The position numbers and the translations under genes were made by a program. A DNA stretch of 64,000 nt from Candidatus Multivoradales bacterium (GTDB taxonomy: Bacteria; Acidobacteriota; Thermoanaerobaculia; Multivoradales; J023). The DNA is taken from NCBI GenBank assembly GCA_965248925.1, contig CBDFLE010000006.1:2272001-2336000 (forward strand). Direction: 5' to 3'. Shown in pieces: positions 1-64,000 of this stretch (its first letter is position 1; each line of letters starts with the position of its first letter). The notes beneath the pieces were generated by a model. It saw only the letters and a program-made list of their open reading frames with translations. It did not search any database and had not been told where the DNA came from.

Positions 1-339
1 CGCAAACACATCAGCGAGATGACCGGCGATGGCAGTCATTCTGTGTTTATCAACAGCGACGGCGACGCGCTGCAGATCGAGGTCGACGAAGACTCCTACC
101 AGTGGATCAGCGGTGACGACGATGAGAGTGCCCACGCCGCTATGGCCCATGTCATCCGCATGCAAACCACGGATCCAGCGCAGCGCCTGATCGACTCCGG
201 TGTGCTCGATGAACTCGACGCGGCAACCCGGCAGAAGATCCTCGACGAATTGCGCAAGGTTGAATCACCCCACGCAGGCCAGACCAAGGTGATGATCCGC
301 AAACACCACGACGACAGCGAGCAACAGAAAATCCCCTAG
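1..339 (+). CDS. C-terminal part of a hypothetical protein (5' end outside window)
   Basis: Frame 1 is open from base 1 (RKHISEMTGD...) to TAG at 337-339; acidic sequence with no recognisable family motif. Confidence 0.6.
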   Translation, partial: RKHISEMTGDGSHSVFINSDGDALQIEVDEDSYQWISGDDDESAHAAMAHVIRMQTTDPAQRLIDSGVLDELDAATRQKILDELRKVESPHAGQTKVMIRKHHDDSEQQKIP

Positions 340-443
340 AGTTACCCGCAGACCAGCCTGACTCAGGGGCCGGTCTGCCTCGTTTACAGCCGCCCAAAGA
401 CCGGCCTGGGTTCATCCCTATTGAGGGGTAGAATCCACCCTCC

Positions 444-1532
444 ATGAGCGCCCCAACCCGCCCCCTAGTGCTCGGCATCGAGAGTTCCTGCGACGACACC
501 GCCTGCGCGGTTCTCGACGGCGCTGGCCGAGTATTGTCCTCGGCGGTTTCTAGCCAAATCGCCGCCCACCGGCCATTCGGCGGCGTGGTTCCCGAGATTG
601 CCTCACGCCAACACCTGGAAGCCTGGCCGACGACCAGCGCCGAAGCCCTCGAAGAAGCCGGCGTGGAACTCGACCAAATCGACCTGGTGGCCGCCACCCG
701 CGGACCTGGATTGATCGGCTGCTTGCTAGTCGGACTGGCCCTCGGGCGCTCGATCGCCTGGGGTTTGGACAAACCCTTCTACGGTACCCACCACTTGGAG
801 GGGCACCTTTACTCCCCCTTCCTCGACTCGACGGGAGGCGCCGCGGCCATGCCCCCAGAGCGCTTCGTTTCCCTGGTGGTGTCGGGTGGCCACAGCTCCC
901 TGTTGCAGCTGCACGGCGGTCACATCGAAAGTCTCGCCGAGACCCGCGACGACGCCATGGGCGAAGTCTTCGACAAAGTCGGCAAACGCCTCGGCCTGGC
1001 CTACCCGCAGGGTCCCCAGGTCGACGAATTGGCCGAGTTGGGCACCGTCGAACGCGGGCACTTCAAAGTCAAACGCGCCAGGGACGAACTGTTCTTCACC
1101 TTCTCCGGTTTGAAGAGTCAAACCCTGAGAGAGATCGAGCGCCTTGAACAAAGAGGCCTGCTGACAGCGCTACCACGGGGCACTGAGCGCCGCGCCGCCG
1201 ACCTGCCTCAAGCTGCCCTCGATCTGCTGGCTGATTTTCGCGACGCCGCTGTGCGCCAGCTCGTCGACCGGCTAGAAAGGCTCCACCAAAGCCGGCCGCT
1301 GGGTTGCTTGGCGGTGTCAGGCGGGGTAGCCGCCAACCGCTTGCTGCGCCGCGAGTTGCGCCGCTGGGCTAGTGAGAGCCAAGTAGATCTCCGCCTGGTG
1401 CCCTTGGTCTACTCTGGCGACAACGCCGCGATGATCGCTTTCGCCGCCTTGATCCGCCATCGCCATGGCCAGGGGCCCGATGCCGACAGCCACCGAGTCG
1501 CCAGCCGCCTGCCCTTCGCCGCCGGCAATTGA
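444..1532 (+). CDS. tsaD: tRNA N6-adenosine threonylcarbamoyltransferase TsaD
   Basis: LGIESSCDDT, GGVVPEIASRQH, GPGL, HHLEGH metal motif, SGGHS, DDAMGEVFDKV, SGGVAAN, DNAAMIA. Confidence 0.97.
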   Translation: MSAPTRPLVLGIESSCDDTACAVLDGAGRVLSSAVSSQIAAHRPFGGVVPEIASRQHLEAWPTTSAEALEEAGVELDQIDLVAATRGPGLIGCLLVGLALGRSIAWGLDKPFYGTHHLEGHLYSPFLDSTGGAAAMPPERFVSLVVSGGHSSLLQLHGGHIESLAETRDDAMGEVFDKVGKRLGLAYPQGPQVDELAELGTVERGHFKVKRARDELFFTFSGLKSQTLREIERLEQRGLLTALPRGTERRAADLPQAALDLLADFRDAAVRQLVDRLERLHQSRPLGCLAVSGGVAANRLLRRELRRWASESQVDLRLVPLVYSGDNAAMIAFAALIRHRHGQGPDADSHRVASRLPFAAGN

Positions 1533-1549
1533 GCGCAGCCGCGCCCCAC

Positions 1550-2833
1550 TCAATGGGCGAAGCCAGAAACTACGTAAGTACCGGCTCGGCGATCCCGCTT
1601 GAGATGGATAATGCCCTTCTCCTGAGCATCTTCGAGCAGCCCGGAGAACGAGTTATAGCCGTAATAACCTTCGTTAAAAGAAGGCCGCTTGCGCTTCATC
1701 GTCTGCTTGATCATCGAGCCCCACAGCACTTCCTTATTCTCGCGGATCAAGGCCAACATGGCATCCACCATCAGGCCAAAAACCTCGGCATCGCGAGGCG
1801 ACAGATGGTCTAGCCGCGGCGCTTTCTGCCCATCCCGCCAGATATCCTCGTAATAGATGAACTCGTCGCAATTATCGACCAGCAGCTGCGAAGTCGAGTT
1901 CTTGATGCCAATACCGATGACGTACTTGTTATTCTCGCGCAGCTTCGACACCAACGGCGAGAAATCACTATCGCCCGAGACAATGGCAAAAGTGTCCAAA
2001 TGCTCCTTGGAATAGCAGAGATCCATGGCGTCCACCACCATCTTGATGTCGGCGCTGTTCTTGCCCGAATAGCGCTTGCGCGGGATGTCGATCAGCTCGA
2101 TCGCCGCTTCATGGAAAGGGCGCTTGTAGTCAGCGTAGCGCTGCCAATCGGCGTAGGCCCTCTTGGCGATGATCTTGCCCTTCTCGAGCAAGCGTTCGAG
2201 CAGCAATTGAATCTCGAACTTCTGGCCGTCCTTGCCCTCGATGTCGCGCACTCCGAGAGCCAGGTTCTCGAAATCGCAGAACATCGCGATATTGCGTTCG
2301 TCACTCTCTTGGCTGCGGTCAGGAGGCGCGTAAACCAGCTCTCGCGCATAGGCTTCCGCAGGCTCCCCGGCGGACGGTGGCGAATCCTGGACAGCTGGCG
2401 CAGCCCGCTCACCAGGTCGCGGCAACTCGACCACTGGAGCTGGCACCGACACCGGTGCAGCGGCTAGAGACGGAGCCTCTTCGGTTGCTGGAACACCTTC
2501 AATACGACGGTGACGACGGCGACGGCGACGGCGCTTGGGTCGCTCGGCGCGATTCTCATCCGCCGCCTCGACCACGGCTTCCGGGTCGGCTGTCACGGCC
2601 CGCGGTTCAGCCCCGGGCTCAGCTTCGTCAGTGGTCGCAGCCTCCTCCTGGTTGCTCAGCGGCTCACCAACCTCGGCGGCCGGCGCAGCCGGCTCAGGCT
2701 GGTCAACATCGCCCTGCCCATCCAAGGCAAAGTCCCCGGCCTCCGCCGCCACCTCGCGGCTCGCTGGCCGCGGCTGCGATTCGTCGTCTGAAGCCTGCTC
2801 ATCGCTGCTCGAACGTAACCACCAAGGTGCCAA
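1550..2833 (-). CDS. NYN (LabA/DUF88) domain protein with C-terminal OST-HTH/LOTUS domain and a disordered Arg/Pro-rich N-terminus
   Basis: MFCDFEN, AYADW, GKNSADIKMVVDAMD, SGDSDFSPLV, CDEFIYY; C-terminal PSFNEGYYGYNSFSGLLE. Start codon uncertain. Confidence 0.9.
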   Translation of the reverse strand: MAPWWLRSSSDEQASDDESQPRPASREVAAEAGDFALDGQGDVDQPEPAAPAAEVGEPLSNQEEAATTDEAEPGAEPRAVTADPEAVVEAADENRAERPKRRRRRRRHRRIEGVPATEEAPSLAAAPVSVPAPVVELPRPGERAAPAVQDSPPSAGEPAEAYARELVYAPPDRSQESDERNIAMFCDFENLALGVRDIEGKDGQKFEIQLLLERLLEKGKIIAKRAYADWQRYADYKRPFHEAAIELIDIPRKRYSGKNSADIKMVVDAMDLCYSKEHLDTFAIVSGDSDFSPLVSKLRENNKYVIGIGIKNSTSQLLVDNCDEFIYYEDIWRDGQKAPRLDHLSPRDAEVFGLMVDAMLALIRENKEVLWGSMIKQTMKRKRPSFNEGYYGYNSFSGLLEDAQEKGIIHLKRDRRAGTYVVSGFAH

Positions 2834-3118
2834 GAGACGCCTCCTTACTGCAGAATCGAAAAGTCAGTAAACTCGATCGATCCGGGCGTGCCCCCCCCCC
2901 GCCAATCAACACGGAGACCTCGACCATGGGGGCTCGCGGACGACGGGCGAAGGCGCCCTGGACCGAAGGCCGGTATCCTAGCATTGGCCACCAGCGGCCG
3001 GAGACGAAAGCAGCGATCAAGCCGCCTCAGCGTTGATATACTCAGCCCTCGCATCCACCTCCGCCGCCACGGCGACCATCGGCCGCGCCTCGGGCACGGC
3101 GCAGCACGAGTCGAGAAC

Positions 3119-3769
3119 TTGAGTAGCGAACCCTTACCCCTGAACTACCTCGCGGTCGACGGCCCCATCGGGGTTGGCAAGACCACCTTGGTAGACATGC
3201 TGGCGAAGCGCTTCGAGGGCGTCAAAGTGCTCGAGGACGTCACCAACCCATTCCTCGACGACTTCTACAAAGACCGTCCCGGGGCGCCATTCCAGACCCA
3301 GCTGTACTTCCTGCTATCGCGCTTCCAGCAGCAACAGGAGATCGTCCAGCGCGAACTCTTCCAACGCCTGGTGGTAGCCGACTACCCGTTCGTCAAAGAC
3401 CGCATCTTCGCCTACCTAAACCTCAGTGACGACGAGCTGATGCTCTACGACAAGCTCTACCAGGTACTCGAACCGCAGGTCCCCCAGCCCGACCTGCTGC
3501 TCTATCTGGCGGCCGACGTCGACACCTGCATGGAGCGCATCAAGCGCCGCAACCGCACCTTCGAGCGCAACATGGCCCCCGAGTACCTGCAAGAGTTGCT
3601 CGACGCCTACAACCACTACTACCAGTACCACGCCGCATGCCCGGTGCTGGTGGTCGACACCCGGGACCTCAACTTCCCCAACCGTCCGGGAGACTTCGAA
3701 GAACTCATCGAGCAGTTACGCCGGCCGATCAAAGGCACCCAGCACTACGTACCGATGGCCCGTCGCTGA
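3119..3769 (+). CDS. Deoxynucleoside kinase (dNK family)
   Basis: P-loop VDGPIGVGKTT, NPFLDDFY, FQTQLYFLLSRF, PDLLLYL, RIKRRNR. TTG start at 3119 preferred over the longer ORF start at 2888. Confidence 0.93.
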   Translation: MSSEPLPLNYLAVDGPIGVGKTTLVDMLAKRFEGVKVLEDVTNPFLDDFYKDRPGAPFQTQLYFLLSRFQQQQEIVQRELFQRLVVADYPFVKDRIFAYLNLSDDELMLYDKLYQVLEPQVPQPDLLLYLAADVDTCMERIKRRNRTFERNMAPEYLQELLDAYNHYYQYHAACPVLVVDTRDLNFPNRPGDFEELIEQLRRPIKGTQHYVPMARR

Positions 3770-3856
3770 GCGCCCAGCTTCGGCCCCCAGCCCGAGCCCT
3801 CGGGCATCCACCGCACCGCGCTCCGCGAGAGCGCTCAAGATATCGAGATTCAAGCC

Positions 3857-4672
3857 ATGAGCCCCACCACCGAGACCCTCGCAGTCGACCCCAGCCTGGC
3901 CATCCAACCCCTGCGGATCGCCGACCGCACCTTCACCTCGCGCCTGTTGCTGGGCACCGGCAAATATCCCGACAGCCAGACCATGGTGCGAGCGCTCGAA
4001 GTTTCCGGCACCGAGATCGTCACCGTCGCCCTACGGCGGGTCAATCTCAGTGACCCCGACGGCGAAGCCTTCATCCACCATGTCGACCGCCAGCGCTACC
4101 TCTTCCTGCCCAACACTGCCGGCTGCTACGCCGCTGAGGAAGCCGTGCGCACCGCCCGTCTGGCACGCGAACTCGGCGGCTGGGATTGGGTCAAGCTAGA
4201 AGTGATTGGCGACAAGAAGACCCTCTTCCCCGACAACCGCGAGTTGCTAGCCGCCACCGAAACCCTGGTTGGCGAAGGCTTCACCGTGTTGCCCTACACC
4301 AACGACGACCCCGTCGTCTGTCGCCAGCTCGAAGAGCTAGGCGCCGCCGCGGTCATGCCCCTAGGAGCGCCCATCGGCTCCGGGATGGGCATTCGCAACC
4401 CCGCCAACCTGCGAATCATCATCGAACAAGCTGGAGTACCCGTGATCGTCGATGCTGGCGTCGGCACCGCCAGCGACGCCGCCGTCGCCCTAGAGCTAGG
4501 TGCCGATGGAGTGCTAATGAACACCGGCATTGCCTGTGCCCAAGACCCCGTGCGCATGGCCCACGCCATGAAGCTCGCCGTCGAAGCCGGCTGGCAAGCC
4601 GCCCACGCCGGCCGCATCCAGCAAAACCTCTACGCCATCGCCAGTTCCCCAGTCCAAGGACTCATCGAGTAG
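3857..4672 (+). CDS. thiG: Thiazole synthase
   Basis: [64 protein letters not shown]. Confidence 0.97.
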
Positions 4673-4684
4673 GATGCCCAGGGC

Positions 4685-4713
4685 TTGCAGCCGACCATTT
4701 CATCGGCTACAAT
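4685..4713 (+). promoter_or_regulatory. Sigma70-type promoter of tRNA-Arg
   Basis: TTGCAG-17 nt-TACAAT, ending 27 nt upstream of the tRNA. Confidence 0.7.
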
Positions 4714-4740
4714 CCCGCTCCGCGCCGTCCGGCGCGACAT

Positions 4741-4817
4741 GCACCCGTAGCTCAACTGGATAGAGCGTCTGACTACGGATCAGGAGGTTAGGGGTTCGAC
4801 TCCCTTCGGGTGCACCA
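4741..4817 (+). tRNA. tRNA-Arg (anticodon ACG)
   Basis: GCACCCG...CGGGTGC acceptor stem with encoded ACCA, D-arm GCTC/GAGC, anticodon arm TCTGA-CTACGGA-TCAGG, T-loop GTTCGAC. Confidence 0.97.
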
Positions 4818-4831
4818 TTTAACTCCCTTGA

Positions 4832-4905
4832 AATCAACTAATTAGGCACACCACTCGGCTACTGCTGTGTTCTCTGTTTCTGGAAAGTAACCAGGAAGTA
4901 ACCAG
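4832..4905 (+). promoter_or_regulatory. att-arm region: IHF-consensus site plus tandem 10-bp direct repeat (putative integrase arm sites)
   Basis: AATCAACTAATTA at 4832-4844 matches WATCAANNNNTTR exactly; AAGTAACCAG occurs at 4885-4894 and 4896-4905. Confidence 0.6.
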
Positions 4906-4920
4906 AGCAGATGTGCTCAT

Positions 4921-4955
4921 GTGAGCCACCCTTCGCCTCTCCTGCGCCTTTGTAG
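4921..4955 (+). promoter_or_regulatory. Putative ECF-sigma promoter motif (copy 1)
   Basis: GTGAGCCAC-N12-CTGCGCCTTTGTAG. The same bipartite motif with identical spacing lies at 42907-42941 (minus strand) between the ECF sigma and kinase genes. Confidence 0.55.
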
Positions 4956-4993
4956 AGCGAACTCATCTGAGTTCGCCTGGAAGAACTCGCCCA

Positions 4994-6298
4994 ATGAAGG
5001 GGGGAACGGTGGCGGATCTATGGTGGTACCCGATTGGTTTCGTGGCAGCCCTACTGGGGTATGTCCAGTTGCACAATGCCCGGAGTGGTCGCCAGAAAGC
5101 CGGCTCCCTATTCTGGGCTGGTGGCGCTGCCTACCTCGCCTTCCGGAACTTTTGGCTCTTCGAGTACGCCGATACGGATCGGTTGATCTGGTTTGCTCTG
5201 ATCTTCTGTGCCGCCAGCCCCGTGCTTGGCTATCTGTGGTGGGGGCGTGACGGTGAGATTCGGCGAAGATTCTTCCGCATGCTTCTGTTCTTGGCGCTGT
5301 TGACCGTGGGATTCGTCGGTTGGTCGTTTGTCGTGGAATCACCCTTGGCAGTCCTGGTGTTGGCTCTCTCTACCGCTGTCCTCCCGTTCCTTCCCGCACG
5401 AAAGTTCCGGGGCTGGCTTACTCGACGCCGTCTGGTCGCCAGGGGTCGCGACGAGCAGCGCCAAGCCCATCAGCTCAGTGAAGCCGAGCATCGACAGCAA
5501 GAGATCGAGCTTGCCCAATCTCACCAAGCGCAAGCCGCGACCCAGCGTCAGCTCACGACAAAGGAAAAGCAGGTCGCTGCCCTCAAGCGCAAAGATGCGC
5601 AGCGGCGCCAAAAGAAGGAACTGCGCCGACAAGAGATCTCTGGCCAGATTCAGCAGCTGCGCGAAGCCGAAGTGGAACAAGTGCAGCGTGGCAAACCAGA
5701 TCTCCGCTTCCATGCCGACTACGGTTTCCTGATAGCCGAAGCTTGGCGCGTGCTCCGCGCGCAGATCGCCCGTGGTGACCGTGTGCCCGCGGTCGAGCAC
5801 GACGCCTTCTTTTTCCAGGTCGTTGAGGAGTTGCTCGCAGCCGAAGATTTCGAAGGGCGGTACTTCCATGCCAAAGGTCGGAAAGCGATCACCACCGCCA
5901 ATCGCTATCTCGCCGGGCGTGTTCCGCTGCGGAAGGCGGTACGCCAAATCCAACGTCTGCGCTTGACCCCGGCGCAGCTGGCCCCGGAACCGCTTCAACA
6001 CGGTGTAGGGGCCGAGCTGCTCGAAGTGTGGCTCGTGCCCCACCGCCGCTTGCAGGCGGCGCAATGGGAGGAATTCCAAGACGGGAACCACACCTACCAT
6101 GTGCAGATCATGACCGTCTGGACCCGGAGGGGGAAAGGGAGCGGCCAACCCAATCGCCAGCAGTGGCAAGACCTCTGGGATGAGCAACCGGCGTTGTTCC
6201 TGAAGCCCGTCACCACGTCAACAGCGCAGTCACGGCAGAAAGCATCCCCATGGCGGAAAGTGGTTTCCAGTATCTCGCAGCGCGTCAAAGCCAGATAG
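4994..6298 (+). CDS. Hypothetical membrane protein (about 5 N-terminal TM helices, Gln/Arg-rich coiled coil, C-terminal globular domain)
   Basis: 434-aa ORF with hydrophobic segments in the first 135 aa followed by a Q/R/E/K-rich helix; overlaps the start of the coupling-protein gene. Confidence 0.75.
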   Translation: MKGGTVADLWWYPIGFVAALLGYVQLHNARSGRQKAGSLFWAGGAAYLAFRNFWLFEYADTDRLIWFALIFCAASPVLGYLWWGRDGEIRRRFFRMLLFLALLTVGFVGWSFVVESPLAVLVLALSTAVLPFLPARKFRGWLTRRRLVARGRDEQRQAHQLSEAEHRQQEIELAQSHQAQAATQRQLTTKEKQVAALKRKDAQRRQKKELRRQEISGQIQQLREAEVEQVQRGKPDLRFHADYGFLIAEAWRVLRAQIARGDRVPAVEHDAFFFQVVEELLAAEDFEGRYFHAKGRKAITTANRYLAGRVPLRKAVRQIQRLRLTPAQLAPEPLQHGVGAELLEVWLVPHRRLQAAQWEEFQDGNHTYHVQIMTVWTRRGKGSGQPNRQQWQDLWDEQPALFLKPVTTSTAQSRQKASPWRKVVSSISQRVKAR

Positions 6299-8172
6299 AC
6301 CACCGCGTCCACGCCGGGAATCGGTTCGCTGGCGGACAGGCGGTTTGGCTGAGCGAGAAAGAGCGCGCGGTGCACACCTATGTCTGCGGTGTGTCCGGCT
6401 CCGGCAAGAGCCGTTTTCTCCAAAATCTGCTGTTCCAAGATATTGGGAAAGGGCATCCCGTCGCGCTGATCGACCCGATGGGCGACCTCTACCGCAGCGT
6501 GCTCGAGTTCGTCGCCACCGGTTTGGAACGCGCCGCAGAATGCGGCTTCACCCGCCGTGAGCTGCTGCCGCGCTATCTCTTTCTCGACGCATCTGACGAA
6601 GGAAACTCTCTGCAACTAAACCCGTTCGAGAGTAGCCCGCACGAAAGCAGCGAACAGCAAGTGGACGACCTGATGAAGGCGCTCGAACGTCTGTTCGATG
6701 GAAAGCTCGAAGAACAGCGCCGACTGAGAAATGTGCTGCGCGCCACCTTTATCCTGATCGCTGAACTCAACCGTCTACCCTTGCGGCAGCGCCCACCGCT
6801 CCTGGGCTTCATCGCCGACACCAGCTATCCGCTGACGCTGTTCTCTGCCCCCGACATTCTCAACATGAAGAACAACGAGCGGCAGCTGCTGCTCGATGCC
6901 CTTCCTTCCTCACCTCGTCTGCATTTCCAGCGGCAGTACTGGCAAAATCTGGCGCAGAATCCGCGTGAACAGAGCCAGATCGTGCAATCGAGCTGGAACG
7001 TCCTGCAGTACCTGCTCGCCGATGACCTGGTGCTGCGAGTGTTCGGCACACAGCGCAGCACCTTCGACTTCACGACCCTGCTGCGTGACGGCATCAGCCT
7101 GTTCTGCTTTCTCCCGAAGAACGAGAATCTCGCCGGAGCGCGCTTCCTCGGCAAGTACCTGACGACGAAGCTCCAGCACACCGCGTATCGCCGACCACAG
7201 GCGGAATGGCAGCGGGCGTACGCCCTCTACCTCGACGAATTCCACCACTTCGTTGACCAAACCTTCGCCGACGCCATGACCAATCTGCGGAAATTTGGTC
7301 TGCGGGTGACCAACGCGCACCAGACCCAATCCCAGCCGCCCTTCGACACCCGTGAAGGACAGTCACTGCTGAAAACCATCCGCGCCAACTCCCGCGTGAA
7401 GGTGCTCTTCCGCCTCGATCGCCCCGATGCCGAGCAGCTGAGCAAGGAGCTGTTCCAACTCACGCAGCAACGGGCGAACTTTCAGGCGACGGATCAGACG
7501 CAGGGAAGCTCTGAACAGCAAAGCAGTAGCCTGGCGCATTCGTCCGGCCAAACAACCGGCAGCGGCACGAGTTCGAGCCAGTCAAGTGCCCACAACACGG
7601 GTTCGTCCAGCTCGATGCGCGAAGATTCCGGCGGAGACCTACTGGGTGGCCAGGGTACGTCGGCAGGAAACAGCCTGAGCAGAAATCGCGGCCATTCTGA
7701 ACACTTCGGGTCTTCGGCGAGTGAACAGCGGACGCTCGGACAGTCGAAGAGCACTTCAGAATCTCGCACCACTCGCACGATCTACCACACCCTCGAAGGC
7801 GAGCGCGAGCTGCTGATCAACCAGCTTCAACACTTGCCCGATCGGCAGTGCTACGTCTCCACGGCGTCACTCCAGGCCGAGTTGGTCGAAACGCCCTACG
7901 TACCCGACAGCCACTACGCCTACGTCGCGGAGAATTTGCCGGAGCGGATCTTGGAGTTGCAGCGGGAGCGGCTGGCGGAGGGCCAGCGCGAGGAGTTTCA
8001 GAAGCCAGAAGTGAGGATGCTGCCGGCGGCGCAGGTGGTGGAGATCGAAGTGGCAGCGGCGCCAGAGGTGGTCGAGGTGGCTGCGATTGAAACAGTCGCA
8101 GAGGTTGAAGAGACGGTGGTGGAGCTGGCAGTGCTAGAGGTGCAGGACGAGGATGATCCGTTCTTGGACTAG
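6250..8172 (+). CDS. Type IV coupling protein-like ATPase (TraD/TraG/HerA-FtsK superfamily)
   Basis: HTYVCGVSGSGKS (Walker A), LIDPMGDL, LNPF, LYLDEFHHF (Walker B), LRKFGL..AHQ, and a Ser/Gly/Thr-rich insert near the C-terminus. Confidence 0.88.
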   Translation: MAESGFQYLAARQSQIDHRVHAGNRFAGGQAVWLSEKERAVHTYVCGVSGSGKSRFLQNLLFQDIGKGHPVALIDPMGDLYRSVLEFVATGLERAAECGFTRRELLPRYLFLDASDEGNSLQLNPFESSPHESSEQQVDDLMKALERLFDGKLEEQRRLRNVLRATFILIAELNRLPLRQRPPLLGFIADTSYPLTLFSAPDILNMKNNERQLLLDALPSSPRLHFQRQYWQNLAQNPREQSQIVQSSWNVLQYLLADDLVLRVFGTQRSTFDFTTLLRDGISLFCFLPKNENLAGARFLGKYLTTKLQHTAYRRPQAEWQRAYALYLDEFHHFVDQTFADAMTNLRKFGLRVTNAHQTQSQPPFDTREGQSLLKTIRANSRVKVLFRLDRPDAEQLSKELFQLTQQRANFQATDQTQGSSEQQSSSLAHSSGQTTGSGTSSSQSSAHNTGSSSSMREDSGGDLLGGQGTSAGNSLSRNRGHSEHFGSSASEQRTLGQSKSTSESRTTRTIYHTLEGERELLINQLQHLPDRQCYVSTASLQAELVETPYVPDSHYAYVAENLPERILELQRERLAEGQREEFQKPEVRMLPAAQVVEIEVAAAPEVVEVAAIETVAEVEETVVELAVLEVQDEDDPFLD

Positions 8173-8981
8173 CCGGTTTCTTCTCCACCGCCCTTCTCCG
8201 CAATCGGGCTGTAGGCCCAACCCAATCGATATTTGCTTTCGCAATTCGAACATTTGATTACTTGTCCAATCCGGATCAAGCGGTTCTGGATGTACATTGC
8301 CTCTCGGCAATTTTGACAAACGACCCTCGTTTCCGGAATCTTGACGATCCATTCTTCTCCATCCTCTGTACGCTCCGCTTCGTGCTCAGCGCCACAGTCT
8401 GGATCAAGACAGATAGCCTTTCCCGACTCTTGCAATCCGTCATCGTTACAAACCACCTTCTGTCCGCAGGCGAGGCAGTCAAATTCTACATTTATGGCGA
8501 GACCCGCATCCATTGAGCTGGCTACTACAGGCCCAAGTTCCTCTAACATTCTCGAAAGTGCAGCGCGCATCTTTTCTAATCTGACCGGGTACGGTAGCCT
8601 GGGCGTAACGAACGGCTGATCTTCGTGAAGGTAGCTTCCGAGCTTGTTGTAGTGCTTCTGGACCCACTTGTACTTCACGGTGCGATGGGTTCCCATATGC
8701 TGCCATTTTTCGCCAGGCACCCCTAGCTCTGTTTCTCGCGCCATACGGAGGGTGAAGTCCTCGTCAGCGTTTGGCTCCAGTTGCAAAAGCGCCTTAAGTG
8801 CCTGGGGCGGTTGCCACTTTTTCTTTACCGACGCGGGAAGGCGGCTGGCATAGGTCTTGAGTTTGGAGTAGACGATGTCTTCCAGGCACAACCTCAGCTC
8901 CAAGGCGGCGTAGATCAATCGGTCGTCGTCGCCCGACTCAAGATGTTCTTTGGCTCTCCGATAATGCTCTCTCTTCGACAC
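8169..8981 (-). CDS. Hypothetical protein with four Cys-pair (Zn-ribbon) motifs
   Basis: GTG start with a GGAGGAG RBS; YAALELRLCLE helix, YNKLGSYLH; CLAC, CLDPDC, CQNC, CSNC; more AT-rich than its neighbours. Confidence 0.8.
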   Translation of the reverse strand: MSKREHYRRAKEHLESGDDDRLIYAALELRLCLEDIVYSKLKTYASRLPASVKKKWQPPQALKALLQLEPNADEDFTLRMARETELGVPGEKWQHMGTHRTVKYKWVQKHYNKLGSYLHEDQPFVTPRLPYPVRLEKMRAALSRMLEELGPVVASSMDAGLAINVEFDCLACGQKVVCNDDGLQESGKAICLDPDCGAEHEAERTEDGEEWIVKIPETRVVCQNCREAMYIQNRLIRIGQVIKCSNCESKYRLGWAYSPIAEKGGGEETG

Positions 8982-8996
8982 TGTTCTCCTCCCAAG

Positions 8997-9914
8997 TCAA
9001 GGTCTCCGTGCTCGCGCCAAACCCCTCCCCACCCCAACCCGATTCCTCCAGATCCCCTCGAACAAGACGTTCTGCGCCTTGAACGCTTCCACATCCGTCA
9101 TGCTCAGCAGCTCAAACCCCGGCTGCTCAGCCAACGACTCCGCCAGATTCTTCACCCGCCGCGGAGTCGTCGTCACCAGCAGCACCCGGAAGTCCCGCAC
9201 CTCGCCGTAGCGCTGCCAGAGCCGGTTTTCGGGAACAGTCGGATCTGACGCTTTCAGATAGTGGTGGTACGCCAACAGCTTCGTCGCCAACTGTTGCGAA
9301 CTCTCCGATCCGCGATCCGCTTCAAGGAAGTAGAGCCTCGCCCGCTTTCCCTGCCGCAGAGCAAAGACCAGATCGGGGCGAATGCGCAGCGGAACCGACT
9401 CCCCAGCCACGACCACATCTTCCTGCGTCACGAAGCGCTCGACGTGTTTGCGCTTCGCCGGATTGCCCACCGCATGCGTCGTCAGGAACGGCACACCGAG
9501 AGGTGCCAGATCGGAAAGCTCGAAGCTGCTGCGCCGGATCGACTCCACAAACCGCACTGCCCCCTCGCTGACCAGCAGGGCATGTTGAAGCTGGCGCTCC
9601 GTTTCCTCCCCGCGTGGCTGGTACAGCCGCCTCTGGCGAATACCAAACCGTTCGCGCAGCTCCGGCAATGCTTGCTCGGTTAGGAAGTAGATGCGCTCGC
9701 GCGTCTCCACCATCCGATCATCCGCCAGATAGCCAGCTTGGTAGAGCCGACGCAGCCGTTTGCGCACGTTGTGCAACGACGAGAGGCGTCCCGTGCCCGG
9801 CTGGAAATAGCCCAGCCGCCGCAGCTGCCCGAGCGTCAACACGCGCAGCATCCAGAGCCAGCTAAACAGCTCGACATCGGTGGCGGTCAGCACTAATCGG
9901 GAAACACGAAGCAC
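8997..9914 (-). CDS. Replication-relaxation family protein (Replic_Relax, MOBC-like relaxase)
   Basis: N-terminal wHTH (VRKRLRRLYQAGYL, IYFLTEQA), QHALLVSE, IRPDLVF, YFLEADRGSE, KLLAY, FRVLLVTTTPRR: PD-(D/E)XK-type pattern typical of PF13814. Confidence 0.88.
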   Translation of the reverse strand: MLRVSRLVLTATDVELFSWLWMLRVLTLGQLRRLGYFQPGTGRLSSLHNVRKRLRRLYQAGYLADDRMVETRERIYFLTEQALPELRERFGIRQRRLYQPRGEETERQLQHALLVSEGAVRFVESIRRSSFELSDLAPLGVPFLTTHAVGNPAKRKHVERFVTQEDVVVAGESVPLRIRPDLVFALRQGKRARLYFLEADRGSESSQQLATKLLAYHHYLKASDPTVPENRLWQRYGEVRDFRVLLVTTTPRRVKNLAESLAEQPGFELLSMTDVEAFKAQNVLFEGIWRNRVGVGRGLARARRP

Positions 9915-9938
9915 GCCCGGATTCTACCGCGAGACGCC

Positions 9939-10175
9939 TCACCATTCCGGTCCCGGATCCGATGTTGACGACCGCAGCTGCGCCTCGATCCACGCTTCCA
10001 GATCCTCCGGCCGGTAGCGAATCGCCCGCGCCGAGATCTTCACGAACTGCGGTCCGCGACCCTGATAGCGCCACGCCTGCAAGGCGCGCGGCGTCAGGCT
10101 GAGCAGCTTCGCCGCTTGCACCTCTGTCAGGAGCGGTTGGCGCTGCGCGTGCGTAGTTTTCTCCATCGCGATCAT
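9939..10175 (-). CDS. AlpA/excisionase-like helix-turn-helix protein (HTH_17)
   Basis: LLTEVQAAKLLSLTPRALQAWRYQGRGPQFVKISARAIRYRPEDLEAWI; GGAGG 6 nt before the ATG at 10175. Confidence 0.9.
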   Translation of the reverse strand: MIAMEKTTHAQRQPLLTEVQAAKLLSLTPRALQAWRYQGRGPQFVKISARAIRYRPEDLEAWIEAQLRSSTSDPGPEW

Positions 10176-10543
10176 CGTGTGCCTCCATGTTTCTTCACGA
10201 GTCTGAAACGCCCCTACTGGGCTTCGCTGTACGTCCGTTCGGCCATATGAAAACGCTAGCAAGCCCCTGAAATCCTGCCAATTACCCTTCTGCCGTACCC
10301 GCTGCTTGGGTACCCCCACCGGGTGGGCTCAGCGGGTAGGCTTCGTTTTCTTAAACTACTGAAATAGAACGGATTCGACATTCTCACTTTCTCTACTCGC
10401 AGATCCCGCTCTGCGCACCAGAAGAGGGAAACACTCTTCCGACCGGCTGTCGGGAACGCTGGTGGCTGGTGGGGTGGCGGTGGGGATCGGGATGGAAGAT
10501 GAAGAAACGGGAGCCCAAGCCAATGGACTCCCGTGGTCACCGG

Positions 10544-10723
10544 TCATTCCGGCAGTGAGCCATTCTCCGTCAGGAAGACTTCGCCAAGCTTGGAGCCGCA
10601 ACTCAGGCAGCGATAGATGGTCCAGCGACGCTCTGGATGATTGAGCAAACGGCTGTCTTCAATGCAGAGGTCGTGCTGCTCGATCTCGCACATCGGACAA
10701 GTGAAGGATTTGAAGTTCTTCAT
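10544..10723 (-). CDS. 59-aa Zn-ribbon protein
   Basis: MKNFKSFTCPMC...YRCLSC; ATG preceded by a pyrimidine tract like neighbouring genes. Confidence 0.6.
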   Translation of the reverse strand: MKNFKSFTCPMCEIEQHDLCIEDSRLLNHPERRWTIYRCLSCGSKLGEVFLTENGSLPE

Positions 10724-10961
10724 GGGAAGAGGGGTTAAAGGATGAAAACGCCCTCGCGCTACCGGTGAGGAGCGCCGGGTCCAGGAGGAGTCGCGCCGCA
10801 GGCGTGAAGGCTCCTGGAGGCGGCGCGAACGACGCCGGTACGCTGAGAGGAGTTTTCGACGGCAACTCAGGGTCGGAGGGTGGCGGTGGTGGATGAGGAA
10901 CTTGCAGCAGCGAGCATGAAAAGAGGGAGCCGCCCAGCCAGGCTGGAAGACTCCCGAGTAC

Positions 10962-11597
10962 TCACGCCAATCCCAGACGCTTGCGCGCAATCGCCGCGTA
11001 CTCCGGATCCAGCTCGATGCCGTAGAAATGTCGCCCCAGGCGCTGCGCCGCCTCACCAGTTGTCCCCGAACCCGCGAACGGATCAAGCACCATGTCGCCC
11101 GGCCTGGAAAATGCGCCGATCAGCGGCTCGATCGCACTGAGCGGTTTCTGCGTCGGATGCAGTCTGTTGCCCGTGTAACTCCACGGCAGTACATCATTGA
11201 GTAGCACCGCCGGTTGCTCTGGCTGACCTTTAGCCAGCAGATACGCCGACTCGTGCAAGCGCCGGACATACCGTTGAGACGACGCATACGATTTCGCCCA
11301 GACCAAGTGCCCGACCGGTCGCAGACCGGACTGCCGCCAAGCATGGAGAAACGTGTCCGCCTGCTGCCAACCATAAAACGAGATGCAGTAGCTGTTCGCC
11401 TTCAGCACCCGCGAGATTTCTTGAAAGGCCGGCTCCAGCCAATCGGCTTGTCGGTCGTTGCAAATCTTCCGCCCATCACGCGAGCGGTAGTCCACCAAGT
11501 ACGGCGGATCGGTGACCACCAGATCCACCTTGGCGTCCGGTACGCCTTTGAGAACTTCGATGCAGTCGCCGGTGATGATTTTGGAATGTGTCTTCAT
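10962..11597 (-). CDS. Orphan DNA methyltransferase (N6-adenine/N4-cytosine, beta class; plasmid leading-region type)
   Basis: GDCIEVL, VDLVVTDPPY (motif IV), HPTQKP, VLDPFAGSGTT (motif I), GIELD; no restriction enzyme nearby. Confidence 0.93.
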   Translation of the reverse strand: MKTHSKIITGDCIEVLKGVPDAKVDLVVTDPPYLVDYRSRDGRKICNDRQADWLEPAFQEISRVLKANSYCISFYGWQQADTFLHAWRQSGLRPVGHLVWAKSYASSQRYVRRLHESAYLLAKGQPEQPAVLLNDVLPWSYTGNRLHPTQKPLSAIEPLIGAFSRPGDMVLDPFAGSGTTGEAAQRLGRHFYGIELDPEYAAIARKRLGLA

Positions 11598-11904
11598 AAG
11601 AAGTGAGAAAAAAAAGAGCAACGGAGCCAGCCTTCGACTGACCAGCTCCGCCGCCAATGCTAGCCACAGCAGTCTGGATTGGCACGCTTGCCGTCCAGCT
11701 GATCAAGGTGACAGCTACATAGGAAACCAGCGCAATTCGGGCATTGATACTCAGTAGTGGAGTTCCCGCCATAGGAGCCAGCAGTCGTGATCCAGGCATC
11801 ATCTTGTTCCTTCTGGCAGTTCGGGCAGATGTAGGAGTTGGAGTTCATGAGAAGTGAGAAAAAAAAGAGCAGCGGAGCCAGTATCGAGTACCAACTCCGC
11901 CGCT
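11598..11904 (-). repeat. Two ~58-bp direct repeats (about 11598-11655 and 11849-11904), each a hairpin plus T8 tract immediately 5' of an ATG
   Basis: Both read GCGGCGGAG(C/T)TGGT...CTGGCTCCG(T/C)TGCTCTTTTTTTTCTCACTTCT(T/C)ATG on the minus strand. Confidence 0.9.
11660..11848 (-). CDS. 62-aa Cys-rich (double CPNC) small protein
   Basis: YICPNC...YQCPNC...CSCH...CCG, located exactly between the two repeats. Confidence 0.7.
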   Translation of the reverse strand: MNSNSYICPNCQKEQDDAWITTAGSYGGNSTTEYQCPNCAGFLCSCHLDQLDGKRANPDCCG

Positions 11905-11914
11905 GCCGATGATG

Positions 11915-12118
11915 TTAGACCGCGTCAGCTGCCGACCGACCGGTCGAAGGTGCAGCCTTCGGCTCCATCAGGACGAACCGGCCATCAGGCGGCAGAACGT
12001 CCAAAACGACATTCAAGCCGTTGCCGTTCTTGGTCTTCCAAGCGGCGCCGATCTTCGTGAAGAAACCGTCCTTGACGTGGAAGGCTTCATAGACCGGAGT
12101 GTTCTTTGCAGAACTCAT
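11915..12118 (-). CDS. Small putative ssDNA-binding-like protein
   Basis: FTKIGAAWKTKNGNGLNVVLDVLPPDGRFVLMEP resembles a small family common on mobile elements (KIGAAW...G.N..LD..P.DG); function inferred. Confidence 0.7.
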   Translation of the reverse strand: MSSAKNTPVYEAFHVKDGFFTKIGAAWKTKNGNGLNVVLDVLPPDGRFVLMEPKAAPSTGRSAADAV

Positions 12119-12159
12119 GAGAAAATGGGTAAAAGAATAAAAAACGCCGACCGAGTGAA

Positions 12160-12320
12160 TCGATCGACACCTTGAGCACAGCAGACAGAGGCTCCGCGCC
12201 GCAAGGAGGAGTCGCAGGGAAGGCACAGGAATAGTCCGCCGCAGGCGGAATCTGCTGTGCCGACCGAGAAGCTCCTTGCGGCGTGGAGATGTCTGCTAAA
12301 ATGAGAGGTGTTGAGCGATC
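12160..12320 (+). promoter_or_regulatory. Long imperfect stem-loop, Frpo/ssi-like ssDNA promoter candidate
   Basis: Nested inverted repeats TCGACACC/GGTGTTGA, AGCAGACA/TGTCTGCT, CTCCGCGCCGCAAGGAG/CTCCTTGCGGCGTGGAG, GGCACAG/CTGTGCC, TCCGCC/GGCGGA. G:T pairs fall on the plus strand. Confidence 0.65.
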
Positions 12321-12332
12321 CCTCCATTCAGA

Positions 12333-12361
12333 TTGACCGATCCTTATCGAGAAAGTACAAT
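12333..12361 (+). promoter_or_regulatory. Sigma70-type promoter for the DUF1640-like gene
   Basis: TTGACC-17 nt-TACAAT. Confidence 0.7.
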
Positions 12362-12387
12362 ATATCTACTTTCATTACTCCTGCCTC

Positions 12388-12630
12388 ATGGCTCATTCAG
12401 CCACCTTCGACACCCTCGCCTACGCCAAGAAAATGAAAGCTGCCGGCTTCACCGAGCAGCAAGCGGAAGGTCAAGCCGCAGCCCTCGCTGAAGTCATTGA
12501 CGAACGGATGGCAACCAAGCAAGATTTGCAGAATCTGGAAGAGCGGCTGATCCTCAGACTCACTATCCGTACCGGCAGCATGCTTGCTGCCACCATCGCG
12601 ATTCTTGCTACCCTGATCAAATTGCTTTAG
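12388..12630 (+). CDS. DUF1640/CCDC90-like small coiled-coil membrane protein
   Basis: FDTLAYAKKMKAAGFTEQQAE...ATKQDL and a C-terminal TM helix. Confidence 0.85.
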   Translation: MAHSATFDTLAYAKKMKAAGFTEQQAEGQAAALAEVIDERMATKQDLQNLEERLILRLTIRTGSMLAATIAILATLIKLL

Positions 12631-12701
12631 TTTCGCTCCCCAAAACCCACTTGCTGGATTCTGAGAGAAGTGTACAATGAGACTATTCTCACCTGAATCC
12701 C

Positions 12702-12845
12702 ATGGCCTTAACCGTCCAGAAACTCCGCAAGATCACCGGCAGCAAGACCCTTGAAGATTTCAAGCGCGACTACAAGAAGCGCACTGGACAAGAGCTGAAG
12801 AAGGTCCCGAAGCTCTCCCTGAAGACCAAGCTTGTTCTCAAGTAA
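12702..12845 (+). CDS. 47-aa Lys-rich protein (not in the ORF track)
   Basis: MALTVQKLRKITGSKTLEDFKRDYKKRTGQELKKVPKLSLKTKLVLK; preceded by TTGCTG-16 nt-TACAAT at 12651-12678. Confidence 0.6.
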   Translation: MALTVQKLRKITGSKTLEDFKRDYKKRTGQELKKVPKLSLKTKLVLK

Positions 12846-12895
12846 CTATCGAGATCCTCATCCGCCAGCGCCGGCCTTTCGTCCAGCTACCCGTC

Positions 12896-13237
12896 TTGAC
12901 CAAGACTGGGCGTTTCCGAAAAATGCGATTTCTCGTCGATACTGGCTTCACTGGAAGCTGTGTCTTCATTATTCGCAAAGGCGGAACCGTGCCCGATGTC
13001 GACTTGTCGGAGATCGAGGAGCTGCCAGCAGAAAGTTGGATCGAGGTCGCCAGCGGCGAGCAGGAACGGACCTTCTCAGCACTGACCGCCTTCAAGCTCG
13101 AAGCTGACACCCCATTGCCGGTGCTGTTGATGGAAGCCGAGGACTACGATGATCCGATTGTGGGCATGCAGTTCCTGGAAGAGCAGCAAAAGACCCTGCA
13201 CCTCGACTTTGGCGCGCGGTCGTTCTACTTGAATTGA
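12896..13237 (+). CDS. Single-domain clan AA (retropepsin-like) aspartic protease
   Basis: FLVDTGFTG catalytic motif and PIVGMQFL...LHLDF. The true start may lie near 12848 because the frame is open upstream. Confidence 0.8.
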   Translation: MTKTGRFRKMRFLVDTGFTGSCVFIIRKGGTVPDVDLSEIEELPAESWIEVASGEQERTFSALTAFKLEADTPLPVLLMEAEDYDDPIVGMQFLEEQQKTLHLDFGARSFYLN

Positions 13238-13366
13238 TCCGATCGAGATCAGCCACACCGCAGCGCTGAGCACAACACTGCATTGTGCGAAGTTGTAACG
13301 GAGTGGAAACTCCTCGCACAATGTCCGGTTGTGCCGGCGCGGTATTGACTGCGATCTGATTGGATT
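13236..13366. other. ~130-nt long imperfect hairpin
   Basis: ATCCGATC/GATTGGAT, AGATC/GATCT, GCGCTG/CGGCGC, GCACAAC/GTTGTGC, CATTGTGCGA/TCGCACAATG, with an inner GGAGT/ACTCC. Confidence 0.75.
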
Positions 13367-13506
13367 CTTGGGAATGGAGAAACCGACCAACCCCCACCCG
13401 AAGGGTCGGGATCACCAATACGACCAGAATGCGTCCCGCGCACTTCTCGTACTTTTCAATCGGAAGTTCGAACTGATCGCGAGATGTTCTTCGTGTCTGC
13501 TGCCCT

Positions 13507-14808
13507 CTATTGAGGGAAACGGACCTTCCTCGCAGTGGGGGCGATTTCGATCTGGTGAGGAAGATAGCTGCCTTCGACCCAGGCGATGACCATCCCATCT
13601 AACGTCCTGCGAAGCTTCTCCGTTGCCTTGAGGAACCCAGCAAGCGAGTGAATCTCAGTCTCACCCTGCCACTCCTGATCGCCGCCTCCATCGTGGCGAG
13701 CTAGAGGTCGCCAAACCAGCAGAGGAACGCGCAGCGCGCCCAAATAGTTGGCAGCTTGCTGGGGCGTCAGCGAGCTGGAGTCCTCGACGCGTCCCGATCG
13801 GATTAAGACCACGGCGCGGGCTCGCCCGGAACCAGCGGCTACGAAACCCGCCATCGCAACGGCATCCGCAATACGTTGCGATCCCTGCGGAAAATCCCGA
13901 TCAGGAAAAAAGCTATTCGCAACTAGTTCCAAGAGGGAGCGTGAGCCGTTGTCAGAAATGTCTTCTGACACCGGGAGAGCAGAGATCGCCGTCAGGTCTG
14001 GTGCTTCTTCCGCAAACACGACCCGTAGCTGATCGCCAGGACGCAAGCCGCGCAGATCTCGTCCCGAGAGGTCTCCCTTTCGCCGCACATGCATAAGCAA
14101 GTAGAGGTCCATCAAAGATTCAAGATTCCACTCTGACCCCTCGCGTACCACCACGATCTCGGCGTACCCGTGATCGACTGCCACCGTGCGTAACGGGCGC
14201 TTCTGAGCAGTGAGGACTTGCTGGAGATGCTCCAGCTTGACGCTACGGCGTCGACCCCAGGCTAGAGGGACGCTTGTGAGACCGCTCTGTGCGACATCTT
14301 GGAAACAGCAACCGAGCACCATCGTTGCTTGCGCTCGCAGCGTATCGGTGAAGACAACCTCTGCACGAAGAAGATTAGGCGCAGTCGGATCGAGCTTCGG
14401 AAGCGCAACGATCCCTTCCTGATCAACACTGAGGGCTAGGTCATCGAGCGAGACCGTAGCAGCTCGTTCCTTCCGGCCAGCCCGCTCTTCCCAGACGAGA
14501 CGAACAGTGTCCGGCGTTCCCTGCTCCCGAACGAAGCGAGCCGCGACTTCGGCGCCGGGGATATTAACGAGCTGACGCGCCTCCGCGACCGCGTCGCCAT
14601 TTGGCAATCGCCCGACCGCGCGGAGTTCGTGAGGCAGGAGAGCATTCCCCAGATCGCAGACGATCGCCCACGGCTCGTCATGGTCGACCCCGCAACTGGT
14701 ACCGTCGAGGAACAGCTCGACGCTCACCACCTCGGCACTCGTGGATGCCAGTCTCACTTCCTGGGGGCCAGTCATCAGGCCGAGGAAGAGCGTCAGGAAT
14801 TCGAGCAT
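13507..14808 (-). CDS. Hypothetical exported protein (Ig-like N-terminus, VWA-like C-terminus)
   Basis: 433-aa ORF; hydrophobic N-terminus; RIADAVA..G..AA...RARAVVLI pattern resembling a degenerate VWA domain. Confidence 0.7.
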   Translation of the reverse strand: MLEFLTLFLGLMTGPQEVRLASTSAEVVSVELFLDGTSCGVDHDEPWAIVCDLGNALLPHELRAVGRLPNGDAVAEARQLVNIPGAEVAARFVREQGTPDTVRLVWEERAGRKERAATVSLDDLALSVDQEGIVALPKLDPTAPNLLRAEVVFTDTLRAQATMVLGCCFQDVAQSGLTSVPLAWGRRRSVKLEHLQQVLTAQKRPLRTVAVDHGYAEIVVVREGSEWNLESLMDLYLLMHVRRKGDLSGRDLRGLRPGDQLRVVFAEEAPDLTAISALPVSEDISDNGSRSLLELVANSFFPDRDFPQGSQRIADAVAMAGFVAAGSGRARAVVLIRSGRVEDSSSLTPQQAANYLGALRVPLLVWRPLARHDGGGDQEWQGETEIHSLAGFLKATEKLRRTLDGMVIAWVEGSYLPHQIEIAPTARKVRFPQ

Positions 14809-14855
14809 CTCAACTCTCTGGTTTCAGGTGACCCGGCTCGGAACGAACGCATTCT

Positions 14856-15617
14856 CTAGTCGGCGCGATAATCGATCTGGAATGAGAGCAGAGTAAGAGA
14901 CCCCACGCTCGCAACGGCCTTTTCGTCATAGCGGAACTTCGCATAGGTGTTCAACGTCACATAGGCAAAGATCGGCGGACCAGAAGTCTCGCGAACCACC
15001 GGGCGTGCGACCGAGCCGTCCTCACGGACATCAACATAGAACGACACCGATCCACCAATTCCGGAAATTACCATTGCCGACATGAGGCGAGTTGCTTCCT
15101 TACCCTGCTGCTCCATGTTCCATCGAACCTGAGCCTGGGCTACAGCCGGAGTCGAGTTCACGACTTTTTTTGTGCCGAGATCAGAGGAATCGAGCACCTC
15201 AGTCAGTAAACGGGCATCTTGGCCCTCCAAGACTCGCGCTGCCAATCTGGGGAATGTGGAGAGTTTCAGGTCTCTGACTCCAGGCGCCAGGTTCTGAGCA
15301 ACATGCCACATCCAGAGTGCCCTGTCCTCTTCTCCAGTACCGGCTAGTGCGAGCGCTTTTAGTGCTGCGAGATGCCCTAGAGATCCGGCATCCATAATAC
15401 GTTCAGCGCTCGACTCAATAAGCGCGAGTTCAAGACGATGAATTGCGCGGGACGCCTTCTTCCAATTAGCTGCTTGGAGAAAAGTCTCTATCCTCTCCAT
15501 CTTTGCAGACGTCAACTGCGCGGCTGTCAATGCTGGTGCCCAAAAGACCAGGAGCGCTAAGCTGAATCTGACAAGTGGCGTTCTCACGGAACCAGCAGAA
15601 CCGACAATCCTACTCAT
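14856..15617 (-). CDS. Exported protein with a C-terminal TonB-C-like domain
   Basis: Signal peptide; C-terminal GSVSFYVDVREDGSVARPVVRE...YAKFRY resembles TonB_C. Confidence 0.6.
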   Translation of the reverse strand: MSRIVGSAGSVRTPLVRFSLALLVFWAPALTAAQLTSAKMERIETFLQAANWKKASRAIHRLELALIESSAERIMDAGSLGHLAALKALALAGTGEEDRALWMWHVAQNLAPGVRDLKLSTFPRLAARVLEGQDARLLTEVLDSSDLGTKKVVNSTPAVAQAQVRWNMEQQGKEATRLMSAMVISGIGGSVSFYVDVREDGSVARPVVRETSGPPIFAYVTLNTYAKFRYDEKAVASVGSLTLLSFQIDYRAD

Positions 15618-15713
15618 AGAATATAGAGCCCCAGGGAGAGATTAGTCTCGAAAATAATGCGCGGTGCGACGCCAGGACGACGGACTGGATTGATCGCTAC
15701 GAGCTAACGATCG

Positions 15714-15929
15714 CTAGGAGCAAGTTGTCTCGGTGAATTGCACTGCGGTACCGTTTGAAAGAAAGTAGAGATATGTGATTTGGTGGCAGACGATCTGCCC
15801 TCCCCCCGAGAAGACGATATCGTCAACGATGATGTAGTCTAGGCACTCGCCGGATGGCGCACATTGCCCGAAGCTGATTGCGGGGAGGAACACGAGCATG
15901 AGAGCTGTGAGAATTACTGCTAGTTTCAT
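15714..15929 (-). CDS. 71-aa secreted peptide with 4 Cys
   Basis: GGAGG RBS; MKLAVILTALMLVFLPAISFG signal peptide; mature part QCAPSGEC...VC...TCS. Confidence 0.75.
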   Translation of the reverse strand: MKLAVILTALMLVFLPAISFGQCAPSGECLDYIIVDDIVFSGGGQIVCHQITYLYFLSNGTAVQFTETTCS

Positions 15930-16290
15930 AGGAATAGCCTCCAAAGTAGAAATACGTAAACAGAGTACCCAAAGTACCTCTTGTCAGCACCGCACTAGAC
16001 ACTCTATCATTATAGACAAGGGGCTGGCGATGACCTTGTTCTCTTCTCACTAGGCATCTGTCGATGCACCAGCATCACTCTCCCAGAGGAATTTGCGGCA
16101 CCGCGCCGCTAGTTTCCGGTCATGGTTTTGGACCAGAGACCTCGCCGCGCAAGTGAGTTCTTCTGACGCTGGACACCTGGAGTTTTTCATCAAGAGAAAA
16201 AGAAGAGACGGCCGGCCCTATCCGCATCGAATGGCGACCATCCGGAGCCCAGATTCCCTGTTTCCAAGCGATGTCGTCTCTCGCCAGTAG

Positions 16291-16701
16291 CTAAGATCCT
16301 AATTCGCGAATCAAGCGCTGCCGTATTCGCCGCATGCGCGATCTGTCACCTCGAAAGCGCGCAATCCGCGAGCCGAGCACCGTGATCAGCCCGGCGTATT
16401 CGATCCCGCGATCTCGCTCCGGATCGAGCAGGTCATGCGCACGTTTCCAGGTCCGACCGTCCGCCGAGAGCAGCAGATCCACCTCTCGGTTAAGTTGCAA
16501 CGCTGAGAACGCCCAATGGAAGGACCCGATCCTGATCTGCGCATCGCGCGCTAGTTCTTGCAGGTCGGCCAGCAACGGTCCCGTCAGCGGATCGCGGCCG
16601 ATCAGATACCACGCCAGCCGGCCGAGTTCTGGACTCGCCTCTTCCGCTAATAGCAGCAAGTTGGCGACATCATCGTGCTTGGGCGTGAGCGCCGGGGTCA
16701 C
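16291..16701 (-). CDS. Hypothetical protein
   Basis: 136-aa ORF whose GTG overlaps the stop of the upstream ORF (GTGA). Confidence 0.65.
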   Translation of the reverse strand: MTPALTPKHDDVANLLLLAEEASPELGRLAWYLIGRDPLTGPLLADLQELARDAQIRIGSFHWAFSALQLNREVDLLLSADGRTWKRAHDLLDPERDRGIEYAGLITVLGSRIARFRGDRSRMRRIRQRLIRELGS

Positions 16702-16964
16702 GGCTCGACTTTCTCCGGCATCAACCGCTGGGTCTGTACTCTGGCTACGCGCAACCGCGTGGTGAGCAACTCCAGATCCTCCTGCCTGCCGCTCTCCAGC
16801 ATTCGCAGGATTCGGGCCGCCGCATTCTGGGGCCGGTCAGCATGGTCGAAGTCCGGTTCGGGCAAGGCCGCACAGATCTGGACGAGCCGCTCCTCGATCG
16901 CGCCAAGCTCGGCTTCCAAATCTGCCAGGGCGGCGGGAAGGTCGGCGAGTTGTAGCGTCTTCAT
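16698..16964 (-). CDS. Small helical hypothetical protein
   Basis: MKTLQLADLPAALADLEAELGAIEERL...; ATG preceded by a hairpin and pyrimidine tract. Confidence 0.65.
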   Translation of the reverse strand: MKTLQLADLPAALADLEAELGAIEERLVQICAALPEPDFDHADRPQNAAARILRMLESGRQEDLELLTTRLRVARVQTQRLMPEKVEP

Positions 16965-17440
16965 CAGGAGAAAGAAAAAGGGTGGCGGCCACAGTGGGAG
17001 GGATTGGCGTGTACCACTGCGACCGCCGGATGAGAGAGAAAAGAACCCCAGTTCGCAATCGGTTGCTTTCGGGACCCCAATACTGCGCCACCCCGATCCT
17101 GATGGCCAGAGCACGCCCCTGAGCTAGTTTCCTGCTTTGCCGCCCAGCCGCAGGACTTTTTCCCTGTCCCAAAACCAGCACTCGCCCTCCAAGCGCGTTC
17201 GCCTGCGCGTTTCTTCTGGCGTAGGTCAGCGGCCAGACAATGTGCCTTGCCCAACCGCCTGAACAGACCCTAGGGTCGATCGACCGACCGGCCAACAAAC
17301 CCGATCATGGTGATTGCGGGAAGAGGTGTGGCCGCAGGAGATTGGAAATGTCCCAGGCTCAAGTATCGAGAACCCGGATGGCGACTTCAGACGGATTCAG
17401 CCCACATATCGATCCATCTGGCTAAGGCGAGAGTGCCGCG

Positions 17441-19123
17441 CTACTCGTGAAGGCGCGGAATCTGGATCAACAAGCGCAGCGTCGCTTGGAGCTGCTGGAG
17501 CAAGTCGCGGCTCAGCCGTTCTTCGGCTATGGCAGTTCTGAGTAGGCCCAGCGCTACCAGCACTTCACGATGAATCCGGAGCCCTTCAAGAGTGGGAATC
17601 AGCGACATGGCGATCTCAGCTGTGGAGCGGTTACGTTTTTGCTCCAAGAAGAGAACGGCGAGATCGAGCGAGATGACGGCGGCATAGCCTGTTTCGCCAC
17701 TGTCAGCGAAGCCTTGCTGCGCCGTTTGGAACGCTTGTTCAGCGCTCGCAAGGTCTGACTTGCTCTGCGCGATCAGACCCCGCAGCCAGCAGAGTTGGTG
17801 CTGCCCGATTTGATAGCGATGGCGCGCGCAAAGTTCCGCGGCACGAGGAAGGTGCTGCTGTGCTTCTTCGTAGCGCTCGGCCAGGGTCAAAGAGGTGGCC
17901 AGGTTGACGGTCAGAGCGAGTTCGAGATGGGAGTCTGTACTCGCTGTGTTCGCCAGGCACTCTTTCGCGCGCTGGAGATCAGGGACGGCGTCCGCTGGTC
18001 GGCCATCGAGATCGGCGATCAACGCCCGGCGCAGCAGCACGCGGCAAACCTGCTGGGGAGGACTGTCGCTTCGGTCCAATTCGCCCATGGCCTGGTTGAC
18101 CAACTCTGCTGCCTCTACCAAGCGGCGCTGGTACACCCGCAAGCCGGCTTTGAGATCGTAGAGATCGGCGGCGACGGCAGGGTTCGGCGGCTGCGAAGCT
18201 GCCAGCCAGCAATGCTCTGATTCGGCGAACGCCAGCTCGGCGCCGGCGTAGTCCAGCGCCAGTCGCCGGGCGTTGCCGATCCACGCCCACGCCTTGGCAG
18301 ACAAGTCCGGCAGCAAAGCACCGAGCGCCGAAGCGCTGCCTTGCAAGCTCTCCAGTGCCAGCTCGGCCAACTGGATACCGCGCTGGCGGTCACCTCGCCC
18401 CTCCTGACGGCTCTGCTTCAGCAGGAAGTCGAAGAGCGCCGCTGAGCGGAACGAGATCCGCGAGCGCACGAATTCAACTTGCTCTACGGAGGAAAGATCA
18501 CGAATCGTTTCCCAGACCACTACAGCGAAGGCTTTCTCAAACTGGACGCCGTCAACCAACAGCTTGTGCGCGTTTGCATCTGCTGACGTGGGATAGAGCA
18601 GACGCCAGCGGCGGCGCAACACGGCAGCCTCGGCTGGATCGAGTTCGCCAACCAATGCTCGCCGCCAGTAGTCAGCAGAAAACATCTCCTGCTGCGCACT
18701 TCCGGCTCTCGCAGTGGCTTGCCCATCAGCCTTGCAAAAGTCAGCCGGGCGCATGCCGCTCCAGCGCGTGAAGGCACGGGAGAACACCGATGCGGAGGAG
18801 TAGCCCACCAAGTCGCCGATGGCTGAGATACGCAGCTCCGAGGTTCGCATCAGCTCGACCGCCGTCTGCAAGCGCGCATCTTCGATATAGACACTGGGCG
18901 GTATGCCGACGTGCTGCCGGAAGAGGAGCGGAAACGAATTGTCGCGGATACGGCCGGCAATCTTGAGCCGACTGACATTGAAGCCAGGTTCAAAGAGGTG
19001 CTCTTGCAGGTAGCGGAGCACCGGCACGAGCTGCGCCGGTGCCCTCTCGCGGTCGCTGCGGATGCGCGCGAGCGCAGAGGCGGCGGCGGTGTCCAGCAGA
19101 GCTTGGGAATGGTCGAGCTGCAT
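17441..19123 (-). CDS. AraC-type HTH transcriptional regulator with C-terminal TPR-like region
   Basis: FRQHVGIPPSVYIEDARLQTAVELM...ISAIGDLVGYSSASVFSRAFTRWSGMRP (AraC signature) followed by helical repeats. Confidence 0.88.
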   Translation of the reverse strand: MQLDHSQALLDTAAASALARIRSDRERAPAQLVPVLRYLQEHLFEPGFNVSRLKIAGRIRDNSFPLLFRQHVGIPPSVYIEDARLQTAVELMRTSELRISAIGDLVGYSSASVFSRAFTRWSGMRPADFCKADGQATARAGSAQQEMFSADYWRRALVGELDPAEAAVLRRRWRLLYPTSADANAHKLLVDGVQFEKAFAVVVWETIRDLSSVEQVEFVRSRISFRSAALFDFLLKQSRQEGRGDRQRGIQLAELALESLQGSASALGALLPDLSAKAWAWIGNARRLALDYAGAELAFAESEHCWLAASQPPNPAVAADLYDLKAGLRVYQRRLVEAAELVNQAMGELDRSDSPPQQVCRVLLRRALIADLDGRPADAVPDLQRAKECLANTASTDSHLELALTVNLATSLTLAERYEEAQQHLPRAAELCARHRYQIGQHQLCWLRGLIAQSKSDLASAEQAFQTAQQGFADSGETGYAAVISLDLAVLFLEQKRNRSTAEIAMSLIPTLEGLRIHREVLVALGLLRTAIAEERLSRDLLQQLQATLRLLIQIPRLHE

Positions 19124-19364
19124 GGTTCAGATCTCCCCTTGGATATGTTTGGGGGAACTGTAGCAGAATCTCTGGGCAGGGCAAGCTGGCGGTCAGGAAG
19201 GAGGGTGGTGGTGGTGGTGGTGGTCGAGGGTATCTGGACAGACTCGGGAATCACCGCTATCGTGCCGGTGTTGTCGCCGGAGAACGGCTGATTTTGCCAG
19301 TCCGAGATGCCAACCTCGACTACCCCGTTCTAGACGAGGTTCTGAGTGTCCTGGAAAAGCGTTC

Positions 19365-19615
19365 AGGCGAAGAGAACCAACGGCAGACAGCGGAGACGGT
19401 GCATGGCGAGACTCCTTCTGACGAGTCCGAGTACGGGTTCAAGATGAATCGCCTAGATAATCCGTGGCGGGTTTCTCGTCAAGGTTCTCTGTAATCGCCG
19501 CATGGGCCAACTGCGGCTGGACAAGGAGAACGAGCGCCAGTTGGAGTTCGTGGCAGTGGAGGCGATTTGCGTGGCGCTGGGGCTGGGGTTTGGGGAGTTT
19601 GTGGGGAGGTGGAGG
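19365..19615 (+). pseudogene. Degenerate, internally deleted copy of the XRE-HTH module at 32612-32975
   Basis: CCGAGTACGGG...GATGAAT...AGATAAT...GCCAACTGCGGCTGGA...CAGTTGGAGTTCGTG...GGGGCTGGGGTTTGGGGAGTTTGTGGGG is shared, but the HTH core (~120 bp) is missing. Confidence 0.8.
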
Positions 19616-20022
19616 TGGGTTCTCGGGAGCTTCTTGGACGGGAAGAGCGAGGAACAGGGAGCCCAGGGTAATTGCGCAGGCCAAAGCCAGAAGAGTAAGC
19701 CTCGTAAGGCTAAGTCCCTTTTTTGTGAGCGATTTACGAGGATCCTTGAAATCGAGAAAATCTCTGATAAAGTAACGAATACGTAAGAAACGGGCAAAAA
19801 CCGACCACAACTGTCAAGCAATGCTACCATTCCAGGAGCGGTTTGCGCCTGTCGCAGGCCTACAACGGAGCCGAAAGAGCCCCTCTGGGCCTTGTTCGCT
19901 ATTACGCATCTGCCCTTCATTAGAAGGTGATCGTCGTTGTACCGGATGAGTGGGACCCCCAGTTGAGGGAGTATTGGCAGCATTTGCCTTGACAGGCAAA
20001 GCCCCACAGGAGTAGTCTTCAT

Positions 20023-20331
20023 ATGTCCTCTAATAAGCACCACATGAGCGAATCCCCCAGAGCAACATCATCTTCGGCCGAAGGTAATGTTACGCCGAAA
20101 ATACGGGAAGCGAGCAGCACAGTAGAGGATTGTCAGCTCTCTCTAGGGAGGCAGCTGGAAATCGTCCTAGAGGATCGTCTGGGACATTCACCGGATGAGA
20201 TGCCTTTATACGCCAAGCCCCGGCGAATGGCGCCGGGAACAGCGCCTCCACATCGCGGCAAGCAAAAACATGGCTTTGCCCGAGGCTTCGATAGTCTAGC
20301 TGGAAAATCTCTAGGTACATTCGATTTTTAG
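20023..20331 (+). CDS. Possible small protein upstream of the HExxH/SIR2 pair
   Basis: 102-aa ORF with AGGAG upstream, co-oriented and ending 20 nt before the large ORF; no family motif. Confidence 0.35.
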   Translation: MSSNKHHMSESPRATSSSAEGNVTPKIREASSTVEDCQLSLGRQLEIVLEDRLGHSPDEMPLYAKPRRMAPGTAPPHRGKQKHGFARGFDSLAGKSLGTFDF

Positions 20332-20351
20332 GGTGGGTCACTCCATAGGGT

Positions 20352-23300
20352 GTGTTGCGGCTTCTTCCCAGCAGCACTCTTACCGAGTACCGACAGGGGA
20401 GAATTATGCTCAAGGGCTTCCAGTCAACAAATATTTCACTGCATGCCGGGTTTCTCAATGTTATCTTCTTTGAGACGAATCCATCCAAGATCCTAGAGAT
20501 CGCCAAAGCTGCTAAGTCGCGCGTAGAAGACCTACGATCTCACCGACCGCACGACTATCAGTTCTCTTGGCTGCCAGAAGCTGAACTTCCGATTTGCGAA
20601 GAAGAGGACGAAGGCGCTGCCTTCTACTTCCCTCGCGTCTTCATCACCTCGGGAACGTTTGACGTTGCCGCGATTTTCCTTTCTCCCACAATGGAGATGG
20701 CACCTTGGATGCAAGTGGACGCACTACGAGTGTCCGGTCAGGACATCAATGTCGCACTGCTACCCAAGAAGAGCCCCCTTCTCGGTAGTGGGGTTCGAGA
20801 CTTCAATCGCGACTTCTGGGAATCCTACAGGCAAGAGCCTAGTAGGAACTTGGAGCCAGCCAGGGCATTCACCGGAATAATCAAGCTCAAAATCAATCCT
20901 GCGACCTGGCCGACGCTTCACCCCAACGCTGACCAGCAAACTGGACAGCTCACTCATCAGTTGGCCGACCTCTGGCAAGCGGTGGACCGCTGGCGGAAGA
21001 CAACAGCAGTTGCAGGAACGGAACACCCCGAAGTAGCACTCGCCATCTCCTTCGGCTGGAACGAGTTTCTTATTGTGGCGCATGCCGACTCTCCCGGCAA
21101 GCTGTTTCGCCTGTCACTTGCTATTCGCCAATGTTCTACATCGGCACCATGTCTCGCCGATGAGCCCAAGAACCTGGTACATCTCTTGTCGACGACAATA
21201 ACCGCAGTAGGGCACGATTACCGAATTCGCGAACATTGCATCGAGGAGTTGGACTCTCGGAGCAAGGCACGCCACTCAATCTCAGCTAAAGAAATCCTAA
21301 ATCTTGCTCTCGCTCTTCCGCGAAACCACCAAGAGAAAAAGACCTTCGAAGAGACAGGGGACATCCCTGGCACCTTCTATCAAATCGGTTGCCACACATA
21401 CCCAGGACACGAGAAGAGTCTCTTCTCGCTACTTCGGAAGCTTGAGGATACGCTGAAGAAGCAAAATATGCTGACTTCGGAAGATTCAAGCTGCGTGGAT
21501 ATCGGCAAAAGGGATATTTGGACTCCTAGGATCGTAATCGGAGAAAACTATTTTTCTCCGCTAGAAGCGACCTACTTGGTGGAGTTGCTTCATGTCTGGA
21601 TTCGCAATGGAGGCGCCGGACCCCTGGGAAAACGGACACAACGCGGGAAGTCCAACGGCGAAGCTCCAATCCGTGCCGCGTTTGACTTCTACACTCGCCT
21701 AGCGTGCCCAAGGCGCGTCAATGAACAAAACCTGAATCTGCGGCCCGTTCCACTCAACCATGTGACCAGAATGCCGCAAGATTATCTTACCCCGCCCCTA
21801 GTAACAATGGAATTCGCCCAGACTCGCGAAGATAACGGATTCGTGGCCCGCCTCAAGTTCTCCATGCGGATCCTACAGATCCCCTACTATCTCTCTGAGC
21901 AGATTCTCAACTTGGTGAATACATTTTTCTGGGCAAACGATCGTGACGTCATCTGGGACGAGAGCATTGAATTGATCCCCGTGGTAGTTGGCCTTGCTGA
22001 CAACGTGAATGCGCTACGAAACTGGTGGAATCTCGGCAAACCGACAGTACCACTCTATCCCTGGGAGTCTGTCTCTGAAGAACAGCGCAACGAGCTGATT
22101 GGCGATGAAGTTGGACGCAGACTGGCCGGAAACATCGACCCGAATATCCCAGAACTGCTGCATGCCTTCCGGGCATATTTTTATTCAAGACACCTGTCAA
22201 GCTACCTAACCGACGAAATGCCGGATATGAACATCCGCTTTCGCGGCTCGGTGCACCAACTACTAAATATATCAAATCTGATCCTCGACGCGATGTCTGA
22301 CCGAATCTTCGGTCCGAGAGCCTCAATGGCAATCATCGGCGACAGCGCGTCGCCCGAAATTGAGACTCCGTGCGATATCATCGTTGTAAAGCTCAATACT
22401 AACACCTTTACTATGCCCATAATGCTTGAATCTCTCGCTCACGAAGTTGGCCACGAACTAATCCTGGAGTTGATACGCGATTCCGTTGACTCAGGGTGGA
22501 GGCGTCACCGCTGGCTAAAAGGCAAGTTCAGTCGAACTCGCCAGAAGAACTTCAAGCGACTTGTCTCTGTGTTTACGCAGTTGCACCATGATGTGTTCCA
22601 AACCATGCTCGTGCCACCGACTAGCGACAATGACTGCGCCAGAGTCTTCATTGAGAGCTCTAGCGACTTTGTCGAATACCAACTCCTAGCCTTTGCTTCA
22701 GTGGAAGACTGGGCTCCGAGTTTTTTCTTAAGAATGGTACTTGCCGGGAGCCCCAGCAGTCTTGGTGCAAGACCTGAAGACATCGGTTCAATCGTGCCTC
22801 ACCTAGACGACAAGTTGATCTTGTCGGCCATACTAAGATCTGTCCATGTACTACTCGCGCACAGAATGAGCACAAAGGACTGGAGTAGCCTGGAAGAATT
22901 TAGAGATAGGATGATTGTCGCAGACCTGGCAGAGTTTAGAGATCTTCTGATAGAGAGATGTGTTCTCGGTCCAGGAGTGTCGCCTGCTCACTTGCTTCGC
23001 GCGGAATCTTGGCAGCATTTTGTTCGCAGCGAAGTCTTTGGCTCTTCACCTCTTTTCTTCTCGGAGGAGGGCTTTGAGCTTGCCTGCAAGTTCTACAAGG
23101 CTTTGGCTGGTCACGCGCGACCGCACCCGAACTCAATCCGAAAAGACACACCAGAGCGCTTTCTGAGCAGTATCCAAGATTCTTTCCGAGACCTACGTGG
23201 GTCATTCCCACAAGGGCAGGAAGAGGGTGATGGAGTATATGGACTCTTGCTCCCGAGCTTACATATACGTCACTGGCTTTCCGCCGAAGAACTCCGTGAC

Positions 23301-23600
23301 GTGCGCTCAGGAAAGATTTCCGCAACAGGGTGGGGTACTAGAAAAAGACCTTGGGTAGTAGCCCCTCAGCCCACGAAGACCCTCTTAGAATTCTTACGGG
23401 ATGGGCGTCCCTTTTCTCCAAGAACTTCGATCTTTCAGCGGGGTCAGATAATCCCGCGCTCAATCTCGGTTCAAGGCAGGTGGACCGACATAAACAGCCG
23501 TTTCCTGTTGCGATTGCTAGATATGGTGCCGTCCTGGCGTGTTTCTATTCTCAGAAAGCTCGAGGTTGTGCTGTCGCGTTCACGGAGTCGAAGTGTTTAG
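20352..23600 (+). CDS. 1082-aa hypothetical protein with HExxH zinc-metallopeptidase motif and repeated G-x-x-[DE] ferredoxin-like segments
   Basis: LAHEVGHEL, downstream FIESSSDF (possible third ligand); N-terminal SGTFDV, SFGWNEF, IGKRDI; lower GC than host genes. Confidence 0.85.
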   Translation: MLRLLPSSTLTEYRQGRIMLKGFQSTNISLHAGFLNVIFFETNPSKILEIAKAAKSRVEDLRSHRPHDYQFSWLPEAELPICEEEDEGAAFYFPRVFITSGTFDVAAIFLSPTMEMAPWMQVDALRVSGQDINVALLPKKSPLLGSGVRDFNRDFWESYRQEPSRNLEPARAFTGIIKLKINPATWPTLHPNADQQTGQLTHQLADLWQAVDRWRKTTAVAGTEHPEVALAISFGWNEFLIVAHADSPGKLFRLSLAIRQCSTSAPCLADEPKNLVHLLSTTITAVGHDYRIREHCIEELDSRSKARHSISAKEILNLALALPRNHQEKKTFEETGDIPGTFYQIGCHTYPGHEKSLFSLLRKLEDTLKKQNMLTSEDSSCVDIGKRDIWTPRIVIGENYFSPLEATYLVELLHVWIRNGGAGPLGKRTQRGKSNGEAPIRAAFDFYTRLACPRRVNEQNLNLRPVPLNHVTRMPQDYLTPPLVTMEFAQTREDNGFVARLKFSMRILQIPYYLSEQILNLVNTFFWANDRDVIWDESIELIPVVVGLADNVNALRNWWNLGKPTVPLYPWESVSEEQRNELIGDEVGRRLAGNIDPNIPELLHAFRAYFYSRHLSSYLTDEMPDMNIRFRGSVHQLLNISNLILDAMSDRIFGPRASMAIIGDSASPEIETPCDIIVVKLNTNTFTMPIMLESLAHEVGHELILELIRDSVDSGWRRHRWLKGKFSRTRQKNFKRLVSVFTQLHHDVFQTMLVPPTSDNDCARVFIESSSDFVEYQLLAFASVEDWAPSFFLRMVLAGSPSSLGARPEDIGSIVPHLDDKLILSAILRSVHVLLAHRMSTKDWSSLEEFRDRMIVADLAEFRDLLIERCVLGPGVSPAHLLRAESWQHFVRSEVFGSSPLFFSEEGFELACKFYKALAGHARPHPNSIRKDTPERFLSSIQDSFRDLRGSFPQGQEEGDGVYGLLLPSLHIRHWLSAEELRDVRSGKISATGWGTRKRPWVVAPQPTKTLLEFLRDGRPFSPRTSIFQRGQIIPRSISVQGRWTDINSRFLLRLLDMVPSWRVSILRKLEVVLSRSRSRSV

Positions 23601-24615
23601 GGCTCAGGAAGCTGCCTTCCAGCTCCTTGAAGAATCGTTCCATGACGGGTCAGTCTGCCTGGTGTTGGGCGCGGGAGCAAGTGTTGACATCGGTCTTCCT
23701 CAATGGAAAGGTCTCGTGGAAAAGGTCGCGGGACAGTTAGGCGCCGAAACGAAGAACCTCGATTCGGCTGGCTATGCTAGAGTTCTTGGACAACTAGCAC
23801 GCTCGTCTGAGTTTTGGCGGGCCCTCAGTACCGCTCTTTACAGCGGACAGTGCTCAAGAGACTGGGTTAGCCGATCCTTGTCGGGAAGCTATGCGCTGAA
23901 GCGTTTGGCAATATTGGCGATACTAGGCGCGATTGGCCACCCTGATCGATCCTTCCACGCAATGACCTACAACCTGGACTGTCTCCTTGAGGAACAGATA
24001 GCCCATCTTGGCCACAGGGCGGTAGCATCGACTGCAAACGAGGAAGAGGTTTGGGAACCGACAGACTCAACAGAGGCGCTAGTTACTTGCTGCCCCAGGC
24101 ATTCTAGGGGTGAAGTGGCTACAGTCAGGATCTTTCACCCTCATGGACTGTTGTTAAGGGAGGGATCGAGGGCAATCGATCCAATACTGACTGCTGAGCA
24201 ATACGAGAGCCTCGCCAATGTTCCGTTGGGACAAATTAATCTTACGCAGATGCGACTGTTTATCCAGAGAACCTGCATCTTTTATGGTTTTTCTATGACA
24301 GACCCAAACGTCAACAGACTACAGCGGCTCGTTCACAACTTGGTGCGGTCTGGAACGGAACAGGAATCGGCCGGCAACGATTGCTTCTCTCACATTGCAC
24401 TGATCACTGACGAATCCGGCTCTGTTGTAGCAAAACGGGCCGCTCGCGGAGACGCCAATACGATTGCTGGCTTGGAACAAATCGACCTGTATGAGATGGG
24501 AGTTCTGAGACTTGGGCATATGGGCTACCGACAGCACCGGCTCTTTCTGGCGGAGCTGTTGCGGCGTGTAGGCAAAGGATTTCAGTGGCCGGGCAAGCTG
24601 AGTCCCTACTCCTAG
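23593..24615 (+). CDS. SIR2-like (SIR2_2) domain protein, putative NADase effector
   Basis: LVLGAGASVDIGLPQWKGL, TYNLDCLLE, IFHPHG, CIFYGFSMTDPNV. GTG at 23593 lies just upstream of the TAG (23598-23600) of the large gene, so the ORFs overlap by 8 nt. Confidence 0.9.
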   Translation: MFRAQEAAFQLLEESFHDGSVCLVLGAGASVDIGLPQWKGLVEKVAGQLGAETKNLDSAGYARVLGQLARSSEFWRALSTALYSGQCSRDWVSRSLSGSYALKRLAILAILGAIGHPDRSFHAMTYNLDCLLEEQIAHLGHRAVASTANEEEVWEPTDSTEALVTCCPRHSRGEVATVRIFHPHGLLLREGSRAIDPILTAEQYESLANVPLGQINLTQMRLFIQRTCIFYGFSMTDPNVNRLQRLVHNLVRSGTEQESAGNDCFSHIALITDESGSVVAKRAARGDANTIAGLEQIDLYEMGVLRLGHMGYRQHRLFLAELLRRVGKGFQWPGKLSPYS

Positions 24616-24658
24616 CTGAGGCACTCGGCTAGGCAGGTCTTTACTCGCAGCCGACTGC

Positions 24659-25294
24659 TTGTATCCTGAGCTACACTTGCCCCCTTTTCCGATTCTTCAC
24701 ATCCCCTCCTACTCCACCCCCTTCCGCTGGCTCATCGGCCTCTTCCGCTCGCGCATCCACGGCGACGCCCGTTGGATGCGCCGCAGCGAACGCCGCCAGT
24801 TTCTCGCACCTCGGAATCGGGGCATCACGCTCGCCTCCGGTGCCCCTGGCATCTCCGGAGCCGGAGCCATGCGACTCAGCCAGCGCGACTCCTTCACCAA
24901 CCTGGCGCTCGTGGCGCCCACAGGCTCGGGAAAGACCACGCGCTATGTCATCCCAAACGTCCTCCAAGTCGACGGTTCCGTCGTCGTCACCGACCCGGCC
25001 GGCGAGATTTTCGCCTGCACCTCGGGACATCTCGCCAGTCGTGGATTCCAGATCCAGACGCTACAACCAGCAGACGTGAAGCACAGCGCGCAGTTCAACC
25101 CCTTGGCGTTCTGTAAAACTCCGCAGCAGCTGCGGCAGCTGGCTACTTTGTTGGGGAAGAGCATGCAGGGTCAGCGTTCCGATCCCTTCTGGTCAACGGC
25201 GGCGATCAACCTCCTGGCGTTCAGCCTGGTGGCCATCGCCAATGTCGAAGATGAGCGCTTCCGTAATTTGGGAAATCTGCGCTGGCTCCTGAAC
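24659..25294 (+). pseudogene. VirD4/TraG-type coupling protein fragment truncated by IS21
   Basis: HGDARW, LVAPTGSGKTTRYVIPNVL, SVVVTDPAGEI, FNPL, DPFW; the frame runs into the IS21 terminal repeat. Confidence 0.88.
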
Positions 25295-25648
25295 TGCCTA
25301 TTCCGACGAAACTGACCAGCCATTCCGATCGAAACCGACCACTTGTCGGAGCGAAGCGACGCTGGCGCTCTCCTCAGTTGTAAGTGTCCACTTTCGCTGT
25401 AGCTGGAGCCCTCCTTCCGGCTCTTCTTCTTGGTTGATTGTATTCAAATAACCCGTCGTCGGGGCTGTGCGTAGCTGTGGGAAACGCGGGTGGGTGGCCG
25501 GGGGGCGTTTTCCAAGCGGCTGTGGGAATCGCAGAGCGATTTCCTCAGCCGCGGCAGCTTCCACAGTCCATCTTGGGTCGGGTCCGGATCGGGCCGCAGG
25601 CCCGCTGATGGGTCAGGATCGGCGATCGCTTCAGCATGCTCTTGGATC

Positions 25649-26413
25649 TCACCTTGCCTCTCGCTGGGCGGCCTTGCGAATACCGCCGGCTCTCTTCGCC
25701 CGCATGGAGTCACCGTCCACCGCGAGCTTGTAGGCGCCGTGGACAATGCGATCGAGGATGGCGTCGGCCAAGGTCGGATCGCCGATGACCTCGTACCAGC
25801 TCTCAACCGGTAGCTGGGAGGTCACCAGCGTGGAGCGGTTGCCGTAGCGGTCCTCAAGAATCTCGAGCAGGTCGCGCCGCTCGCTGGCCCCGATCGGCGC
25901 CAGCCCCCAGTCGTCGAGGATGAGCAGGTCTGTGCGAGCATAGCTCTTGAGCAGCTTCTCGTAGCTACCATCACCCCGCGCGATGGCGAGCTGGCGAAAC
26001 AGCCTCGGCACCCGCAGGTACAAAGCGGTGTAACCCTCCCGACATGCCTTGTGCGCGAAGGCGCAGGCGAGAAAGGTCTTGCCCACCCCGGCCTTGCCGG
26101 TGATCAGCACGTTGAGATGCTCGGCGATCCACTGGCACGAGGCCAGGCGCAGGATCTGGCCTTTGTCCAGGCCCCTCTTGGCTCGCCAGTCGATGTCTTC
26201 GATGGCCGCCTGCTCGCGCAGCTTGGCTTTTCGCAACCGCGCTATCAAGCGGCGGCTGGATCGCTCGGTCGCTTCGCGCTCGACCAGCAGCCCGAGGCGC
26301 TCTTCGAAGGAGAGCTCTGAGACATCGACCATCGACAGCTGCTCCTCAAAGGCTTTGGCCATACCGTGGAGCTTGAGCGCGGCGAGTTGATCGAGCGTCG
26401 CGTGCCTCAGCAT
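25649..26413 (-). CDS. istB: IS21 helper ATPase
   Basis: LKLHGM, GKAGVGKTFLACA, DLLILDDWG, LLEILEDRY, TSQLP, DPTLADAILDR; ATG overlaps the end of istA. Confidence 0.96.
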   Translation of the reverse strand: MLRHATLDQLAALKLHGMAKAFEEQLSMVDVSELSFEERLGLLVEREATERSSRRLIARLRKAKLREQAAIEDIDWRAKRGLDKGQILRLASCQWIAEHLNVLITGKAGVGKTFLACAFAHKACREGYTALYLRVPRLFRQLAIARGDGSYEKLLKSYARTDLLILDDWGLAPIGASERRDLLEILEDRYGNRSTLVTSQLPVESWYEVIGDPTLADAILDRIVHGAYKLAVDGDSMRAKRAGGIRKAAQREAR

Positions 26414-27981
26414 GGCGGCGTCTCCTCGCGGCGCGCGGCACTGTAGTAGCTGGCGCCGCGGACGTTGCGGTGCTCGATCGGCGCCGTCACTTCGGTGGGC
26501 TCGGGCGCTGCTTGCTGGTCCAGGCCGCTCTTCAGGATCGACTTCACGCTCTTGTAGGACAGGCCGTGAATGGCGAGCGCGCGGCGGCACGCAGCCTCCA
26601 AACGATTGGCACCATAGGTCTTGCCCAGGCGCATCAGCCCCAGACACGAGCGAAAGCCGTGCTGAGGATGGGAGCGGTTAAGCATGATGGTCTCCACCAG
26701 TTCGGCCGTCGCCTGGCCTGTTTTCGCCGCCCAGCTGATCAGCCGTGTCGGTGTCCACTCCAGGTACGCCTGGTGCGCTTTGGGCATGTGCTCGCTCTGG
26801 GTCGTGTGCCGACCCCGACACCGATTGCGACGATGAGCAGCCACACGCTTGCCGCGATCGAGCACCTCCACCAGTTGCGCCGTCGCCCGCAGATCGAGCT
26901 GCTTCTTGATCAGCTGGTACGGCACACTGTAATAGTGGCCCTCGAACTCGACGTGGTAGTCCGGGGCAACGCGTACCTTCTTCCATTCGGCAAGCTCGTA
27001 GGGCTGGAGCGGCAAAGCACCCAGAGCAGGACGATCGACCTGCTCGAACAGCGCTCGGCGCGAGACGCCCAACACCTTCAGCGGACGGTCGTTAAGCTCG
27101 ACCAGAAGCTTCGCGATGCTCTCGTTGAGCTCTCGCAGGCTGAAGAACTGCTGGTTACGCAGCCGGGCCAGAATCCAGCGCTCCACTTGCAATACACCGT
27201 TTTCGACCTTCGCCTTGTCTTGGGGCTTCCTCACCCGCGCCGGCACCACCGCCACGCCGTAGTGCTCGGCCAACTCCGCGTAGGTGCGATTGATCTCCGG
27301 CTCGTAGCGGCACGGGCTGGTCACGCCGCTCTTCAGATTGTCCGGCACCACCAGCTCGCTCACCCCGCCCAGAGCCGCGAAGGTCCGCACATGAGAGCCG
27401 ATCCAGTCCTCCAGGCCCTGGCTCCACGTTGATTCGGCATAGGTGTAGTTGCTCGCCCCCAGCACCGCCACGAAGATCTGCGCTTCGCGCGCTTTGCCAG
27501 TCGCCGGGTCGATCACCCTCACGGTCTGTCCGGCATAGTCGACGAACAGCTTCTCGCCCGCCCGGTAGGCTTGGCGCAGGCACACATCCAGGCGCCCTTC
27601 CCAGATCCGGTACAGCTGACAGAAGCGGCTGAGACCGTAGCCGTCAGGATGGTCCTCCCGGTACTCCTGCCACAGCAGCGACAGGGTTACGCACTTCTTC
27701 TTCAGCTCGCCATGCACCTTGGTCCAGTCGGGCAAGGCTCGCTGACCACCCCTCCGAAGCGGCTGCGGCCGAGGGTACAGGCGTTGCTCCAGCTCAGCGT
27801 CGCTCAAAGCTGCTACTTGCTCCCAGCTCAGGCCTTCAACCTTGGCTCGCAGCAGGTAGTTGCACACCGTCACGTGGCCCAGCCGAACCGACCGTCCGAT
27901 CTGGCGGTGCGACAGGCCATGCTGCCATTTCAGTCTCAGTACCTCGCGTATCTTGCGCATCGATGTCCTCACTCTCGGCAT
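26407..27981 (-). CDS. istA: IS21 transposase
   Basis: MRKIREVLRL, LLWQEY, GEKLFVDYAG, VPDNLKSGV, PARVRKPQDKAKVENGV, YYSVPY. Confidence 0.97.
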   Translation of the reverse strand: MPRVRTSMRKIREVLRLKWQHGLSHRQIGRSVRLGHVTVCNYLLRAKVEGLSWEQVAALSDAELEQRLYPRPQPLRRGGQRALPDWTKVHGELKKKCVTLSLLWQEYREDHPDGYGLSRFCQLYRIWEGRLDVCLRQAYRAGEKLFVDYAGQTVRVIDPATGKAREAQIFVAVLGASNYTYAESTWSQGLEDWIGSHVRTFAALGGVSELVVPDNLKSGVTSPCRYEPEINRTYAELAEHYGVAVVPARVRKPQDKAKVENGVLQVERWILARLRNQQFFSLRELNESIAKLLVELNDRPLKVLGVSRRALFEQVDRPALGALPLQPYELAEWKKVRVAPDYHVEFEGHYYSVPYQLIKKQLDLRATAQLVEVLDRGKRVAAHRRNRCRGRHTTQSEHMPKAHQAYLEWTPTRLISWAAKTGQATAELVETIMLNRSHPQHGFRSCLGLMRLGKTYGANRLEAACRRALAIHGLSYKSVKSILKSGLDQQAAPEPTEVTAPIEHRNVRGASYYSAARREETPPC

Positions 27982-28733
27982 CCAATCCTCCTTTCAAGGA
28001 GGCTGGAATACCCCAATTGTGAGGAGCGCGCTACCGTCGAACTCCGCCGTGGCCAGGATTCCGATCCAATCTGACCACCCATTCCGATCGACCCGGAAAA
28101 GTGGTCACTTTCGATCGGAATCGATGGTCAGATTCCGTTGGAATCACTGGTCACTTTCAATCGGAATCGGTGGTCGGTTTCCGTCGGTGCAGGCAGGAGT
28201 AGCAGGGCATCTTCGAAGGACGAGAAAGGCCACCGACAATCTCCCATGCGTGCGCACGGGAGAGGTAGATGATCTTCGCGAAGAGCGCAGAGCCATCGAT
28301 GCGGTTGGCCTCGCCCTCACGGGGATGATCGCTGGCTGTTGATGAAGAGAGTGCTTCCAGAATCCAAGAGGTGAAATGCTCCCGTCATGATGAAGAAGAT
28401 GTGGATGAGAGCCGAGGAGTCGGCGGACAGCTCAGGCAGACGCGAAGCCCGCCAATGGCGGGGTTGCGGTGTCGTCATGTCTGGCGAAGTTGTCGCACTC
28501 AGCGGTGGTTGCCGAGCAGCCACAAAGTGGCTGCCTATTACAGAACGGTCCGATTTCGCGTTGAGCTGCACAGCAGCCGCTCGTGAGCAAGTGAGCGATT
28601 GGCCGCACGCGTTCGCAGGGGAGCAAGATTGCAACTGCACCCCCCGTCCCGATGCAGTGCATCGGGACGGGTATCTCGCGATGGGCTGCCGCCCCTTCGA
28701 ACCCCAAGAAAAGAACCGGCAGCAGGAGGTTTG

Positions 28734-29996
28734 TCAGTTTTCTGGAGCCGCCGACTCGGACCCGGCCGAACCAGGTGTGCCAGGTTCCTCAGAGTTCAAG
28801 GCGACATCCTGTACCGCACCTTCATTGAGCAGCGATCGATCCAGCCGGAAAAGGGGGGAGCCTTCGGTATAGCCACGGAGCCAGACGTAGCGGGCGCCCA
28901 CCGCTACCTGGGTCAGTGTGCCATCGAGTCCTTCCGGCAGAGTGAACGCTGTGCGGCGTACTTCGTTGGTGCCGGGATCGAAGACATCCATTTGATAGAT
29001 GCCCTTGAAGGCTCTGCGATCGAGGAGCCAGTAGAGCTGTCCCGGATTCAAGCCCCAGTCGAGATCGACCATGACTGGCCTATCAAGGCGGGCGCTGATG
29101 CGGGTGAGCGCGCGCGACTCCGGCCTCTTCGCAAGATCTCGGCCAGGTGTTGGGAGTTTGGGATCACTGCCGGCTGGTTCCGCCGCAGCAGTGTCGGAAT
29201 CCTGCTCGACCTCAACAGTGGCTTCTTCGGCGGCGGGCAGCGTGAAATCCAACTCGGAATCATGGAGCTGATCCTCTAGCTCGAGATCAGGAGCGAGCTT
29301 GATGATCCGATAGCTCCCAAGTTCACCAGCCCACAGCGCGTTGTCTCCCCAGGTGAGGCGGAGGGAGCGAGCCGTCGCCGGGAGAGGATGCTCCATTTCG
29401 TTCTCGATCAAGCCTCTGGCAACGATGTCGCCATCGTCGTCATAGATCACCACGCGCGGGACCTCGTCACCAAACGACCGCCTGGCCAGAAAGGTGCCCT
29501 TGTGAACGGGATTCGGGACGTTGGTCAGCGCCAGGGCGAAGTCTCCTCGCGGCAGGGCCGCCACATCACTCGGCTGGAAGATCCGCTGTTGGGATCGCAA
29601 ACTGCCGTCGCGCGCGGAGAATACGGCGGCGCCGGTATGGCCGGAAAAAGCGATGTAGCCATCGCTGAAGCTCATGCGAATTAAGGTGATCGGATGCTCC
29701 AGCGCTTCAAGACGCAGGGGAACCGGATCGCCCCAGGACTGCCCTTTCTCCGTATAGCGCTGTACTACAGCCAGTTCAGGCAAGTAGACGAACAGCTCTC
29801 GGCCTTTGTCACCGGTCGCGATCAGGGCGTCTTTGGCAACAATCGCAGCCAGCTCTTCAGGAGCCAACTCTGCCGCAATACGGGGAACCGAAGTCCCCGC
29901 TTTTTCCACGGCGGACAGCGAACTCGCCGCCAGCCAGAACACGGCAAGCGACCACACGAAGGGGCGGATGGGGAACATTCGATCCGCGCCTAGCAA
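28734..29996 (-). CDS. Exported beta-propeller-like protein
   Basis: Signal peptide and beta-strand-rich repeats (LFVYLP..VQRY, LWAGELGSYRIIKL, MDVFDP); coupled to the upstream peptide gene. Confidence 0.7.
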   Translation of the reverse strand: MLGADRMFPIRPFVWSLAVFWLAASSLSAVEKAGTSVPRIAAELAPEELAAIVAKDALIATGDKGRELFVYLPELAVVQRYTEKGQSWGDPVPLRLEALEHPITLIRMSFSDGYIAFSGHTGAAVFSARDGSLRSQQRIFQPSDVAALPRGDFALALTNVPNPVHKGTFLARRSFGDEVPRVVIYDDDGDIVARGLIENEMEHPLPATARSLRLTWGDNALWAGELGSYRIIKLAPDLELEDQLHDSELDFTLPAAEEATVEVEQDSDTAAAEPAGSDPKLPTPGRDLAKRPESRALTRISARLDRPVMVDLDWGLNPGQLYWLLDRRAFKGIYQMDVFDPGTNEVRRTAFTLPEGLDGTLTQVAVGARYVWLRGYTEGSPLFRLDRSLLNEGAVQDVALNSEEPGTPGSAGSESAAPEN

Positions 29997-30172
29997 TTGG
30001 TGGAGTTTTCCACAGACAGATACCAGACGACGTTGTGGTTATCGTCTTCGGTCGTGCAGATCCAACCCCCGTCCCAACAGTTGCAAGCGGTGTGCTGGGC
30101 CGCTACTGGCAGGGCAGCAAAAGCCAGAAGTATCAGAATTCCGACGAACGGCAAACGAACTCTTTTCTTCAT
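29990..30172 (-). CDS. 60-aa secreted peptide with 4 Cys
   Basis: MKKRVRLPFVGILILLAFAALPVAA signal peptide; mature QHTACNCWDGGWIC...NC; TAATG overlap with the upstream gene and a GAAGGA RBS. Confidence 0.8.
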   Translation of the reverse strand: MKKRVRLPFVGILILLAFAALPVAAQHTACNCWDGGWICTTEDDNHNVVWYLSVENSTNC

Positions 30173-30561
30173 TACTGTTTTCCTTCCGAATAGAGAACGA
30201 GTGTTGGTGGCGTGCCTTCAACGTCCCAGGAACAGTGGCTCTGCTGGCAGACCTCATCGAGAGCATCTCGCAGCGGCCGCAGGGAAACTTCGCCCTGAAA
30301 CTCAGCGTCAGCATCTCCCACGACTTCCAGTCGACCACCGAAAAGAGCGAAGGCAAGATCAGCAAACACTTGCCGCACCGGCCTGGCTTCATAGGCCGCG
30401 AACTCAACTGCGTTGTCGAGGATCGCGAGGTCACTGTGCTGAGCCGAGTGGCTCTGAACCTCGTTGCTACTTACTGGCGTTGGGGATGAGGGGTTGGAAG
30501 ACGTGCAGCCCGCCACAGGCAGCACCAGGAGCGAGGCCAGGAGCGAGGCCAGGCGGGTCAT
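30172..30561 (-). CDS. Lipoprotein with STN-like (secretin/TonB N-terminal) domain
   Basis: GGAGG RBS; lipobox VAGC; PVRQVFADLA...PLRDALDEVCQQSHCSW. Confidence 0.7.
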   Translation of the reverse strand: MTRLASLLASLLVLPVAGCTSSNPSSPTPVSSNEVQSHSAQHSDLAILDNAVEFAAYEARPVRQVFADLAFALFGGRLEVVGDADAEFQGEVSLRPLRDALDEVCQQSHCSWDVEGTPPTLVLYSEGKQ

Positions 30562-30909
30562 ATCGTCGCCCTCCAAACAAGGAGAAGTAGGCGGCGCGAA
30601 AGGTTGTGCTGTAGAGCGCCGCTTGAGGGACAGAAGTCTATCAGCATTCGCCGGCTTTCGATAATGCCCTAACTGGAGAGCGAGATCGAATCTACCGAAC
30701 CTTGCTCCCGCCAGCCCGCGGAGATGCGATTTCCAGATCCAGATCTTAAGCATTCGTTAAATCCGTTTCGGTGGGAACCGGCATGCAGGCTGGCTTTCCG
30801 GCTGCCGAGGGGAAGACGCAATAGCTTCGTTGGCAGCCAGTATTTGGGTAGCGTAGCGCCCGCGTCTTGTGAAAGACGTATCTTTTCTACTTCTTTTTCC
30901 CCCATCCCC

Positions 30910-31251
30910 ATGCACGGCACCTACACCCACCGCATCACCAGCAACCTTTACCCCGACCAGTATTTCCAAATCTCCCACGCCGCCCGGAAATTTGACATGC
31001 GCGTCGCCCCCTTCGCCCGCGACGTCACCCTCGCCTATCTCGAGAAGCGCTCCCTCCTGCCCGCTTCTCTGGAAAAGAGGCTGCGCGGTATGATCCGCAA
31101 GATCCGCCGCGTCGGCACCAACCTCAACCAGATTGCCGCTCGCGCCAACACCTACCAACGCACCACTCACGATAACCTCAAGAAAGCCGGCGAACTCGTC
31201 ATCCAGCTCGAACGCCAGGTCACCATCCTCCGCTCGACGCTGGAGTCTTAG
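30910..31251 (+). CDS. mobC: Plasmid mobilisation relaxosome protein MobC
   Basis: IRRVGTNLNQIAARAN signature. Confidence 0.85.
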   Translation: MHGTYTHRITSNLYPDQYFQISHAARKFDMRVAPFARDVTLAYLEKRSLLPASLEKRLRGMIRKIRRVGTNLNQIAARANTYQRTTHDNLKKAGELVIQLERQVTILRSTLES

Positions 31252-31267
31252 CCCAATTCCGCACCCG

Positions 31268-31537
31268 ATGATCATCAAGTCGATGGCGCGTAAGAGCGCC
31301 TCGTTCCGGCAACTCCTCAGCTACATCAGTCGTGTGGAAAAGAGAAGCCGCGCGTTGCTCCACAACCTGCGCTGTGAGAAGGACGATCTGGCGGCGATCA
31401 GCCGGGAGTTCAACGCCAACGCCCAGCTCATGCCACCACGCAAGAACGGAAACACCCGCTATCACGAAGTGCTCAGCTTCGCAGCCGCAGATCGGGAGGA
31501 AGCCACACTGGCTGTGCTTGAGGATGTTAGCGGCTGA
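31268..31537 (+). pseudogene. Truncated relaxase (MOBP-like N-terminus)
   Basis: MIIKSMARKSASFRQLLSYI (motif I Tyr) and YHEVLSF (motif II); stops before the HxH motif III; directly downstream of mobC. Confidence 0.8.
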
Positions 31538-31980
31538 GCAAGAACGTCTCTATTCGGAGTAATCCGAGCCCGAGTGCTGCCCCTGCTCGCGACGGGTGGT
31601 GCTTTGGAGATATTTGAGAGACCCCTAGATGTCTTCAGGGCCGGGTGCTGCGCTCTATCGTCGCTTCCACACCATCTCGGTATCGCGCCTGTAATCAGCT
31701 TGTAGTCGCCACGAAAGATCTTGTGCCTTCTGTCGTCGTCCCGACGACTTGCAACGGGTCTCGCGAAGTGATGGAACCAAGCTTCTTCCAGATTTCCTGG
31801 GCGGTTTGAAGACGACAGGATCGCCAGATCAGCACTTCAACCGCCTTGGCGACTCCCATACTCCTTGCGGGCTTCCGCCCACCCTTCGCTCGAAGCAAGA
31901 GAAGGAGTCGAAGGACGGGCAAAGCATGCCGGCACTCTGCTTTGGCCTCGCTTCTGAGCCAAGCTTGCGGCTCACCGCTA

Positions 31981-32498
31981 TCACTCGGTGGACCGTCCAA
32001 CTTCGCCGGCAATCGCCAGCACTTCCTCGACCAAAGCATCACCAAGTCGAACGCCCTCTGCCGGATCGCTCGGACGACAGGGCCGATTTCGGAAAGCAGT
32101 CCCTCTCGCTTCGCCTTCAAGAGAACACCGAGAGTTCCCGTCAGCGAGATGCCTAGGCGCCTGGCGTGGCGACGGCCGAGACGTTCGTCGATCACCACCA
32201 AGTCGGCGCCTCGCTCTTGAGCCAGGGCAACAACCTCGGCTTCGCCCCGGTCCAGGTCTGACAAAAGATCGACCCGGTGCGGGTCTCGCAACTCCACGGA
32301 CTTGATCCAAGGTGGGGCGGCGAGCCGGGGCGCACCGGCTCGAGTCGGCCCGCCAGCCTGGACTTCCAGGCGAACAGCGGCGGGGATCAGGACAGTGTCG
32401 TAAAGGTCGCGCAGCAAGTCGAGTTGATCAACGATGGCCAAGGTAATGATGGGCGTCGAGTTGACGACCACCACGCGGCGGCGGTCTTCATCAGGCAT
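31981..32498 (-). pseudogene. DUF3368 (PIN-like) toxin with a C-terminal frameshift
   Basis: VVVNSTPII, LDRGEAEVVALA, VIDERLGR, TGTLGVLL. The expected ending EGVRLGDALVEEVLAIAGE lies in another frame after about 32060, consistent with a 1-nt loss or sequencing error. Confidence 0.8.
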
Positions 32499-32605
32499 TA
32501 GCGAGATCCTGCCGAAGCTCCTCGGGATCGACGCCAACTGCCGACAACCCGAAGCGGCCCAGCAGGAACATGAACTCCACACGCCCCACCCCGGGCAGCG
32601 CGAGG
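32491..32605 (-). pseudogene. C-terminal remnant of a UPF0175-type antitoxin
   Basis: ARVGRVEFMFLLGRFGLSAVGVDPEELRQDLANA* overlapping the toxin start; N-terminus replaced by the HTH module. Confidence 0.65.
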
Positions 32606-32741
32606 GCTAGCAAGGCAAAGAGCAGGCAGCGGACACGGCGCATGACAACAGACTGCTTTGGGCGATTCCGAGTACGGGCTCAGGATGAATTGCGGAGATA
32701 ATTCGTATCAGTTTCTTGTCAACGACCTCTATCATCGGCGC

Positions 32742-32975
32742 ATGCGCCAACTGCGGCTGGATGAGGAGAGCGAACACCTGCGCCAGCTCCTGCAGGAGAT
32801 CCGGCGCGAGTTGGGCGTCACCCAGGTCGAACTCGCAGAGCGCTTGGATGTGCCGCAGTCCTTCGTCTCGAAGTACGAGACGGGCGAACGGCAGTTGGAG
32901 TTCGTGACGGTGGAGGCGGTGTGCCGGGCGTTGGGGCTGGGGTTTGGGGAGTTTGTGGGGCGGTGGGAACTCTAG
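32742..32975 (+). CDS. XRE-family HTH transcriptional regulator
   Basis: LQEIRRELGVTQVELAERLDVPQSFVSKYETGERQL. Confidence 0.9.
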   Translation: MRQLRLDEESEHLRQLLQEIRRELGVTQVELAERLDVPQSFVSKYETGERQLEFVTVEAVCRALGLGFGEFVGRWEL

Positions 32976-33021
32976 ATCGCCCCGACGCTATATCAGCGCC
33001 GGGACAACCTGCAGGCTAGAC

Positions 33022-36000
33022 CTACTGTTCAGTTGAAGACCAGAACGTCGTATCACCCGACTCGAAGCCGTCGTGGAACAGCAGGCCCAGCGGGCAGACT
33101 GCGGCATCCAAGATCACCACGTCATCGACCCACCAGCCCAAGCCGTCGCTCACGGCATCATCCGAACCCATCCGCCAGCGGAAGCGCACGCTGTGGCCAG
33201 CCAGGTCGCTGAGATCGACAATGGTGTTGACCCAGCCACTGCTGATTCCCGACCAAGCCTGGCGACCAGCCAGTGGATTGGCACAGCAAACATCGAGGCT
33301 GCTGTTGTAAGGCTCCGACACGAATCGTGCTGAGTTGGCAGGAATCGCGGCGCCATCGCCGTCCAGGATGTCGAACCAACTGATCGCACCATCCACCGAG
33401 TACTCCAGCACACCGCCGTCGAAGCCTGCTTCGGTTTCGTAGCGTTGCCAGAATTGGAGCGTGGCGCCGGTATCGACTAGTGGCGTGCTGAACGCAGCCA
33501 CCAGCAATTGGTCTTTGACCTGATCCTCCTCGCTGGCGAACCAGGACTGCGTGGGCGAATAGCTGTCGCTGCTCGTGACCACCCACGGCGTCGTGCCGCC
33601 GCCATCGTTCGGACCCGTTGCCGTGTTCCAGTTGACGGTGCCGTTTTCTATTTCATCGACACAGCTGATCGCGAAATCGGCACTGATCGTGACATCAGCC
33701 TCCATTGACAACTCGCATGTTTCCGTTCTGACGCAACCTCCGCCGCTCCAGACGCTGAACTTCGAACCTACGCCAGCTAGAGCGCTGAGGGAAACAGCCG
33801 CCTGATAGGGATAGCTTTCCGTGCAGTCGTTGCCACAGTCAATTCCCGCTGTGGCGCTGACCACCCTGCCGTTCCCGGCACCGGTGCGCTCAACCGCCAA
33901 CTCGTAGTCACTCGGCTCGAACGTCCCGGTGATAGTCAGGGCGCCTTCCAAGATGAAGGTGCAGGGGTCGCTATCCGGACAAGCCGCCAGATCCCAGCTG
34001 ACGAAGGAAGAAACCGGTTCGGCAATGGGCGTCAAAGTCACCTCAGTGCCATGATCGAATTCGGCCGTGCACTCTGGCTCGCAGGCGATCCCAGCGGGAT
34101 CACTGACAATCGTTCCGGCACCATCCACGATCACCGTCAGCAGATACCGATTCCGTTCGAAAGTCGCCGTGATGGTTGTATCCGCCGTGACGGTGACTGC
34201 GCAGGAGTCAGTACCTGGACAGTTCGGGTCATCCCAGCCGATGAAGTGAGAGCCCGTTCCAGGCGTCGCGGTCAGCGTGACCACTTCGCCATAGGTGAAG
34301 GTTGCTGAGCAGGTTGGTTGGCAACTGATCGCAGCTGGACTGCTCAGCACTGTCCCGTTACCGTCAACCTCCACTGTGAGTTCATAGTCCCGCGGTTCGA
34401 AGCGCGCCGTCACCTGTTTGTCGCTGTCCATGACCAGAGGGCAGTTTCCCGAGCCGCTGCAGTCGCCACCCCATTCGATGAACTCAGAACCCGCAGCGGG
34501 CGTTGTACTCAGCACGATCGGCGTGCCCGTGGGATAGGCCTCGCTACAGTCGTCGCCACAGTTGATGCCATTGGGCGAGGCGATCACCGTACCGGTTCCA
34601 GCACCGATCTTCGTCACGACCAGATTCTTGAAAGTCTGAGCCACCGGGAAAGCGTAGTCTTCGACTTCGCCGTCCAGCGCCAGTCCGGAGAAAGCGAGCC
34701 CACCGCTACTGCTGAAGCGGAAGCGCGCGAACGCCACCGCACCCGGAGTAGCTCCGCACGGCACGCTGATACTCAGCGAATTGGTACCGGCAACAAGTGC
34801 CAAGCTGGTGACTACCTGTTCGCCAGCATCGACCCAATCACCAGCGGTGTTGAAATCGATCCAGGCATCGAGCAGACCAGCGCTGGCTGCCACGACCTCC
34901 AGATCGGCGGTCTGGCAGGGCGTCAGCGCGGTCAGAACAATGACCCCATCCTCATCGGCAGCACCGCTGAGATTGTCACCATCGGCTGCCAAACTGGGCT
35001 GACCATCGACCTCGCCGTCAACTACCGCCCCGAGATGGAGCCCAGGCACGATGCCATGCCGGGCACCGTTGTCTGCCAACTTCGTCGGATACGCCCACGG
35101 TGGCCCCAGCGCTGTATCCGGCGCATCGCCAAAGTCCAGGTCACGCAGCGTCGTGGTGTCGCTGCCCTGATTATTGGTCGGATCCGGATCGGTGCTGCTC
35201 GCACCAGCAGAAACAGTAGCAGTCTGTATGATGCTGCCCGTCGCCCCGGCGGCAATCCGGCCCTGGATCTCGTAGATCTTGGACTCAGCCGGCCCCACCG
35301 TCACCGCATCGATGAGATCGCCGATCTGAGTGGGGGTACAAGCGCTGCCGGCACACCAGAGCACATCCGTGAGCTGTGGGAAAGCCGCCTGGACATTCGC
35401 CCCGCTGGCCATACTCGGCCCGTTGTTCGTGACCGTCAAGGTGTAGCCAGTGGGCTGGCCTGGCACCGCCAAGGCCAGCCCATCGTCGATCACCGCTAGG
35501 AGATCAGCCTGGTGCTCGACCACCAGTCGTACCACCTGTTGGTCATCGGAAGTCTCTGGCGTACCGTCAGAAACTGTGACGGTCACGTCCCACGCGCCAG
35601 CCGGGAAGTCGGCGGCAGACGACCAGTTGAAGACCGCACTCTGTGGCCCGGTAGAGGTCACCGTAGCGCCAGCAGGCGGGTTGGTCAGCGCGAACGTGAG
35701 GTTGTCGCCATTCTCATCTTGTGCTGTGACCTCAAGGCTCAACGCAGTGCCTGCGACTACGGTAATCGGCGAGGGGATGGGATCGAGCACGGGCGGTCGC
35801 TCCGGCCCCGCTACCCGCAGGATTTTCATTTCGGACTCGTTGTTGCTGAAGTTCAGCTCCGGAATCTGACCGGGTCCCGGTGGATTGATACGAGCCCAGA
35901 TCCTGTGCTCACCAGGAACCGAAGGCGCCACGACTGGCAGCTCGAACTGGTGGAAAGACGTAAAGTGACCGCGAACATCCGAGTAAGTGTCATAGAGCAC

Positions 36001-39000
36001 CTGCTCCACGCCCTCGACCTCGATCAGGACCTGGAACGGCACCATTCTCAAGTCGAAGCCATCCGAGCTGTTGCGCGTGTTGACCTCTAGGTCAATCTCC
36101 GTGCCGGGATCGAGCGCGTTGCTAGTGACGAAGCCCAGGCTGACGGTGTAGTCCGGCAGCACTGAGTTCATCACCGGTACCCTGGCTTGATCGAGGAAAA
36201 GCACTTGACCCGACTGGTTCTTTGCTTCGACCTCGATGTAGTAGGTGCCGGTCGGAAGCTCTTCGTCGGTCAAGAGCGTGCGAGTGCAGTTCCCATTCCG
36301 TCCCGGATTGATATTGGCCAGGTGGCAGAACTGCCCGCCGGAGCCACCGAGAATTCGCAGATCCCCAGTGGAGGCGTTGAGGACCCGGAAGTAGAGGATC
36401 ACGTACTCGCTGGACGAGCCCTGGTTGGCGACGTCGAAGCGGTACTCGGCGTTCTCTCCAGCCTCCAGGACCCCATCTTCGTCGATGACTACGCCAGCTT
36501 GCCAGCGGACCTGGGAATAGGAGGCTGGTGTTCCGTTGGAGATCAGCACCGTCGCGCTCTCCTGGCCAAAGCCAGAGCTGCCGATCTGCAAGCTCGCCGC
36601 GGTGTCCGTGAGGTCTGCTGGAGTCACCTCCGTATCGATGTCGATCTCCACCAGCGTTTGTCCTGCCGGCAGCACTACCGAGCTTGGATGGTCCAGCAAA
36701 CCGCCCGGCGTGGAACCGATCGTGATGGTGCGATTCGTGGCCTCCGGCTCTTGGAACCAGACGCTCAGCCGCACAGAATCGTTTTCCATCACGCGGTACG
36801 GATACCTGGAGAGATACATCGGCGGCTGATCAGCGAGCGGCAAAGTCCATTCGATCGTGTGGGGAAGCGGTAGCTCGCTTCCGTTATCGTCGACGACCGC
36901 CCCGGCGGGAATCGTCGCGATGTACGTCGCACCGCGTTCCAGCGTTGCGTCGCTCTGGAGGTACAGCCGGTGCCGGATAGGTGTGCCGAACTGGCTGACA
37001 ATTGGCGTGAAGGAAATGTCTGTTCCGTCCGAGCGTCGATAGGTGATATTTCCGCTGTTCGAGCCCAGACTCACCGGCCGATTAAGGAAAAACATCGGGT
37101 CGTTCGTATAAGTCGTATCGCCACTGACCGGGAAGGTGTAGAGCACAGTTAGCGCATCGGGCAGACCAAAGGAGGCCCGAATCGTCCGATCGCCGAACAG
37201 CGGGAACGAACACGTAGCAGTGCCAAAGCAAAGATCGCCGGCAAAGCCGATCCAAGTCGAGCTTCCATCAGCAGTCCCAGAAAGCGTGAAGTTCTCACCA
37301 TCAGGAATCGTGACACTGGTCGAGGTACAACCCGGCGGACAGTTCAAACTGCCCAAGATCGTGCCATCACCATCGCCTTGCTTGAGCACCGTCAGCGTAT
37401 AGCCCGGACCGGTGACCGGCGGGTCATAGGTGAAGTCGCTCGTGTCCACCTGCTCTTTGGCGCCGGTCGTGTCCTCGACGAACAGACGCAGAGTCACGTT
37501 GCCTGCACTGGCACCAAACGCTGCCGGATCGACGTTGGAGGCAGAGAAGGTACCCGAGGTGCCGCTGCAAGATGTTGATGATCCGCTGCCGCAGAGCACA
37601 GCTTCGCTGCCACCATTGACGAAGCTCACCGTGAGGCGCGCCAGACCATCGGCATCCGTAGCATTGGCGATAACGGTTACCGTCCCGGTCTGAGTGCCGG
37701 TGGGGCTGGTGATAGAGCCGGAGGGGAGGGAGTTGCCGGAGCTGGCGAGAACAAGAAACTTCAGCTCGCTGTGCACGACAAGACCTCGGCCGTCGCCGCT
37801 GATGGCGACGACCGTATGAACCGTGTCTTTGGCCACATCCGGTGGTTGCCAAACAACCTCCGTAAACCTAGCCTGGTCGATTGCGGAGAAAGAGCCCTTT
37901 GAAGCACTCCAAAAATATGTCAGAGCGTCACCATCACCGTCTTCTGAGGACCCTGAGAGGGTAATAGGCCCAGACACTGGCTGAGGTGGTGCACCAACCC
38001 CGACCAACTGCTCCGGCGCGCCTATATTAGTGTCGTCGATGTCCTGATCGAAGAATCTTCCAACTGATGACAGAGCAGCTCCTTGAGTGCCCTCAGTCCG
38101 AGCTTCAATGCCTGAAAGCTCTGGACACAGATTGCCACCAGCGTCAATCCGGCACAGAATTCGGAGACTAGAAGCAATTTTGACGATCTCAGCGCGGTTA
38201 ATATGATTCAAAGGCCTAAAATGAGAACTGCTATAACCCTCCAGGACCATTGCCCTGGGAATCGAATCAGGCACAGACTCGACCGAATCCAAAGATGCGC
38301 GAGTCATCCACGAGACATACTTGTGAGCCCAGCTGATCTCCGAACCCATCGCAGGTAGATCGTTAAACTCAACTGGGGGATGCGTAGCCAATAGCCCAGG
38401 GTGGCTCTCGTCGACTCGAAATACTTCTGAGCAGGTCTTTACCGCCTCGGCCCTGGTTATAAATCGGTCAGGAAAGAAACAAAAAGAGTTCGACTCCGGA
38501 GACTCAATATACTCATCGCCGATCTGTACGCACCTCACACCTTCCACAAATTCTTCGACTTCAGCATCGGCGACATAGGGATAGAACCAGTCGTCGGAAT
38601 TAACATCAATGAAGGTCGAACTCGCTGACTGATTGACATGCTCCCCAGCGGCCTTGTACGCGATCTTTAACACCTCAGCCCTTGTTGCCTCTCGTTCAGG
38701 CTTGAAAGTGTTGTCTGGGAATCCACCGACTATGCCCTTGGGCGCTGCGTACTTCAAATACGGTGCGTACCATTCGTTGTCAGGCACATCCGAGAATCCA
38801 GCCTCCGATGAAAAGAACCCGACGTAGTTCCAGAGATCTCGGGAGCTGCCAATAAAGTCCCTGCTTTTCACTCGAAGCTGAGAACTGCCGCCTCCGTCGA
38901 GCTGAATCGAGTCGCTGGCTCCGCAACTTAGAAGTTGTTGATGCGCGTAGTCCGGACTAGCAGAAAGGGAAGTGTAGATAAGAATAGTCTCTTTCGAGCC

Positions 39001-39879
39001 GTCTCCGTCAGTATCGGCCGAAGCGCCGAAAGTCCTGGGCCTCAGAACTGCACCTCCAGGCAAAAAATCCTTCGAGAAAGACAGTAGCTCTATTGGGCAT
39101 CTCTCTGGGCAGCCAGAACTTCCAGTTGTATCGACCCTGAAATAGGGGCAAACCTCAGCGAAGTCCTTGTGATTGTCTATGCATAGGACGCGATGGTTTT
39201 CAATTTGCTGTTCGGGAAACAGGCCGAGAGGGTCTGCGTACCCAGCTGTTACCAGCCCGCTCCCTAATCGCAACGAAAAGGTGAGCTGGCCATACTCATA
39301 GTTCGCGGGGAAGCGCCCCCCAAAAGCGGCGCTCGAAATCGCAGCAGGCACCAACCCTTCGGAGGTCCTGCCTTCTTCAATTGGAATGCTGAAGAACTCG
39401 GGCGATGGCCCCCCAAAAGACCCACGGTCCGGACAATCTGGAGAAGGGGTGCAGGATTGGTCGTCAAATGGACAGCATGGCTCCTGACGTCTGACAGGAC
39501 CCAAAAGAAGCTGAAGTTCAGCCGTATTCAAGTCAACTGCCAGGATGTAGTCATCTTCGCAACCAGCACACTGAGCCTCTTTCTTGTATAGTTCAATCCC
39601 GGACGACCCTGAAATAACCGCCTCTGGCTTGTAGCTACCGCACTGCAACTGGCCTTCGAGGGCATTTGGCACCAACACTGCGAGAGCCAGAAACACATGG
39701 GCTACGCCGTGGCGAAGAGAGACCCGAGGGCGGGGTATAGCTGAGAGAATACTGGTGAGTATCTGCCGCTGGCCCGGATAAACTTCATTTCTTCTCACTT
39801 GACCACCTCTGTGACATTCTGTCGGTTTATTTGCAGGGGTATTTTTCGTCATTTCTTCAAGATTTCTAGACGGACCCAC
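33022..39879 (-). CDS. 2285-aa multidomain surface/secreted protein (phosphodiester-glycosidase-like, SLH repeats, Ig-like, CARDB-like, DUF11, GEVED, divergent InlB-B-like repeats, C-terminal DGFESGD tail)
   Basis: IQLDGGGSSQL; FSDVP..WY..GIVGGFPDNTFKP..TRAE; LTVTNNGPSMA..DPDPTNN; DAWIDFN..FARFR..GEVEDY; four G.GTV.S.P.GI.C...C repeats; LFHDGFESGDTTFWS. Confidence 0.9.
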   Translation of the reverse strand: MGPSRNLEEMTKNTPANKPTECHRGGQVRRNEVYPGQRQILTSILSAIPRPRVSLRHGVAHVFLALAVLVPNALEGQLQCGSYKPEAVISGSSGIELYKKEAQCAGCEDDYILAVDLNTAELQLLLGPVRRQEPCCPFDDQSCTPSPDCPDRGSFGGPSPEFFSIPIEEGRTSEGLVPAAISSAAFGGRFPANYEYGQLTFSLRLGSGLVTAGYADPLGLFPEQQIENHRVLCIDNHKDFAEVCPYFRVDTTGSSGCPERCPIELLSFSKDFLPGGAVLRPRTFGASADTDGDGSKETILIYTSLSASPDYAHQQLLSCGASDSIQLDGGGSSQLRVKSRDFIGSSRDLWNYVGFFSSEAGFSDVPDNEWYAPYLKYAAPKGIVGGFPDNTFKPEREATRAEVLKIAYKAAGEHVNQSASSTFIDVNSDDWFYPYVADAEVEEFVEGVRCVQIGDEYIESPESNSFCFFPDRFITRAEAVKTCSEVFRVDESHPGLLATHPPVEFNDLPAMGSEISWAHKYVSWMTRASLDSVESVPDSIPRAMVLEGYSSSHFRPLNHINRAEIVKIASSLRILCRIDAGGNLCPELSGIEARTEGTQGAALSSVGRFFDQDIDDTNIGAPEQLVGVGAPPQPVSGPITLSGSSEDGDGDALTYFWSASKGSFSAIDQARFTEVVWQPPDVAKDTVHTVVAISGDGRGLVVHSELKFLVLASSGNSLPSGSITSPTGTQTGTVTVIANATDADGLARLTVSFVNGGSEAVLCGSGSSTSCSGTSGTFSASNVDPAAFGASAGNVTLRLFVEDTTGAKEQVDTSDFTYDPPVTGPGYTLTVLKQGDGDGTILGSLNCPPGCTSTSVTIPDGENFTLSGTADGSSTWIGFAGDLCFGTATCSFPLFGDRTIRASFGLPDALTVLYTFPVSGDTTYTNDPMFFLNRPVSLGSNSGNITYRRSDGTDISFTPIVSQFGTPIRHRLYLQSDATLERGATYIATIPAGAVVDDNGSELPLPHTIEWTLPLADQPPMYLSRYPYRVMENDSVRLSVWFQEPEATNRTITIGSTPGGLLDHPSSVVLPAGQTLVEIDIDTEVTPADLTDTAASLQIGSSGFGQESATVLISNGTPASYSQVRWQAGVVIDEDGVLEAGENAEYRFDVANQGSSSEYVILYFRVLNASTGDLRILGGSGGQFCHLANINPGRNGNCTRTLLTDEELPTGTYYIEVEAKNQSGQVLFLDQARVPVMNSVLPDYTVSLGFVTSNALDPGTEIDLEVNTRNSSDGFDLRMVPFQVLIEVEGVEQVLYDTYSDVRGHFTSFHQFELPVVAPSVPGEHRIWARINPPGPGQIPELNFSNNESEMKILRVAGPERPPVLDPIPSPITVVAGTALSLEVTAQDENGDNLTFALTNPPAGATVTSTGPQSAVFNWSSAADFPAGAWDVTVTVSDGTPETSDDQQVVRLVVEHQADLLAVIDDGLALAVPGQPTGYTLTVTNNGPSMASGANVQAAFPQLTDVLWCAGSACTPTQIGDLIDAVTVGPAESKIYEIQGRIAAGATGSIIQTATVSAGASSTDPDPTNNQGSDTTTLRDLDFGDAPDTALGPPWAYPTKLADNGARHGIVPGLHLGAVVDGEVDGQPSLAADGDNLSGAADEDGVIVLTALTPCQTADLEVVAASAGLLDAWIDFNTAGDWVDAGEQVVTSLALVAGTNSLSISVPCGATPGAVAFARFRFSSSGGLAFSGLALDGEVEDYAFPVAQTFKNLVVTKIGAGTGTVIASPNGINCGDDCSEAYPTGTPIVLSTTPAAGSEFIEWGGDCSGSGNCPLVMDSDKQVTARFEPRDYELTVEVDGNGTVLSSPAAISCQPTCSATFTYGEVVTLTATPGTGSHFIGWDDPNCPGTDSCAVTVTADTTITATFERNRYLLTVIVDGAGTIVSDPAGIACEPECTAEFDHGTEVTLTPIAEPVSSFVSWDLAACPDSDPCTFILEGALTITGTFEPSDYELAVERTGAGNGRVVSATAGIDCGNDCTESYPYQAAVSLSALAGVGSKFSVWSGGGCVRTETCELSMEADVTISADFAISCVDEIENGTVNWNTATGPNDGGGTTPWVVTSSDSYSPTQSWFASEEDQVKDQLLVAAFSTPLVDTGATLQFWQRYETEAGFDGGVLEYSVDGAISWFDILDGDGAAIPANSARFVSEPYNSSLDVCCANPLAGRQAWSGISSGWVNTIVDLSDLAGHSVRFRWRMGSDDAVSDGLGWWVDDVVILDAAVCPLGLLFHDGFESGDTTFWSSTEQ

Positions 39880-40006
39880 CGCGACCTCCTCAGCAACTGT
39901 TTTAAATGATCCAACTAAATCGAGTGGCCGGCAAGCCGCCGTTTTGGACCTTCACTACAAAGGATGATGCCTCCACCACGAACCGGCTCCTTCACCTCTC
40001 GACCGT

Positions 40007-42859
<2,853 letters not shown>

Positions 42860-42906
42860 CGGTATCCCTCTCGTGGTCGGCACAGCACGTCGCTCTGCCA
42901 GCTGTC

Positions 42907-42941
42907 CTACGAAGGCGCAGAACGGCAGCGAAGTGGCTCAC
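42907..42941 (-). promoter_or_regulatory. Putative ECF-sigma promoter motif (copy 2)
   Basis: GTGAGCCAC-N12-CTGCGCCTTCGTAG just after the sigma stop codon and upstream of the kinase gene. Confidence 0.55.
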
Positions 42942-42948
42942 GCCAGCG

Positions 42949-43545
42949 TCAATTTTTTTTCTTTAGCTCGCGCGCCAGCCAGTGCCGCGCAAAGGTCCAG
43001 TCGCGCTTAACGGTCGCCCGGGAGATCTCGAGGTACTCGGCGATTTCCCGATGGGTCATTCCGGAGTAGAAGCGCAGTACGACTACATTCGCAGCCCGCG
43101 CGTCCTCTACCTCCAGTCGCCTCAGCACCTCGTCCAGCGCCAGGAGCCGGTCAGAATCCAGCCCGCCAGACGCAGGTACGCCCAGTGCCTCTTCCAGGAC
43201 GACCATGACCTGCTTCCCGCCACGGAATTCAGCCTTGCGCCGGCGGGCATAGTCGATTAGGACCCGCCGCATCTCCCGGCCAGCGAAGGCGAAAAACTGA
43301 GCCCGGCACTGGAAGTGCAGCTTCTCTTGGCCGAGGATCCTGAGATAGGCCTCGTGGACCAGAGCAGTGGGTTGCAGCGTGAGTTGGCGGGATTCACCTT
43401 GGAAATAGACCGCTGCGATTTTCCGCAGCTCCTTGTAGACCAGTGGCAGCAGGCGCTCGCGCGCCGACTCATCCCCATTCGTCCAGTCGACCAACAGTGC
43501 AGTGACCTCAGCAGGAGAGGTCAACACGGTTCCCTGTGCAGACAT
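42949..43545 (-). CDS. ECF-type sigma factor (TIGR02999-like, kinase-associated)
   Basis: VTALLVDW..GD..ARERLLPLVYKELRKIA, TLQPTALVHEAYLR, MRRVLIDYAR, ISRATVKRDWTFARHWL. Confidence 0.93.
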   Translation of the reverse strand: MSAQGTVLTSPAEVTALLVDWTNGDESARERLLPLVYKELRKIAAVYFQGESRQLTLQPTALVHEAYLRILGQEKLHFQCRAQFFAFAGREMRRVLIDYARRRKAEFRGGKQVMVVLEEALGVPASGGLDSDRLLALDEVLRRLEVEDARAANVVVLRFYSGMTHREIAEYLEISRATVKRDWTFARHWLARELKKKN

Positions 43546-44071
43546 AGATCCGCCTCCCCGTCTACTCTCTTCGCTAAACTCCTCCAGATGGACAGTAAGT
43601 CAAACTGGAGATCGCATCAGAAGACCCCAGCAAACCAACCTCAGCTGCGCCAGGATCAATTCTAATAACATAAAGTCATAGAGAACCCCTGACCTTACGC
43701 TCCAACACGGCCACGCTAGTCGAATTGATCGGCAGAAGAAAGTATATTTTTTTCTTGCCGAGAGCACCCTACACCCAAGACGTCCGGGCCGAGCGCCACT
43801 GCTGAACTGCTTGCTGCTACTCGATCATACGCCTTTTCGCGGCGGCAGGTTACTCAACATCCTGAGCGGTGGCGAGAGTTTGAGGTTCGAAAGTCTTATC
43901 TTACATACAACTTTCGTGGCGCAACTATCTCCATTCAGAACGCAATAGCGTCCAGTAGCTTCCCAGGCACCCTCTGGATCTTACAATGGAAAACGCCTTC
44001 CCGCCTCTTTCGTTCCTGCTTTCCCTCTCCTCCTCGCTCGCTTCATTTCTTGCCTTTGCCGCTAGCTCCTT

Positions 44072-44404
44072 GGCCTATTCCGACGAAACCGACCAGCCAT
44101 TCAGATCGAAATCGGCCACTTGTCGGAGCGAAGCGACGCTGGCGCTCTCCTCAGCTGTAGGTGTCCTACTTTCGTTGTAGCTGGAGTCCTCCTTCCGGCT
44201 CTTCTTCTTGATTGATTGTAATCAAAGACCCCGGCGTCGGGGCTGTGCGTAGCTTTGGGAAACGCGGGTGGGGGGCCCGCGGGGGGTCTTTCCAAGCGGT
44301 TGTGGGAATAGCAGAGCGATTTCCGCAACCGCGGCAGCTTCCGTAGTCCATCTGGGATCTTGTCCGGATCGGGCCCCCGGCCCGCTGGCCAGTCAGGATC
44401 GGCG
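44072..44404. mobile_element. Orphan diverged IS21 end fragment (non-coding end downstream of istB)
   Basis: Collinear with 25295-25625 (GCCTATTCCGACGAAAC...CACTTGTCGGAGCGAAGCGACGCTGGCGCTCTCCTCAG...GTCAGGATCGGCG) with scattered substitutions; no ist genes attached. Confidence 0.9.
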
Positions 44405-44459
44405 GGGAGGGACCTTCGCACTCATCCCAGATCCAGCTCGCTTTTCCAGTAGCAACCAT

Positions 44460-44610
44460 TCAGCGGTGATAGGGCTGCCCGATGGTGAGCCCGGAAAGCG
44501 CCCTGTAATGTTTGCAGTTGAACGTCAGGAGGGTGGCGGAATAGCCGATCGAACAAGCCGCGATCAGGGAGTCCAAGAGTCCCAGACCATGGGACAGGTG
44601 CATGCCCATC
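44460..44610 (-). pseudogene. C-terminal remnant of a VapC/PIN toxin
   Basis: LSHGLGLLDSLIAACSIG...LLTFNCKHY; the N-terminal LDT motif region is missing. Confidence 0.75.
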
Positions 44611-44868
44611 TCAACCTGTTCGCCTCTCGGCCTGGCGGCGGATCTCACGGGCGTGGGTCTGGCTGTCCTTGATGTCAGGCCGCGAACCGATCACACCTTC
44701 TCGACGCCAAGAGGCTACGAGTTCAGCCCCGTTGGCCGGCTTCGCCTTCGTCTTTGGAACGTCACCAAGCAGCCGCAGCGCGTACTGCTCGACAGGAAGA
44801 CCCAAGTGCAGCGCCTCTGCGGTGAGCCGGTGTTCCAGGTCTTTGGGTAAGTCCAGGGTTAGAGTCAT
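44611..44868 (-). CDS. Putative RHH-type antitoxin
   Basis: MTLTLDLPKDLEHRLTAEA..GLPVEQYALRLL, immediately upstream of the PIN remnant. Confidence 0.7.
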   Translation of the reverse strand: MTLTLDLPKDLEHRLTAEALHLGLPVEQYALRLLGDVPKTKAKPANGAELVASWRREGVIGSRPDIKDSQTHAREIRRQAERRTG

Positions 44869-44945
44869 CTTGATTCTTCCTTGCAGATCAAGCGATTCTG
44901 ATGATCTTGGCCGATCCTTGATCGCCGCTCAAGATCGCTTCAAGT

Positions 44946-45130
44946 TTACCAGTCCACTGCACACTCGGTAAGGAATCGCTCGGCCAGGGTCGGTGCCTCG
45001 CGGGTCCGCTGGCGGTCCTCGCAGGAATCTCCACCGCTTGCCGCGTTTATGAGCCGCTCGCGGGCAAGCCGTCGAGCCTCGGCTGGTGCCGACCTGCCGT
45101 GCGAGCCAGAAGCCAGGACGATCCCCGGCA
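44946..45130 (-). pseudogene. Remnant of a tyrosine-integrase N-terminal arm-binding region
   Basis: GSHGRSAPAEARRLARERLINAASGGDSCEDRQRTREAPTLAERFL resembles the G.HG..T...AR..A..L......G.DP...R...R.APT...LAERF pattern of integrase Arm domains. Confidence 0.55.
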
Positions 45131-45153
45131 CTGCCCAAGCTCCCGCACCCCGT

Positions 45154-48100
45154 TCAACCGCGCTTCGCCAAGGCATCTTTCTTATCCCCCTCATCCCGCC
45201 CCCTAATCGCCGGCTCTTTCTTCTTCCTCGGCGGGCGCTCTTCGGCCGGTTTGACCTCGAAGTCGATCTGGTGACTGGCTTCACCTCGGCGCAGCTCTAA
45301 CTGGTAGCTACCAGGGGTAATGTAAAGCTGACGTTGGAGGCGCACTAGCTCGGCCCAGGGAGTCTTGGCCCGTTTGCCGCGTTCGGTCTTGGCAGGGTCG
45401 GCGGCGGCGGCTTCCTTTTTAGCGCGCCGGCTTTTCTTCTTACTGTCGCTCTTCTCGGCTTCTTGCTCGGCCAGCTTCTCGCTCTCGGCGGCTAGCGCCA
45501 GCTCTTGGTCGAGCAGCAAGTTCCAGATAAAGGTGCCGACGCCGCGCTCTGCTGGGTGCTCGATGCGGCGGAGCTCGCGGCCGTCTTCATCGAGCAAGAT
45601 CAGCTCTACCACGCCAGCCTCAGCGGACCAGAAAGGGATCTTCAACTCGGGGGCGTCTTCGGCGCGGTAGAACCACTCGGAACGCCGCCGCTTCCAACCC
45701 CGCTGGTAGTCGACCGCCTCGACCGGGAAGAGATGCACGGGCTCGGCACGCAACTCTTCAGTGAGTTCTTGCACTGGCAATACGTCGACTACCCAGACGC
45801 TGCGTCCATGGGTGCCGGCAATCAGCTCGCGTTGGCGTGGATGGACCACCAAATCGTGCACTGGAACGTTGGGCAACGCCCCTTGCAAGGCTTGCCAGAT
45901 CTGGCCGCGGTCGAGGCTGACGTAGACCCCGCGATCGCTGCCGACGTAGAGCACGTCTGGGTTGACCGGATCTTCGCACACCACGTTGATCGCTTCGGCG
46001 GGTAGGCCGGCGGAGAGGTCTTGCCAGGTGGTTCCCAGGTCGGCGGTGCGGTAAAGGTAGGGGGTTACATCGTCGTTGCGGTAGCCGTTGAGACTGAGGT
46101 AGGCGACATCTTTGTCGAAATTCGACGCCTCGACCCGGCTGACCCAGCGGTCGGCGGGCAGCTGAGCACCCACGTCTCGCCAGTTCTGGCCACCGTCGGT
46201 GGTCAGGTGGATCTGGCCGTCGTCACTACCGACCCAAATACGACCGAATTCGAGGGGCGATTCGGAGATCGTGGTCAAGGTGGCGTAGGGCACGTCGCCG
46301 CGTTCCTGGGAGCGGGTCAGATCGGGGCTGATGGCGGTCCAGGTTTCACCCTGATCGAGCGAGCGGTAGAGTTTCTCGGCACCGTAGTAGACGATGTCGG
46401 CATGGTGTGGCGATAGCCTCACCGGGGTGTTCCAGTTGTAACGCAACGCTGGCTCGCCAAGACCGTCGCGGGGGCGCACTGTGGCCCGTTCGCCATCGGG
46501 ATCGAGACGCTGGTAGAAGCCGAATTGGAAGCCGAGGTAGGTGGTCTGGTTGTCCCGCGGATCGACCTGGACGTGCATGCCATCGCCACCGCCGACCCGC
46601 CGCCACGGTTGGCTGATGCCGAGTTGGTAGTCGCTGGGACCTTTTAAAGTGCCGTTGTCTTGTAAGCCGCCATAGATGTTGTATGGCTCGGCGAGGTCGA
46701 CGGCAACGGTGTAGAGCTGGCCCACCGCCTGGGCATCGAGCTTGAGCCAGCTGACCCCACCGTCGTAGCTCAGGTCGAGACCACCGTCGTTGCCGACGAT
46801 CATTCGCTGGGGGTAGTGGGGATCGATCCAGAACTCGTGATGATCGACATGCACCCCGCGACCATTGAGTCCACTCCACGTCTGGCCGCCGTCGGCCGAG
46901 GTGATCACTGGCACGCCGAGCACGTAGAGCCGCTGTGGGTCGTCCGGCGCCACGCGGATCTGGCCGAAATAATAGCCGTAGGTGTAGGCCACCTGGCGAA
47001 TCGGCTGCTCGTGGGTCAGGCGCCAGCTGGCGCCGCCATCGTCTGAACGCCAAATCTCGAGACCGCGGATGTCAGTCTGGAACAAGCTGGCGTTGGCGTC
47101 GTCGAGTTCGGCGAGCAGATCTTCGAGGGTGATTTCTTCGGCCTCGACCATGTCGAGCAGGGTCTCAGCGTCGATCTCGATGGCCAGGTCGCTGGCGCGG
47201 ATGAAGTCTTCGATCTCTTCGGGATCTTGGTCCAGGAACTCTACGCGGGTCATCTGCCGCAAGCGCTTGGCGGTGACCGCGCCATCGCCCAGGTCCCACT
47301 GCTCTTCGGGCAACGGCTGTTGATTGTCGAGCGCGGCGTAGAGGGTTTGCGGTCGGCTAGCGGCAAGGGCCAGGCCGATGCGTCCAACATGGGTTCCACG
47401 AGGCAAGCCACCGTCCAGACGCTGCCAGTGGGAGCCGCCATCGACGGATTTCCAAATACCACTGCCGGCGCCGCCCTCGACGAAATCCCAGGGTCGCCGA
47501 GAACGCTCCCAGGTGGCGGCGTAGAGCACTTGGTGATTGGCCGGATCGATCACCAGATCGACCACCCCGGTCAGCTCACCTGTATCGAGCACCTGCTGCC
47601 AGCTCTGACCCCCGTCGACGGTGCGATAAACCCCTCGGCCACCACCCGAGGTGTAGAGCTTGCCGAGGGCAGCGACGTAGACCCGCCGCGAATCCTGCGG
47701 ATCGACCAGCACCCGACCGATCCGATCGACCTCTTCCAGGCCCAGGTGCTGCCAACTCTGGCCGCCGTCGGTGGAACGATAGATGCCCCGACCGCCATAG
47801 GAGGAACGTGACGAGTTGCTCTCGCCGGTGCCCACCCAAAGGGTCTGCGGTGCCTGTGGATCGACCGCCAGATCGCCCATTATCAGGGTCTGCTGGTGGT
47901 CAAAGAGGGGCTCGAAGGTGACCCCGTTATTGGTCGTCTTCCACAGCCCGCCGGAAGCGTAAGCGACGTAGAAAGTGTAGGGCTCTCCAGGGACTGATTC
48001 GATGTCGACCACTCGTCCGCCCTGCACCACCGGCCCCACCGAGCGCCATTCGAGACCCTTGAAGAGGGAGGACTGTTCGAGTTCCTGATGTCGCTGCCAA

Positions 48101-48255
48101 GAGGCGCGATGCTGCTCAACGGTTGCCGGGCCGCTGGCTGCCTGGCGCTCGGCCCGGGCCACAGCACCGCCAATCCCGCACAGGTTGCCGATCCCAGTGA
48201 TAGTGAAACCGACCAACAGTAGGGCGCCGAGGCGCGGTGGCGTCTGGCGAATCAT
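45154..48255 (-). CDS. Exported BNR-repeat/sortilin (VPS10)-like glycosyl-hydrolase-family protein
   Basis: WRSVGP..GGR, ASGGLWKTTNNG, LWVGTGE, many S.DGG.SW Asp-boxes, HVDHH, GGLQDNG, RYNWNTP, THGRS. Confidence 0.9.
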   Translation of the reverse strand: MIRQTPPRLGALLLVGFTITGIGNLCGIGGAVARAERQAASGPATVEQHRASWQRHQELEQSSLFKGLEWRSVGPVVQGGRVVDIESVPGEPYTFYVAYASGGLWKTTNNGVTFEPLFDHQQTLIMGDLAVDPQAPQTLWVGTGESNSSRSSYGGRGIYRSTDGGQSWQHLGLEEVDRIGRVLVDPQDSRRVYVAALGKLYTSGGGRGVYRTVDGGQSWQQVLDTGELTGVVDLVIDPANHQVLYAATWERSRRPWDFVEGGAGSGIWKSVDGGSHWQRLDGGLPRGTHVGRIGLALAASRPQTLYAALDNQQPLPEEQWDLGDGAVTAKRLRQMTRVEFLDQDPEEIEDFIRASDLAIEIDAETLLDMVEAEEITLEDLLAELDDANASLFQTDIRGLEIWRSDDGGASWRLTHEQPIRQVAYTYGYYFGQIRVAPDDPQRLYVLGVPVITSADGGQTWSGLNGRGVHVDHHEFWIDPHYPQRMIVGNDGGLDLSYDGGVSWLKLDAQAVGQLYTVAVDLAEPYNIYGGLQDNGTLKGPSDYQLGISQPWRRVGGGDGMHVQVDPRDNQTTYLGFQFGFYQRLDPDGERATVRPRDGLGEPALRYNWNTPVRLSPHHADIVYYGAEKLYRSLDQGETWTAISPDLTRSQERGDVPYATLTTISESPLEFGRIWVGSDDGQIHLTTDGGQNWRDVGAQLPADRWVSRVEASNFDKDVAYLSLNGYRNDDVTPYLYRTADLGTTWQDLSAGLPAEAINVVCEDPVNPDVLYVGSDRGVYVSLDRGQIWQALQGALPNVPVHDLVVHPRQRELIAGTHGRSVWVVDVLPVQELTEELRAEPVHLFPVEAVDYQRGWKRRRSEWFYRAEDAPELKIPFWSAEAGVVELILLDEDGRELRRIEHPAERGVGTFIWNLLLDQELALAAESEKLAEQEAEKSDSKKKSRRAKKEAAAADPAKTERGKRAKTPWAELVRLQRQLYITPGSYQLELRRGEASHQIDFEVKPAEERPPRKKKEPAIRGRDEGDKKDALAKRG

Positions 48256-48461
48256 GGCGTCTTCTCCTCTAAGCGATTGTGCGGTGACTGGGCGAGCGGT
48301 AGCATACCTTGCCGCCACGAGACCGCTAGGGCGAACACCACCGCGGCGAAGACCGTTATGTAGCGGAGAAAGTGAGCGGACATCGAGCTGAGCATCGGCT
48401 CTGGCAAGAGCTGACCCACTGCAATCCTCCCCGAGCGTCGAAATTGCCGAGAACTGCTAAA

Positions 48462-50081
48462 ATGACTCCCTTGGAACGATCTACCACCCTCCGTCGCCGC
48501 CTTCTAAGCACCGTACTTGCTCTGAGCACCTTGCTTTTCGTCGCCACTTTCGGCGGCGCGGTGGCGAGTGCGGATACCTTTCCGCTACTGGCTTTCGGCG
48601 ACAGCTTGACCAAGGGTGCTCAGGATACCGGCATCAGCTGCAACGGCATCAAATCTGGTGGCTACCCACCGCGGTTGCAAATCTTGCTGGCGCAGCGCAA
48701 ATGGGACACCGAGATCGCCAGCTCCGGCATCTGTGGCGAGACCACCCCAGAAGGACTGAGCCGGATCGGCGGGGTGCTGGCCGAGGAGTTGCCGATCTTG
48801 GTCTTCATCCTCGAAGGCACCAACGACATCAACAGTGAGATCTCAATCGAATCTTCGCTGTTCAATCTGCGCACCATGACCGAGATCGCCGCCGACGCAG
48901 GCGTGCAGCCACTGCTGGCGACTCCACCTCCCATCGGCACCTCGGTAGTGGGCCTCAACTCGGGGCCCTTGGCCTCTCGGGTGCGTTCGATGGCGGCCAA
49001 CCGGGGGATTCCGTTCGTCGATTTGTTTGGCGAGCTGAGCAATATTCCAGACCTGTTCCAGACCCTCTATCAGGATCCTTTTCACCCCAATCCCGACGGC
49101 TACCAAGTGGTCGCAGAGCTGTTCTTGCAGCGCACCATCAACACCTTGCGCTCGATCGACGCGCTGCCGATCGGCAACGGCAACTTCTGCCGTGATTTCG
49201 GCCCGTGCCAACATGGCGAAGGCGATTGCGATGGCGATGAGGAATGCGCTGAGGACCATGTCTGCCAAGACAACGTCGGGGTCGAGTTTGGCCTCTCGGA
49301 GAACACCGATATCTGTGTCAGCCAGGCGATCCTGGATTGCCCGCTGGTCAACGGCAATCCGCGCCGCTGCACCGATTGCGGCCCCTGCTCCGAAGGTCAG
49401 GGGGATTGCGACAACGACGGTGAATGCCTGCTCGGCCTGATCTGCGGCGAGGATCTGGGCCCGATGTTCGGCTTTGGCGCTACGGTCGATATCTGCGTGC
49501 AGGCGGCAACACCTACCACTTGCACCGACCCGCTGGGCTCGGGCTCCTTCTGCACCTTCTGTGGCCCCTGCGGTGAGGGCGAGGGCGACTGCGACAGCGA
49601 CGCCGAGTGTGCCGCGGGCTTGGTTTGCACCGACAACGTTGGCGAGATGTTTGGCTTCTCACCCAACGTCGACGTGTGTCTGAGCAACGGTGAGCCACCA
49701 CCGCCACCTCCAGCTTGCCCGCTGGCCAACGGCGATTCGCGGTTCTGCACCGAATGCGGCCCCTGCCAGGACAGCCAGGGCGACTGTGATGGCGACGCCG
49801 AATGCGCCGCCGGCACCACTTGCGTGAACAACGTCGGTGCCATGTTCGGCTTCTCAGCTGCCACCGACGTCTGCCTGACCTCCACCGAGCCACCACCGCC
49901 CACCGAGTGCACTCTGCCGCTGGGCAACGGCCGCTACTGCACCGAATGTGGCCCCTGTCAGAGCGGCCAGGGCGACTGTGACAACGATGGCGAATGCGCC
50001 CCCGGACTAACTTGCACCGAGAACCGCGGCGAAGAATTCGGTTTCGCCCCAGCGGTCGACGTCTGCCTACCGCCGCAGTAG
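48462..50081 (+). CDS. Exported SGNH/GDSL hydrolase with five Cys-rich repeats
   Basis: FGDSLT, GTND, DPFHPN catalytic blocks; five repeats of C..[CF]GPC..[GS][EQ]GDCD.D.EC.....C....G..FG.....D[IV]C. Confidence 0.9.
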   Translation: MTPLERSTTLRRRLLSTVLALSTLLFVATFGGAVASADTFPLLAFGDSLTKGAQDTGISCNGIKSGGYPPRLQILLAQRKWDTEIASSGICGETTPEGLSRIGGVLAEELPILVFILEGTNDINSEISIESSLFNLRTMTEIAADAGVQPLLATPPPIGTSVVGLNSGPLASRVRSMAANRGIPFVDLFGELSNIPDLFQTLYQDPFHPNPDGYQVVAELFLQRTINTLRSIDALPIGNGNFCRDFGPCQHGEGDCDGDEECAEDHVCQDNVGVEFGLSENTDICVSQAILDCPLVNGNPRRCTDCGPCSEGQGDCDNDGECLLGLICGEDLGPMFGFGATVDICVQAATPTTCTDPLGSGSFCTFCGPCGEGEGDCDSDAECAAGLVCTDNVGEMFGFSPNVDVCLSNGEPPPPPPACPLANGDSRFCTECGPCQDSQGDCDGDAECAAGTTCVNNVGAMFGFSAATDVCLTSTEPPPPTECTLPLGNGRYCTECGPCQSGQGDCDNDGECAPGLTCTENRGEEFGFAPAVDVCLPPQ

Positions 50082-50115
50082 CGGCAAAACCCGGACCGCT
50101 CGCCGGGCGGAACTC

Positions 50116-51120
50116 CTACTTCCCATTCAGCAGATCCGCGGCCAGCGGCTCCTCAGCCGCTGGCGAGCCGGAGGGTTCTGCCCTGGCGAGCAAGAACCGG
50201 CGCGCATCAGCAGCCGTGCGGAGCGGAATCTCCTCCATCGGTAGATGGCCGGCGTCGTCGTAGATCACCACTTCGGCTTGGGGTAAAAAGGCGGCGAATC
50301 TTTTGGCGTGGGCCACCGGCAACCACGGGTCTTGGCGCCCCCACATCACCAAGGTGGGCTGCTCGATATCGCGCAAGCGATCGGGGTAGACCAGGCCAGG
50401 CTCGCTGAGCCGTGCCACCAAAGCCGCCCGGTTGCCGCGCCTCAAAGTCAGCAGGTAGTAGCGGTCGATCAACTCTGGAGTGACTTTCGACGGGTCGGCA
50501 TAGATCTCCTCCAGGGCATTGCTGAACAAGAACCGCGGCGTTACTCGGGTGGCCATCTGACGCACTCCGGGAGTACGCCCAACATCGAAGACGCTACGCC
50601 GCTGCGGCGGCGGGAAACCCGCGGCATCGATCAACACCAAGCGCTCGACCCGCTGTGGATGGGCGGCGGCAAAGCGCCAGGCGATCAGCCCCCCCAAGGA
50701 GTTGCCCGCCAGATGGACCCGCGATAACTCCAGATGGTCGAGAAACGCCGCCACATGCTCGACGTAACGCTCGGTGCGGTAATCATGATCGACCGACGGG
50801 CCGGTCAAGCCGAAGCCCGGCAGGTCGAGACGCAGAACTCTGAAATCACTGGCCAGCTCGGCCGCCCAACCATCCCAGGTGTGCAACGAAGCCGCCGTGC
50901 CGTGCAGCAGCAGCAGCGGTGGCCCGCTACCCTGGTCGCGATAATGCACTCGGTCGCCCTCGACCGCGGCAAAGCGGGAGCTGGCATCGGCGTAGCGCCG
51001 CTCCAAGTCGACCGCCGGAATGTCCCCCCGGTAGTGGCGGAAAATCAGCGCCATCGGCACCAAGGTGATCAGTCCCAGGATCGCCGCCACCCAATAGTTC
51101 GAAATTCGCCGTTGAGCCAT
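50116..51120 (-). CDS. Alpha/beta-fold hydrolase with N-terminal TM anchor
   Basis: LLHGTAASLHTW, DLPGFG, GNSLGG nucleophile elbow, WGRQD, AGHLPMEE. Confidence 0.92.
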   Translation of the reverse strand: MAQRRISNYWVAAILGLITLVPMALIFRHYRGDIPAVDLERRYADASSRFAAVEGDRVHYRDQGSGPPLLLLHGTAASLHTWDGWAAELASDFRVLRLDLPGFGLTGPSVDHDYRTERYVEHVAAFLDHLELSRVHLAGNSLGGLIAWRFAAAHPQRVERLVLIDAAGFPPPQRRSVFDVGRTPGVRQMATRVTPRFLFSNALEEIYADPSKVTPELIDRYYLLTLRRGNRAALVARLSEPGLVYPDRLRDIEQPTLVMWGRQDPWLPVAHAKRFAAFLPQAEVVIYDDAGHLPMEEIPLRTAADARRFLLARAEPSGSPAAEEPLAADLLNGK

Positions 51121-51255
51121 CAGCTGCCCTCCCCGCGGCGCTGCCGCGCCAGACTCAGTCTCTGCATTGCGCTCTCGCCGCACATGGAAAACCTCCAGCG
51201 CGGCAGTATAGAGGGTCTCGATGCCCGATAGCGGGCTCTCTGGTACGGTCACCGG

Positions 51256-52188
51256 ATGACTGTGCCGACCCCAGATCAGCAGCCCCCTCGACCCCGCCTG
51301 GGACTGACCGACCTGCACCGCCATCTCGACGGCTCGCTGCGCCCGGCTACCTTGCAAGAGCTCGCCGCTCAGCATCACCTGCAACTACCCGAGACGGTTG
51401 GCTTCTACCTCGGCATGGGCTTGGAAAAAGCGCTGGCTTGTTTTGATCTCACACTGGCCGTGCTGCAACATCCTGACGCCGTGCAGCGGGTCGCCGGAGA
51501 AATCTGTCAGGACGCGGCCGTTGAAGGGGTCAGTCGATTGGAGATTCGTTTTGCCCCGCAGCTGCACCGTGGCGCAGCAATGGAGGAGATCGTCGACGCC
51601 GCGCTCGATGGCATCGACGGCCGTGCCGGCTTGCTACTCTGCGGCCTCTACGGCGAACCGCCCAAACTCTTCGAACGGCTGATCGACCTGGCTAGCAACC
51701 GCGATGGCGTGGTGGGCCTCGACCTCGCCGGTAGCCCGAGCACCGCCGACCCGTTCTCGCTGGTCGACTACGCCCCGGCCTTCAGCCAAGCGCGCCGCCT
51801 CGGCCTCGGCCGCACCGTCCATGCCGGCGAAGGTCGATCAGCGAGAGAGATCGCCACCGCCATCGACTCCTTGCACGCCACCCGCATTGGTCACGGCACA
51901 ACCTTGCTCGAGGATCCACGACTGGTCCAGCGCGTGGTCGAGCGCGGCATCGTGATCGAGGCTTGCCTGACCTCGAACCTCCACACCGGTGCCATCACCA
52001 GCATCGCCGAACACCCCCTGCCACGCTGGCTCGATGCTGGAGTGCAAGCAACCATCAACACCGACAACACCCTATTCTCAGGCGTAAACGCAGCGAGCGA
52101 GTATCGCCAGGCCCTGACCATCCCCGGCATGGACCGTGACCGGCTTGCCAGTTGTATTATCAATGGTCACGCGGCTGCTTTCGGCTAA
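51256..52188 (+). CDS. add: Adenosine deaminase family protein
   Basis: DLHRHLDGS, EIRFAPQLH, GLDLAG, TVHAGE, RIGHG, SNLHTG, INTDN. Confidence 0.9.
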   Translation: MTVPTPDQQPPRPRLGLTDLHRHLDGSLRPATLQELAAQHHLQLPETVGFYLGMGLEKALACFDLTLAVLQHPDAVQRVAGEICQDAAVEGVSRLEIRFAPQLHRGAAMEEIVDAALDGIDGRAGLLLCGLYGEPPKLFERLIDLASNRDGVVGLDLAGSPSTADPFSLVDYAPAFSQARRLGLGRTVHAGEGRSAREIATAIDSLHATRIGHGTTLLEDPRLVQRVVERGIVIEACLTSNLHTGAITSIAEHPLPRWLDAGVQATINTDNTLFSGVNAASEYRQALTIPGMDRDRLASCIINGHAAAFG

Positions 52189-52214
52189 AAAAAGGGCGCC
52201 CCGATGGGCGCCCC
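52187..52214 (-). terminator. Intrinsic terminator between convergent genes
   Basis: GGGCGCCC-CGAT-GGGCGCCC hairpin adjacent to an A7 run (U-tract on the minus strand). Confidence 0.7.
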
Positions 52215-52578
52215 AAGCGATCGCACGGGATCGAGGTTGATAGACACGGCTAGCACCTGAGTGCGGCTCATTGAGCGGGGGAAAGGCAACTACTTGCCCG
52301 CGTCCTCAGACCCATGGTCGCCGCCTGATGTCTCGGTTCGGTGGACGATCTTTCGCCATTGCTGCTGGTCAACAGCTTTTGCAGATCCGGTGCCAGAAGC
52401 AGCAGCAGCGGGAACCCGGCAACCACTCGCTTTGAGCTGAACCGCAAAGCCCTGGGATGCAAACTCTGTTGTCAGTGGGAGAGGCCGCGACGGAAGAGGG
52501 AGCGCTAGCTGCCAACTTCGTAGCCAGCAGCTAGCGCAGCTGCCCGCGCACTAAGCAGGCAGGTGAGGCAAGTCGAAC

Positions 52579-53904
52579 TCAGAAGTGAAAGGAGAAACCC
52601 ACCAACGCCGAGACGATCGAGTTGCGTAGGGTCACGGTGGCACCCGGCACGCCGGTGAAGGGACCGGTGATCTCGTTCTCCGGGGTGTAATAGGCACCGA
52701 AATCGAGATTGAAGCCGGGGTACACGGCGAGACTCGCCCCCACCGTGTAGTGCTCTTCGAACACCGACGGCGTGCCACCACTGTTCAAGGTCACCGACTC
52801 TCGAATCGGACTGTCGTTGAAATTGAGCCCGGCGCGTAGGGTAAGGGTCGGACTCTTCTGCCACTCGACACCGAACATGTACGCCAAGATATCGTCCCAG
52901 CCAATCGACACCAAGCGCTGGCGGTCGTCAATTCCACCGTCGCCACCAATACCCTGGGTACTGGCATAGCCCACCCAACGAATGTCGAGAGCGAACTTCA
53001 AAGCTGGCCCTGGAGTGAAGCCCAGACCAGCGGTAGCGATCGGCGGCTGATCGAGGTCGATCTCGATAACTTGTGGATGGCCAAAAGCGTTTGGACCAGT
53101 AGTGATGTTTGGGTTGACGTGGAACGAATTCCACTGGTAAGGATCCGTATCGAGTTCCGAGGTGTAGGAAACGCCCAGGCTCCATTGTGGGTTGAAGCGA
53201 TAGAACAGGCCCAGCTGGGCGGAGAAGGCGATCTCGCTGACCATCACGCCGGTGCTGGGACGGTAGCAATCTTCATTCTGGAACGGCTCCACGGCGGGTA
53301 GGCAATCAGGTTCCACCACCGGCAGAGGATTGATGATCAAGCGACTCTGAACCAGATTGAGGGAGCCCCCTAAGGACAGATTGTCATTCACCTGCCAGGC
53401 AGCGGCGAAGGGCACTTTGGTCACCTGTAGTTCGGTGTTGAGGCGACCGAACCCGATCGGTTGCGGCGCCAGCAGCAGACTGTCGGGATCGACCGGCCAG
53501 TTGGTGCGAAAACCGGCTACGCCCAGCAGGCCCCAACCCACCGCCCAATTTTTCCCCGGCTTGTGTAAGCTCCAGCCCACCGCCGGCAAGACCCCGGGTT
53601 CACCATCGGAATCGGTGGTTACCGGCGACTCTCCCGCCTCTTGAGTAGAGAGGCTGAGGTCGTCGACAAAGAGTTCGACACTGATACCGACATTGACCCC
53701 GTCGAGTTGGGTGAGCAGCGCCGGGTTGAGGTGCAAGGCACCGATCACGTCCAGCGGCTGGCCGGTCCCGGCACCGCCCATCGAGCTGTTGATAGCCCCA
53801 ACACCATGCAACAAATGACCGTTGCCGGCCAACAGTGGCCCGCCGACCAAGAAGGCGCAAACCAGGAAGGTAAAGAGCAAGGCAAGCACGCGATTCTTCG
53901 CCAT
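52579..53904 (-). CDS. OmpP1/FadL-family outer-membrane transporter
   Basis: Signal peptide, SMGGAG...NPALL, amphipathic beta-strands, C-terminal Phe (GFSFHF). Confidence 0.88.
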   Translation of the reverse strand: MAKNRVLALLFTFLVCAFLVGGPLLAGNGHLLHGVGAINSSMGGAGTGQPLDVIGALHLNPALLTQLDGVNVGISVELFVDDLSLSTQEAGESPVTTDSDGEPGVLPAVGWSLHKPGKNWAVGWGLLGVAGFRTNWPVDPDSLLLAPQPIGFGRLNTELQVTKVPFAAAWQVNDNLSLGGSLNLVQSRLIINPLPVVEPDCLPAVEPFQNEDCYRPSTGVMVSEIAFSAQLGLFYRFNPQWSLGVSYTSELDTDPYQWNSFHVNPNITTGPNAFGHPQVIEIDLDQPPIATAGLGFTPGPALKFALDIRWVGYASTQGIGGDGGIDDRQRLVSIGWDDILAYMFGVEWQKSPTLTLRAGLNFNDSPIRESVTLNSGGTPSVFEEHYTVGASLAVYPGFNLDFGAYYTPENEITGPFTGVPGATVTLRNSIVSALVGFSFHF

Positions 53905-54279
53905 CAGCTTCTCCCTCAAGATCCACTTGCCGAGAGTTCAAAGCCCCCCTGCGCAGGGCAGAACAAGTGAACCTCAACGTATTTGTCCCGGGGGGGGGAA
54001 CGACGATCCGTCGCCGCCCCGGCTCTCGATTTTCGATCGCTAGCTACTCTCGCCAACAGTGACTACCGGGGAGAACGCTGCAGTTCTCGACTGCGCTGAG
54101 CTTCGACCTGTGCAGCAATCCCCGCGAGATAGTAGGATCAGCTGGAATCTTCTCTTATCGAGTTTCTGGGAGCAATGGGTCGCGGGATCTAAAAAGGATC
54201 CATGGGCCGAAATTTGCGTGTTTTCCCTAGCAGGAGACCGATCATCAGCACCTCCCACAGCGCAAGAAAAGACCCCGTA

Positions 54280-54798
54280 ATGGACGATTTTGAGCTTGCC
54301 GGACTTGATGGGCGACGCCATGGCTTGCCCCACTTGCTGCGCCAGCGACGCGGTCTGGTGGTGGTTTTCTGGTCCAGTACCTGCGCGCATTGCCAGCGCT
54401 ACGATGGCTGGCTGGGCGATTTCGCCGAGCACCATCCAGAGATCGGTCTGGTGGCGGTGGCGGCCCGGCGCGGCGAATCGCCGCAGCAGCTGGCGGCGGC
54501 GGTCGCCCAGCGGGATCTGCGCTTCCTGCTGCTGCTCGATAGCGACCGCCAGCTGGCCGTTCGTTGGCAGGTCGAGCAGACCCCAAGAGCCTTCTTGCTC
54601 GACCCCGCGCGGCGACTGATTTATCGCGGGGCGATCGACAACTTCAAATACCCCGAGGATCCTGCCTACCGGGCATACCTAGAGCCGGCGATTGCCGACC
54701 TGCTGGCTGGCCGGCCGGTGGCCCGAGCCGAGACCGCCAGTTTCGGCTGTCCGATCGATGCTGCTTACTATGATCTGCCGGCGCTGCGGCGACGCTAG
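54280..54798 (+). CDS. AhpC/TSA-type redoxin (thioredoxin-like)
   Basis: FWSSTCAHC, TPRAFLLD, YRGAIDN, GCPI. Confidence 0.88.
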   Translation: MDDFELAGLDGRRHGLPHLLRQRRGLVVVFWSSTCAHCQRYDGWLGDFAEHHPEIGLVAVAARRGESPQQLAAAVAQRDLRFLLLLDSDRQLAVRWQVEQTPRAFLLDPARRLIYRGAIDNFKYPEDPAYRAYLEPAIADLLAGRPVARAETASFGCPIDAAYYDLPALRRR

Positions 54799-54803
54799 CC
54801 TGA

Positions 54804-57158
54804 ATGATGCGCGCCGCCAACCTAGCTCACTGGCTCGACCGCCCTGCCCGACTGACAGAGGAAGGCTTGGACCAGCTTGCGGCAACTTTGCGCGCCGCTC
54901 AGCTGGCGACCCGCGAATTGGCCCAAGGCGGGCCGATCGAGCGGTCACCGGACCGCACCGCAGCACCCGGCCAGCTGCCGCGGAATGTCGATACCGCCAC
55001 TGCCGAACTGGCCAATCGCCTCACTCGCCTGGCGCGCTCGACCCCAAGATCGGCAATCGCTTACTCGCGGCTGCTGGGCGATACGGCCAGCGCCTTGCGC
55101 CACAGCTTTGGCTTCGTTTTCGCCTTGCCCCGCCGCCAACGCTGGTCGGCTTTGTTGGAACTGCCTTTCTCGGTCGCTACCCTGGCCGTGCAAGAGGCCC
55201 TGCGGGGGTTGCTGGCGGCGCAAGCGGTGCCGAGCGAGCAAATCGGCGACCTGGCCAGTTTCGTGGTCGAGGTCTTCGGCGATCTCGACACCTATTTCGG
55301 CTTGCGCTATCAGGACGAGCTGGAGCGCTACCGGCGGCATCTGGAGCGCCATCCTGACGACAGCGCAGCACGGCTCGAGCTGGGCCGGATCTACCTCAAA
55401 TGCGGCCTCTTTCGCGAAGCAGACCCTGAATTCGCGCTCGCTGCCAATGACCCCTGGCGCCGGCGTCAAGCGCTCTATCAGAAGACCGTCGCCAGCTACC
55501 ACCGCGGTGATTTCGCCACCGCAGTGGGTGACGCGGTGGACTGCCTGAGCGAGGCACCTGAGGATCTGCGAGCCCGCTGGTGGCTGTGGCTGGCGAGCCG
55601 AGAGACCGGCGGCTACCCGGCCGTCGTTCCGCCGGCGATGCGATTCGAAGTCAGCGATGGGTTCCACCCCAGCAAACTACGCTTCACCGATGTGGCCGCC
55701 GAGATCGGCCTCGATAAGACCGCAGGCGGGCGTGGTTCGGCGATCTTCGATGCCACCGGCGACGGCTATCTCGACGTGGTGCTCGCCGGCACTCACTCGA
55801 GCTGTGGGCTCTATCTCAACAACGGCGACGGCACTTTCGTCGACGCCACGATAGGCAGCGGACTCGAGAGCTGCGTCTACGGCTTCGCGCTACTGGCCGC
55901 CGACTTCGACTCCGATGGGCGCCGCGACCTGCTGGTCACCAGCATGGGATTTTTCGATGGCGAGTGCCGCTTGCTGCACAACCAGGGGGGCGGACGCTTT
56001 GTCGATGTCACCCACGATGCCGGCCTCGGCGGTTGGGGTCCGACCTTCACCGCCGCCTGGGGCGACTACGACGGCGATGGCCAGTTGGACCTCTTCATGG
56101 TCAACAACCTGGGCGGGCTGTTTGACCGCAAAACACCCAACCGCCTGCTGCGCAACCGCGGCGATGGCACCTTTACCGAGGTGGCGGCTGAAGCCGGCCT
56201 GCTCACCCCTTGGCCTAGCCTGGGCTGCGCTTGGGGAGACTTCTGGAACCGGGGTCGGCAGGACCTGTTCGTCAGCAACTTGGGCCGAGCGCAGCTGTTT
56301 AGTAACAACGGCGACGGCACCTTCGCCGACGTCAGCCGCCAAGCCGGCATCGATCGGCCGGCGATCGGTTCGGTGGTTTTGGTGCTGGATTTCGACAACG
56401 ATGGTTGGCTCGACATCCTACAGTTCACCTACTCGCGGCCTGAGGACGCTATCCACACCCTGCGCCATGGCTGTGGTCCGCCCGGCGGCGCACCACCGCG
56501 GCTCTTCCGCAACAATCGAAACGGCACCTTCACCGATGTTGCTGCCGCGGTGGGCCTGACCGGCTGTTGGGGCACGATGAGCGCCGCAGTGGGCGACTTC
56601 GCCAACAGTGGCCATCCGGGCTTGTGGCTGGGCAATGGCGACCCGTCGATGGACCGCACCGAGCCGACAATACTGTACGAGAACGACGGTCAACGCTTCC
56701 ACAACATCACTTTCACCGCCGGCCTGCCCTTCACCGGCAAGGGACACGGCGCCAACCTGGCCGACCTGGCGGGTGACGGGCGTTTGCATCTGTTGGTGGC
56801 GTCGGGCGGCCTCTACCCAGGCGACCTGCTGACCACCGCGGTCTACCGACCGGTCGAACTCCCTGGCCGGTACCTCAACGTGCGGCTGGTCGGCAGCGCG
56901 GGCAATCGCGACGCTTTCGGTGCCCGCCTAGTGCTCGATGCCGGCGGCCGGCGGCAGCATCGGCTGATCTCCGGGGGTACCGGCTTCGGCTGCCCGCCCA
57001 CCGAACAGCATTTTGGTCTCGGCGCGGCGACCATCATCGCTAGCCTGGAAGTTCGATGGCCTAACGGAGAACGCCAGTGCTTCGCCGACCTGCCGCTCGA
57101 CACCACCCTTGAGATCACTGCCGGCAGGGACGGCTGGAGACTGGTCTACCAGCGCTAG
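54804..57158 (+). CDS. TPR plus FG-GAP repeat plus ASPIC/UnbV (CRTAC1-like) protein
   Basis: Multiple D.D.DG..D and N.GDGTF repeats, KGHG, NRDAFGAR, HFGLG...VRWP.G. Confidence 0.9.
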   Translation: MMRAANLAHWLDRPARLTEEGLDQLAATLRAAQLATRELAQGGPIERSPDRTAAPGQLPRNVDTATAELANRLTRLARSTPRSAIAYSRLLGDTASALRHSFGFVFALPRRQRWSALLELPFSVATLAVQEALRGLLAAQAVPSEQIGDLASFVVEVFGDLDTYFGLRYQDELERYRRHLERHPDDSAARLELGRIYLKCGLFREADPEFALAANDPWRRRQALYQKTVASYHRGDFATAVGDAVDCLSEAPEDLRARWWLWLASRETGGYPAVVPPAMRFEVSDGFHPSKLRFTDVAAEIGLDKTAGGRGSAIFDATGDGYLDVVLAGTHSSCGLYLNNGDGTFVDATIGSGLESCVYGFALLAADFDSDGRRDLLVTSMGFFDGECRLLHNQGGGRFVDVTHDAGLGGWGPTFTAAWGDYDGDGQLDLFMVNNLGGLFDRKTPNRLLRNRGDGTFTEVAAEAGLLTPWPSLGCAWGDFWNRGRQDLFVSNLGRAQLFSNNGDGTFADVSRQAGIDRPAIGSVVLVLDFDNDGWLDILQFTYSRPEDAIHTLRHGCGPPGGAPPRLFRNNRNGTFTDVAAAVGLTGCWGTMSAAVGDFANSGHPGLWLGNGDPSMDRTEPTILYENDGQRFHNITFTAGLPFTGKGHGANLADLAGDGRLHLLVASGGLYPGDLLTTAVYRPVELPGRYLNVRLVGSAGNRDAFGARLVLDAGGRRQHRLISGGTGFGCPPTEQHFGLGAATIIASLEVRWPNGERQCFADLPLDTTLEITAGRDGWRLVYQR

Positions 57159-57227
57159 GAATTTAGCAGCCCGCCGTGGGCAGCCTGGCGCGTGACGAGG
57201 GCCAGAACGGCAGGCTATGATCTCCCC

Positions 57228-58952
57228 ATGGCTTTTGATTCGGCACACTATCCGTCGATCGAGCCGGCGCCAGCGAAACCTGATCCGGGCCGCAGGATGC
57301 CGACCTTGATCAAAGCACTGCAGCAGCAAGAGAGTCTGCGCTCGGTGATCGAATCGATCTCCAGCGAACTCGACCTGCGGCCCTTGCTAACCCAGATAGT
57401 GCGTCACGCCTGCGAGTTGCTCGATGCCTGGGATGGCGCCATCGGTCTCTATGACCCGGAGCAAGATCTGATCCGGATCGAAGCCTGCTACCGCATGCCG
57501 AAAGATGAGATCGGCAGTGAGTTTCGACTCGGCGTAGGTCTCGCCGGCCAGGTGCTGGAACAGCGCGGACCGGTGACTTTCGACAACTATCTCGAGGTCC
57601 CCAACCCGACTCGCAACGACCGCCCCGGATTCGCCGTTGTCGGCGTGCCGATCATCTGGCAAGACCGCCTGATCGGTTTCTTCGGCCTTGGTGCGCCAGC
57701 GCCACACTCCTTCGGCGATGCCGACATCGAAAGCCTGGCCCTACTCGGCCGCCACGCGGCGATCGCCATCCACAACGCGCGCCGCTACCAAGACGAGCGC
57801 GAGCGCGCCCAACGCTGGGCCTTGGTCGCCCGCGTCGGTAAGCTGATCACCTCGGGCCTGGATGTCGACCGATTGCTGCAAACCGCCGTTGACGCCATCC
57901 ATGAAACCCTCGGCTATTCGACGGTCTGCATTGGTCTAGTGGACGAAGAAGACTCCAGCCGATTGCGCATCGATGCGATCGGCGGCATTTACCGCGAGCT
58001 GCTTTCCGGCCAGACTCACTACCTGCCTATCGATCGCGGCATCATGGGAGCGGCGGTCAGGGAGCGCGCGGTGCAGCGGGTTAACGACGTCGGCCAGGAT
58101 CCACGCTACATTCCACCGCCTGGAACCCGCGGCATTCGCGCCGAGCTGGCGGTACCCTTGCAGCTCGACCGCAAGGTGCTCGGCACCCTCAACGCAGAGA
58201 GCAGCACTCCTTTCAGCGACCATGACGTAGCTAGTTTCCAACTAGTCGCCGATCACCTGGCGGTGGCGATCGACAACGCCCGTCTGTTCGCCACCGCGCA
58301 ACGGCTGGCGGTGCTCGAAGAGCGTCAACGGCTGGCCCACGACCTGCACGACTCGGTGAGCCAACGAATCTTCAGCACCTTGCTGTTGGCGCAGTCGATC
58401 GTACCGGCCTGGAAGCGCAACCCTGACGAAGGCCAACGGCTAGTGGCACAGGTGGTGCGGCAAAGCCAAGAAGCGCAGGTTGAGATGCGCTTCCTCTTGG
58501 CCGAGCTGCGCCCCGACGCCGACCCCTCGTCACCGGCTCCCAACATCAGCGGGTCGCGCGACCTGTTGGATGCCTTGGCCGACCACGCCCGAGAACTCGA
58601 ACAACATGGCGTAGAGCTGAAATTGGACGGTTCCGAATACCAACCTCAATCGGCCATGGCCGAGGACATCCTCTACCGCATCGCCCGCGAAGCGTTGCAC
58701 AACGTGATCAAGCACGCCCAGGCCCGGCAAGTAGAGATTCTCCTGAGTTCATCAGGCCGCCGCCTGGTCCTCGAAGTCACCGACGACGGGATCGGTCCCG
58801 CCGCTGAATCTCGGGGCAATGGCCTCGGTCTCATCAGCATGCGCAGCCGCGCCGAAGAGCATGGTGGGCGCTGCGAGCTGGCCGCCGGGGCCGGTGGTGG
58901 CAGCGTCCTTCGCGCCGAGCTGCCCGCTGGAATCCAGGAGCAAGAGCCTTGA
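57228..58952 (+). CDS. Cytoplasmic double-GAF sensor histidine kinase (HisKA_3)
   Basis: Two GAF domains, EERQRLAHDLHDSVSQ, REALHNVIKHA, DDGIG, GLGLISMRSR. Alternative start at 57192. Confidence 0.93.
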   Translation: MAFDSAHYPSIEPAPAKPDPGRRMPTLIKALQQQESLRSVIESISSELDLRPLLTQIVRHACELLDAWDGAIGLYDPEQDLIRIEACYRMPKDEIGSEFRLGVGLAGQVLEQRGPVTFDNYLEVPNPTRNDRPGFAVVGVPIIWQDRLIGFFGLGAPAPHSFGDADIESLALLGRHAAIAIHNARRYQDERERAQRWALVARVGKLITSGLDVDRLLQTAVDAIHETLGYSTVCIGLVDEEDSSRLRIDAIGGIYRELLSGQTHYLPIDRGIMGAAVRERAVQRVNDVGQDPRYIPPPGTRGIRAELAVPLQLDRKVLGTLNAESSTPFSDHDVASFQLVADHLAVAIDNARLFATAQRLAVLEERQRLAHDLHDSVSQRIFSTLLLAQSIVPAWKRNPDEGQRLVAQVVRQSQEAQVEMRFLLAELRPDADPSSPAPNISGSRDLLDALADHARELEQHGVELKLDGSEYQPQSAMAEDILYRIAREALHNVIKHAQARQVEILLSSSGRRLVLEVTDDGIGPAAESRGNGLGLISMRSRAEEHGGRCELAAGAGGGSVLRAELPAGIQEQEP

Positions 58953-59611
58953 GCAAATCGATTCGTTTAGTCATCGCCGACGACCACGCCATCGTCCGCC
59001 AGGGCCTCAAGACTCTGCTCGCAGACGAGCCGGGAATCGAGGTTGTTGGCGAAGCGGCCAACGGCGACGAAGCCGCCGAAGTGGCCGAGAAACTCGCCGC
59101 CGATGTCCTGCTGCTCGACCTGCAAATGCCGGGAAGCAGCGGGATGGCGGCGATCGAGGCCCTCGGTGAACGTTCCTCGGCGGTACGCATCATCGTGCTG
59201 AGCAGCTTTGCCGAGGACCGCCAGGTACGCCAGGCAATTCAAGCGGGAGTCGCCGGCTACTTGCTGAAAGACGTAGATCGAGCTGGCTTGGTGCAAGCGA
59301 TCCACGATGCCCACGCCGGTCAACCGGCCCTCCACCCCGAGGTCCAGCGTCGGCTGATGCGCCAACTCAGCACTCCCGAAGCTCCTAACCCGGTCGAGAC
59401 CCTCACCGCCCGCGAACTCGACGTGCTGCGCCAGATCGCCGCCGGCCGCAGCAACAAAGAAATCGCCAAAGCCCTGCACTTGAGCGAAGGCACCATCAAG
59501 GGCTACACCAGCACCCTCTTCGGCAAGCTAGGGGTCAACGACCGCACCCAAGCGGCCTTATTCGCGCTGCGCGCCGGAGTGTCACCAGCTGGACAGGGTG
59601 AGGGTGGATAG
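58949..59611 (+). CDS. NarL/LuxR-family response regulator
   Basis: IADDH, LLDLQMP, GYLLK, LTARELDVL..GRSNKEIA..L.LSEGTIK. Confidence 0.95.
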   Translation: MSKSIRLVIADDHAIVRQGLKTLLADEPGIEVVGEAANGDEAAEVAEKLAADVLLLDLQMPGSSGMAAIEALGERSSAVRIIVLSSFAEDRQVRQAIQAGVAGYLLKDVDRAGLVQAIHDAHAGQPALHPEVQRRLMRQLSTPEAPNPVETLTARELDVLRQIAAGRSNKEIAKALHLSEGTIKGYTSTLFGKLGVNDRTQAALFALRAGVSPAGQGEGG

Positions 59612-59640
59612 AGCCCGGTAACCGGGGACGGCTCAGCGTC

Positions 59641-61392
59641 TCAGGACAGACGCTCGACCTCGGATGCACTGCGAAAGCAGTCCATCACCCGCGGATCCAG
59701 ACGCCACGGGTAGCTCTCCTCACAGCTCTCACACTCCGCCCAGCGACGGCGGAAGTCCTCGCCGTCGAATTGCAGGCGCTGAATACGGAATCCCTCGACG
59801 AATTGTCGGTTCTCCACCGCCTGGGGCTCTTCGAGCACCACCGCAGCGACGTGCGCCGCCACCCACAAGGCCATCTCTTCGAGGTTCTCCAGCTGCTGAG
59901 CGAGAATGCGCTTGGCCTGATCGATCTCGACCCCGACCTCATAGAAGGTCTTCTCGGCCAGACTCAAGGTCTGGATCTCGGTGAAGTCGAAGAACACCGG
60001 CTCTTTGAGCGGTTGCCGGTGCTGCCGCTTCCACTGGTAGTAGTCGCTCAGATAACCCTGCAAGCCGCGGTTGATCGGCCCCAGACGACTGAACAAACGC
60101 ATGAAAGCGAGCAAGAATCGGCGTTCGGTGAAGAAATCGTTGATGAAGGGAAAAACGTAGTAAGCGAAGTAAATCGCCAATTCCCAGGTGTATTTGAGCG
60201 AAAACACCTCTTGATCGCCGAGGGCATCGTAGCTGAGTTCGTAGGATGGCACATAGGCGGAATAGACCACCCGCATGGCTTGCTCATAGAGTTCGCACTT
60301 GCTGGCCAATTGGGCCGGGTCGTCGGTCTTGATGGCGTCGACGATCAGCGTGTTGTAGATGGCTATCAGGTCCGAACCGGGGCTGTAGAGCGGGTCGGTA
60401 AAGCGCCCTGACTCACCAGCCAATGCCCAACGCTGGGCACTGAGGGTCTGCTGGCAATCGTAGGAGTAGCTCTTGAGTCCACCGAAATCGAGCACTTTAC
60501 GCTGCGGCAAGTCGCGGGCAAAGCAGGGGAAATGCTCGCACACCCAGCGGGTGGCTTTCTCGACCGTAAACACATCACGAGGATCGATCACCCGCTTATC
60601 GAACACTAACCCAAGACTCGTCTTGCCTTGCAGCGGTATGACCCAGAACCACAGACCCTCAGCGCAAAAGTGATTGGTGGCAAGCCAGAACGGTAGATGG
60701 CCAGTATGCCTTCGCTCTTTCTTTAGTCGTACTTCTCTGCGTGAGGCATCGGTTAAATGATCGATATCGACCAAGCCTTCGACCCACCAAAAGAAAGATC
60801 CGTGATCGATCGAATTCTTCTTCGCTAGCCCCATGCGGCGTTCCAAGTGCTTGCTGCGCCCGGTGGTGTCCACTACCCAATGAGTGCTGACTTGGCGGCT
60901 TTCCCCTTGGCGGCCCAGCTGATAACGCACCTGGTGCTCAGCACCACCCTCCGCCAACTCAACATCGAGCTTCAACGCTTCGAGTTCGATGGTAAAGCGT
61001 GGGTCTTGGCGATTGCGACGCAGAACCTCGGCCTCGAAGGTGTTGCGGTCGAGCTGATAGCTGGCGACGTTCGAGAACGGCCGGATGTAGGAGTGGCTAT
61101 AGTCCTCGAAGCGACTGTTGTCGCGACCGGTGCTGGGCCAGTAGAAGCGCAGGTTGTACTTCATCAGTTGGTCGCGCAACATGTGCTCTTCCAGATCAAG
61201 CACTTTGGAGAAGTAGTAGCCGGCAACCTGCACCGACGACTCGCCTACCTTTTGGTGTGGCGATGGCAGGCTGGCGCGCTTCTCCAGCAGCAGAATGGTC
61301 TTCTTCGTATCTAGCAACAGGTGGCGAGCCAGGGTCAGCCCAGCCAAGCCTCCACCCAGGATAACCACGTCGTAGCGGCGAGTCCTAGTCAT
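59641..61392 (-). CDS. Flavin-dependent halogenase-like protein
   Basis: GGGLAG FAD motif, KVGES, YQLDR..FE, WFWVIP (WxWxIP), GESGRFTDPLYSPG. Confidence 0.85.
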   Translation of the reverse strand: MTRTRRYDVVILGGGLAGLTLARHLLLDTKKTILLLEKRASLPSPHQKVGESSVQVAGYYFSKVLDLEEHMLRDQLMKYNLRFYWPSTGRDNSRFEDYSHSYIRPFSNVASYQLDRNTFEAEVLRRNRQDPRFTIELEALKLDVELAEGGAEHQVRYQLGRQGESRQVSTHWVVDTTGRSKHLERRMGLAKKNSIDHGSFFWWVEGLVDIDHLTDASRREVRLKKERRHTGHLPFWLATNHFCAEGLWFWVIPLQGKTSLGLVFDKRVIDPRDVFTVEKATRWVCEHFPCFARDLPQRKVLDFGGLKSYSYDCQQTLSAQRWALAGESGRFTDPLYSPGSDLIAIYNTLIVDAIKTDDPAQLASKCELYEQAMRVVYSAYVPSYELSYDALGDQEVFSLKYTWELAIYFAYYVFPFINDFFTERRFLLAFMRLFSRLGPINRGLQGYLSDYYQWKRQHRQPLKEPVFFDFTEIQTLSLAEKTFYEVGVEIDQAKRILAQQLENLEEMALWVAAHVAAVVLEEPQAVENRQFVEGFRIQRLQFDGEDFRRRWAECESCEESYPWRLDPRVMDCFRSASEVERLS

Positions 61393-61485
61393 AATCTCGA
61401 TCTCCTGACGGGTCGGCCGACCCGGTTCGCTTAACCCCGCGCACCAAATGAGAAAACGGCAAGAAAAACAACAACCATGCCTCGC

Positions 61486-62793
61486 TCAAGCCGAGGGTGA
61501 TTTCTTCACTGGCGGCGCGGCGACACCGCTGGTCACCCATGCCGGCAGCTGATCCGCGGCGACTCGCCAGTCGGCAACCTGGCGCCAGGTGGGCAAGGCG
61601 CTGACGACGACGTTGTAATGCTGAGTAAAGTGCCGCAACAAGAAGCTACGCTCGAGCTGCTCTTTCGAGATCCCCAACTCGCTGCTGGCACGCCCGCCGC
61701 TGAGCAAGTTGGCGAATTGGATATAACTCGACAGTGGATCGACACTTCCCGGCCGCGGCATCGCCGCCGGCAGCAGACCCCGCACCGAATCCAGTAGGCC
61801 GCCGCCGAAGGGGAGGTAATCAGCCATTCTCTCGCCCCAACTCATCGGATCCAACGACACATTGAGCACCTTCTCCGGTCGATCAGCAACAAAAGCCATA
61901 CGCACCCGCACCTCACCATCGAGGCCGACATGGAAACAGATCGACTGGCAAGCCGCCTTGAAACTCCCCGGCCCATAGGCCAACAAACCCTTTTCTGGAT
62001 CGGGCAGAAAGGCCCAGCCAATGCCATAGCGGCCGAGTTCGGTCTCGGAAGCACGGTCGCGACGGACGATGAAGTCGTCGCTCACCACCAGGTAGCTTGA
62101 CTCCGGCAGCGGCACCACCAGATGCGGCGCATCCTCACCCAGGGGTGCCAGGCGGAGCTGAAAATCGAAGATGTCTACTTTGAGAATGATCCACTCATAA
62201 GTCGACTCGACGGCGGTCAGGTCGACCGCAAAGCGCTCGCCAGCGGCAAAACGCCCGATCTTGCCATCCTCGCGCCGTTTGTAGAGCAACTGCTCAAAAC
62301 CAAATCCACCGCGCCGATCGGTTTCTTCCTTGCACCAAGCCAGCGGCCGTAGCACGCTAGGGGGATCGCAGGGTTCAGTGGCGGGGAAAGCCTCGGCGCG
62401 GCAAAAATCACTGACTCTGACGAAGTAGCGCAGCGCAAACTCCCGCACCTGCCCCTTGAGCCAACGGGCAGCCTGTCCAAGGTTGCCGCCATGGGGTTTC
62501 GGGCGATCGAAAAACATTTCCCGTACATTGCCCATCACCGCCAACTGGCGGCCGGCCACCGGTGCCTTGCCGGTGAAACCGAAGCTAGTATCTGCCGGCC
62601 AAGAACGTGCCGAGAGTTCGAAGCGACCGTCATAGGCATTGTCGCGCTGCAGCTCACGCCGCCATTTCTCGAGCTCGACACCGGCCGCGAGTCCGCTCTC
62701 GACCGCGGCCAGCAAGTGGCGTTCGAGTTCGCTCCAAAGCAGCCGTTGGGGCTCGGTCGGCGTCGAGCGGTCAAATTCTTTAGTCGCATCCAT
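61486..62793 (-). CDS. Hypothetical protein
   Basis: 435-aa ORF with host-like codon usage, co-oriented with its neighbours. Confidence 0.75.
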   Translation of the reverse strand: MDATKEFDRSTPTEPQRLLWSELERHLLAAVESGLAAGVELEKWRRELQRDNAYDGRFELSARSWPADTSFGFTGKAPVAGRQLAVMGNVREMFFDRPKPHGGNLGQAARWLKGQVREFALRYFVRVSDFCRAEAFPATEPCDPPSVLRPLAWCKEETDRRGGFGFEQLLYKRREDGKIGRFAAGERFAVDLTAVESTYEWIILKVDIFDFQLRLAPLGEDAPHLVVPLPESSYLVVSDDFIVRRDRASETELGRYGIGWAFLPDPEKGLLAYGPGSFKAACQSICFHVGLDGEVRVRMAFVADRPEKVLNVSLDPMSWGERMADYLPFGGGLLDSVRGLLPAAMPRPGSVDPLSSYIQFANLLSGGRASSELGISKEQLERSFLLRHFTQHYNVVVSALPTWRQVADWRVAADQLPAWVTSGVAAPPVKKSPSA

Positions 62794-62814
62794 CAGCGTT
62801 GGTTCCCCAGGGTT

Positions 62815-63426
62815 CTACTCTTCCTGCCGACGACGATAAAGGGTCTTCAGACCTTCACCCGCGCGCTCGATCTGACCCGCTTCAATGCACCGAGTAAGCG
62901 CCGCCCGCAGCGCCGCCCGACCTTTGCCGGTACTCTTCACTAGCTGACTCAAGGTCGCACTGCCACCCAGAGAGACCAACGCCGCGTCCAGAGAATGGGC
63001 CTTGGCAGCGGCAGGGGTGGCGGCGCTAGCTTTGGTTCTCTTCTTGCGGCTCCGCGGCTGCTTGGGTTGAGCGGCCTCAGGTTGCTGCGCCGGCAACTCT
63101 GGCCGAGACCAGCCGCAAATCTCGCGCAAATGCAACCGCAGGTGGCGCGGCAAACACTCAGAGCTGGCTTGCTGACCAGCCAGGTAGCTATCGATCAACC
63201 GCTCGCTGATCTGCTCCGCTGAACGCTGGCCCGACTCCATCACTTCGCCTCTTTCGAGGATCTCCGGCGCTTGCTGGCGTACTGAAACCAAGGTGTAGCG
63301 AAACAGGCACACCGGCTTCATCGATCGCCCTCCAGATCGCCGCCGCTGCGCGCCGAGCCAGTCGATCAGCCGGCCAACGACTCCGTCAAATCCTCGACCC
63401 CATTCGCCTAGTGGATTCTCGTTCAT
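62815..63426 (-). CDS. Hypothetical protein with a possible C-terminal winged helix
   Basis: ATLSQLVKSTG..RAALRAALTRCIEAGQIERAGEG..TLY; start may be 63321. Confidence 0.6.
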   Translation of the reverse strand: MNENPLGEWGRGFDGVVGRLIDWLGAQRRRSGGRSMKPVCLFRYTLVSVRQQAPEILERGEVMESGQRSAEQISERLIDSYLAGQQASSECLPRHLRLHLREICGWSRPELPAQQPEAAQPKQPRSRKKRTKASAATPAAAKAHSLDAALVSLGGSATLSQLVKSTGKGRAALRAALTRCIEAGQIERAGEGLKTLYRRRQEE

Positions 63427-64000
63427 AAATTCTCCCCGAAATCACCGCCAGTGCCTTCGAGATCAAACAGCACGCCCGGACCAAGACTGGAAAGCTCAGC
63501 GAGCCGAGCCAATTTCGACGCCACCGGCTCCAGCACCCACTGACGCCAGCGGCGGGCCGGCGGGCCGGCGGCCGGCTGATATGCAAGAAAACTCTCCAAC
63601 AACGCTTCTCGACCCACCACATAGGCCCACAGCGACAACGCCGAGGCAATCCCACACCGCGTCGCCTTTTGCAGGTCGGGTGGGAGCTGCAAGAGCTGTG
63701 CGTCAAGCTGATCTAGCAGCTCGGCCAGCACCGCCGGCGCGGTGAGGTTGACCAACGTAGTCGCCCAGAACAAACCCGACAAGGCGTTCGCTCGCGCCAC
63801 CTCTGCGGGCGCCTTCGCGGTGCCGGCCAAGGCGCTGCCGGTCAGCCGCAAAGCCTCGTCAAAAGCCGCTTTGCCGGACCCCGGTAGCAAGCGGCGGGGG
63901 CTGAAATAGAGCCCGCGGCCGAGCCCATGCCAGAAAGTCCCTCGCCGGGCCGGCAGTTCGGCGGCCAGGGTCGCGTCCAGGCGAGTGATAGCGGCGGGCG
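63423..64000 (-). CDS. Hypothetical protein, 5' end outside window (possibly DUF1702/UnbL-like)
   Basis: Frame is open to the window edge and contains FWHGLGRGLYF. Confidence 0.55.
   Translation of the reverse strand, partial: PAAITRLDATLAAELPARRGTFWHGLGRGLYFSPRRLLPGSGKAAFDEALRLTGSALAGTAKAPAEVARANALSGLFWATTLVNLTAPAVLAELLDQLDAQLLQLPPDLQKATRCGIASALSLWAYVVGREALLESFLAYQPAAGPPARRWRQWVLEPVASKLARLAELSSLGPGVLFDLEGTGGDFGENL

Follow-up and report, generated by a model that had tools for sequence, protein, structure and literature searches.

What does a large stem-loop do at the head of a run of small minus-strand genes that point toward a relaxase operon? The question is raised by a 64,000-nt stretch of a Candidatus Multivoradales genome (contig CBDFLE010000006.1; hereafter the window), for which the original prediction proposed the leading region of a conjugative element, with the stem-loop as a single-stranded DNA (ssDNA) promoter. 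The stem-loop, its neighboring genes, and related loci were analyzed computationally.

A Compact Island Beside a tRNA Gene

The housekeeping side of the island is flanked by a plus-strand tRNA gene at 4741..4814 (Rfam tRNA, 64.9 bits), with TsaD and dNK genes to its left. Next to it, a plus-strand gene at 4994..6298 encodes a 434-aa protein that had no match in Pfam, NCBIfam, PHROG, or PDB searches and could be assigned to no family; it adjoins the gene for the coupling protein and is kept in related islands, with relatives detected by tblastn in L171 and L011. The coupling protein itself (6250..8172, plus strand) is VirD4/TraD-like, with matches to T4SS-DNA_transf and TrwB_AAD_bind and TraD-type NCBIfam matches that were all under the cut-off. 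No mating-pore genes were found within the window, and the island would therefore depend on a helper for its transfer. A search of the window for a direct repeat of the tRNA 3′ end gave none, the sole match being an inverted one of 11 nt at 13395-13405, at chance level. In contigs from four runs of one sample, 4000-16615 was unbroken in two and broken only at the tRNA gene in the other two, and none of these contigs contained a joint indicating excision.

Six genes, g1, g2, the methylase gene, g4, and those for the HTH protein and the relaxase, all lie on the minus strand. The four predicted downstream of the stem-loop do exist, and they are aimed at a 368-nt gap (10176-10543), beyond which lies the relaxase operon. 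Its first gene (9939..10175, minus strand) encodes a small DNA-binding protein of the HTH_17 type (AlpA/excisionase-like; Pfam E = 4.7e-10) that is 75-79% identical in three related islands. Further along the operon (8997..9914, minus strand) is a Replic_Relax protein (PF13814; E = 2.2e-15, 57.7 bits against a cut-off of 25.3), a match that makes it a candidate for the MOBC-like relaxase originally proposed; PF13814 corresponds to MobC in CONJscan (PMC5357655). MOBC relaxases are described as nuclease-like enzymes with a catalytic D-E-E metal motif and an essential tyrosine, whose DNA processing is poorly understood (PMC6736028). Within the gap, a non-coding block at 10238..10345 contains repeated TACCC / GGGTA units and a 10-bp inverted repeat, with many invariant columns in an alignment of four islands; it is a candidate for oriT, or for a relaxosome or operator site. 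The order hairpin, g1, methylase or ArdC, HTH_17, Replic_Relax is common to these four islands, and the nearest relative of the window’s island was found in an Acidobacteria MAG.

The Methylase and the Small Genes

The methylase gene (10962..11597, minus strand) encodes an orphan N6/N4 DNA methyltransferase, in keeping with the original prediction (N6_N4_Mtase, E = 9e-36); it passes the cut-off for the PRK13699 family (NCBIfam NF010253, 268.2 bits; cut-off 244) and, on this profile evidence, matches the leading-region methylase family of IncF and IncI plasmids. Relatives occur in at least 5,000 plasmid records, and 3,814 among those listed were typed as conjugative. In L093, ArdC occupies the methylase’s place. 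The leading region of plasmid F likewise contains such a methylase, with all of its genes co-oriented toward oriT and the tra genes, and the order seen here, leading genes, candidate oriT, relaxase genes, is the same. Neither SSB nor PsiB was found in the candidate leading region.

The gene nearest the stem-loop, g1 (11915..12118, minus strand), encodes a small beta protein of 67 aa that had been called ssDNA-binding-like, a description that found no support: no SSB family was matched up to an E value of 5, and a four-stranded AF2 model (pLDDT 77) had no match in the PDB (best Z 2.5, best Foldseek E 0.36). The protein, aligned here with its family, has a sub-threshold likeness to DUF736 (PF05284; E = 0.2, 12.0 bits, below the gathering cut-off of 22.1), which was the best or only match, at E 0.07-0.2, in five of the six g1-like proteins tested. 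Among 401 genomes sampled from the phylum, the g1 protein was found only in the window’s own genome, in two copies. The next ORF, g2 (11660..11848, minus strand), encodes a 62-aa miniprotein that does carry the two predicted CPNC motifs; it is 71% identical to a paralog in L171, and a word-index search found no homolog of it. The last of the four, g4 (10544..10723, minus strand), is an ORF for a 59-aa, zinc-ribbon-like miniprotein with two Cys pairs, for which Pfam and NCBIfam searches returned no family; it shares 29% identity with g2 over 51 aa (pairwise E = 1e-5). A g2/g4 profile drew 16 matches, none informative, from 1.84 billion representatives. By these searches, the two Cys-rich miniproteins are orphans with almost no relatives, and the anti-defense role originally suggested for them is conjectural.

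Two Large Hairpins Fold Best on the Template Strand

The predicted stem-loop of about 12160-12320, here hairpin A (12159..12319), was folded as ssDNA in both orientations, and its preference for the plus strand held. The plus strand reached −52.7 kcal/mol against −29.7 for shuffled sequences (z −6.8; none of 200 as good) and the minus strand −45.2 (z −5.1), a difference of 7.5 kcal/mol in favor of the plus strand, the one that serves as template for the four minus-strand genes. Composition does not account for this advantage, since the shuffle means were nearly equal for the two strands. A smaller relative, hairpin B (10744..10857, plus strand), which was absent from the original prediction, lies between the methylase gene and g4, immediately upstream of the latter; a minimal member of the same family, it folds at −45.1 on the plus strand (z −5.6) and −33.4 on the minus strand (z −3.6). 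A counterpart in L093 (L093:6794-6937) shares 73% identity with hairpin B across 148 aligned positions and reaches −32.6 on its template strand versus −25.5 on the other. At gathering thresholds Rfam matched only the tRNA, and at E values up to 5 it gave only chance-level rows within 10100-12450; a blastn search with hairpin A found no match among 72,556 plasmids, F and ColIb-type plasmids included.

The operon also contains smaller hairpins that resemble terminators. Each small gene has one of its own on its 3′ side, a feature that the original prediction did not mention: one follows g4 (10507..10534; −10.1 on the minus strand vs. −8.9 on the plus), one with a T8 run follows g2 (11617..11655; −10.3 vs. 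−7.1), lying 10 nt before the methylase start and within a 54-nt direct repeat, and another with a T8 run follows g1 (11868..11904; −12.1 vs. −9.8). A small leader hairpin with a T run (12141..12173; −5.1 vs. −3.2) is located between hairpin A and the g1 start, and in L011 and L093 its stem letters are changed while pairing is kept. All four belong to the minus strand and favor the RNA-sense strand. The large hairpins favored the template strand in five of six copies, by 5.9-10.2 kcal/mol, where shuffled sequences differed by +2.2 to −4.3; the L011 copy had no strand preference. Consensus pairs included 13 G:T against 3 A:C. Plasmid F served as a positive control, in which the segments just upstream of ssb, the antirestriction gene, and the locus 14033 gene favored the template strand by 6-10 kcal/mol and the one beside the annotated Hok toxin gene favored the coding strand.

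The same test was applied to the 300 nt upstream of g1-like genes at 111 non-redundant loci, where the template strand folded better at 93 and the other strand at 16, compared with 197 versus 126 in controls; part of this family-wide bias is compositional, as shuffles accounted for −2.7 of −5.8 kcal/mol. The hairpins at these loci are unrelated to A and B, and all are directly before a start codon with a conserved leader. Promoter scores in the wider set were only modestly asymmetric (29 vs. 14 of 47 hairpins). At 28 of the 111 loci, the co-oriented downstream genes encoded DNA methylases in 10, ArdC in three, and relaxases in four.

A Covarying Hairpin Family

Hairpins A and B belong to one family of six copies in four related islands, each upstream of small genes and at the same place in the gene order: A-type copies occur in the window, L010/L171, L011, and L093, and B-type copies in the window and L093. 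The hairpin is thus conserved in homologous islands, as the leading-region proposal implied, with covarying copies 5′ of g1 homologs in three islands besides that of the window. In the four A-type copies, 21 of 61 pairs were changed on both sides, versus 8.1 in shuffles, and 92.9% of cells were paired, versus 82.3%; none of 500 shuffles reached the observed value by either measure, and slid controls gave at most 6. Apex length varies by about 100 nt across the family, and stretches of invariant sequence are present in both stems and loops. A double palindrome (13268..13345; GCACAA...TTGTGC, twice), found conserved by blastn and alignment, adjoins the hairpin in the other three islands; in the window alone, about 930 extra bases (about 12320-13250) appear to separate it from hairpin A.

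An nhmmer search with two arm profiles over the 8-Mb genome and 160 loci recovered only the four A-type copies and missed hairpin B. The family is not dispersed in that search, and a REP/MITE reading was dropped for this reason. Among 401 genomes sampled from the class, a core-motif pattern occurred only in the window’s own genome (two sites); its two matches in viral contigs were put down to chance, being A+T-rich, with no fold and no related neighbors. An integron attC-like reading was also dropped, the core-site pattern being present at one arm end in the window only, with no integrase.

Promoter-Like Boxes in the Gene-Distal Arm

In the sense required for transcription toward the genes, the gene-distal arm contains a −35-like TTGnnn in five of the six copies and a −10-like TAnnnT in five of the six. 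Hairpin A has TTGCGG, 15 nt, and TAAAAT preceded by TG (12276..12302, plus strand), with the −10-like box mostly inside an 8-nt internal loop of the predicted fold. This box is in an internal loop in all four A-type copies, and the −35-like box is in a helix with nearly invariant pairs. The corresponding elements are TGGAGG, 18 nt, and TACGCT in hairpin B (10815..10844, plus strand) and TTGAGG, 18 nt, and TATCCT in the L093 B-type copy. The boxes are imperfect: the TAnnnT box is absent in L011, hairpin B of the window has no TTG and is predicted to fold with its −10-like box base-paired, and no A+T-rich UP element was found. Spacers measure 15, 16, 18, 18, 21, and 23 nt, three of them outside the usual 16-18, and the two longest become shorter only if predicted bulges of 4 and 7 nt are left out of the count. 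No sigma-70-like promoter was predicted on the minus strand between 9900 and 12700. The organism itself appears to use such promoters, since one (TTGACC, 17 nt, TACAAT; 10 of 12 matches) precedes an 80-aa plus-strand gene starting at 12388 (promoter and gene, 12333..12630).

Reading of the Locus

We give somewhat better than even chances to the explanation that this is the leading region of a compact mobilizable island of MOBC type, in which A and B serve as Frpo-like ssDNA promoters or as priming sites. The two hairpins look like a new sequence class of Frpo-like ssDNA promoters, and they probably act as priming sites too. The original leading-region proposal is partly supported: hairpin conservation and covariation, template-strand bias, the boxes, the methylase family, the conserved gap block, and the F-like gene order speak for it, and its picture of g1 as an SSB-like protein is unsupported.

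According to this explanation, the relaxase would nick the plus strand within the conserved block (10238-10345) or close to it, and that strand would enter the recipient 5′ to 3′ as g4, hairpin B, the methylase gene, g2, g1, and hairpin A, with the relaxase and coupling genes the last to enter. The transferred strand would be the template of the leading genes only if it is the plus strand. On the incoming single strand, each hairpin would form a pseudo-duplex whose distal arm may present the −35-like and −10-like boxes to the host RNA polymerase, which would use the same strand as its template, heading toward the nick, before a complement exists; the mRNA for g4 would start from B, and the mRNA for g1, g2, and the methylase gene from A. 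Conversion to double-stranded DNA would keep the hairpins from forming and so end expression, given that no sigma-70-like promoter is predicted on that strand. A point against this explanation is that the terminator-like hairpins between all genes are unexplained by the ssDNA-promoter model alone.

A broader possibility, which we hold only tentatively and regard as doubtful overall, is that template-strand hairpins immediately before small DUF736-like genes are widespread, unrecognized ssDNA promoters. They would head the establishment modules of integrative elements whose relaxases are unrelated, from Acidobacteria to Planctomycetes and Alphaproteobacteria, and at least one of them would currently be entering catalogs as a noncoding RNA motif. 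In the island studied here, hairpins and terminators together would switch expression according to whether the DNA is single- or double-stranded. While the DNA is coming in as a single strand, transcription would start inside the hairpin, and RNA terminators may fail because the transcript stays on its template; the double-stranded form would have no promoter, and any read-through would be halted at every gene.

Alternative Explanations

One alternative is a role for the hairpins as minus-sense RNA in the 5′ leader of the operon, as a put-like or conAn-like processive antitermination element or a stability or translation element, with transcription beginning upstream of them from a conventional double-stranded promoter, which may lie at the conserved double palindrome. 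The operon’s four terminator-like hairpins, including the one that immediately follows hairpin A, make a layout that calls for antitermination, and processive antitermination is reported from conjugation operons (PMC8191782 and PMC10325885); the palindromic block does adjoin the hairpin in three islands, minus-sense folding is still good (z −5.1 for A and −3.6 for B), and a covarying motif 5′ of DUF736 genes is taken for a noncoding RNA in a preprint (10.64898/2026.10.21.760802). Wobbles favor the opposite strand in five of the six copies, however, whereas the operon’s true terminators favor the RNA sense; in the window, a gene of opposite orientation, with its promoter, takes up part of the ∼930 bases between palindrome and hairpin, the minus strand has no predicted sigma-70-like promoter, and Rfam has no match, all of which leave an RNA leader unlikely. 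A role on the transferred strand that involves no mRNA, with the hairpins as single-strand origins (sso/ssi) or as ssp2-like roadblocks delaying conversion, draws on the same evidence of fold, strand, and conservation as the ssDNA-promoter explanation. Frpo-type sites are also said to yield primers, and ssp2 of F to stall the replisome (bioRxiv 10.64898/2026.01.09.698686); ICEBs1 has an sso (PMC4595007); and a short primer RNA could terminate at the small hairpin and T run that follow hairpin A. Because both functions coexist in known cases, this amounts to a narrower version of the preferred explanation, but on its own it is rather unlikely, as A, B, and the unrelated hairpins of the 111 loci precede a start codon, which a priming site does not need.

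The accompaniment of this relaxase family by the hairpin family in all four islands could also mean that the large hairpin is itself the oriT for a MOBC-type relaxase, with the gap block serving only as the operator of the HTH/relaxase operon. TraX of pAD1 is the founding relaxase of MOBC, and oriT2 of pAD1 is reportedly a large inverted repeat of ∼140 bp beside short direct repeats. This seems quite improbable, since the islands of the window and L093 carry the hairpin twice each, the short-repeat block beside the relaxase operon is the more usual place for an oriT, and a nick in A would send the methylase and small genes in last or on the non-template strand; moreover, unrelated hairpins precede g1-like genes in elements with MobA_MobL relaxases, so hairpin position follows the gene, not the relaxase. 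Long palindromic protein sites on double-stranded DNA would fit the invariant stretches in stems and loops, and a plus-sense antisense RNA would enjoy the same G:U advantage as the template strand. Both are highly improbable: compensatory changes, tolerated G:T pairs, and apex variation of ∼100 nt fit a folded strand and not an operator, and the plus strand has no predicted promoter upstream of either hairpin and no T run after them.

Comparison with Known Systems

Promoters active on ssDNA, through which transferred DNA can express protective genes as soon as it arrives, have been reported upstream of ssb, klcA, and a methylase homolog in F and pESBL, and in pESBL one drives expression of the methylase M.EcoGIX, as mapped by 5′ RACE. 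To our knowledge, such promoters have been shown experimentally only for enterobacterial IncF and IncI1 plasmids and are predictions elsewhere. The Frpo/ssi/ssp elements of IncF and IncI1 leading regions form three classes (1-3) that are mutually unrelated in sequence (PMC12672017). The hairpins described here share with them a large imperfect stem-loop directly 5′ of leading-region operons, several per region; an operon with the same orphan methylase family; genes co-oriented toward oriT, here a candidate one; −35-like and −10-like boxes in the stem; and a template-strand folding advantage, seen also in the F control. They differ in having no sequence likeness to those classes, a high G+C content, no UP element, and variable box spacing, and in their setting: the island is integrated, seems to be mobilizable, and has a relaxase of MOBC type, whereas the known elements are on MOBF or MOBP plasmids.

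Single-strand origins of rolling-circle plasmids and ICEBs1 likewise consist of ssDNA that folds in a strand-specific manner and attracts host enzymes once transferred (PMC4595007), but they prime DNA synthesis and have no tie to a start codon. Reg576 of p576 also gives transient expression of anti-restriction genes after entry and has repeated operator motifs (PMC6294495), and the double palindrome at 13268-13345 could be a Reg576-like operator; Reg576 acts through ordinary double-stranded promoters and does not need a hairpin, whereas the palindrome here lies ∼930 bases farther off, with no predicted promoter. Cluster 378,112 is a structured, covarying element directly 5′ of DUF736-type genes that the preprint reads as a noncoding RNA (10.64898/2026.10.21.760802); the comparison is by description only, and the strand test made here argues for a DNA template strand.

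Folding advantage on the template strand, with an operon’s own terminators as internal control, is a cheap sequence test; applied to elements with poorly understood relaxases, it could reveal where the leading region lies and what polarity oriT has. It also marks g1, g2, and g4, behind their hairpins, as candidate first-expressed establishment factors. A hairpin family that is conserved, covarying, and strand-biased, that belongs to a mobilizable island on a chromosome from a distant phylum, and whose signature recurs before g1-like genes at more than 100 loci would, if the ssDNA-promoter explanation is true, mean that transferred DNA in general, and not plasmids in particular, relies on zygotic expression from the strand that enters.

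Island Layout and Mobilization Genes

The window (G000:C6:2272001-2336000 within a 7.98-Mb genome) contains a tRNA gene at 4741-4814, with a compact island to its right. A 434-aa protein of unknown family is the leftmost island gene, and is followed by a VirD4/TraD-like coupling protein (6250-8172, plus strand) and then, all on the minus strand, by a 270-aa protein of unknown family, a Replic_Relax relaxase (PF13814; 8997-9914), an HTH_17 gene (9939-10175), a 368-nt gap, g4 (59 aa; 10544-10723), an N6/N4 DNA methylase (10962-11597), g2 (62 aa, with two CPNC motifs; 11660-11848), and g1 (67 aa; 11915-12118). The PF13814 domain is named MobC in CONJscan, and the streptococcal mobilizable elements bearing it, as described in PMC5357655, also have a VirD4 coupling protein. 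Judged from its gene content, the island looks mobilizable rather than self-transmissible, because the large ORFs of the 64-kb window showed no mating-pore genes. Three related islands were compared: a paralogous island in the same genome (L010/L171), one in an Acidobacteria MAG (L011), and one on a metagenome contig (L093). A block inside the gap (10238-10345), kept in all four islands, contains TACCC/GGGTA repeat units and a 10-bp inverted repeat, and is a fair candidate for oriT.

An 11-nt inverted match to the tRNA 3′ end (4802-4812) lies at 13395-13405, at chance level (E 1.2), and no direct repeat marking the far end of the island was found in the window. In L171 (G000:C6:494000-513000), the relaxase gene (∼4680-8890) is split into two pieces (residues 7-227 and 232-301) separated by ∼3.3 kb, which looks like an insertion; in L093, an ECF sigma factor gene (7927-8505) lies between the HTH and relaxase genes. 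What look like the remains of another mobile element lie elsewhere in the window: a SIR2_2 protein (23539-24615), a second coupling protein represented by a 218-aa fragment (24659-25315), and an IS21-type pair (IstB, 25649-26647; transposase, 26407-27981).

A Conserved Family of Hairpins

Computed as ssDNA, hairpin A (12159-12319, upstream of g1) folded at −52.7 kcal/mol on the plus strand (z −6.8; none of 200 shuffles did as well) vs. −45.2 kcal/mol on the minus strand, bearing out the original prediction that this ∼160-nt structure folds best on the plus strand, which is the template strand of the genes downstream. Hairpin B (10744-10857), absent from the features originally listed, lies between the methylase and g4 and folded at −45.1 kcal/mol (z −5.6) on the plus strand and −33.4 on the minus strand. 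At the core of both is a helix closed by seven almost unvarying pairs, together with a small internal loop of purines and a shared box close to the base; neither hairpin matched any Rfam family.

The placement originally noted upstream of the minus-strand small genes and methylase recurred in the three related islands, each with an A-type hairpin 5′ of its g1 homolog, and the order hairpin, g1, methylase or ArdC, HTH_17, Replic_Relax was kept in all four. A B-type copy was present in L093 (6794-6937). Searches with arm profiles turned up no additional copy in either the 8-Mb genome or a set of 160 loci with g1-like genes, and 400 other genomes from a sample of the class gave no match to the core pattern. 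Among the four A-type copies, standard pairs filled 92.9% of 225 cells vs. 82.3% in shuffles, and both-side changes occurred at 21 of 61 pairs vs. 8.1; neither value was reached by any of 500 shuffles, and sliding the structure by 1–3 columns gave 2–6 pairs with both-side changes. The A-type apex varies in length by about 100 nt. Apart from a lone mispair in one of the copies, the seven-pair stretch and several letters of the loops are almost constant, suggesting sequence-specific recognition.

A conserved element of ∼80 nt with two GCACAA...TTGTGC palindromes (13268-13345; copies at L171:11596-11665, L011:7595-7686, and L093:4924-4950) may represent either an operator or the end of an element. 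It adjoins the hairpin in the three related islands; in the window it is set apart from hairpin A by ∼930 extra bases (12320-13250), which hold an 80-aa plus-strand gene (12388-12630) with a weak CCDC90-like match and a match to phrog_17872.

Strand Preference and Promoter-Like Boxes

The main rival to a function in ssDNA is an RNA leader, for example an antitermination signal for terminators inside the operon. A terminator-like hairpin and T run do follow every small gene (10507-10534, 11617-11655, 11868-11904, and 12141-12173), the next start codon lying ∼10–25 nt beyond each, behind a pyrimidine-rich leader; no Shine-Dalgarno motif was seen in these leaders, and a 54-nt direct repeat (11577-11630 and 11828-11881) spans two of the terminator/start junctions. 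The strand test points against an RNA leader, which we therefore disfavor: the template strand folded better in five of the six hairpin copies, by 5.9–10.2 kcal/mol (shuffled sequences, +2.2 to −4.3), the L011 hairpin being neutral, and all four of the operon's own small terminator-like hairpins folded better in the RNA sense. Consensus pairs included 13 G:T vs. 3 A:C, a count biased by prediction of the structure on the template strand itself. As a control, strongly folding windows of plasmid F just upstream of ssb, the antirestriction gene, and one further leading gene favored the template strand by 6–10 kcal/mol; the window before the methylase was neutral, and that beside the annotated Hok toxin gene favored the coding strand. 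In F and pESBL, ssDNA promoters precede ssb, klcA, and the methylase homolog, according to literature that includes PMC12672017.

In an ssDNA promoter, the gene-distal arm should read −35 and then −10 from apex to base, and this order was present: TTGCGG, 15 nt, and TAAAAT (preceded by TG) in hairpin A; TTGACC, 23 nt, and TACACT in L010; TTGAGG, 16 nt, and TCTCCT in L011; TTGACT, 21 nt, and TACCCT in the L093 A-type copy; TGGAGG, 18 nt, and TACGCT in hairpin B; and TTGAGG, 18 nt, and TATCCT in the L093 B-type copy. Spacing is irregular, with the long spacers falling where bulges of 4 and 7 nt are predicted, and each box is absent from one of the six copies. In all four predicted A-type folds, the −10-like box lies inside an internal loop, and the proximal-arm complement has no −10-like box. 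No sigma-70-like promoter was predicted on the minus strand within 9900-12700; the plus-strand gene at 12388 has a strong one (12333-12361; 10 of 12 matches), directed away from the operon.

g1-Like Genes in Other Elements

The g1 family comprises six proteins among 5.8 billion, and tBLASTn recovered more distant relatives in many integrative elements, at 93 loci on genome contigs and 133 on metagenome contigs; 80 loci of each set were retained. Among the 145 of these 160 loci with 300 nt upstream (111 non-redundant), the upstream stretch folded better on the template strand in 93 of 111 and on the coding strand in 16 (mean difference −5.8 kcal/mol); 324 control stretches from the same loci gave 197 vs. 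126 (mean −1.0 kcal/mol). Composition accounts for about −2.7 kcal/mol, as estimated from 40 of the 111 loci with five shuffles each. Wobble counts were 540 vs. 369, and in hairpins with ≥25 pairs (n = 47) the distal arm scored better as a promoter than the ordinary upstream sense by 29 to 14, with four ties. Because these loci share ancestry with one another, p-values for this set are overstated. A recent preprint (10.64898/2026.10.21.760802) describes DUF736 genes preceded by a covarying motif, which it interprets as ncRNA. Among the first 28 of 65 loci having 5.2 kb downstream, co-oriented genes included N6/N4 methylases (8), other DNA methylases (2), ArdC (3), and the relaxases MobA_MobL (3) and Replic_Relax (1).

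The suggestion that g1 is ssDNA-binding-like found no support: its DUF736 match (12 bits; threshold 22.1) is sub-threshold, albeit the top or sole match for five of six family members tested, and its model (pLDDT 77, four strands) matched no solved structure (best Z 2.5; best Foldseek E 0.36). g2 and g4 are nearly orphan and weakly alike (pairwise E 1e-5).

A Leading-Region Reading

The methylase belongs to NCBIfam PRK13699 (268 bits; cut-off 244), with relatives on at least 5000 plasmids, 3814 typed conjugative among the matches listed. Plasmid F likewise has a PRK13699-type methylase in its leading region, whose genes all point to oriT and continue into traM, a mirror-image arrangement to that of the island here. 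The homologous M.EcoGIX of pESBL is in one of six ssDNA-promoter operons with starts mapped by 5′ RACE, as presented in PMC12672017. The geometry originally proposed held up in every test run and is strengthened by the comparative data. We lean, with modest confidence, towards the hairpins serving a leading region as ssDNA promoters or priming sites, a mechanism that we infer, and g2 and g4, because they are placed behind these hairpins, are candidates for early establishment functions.
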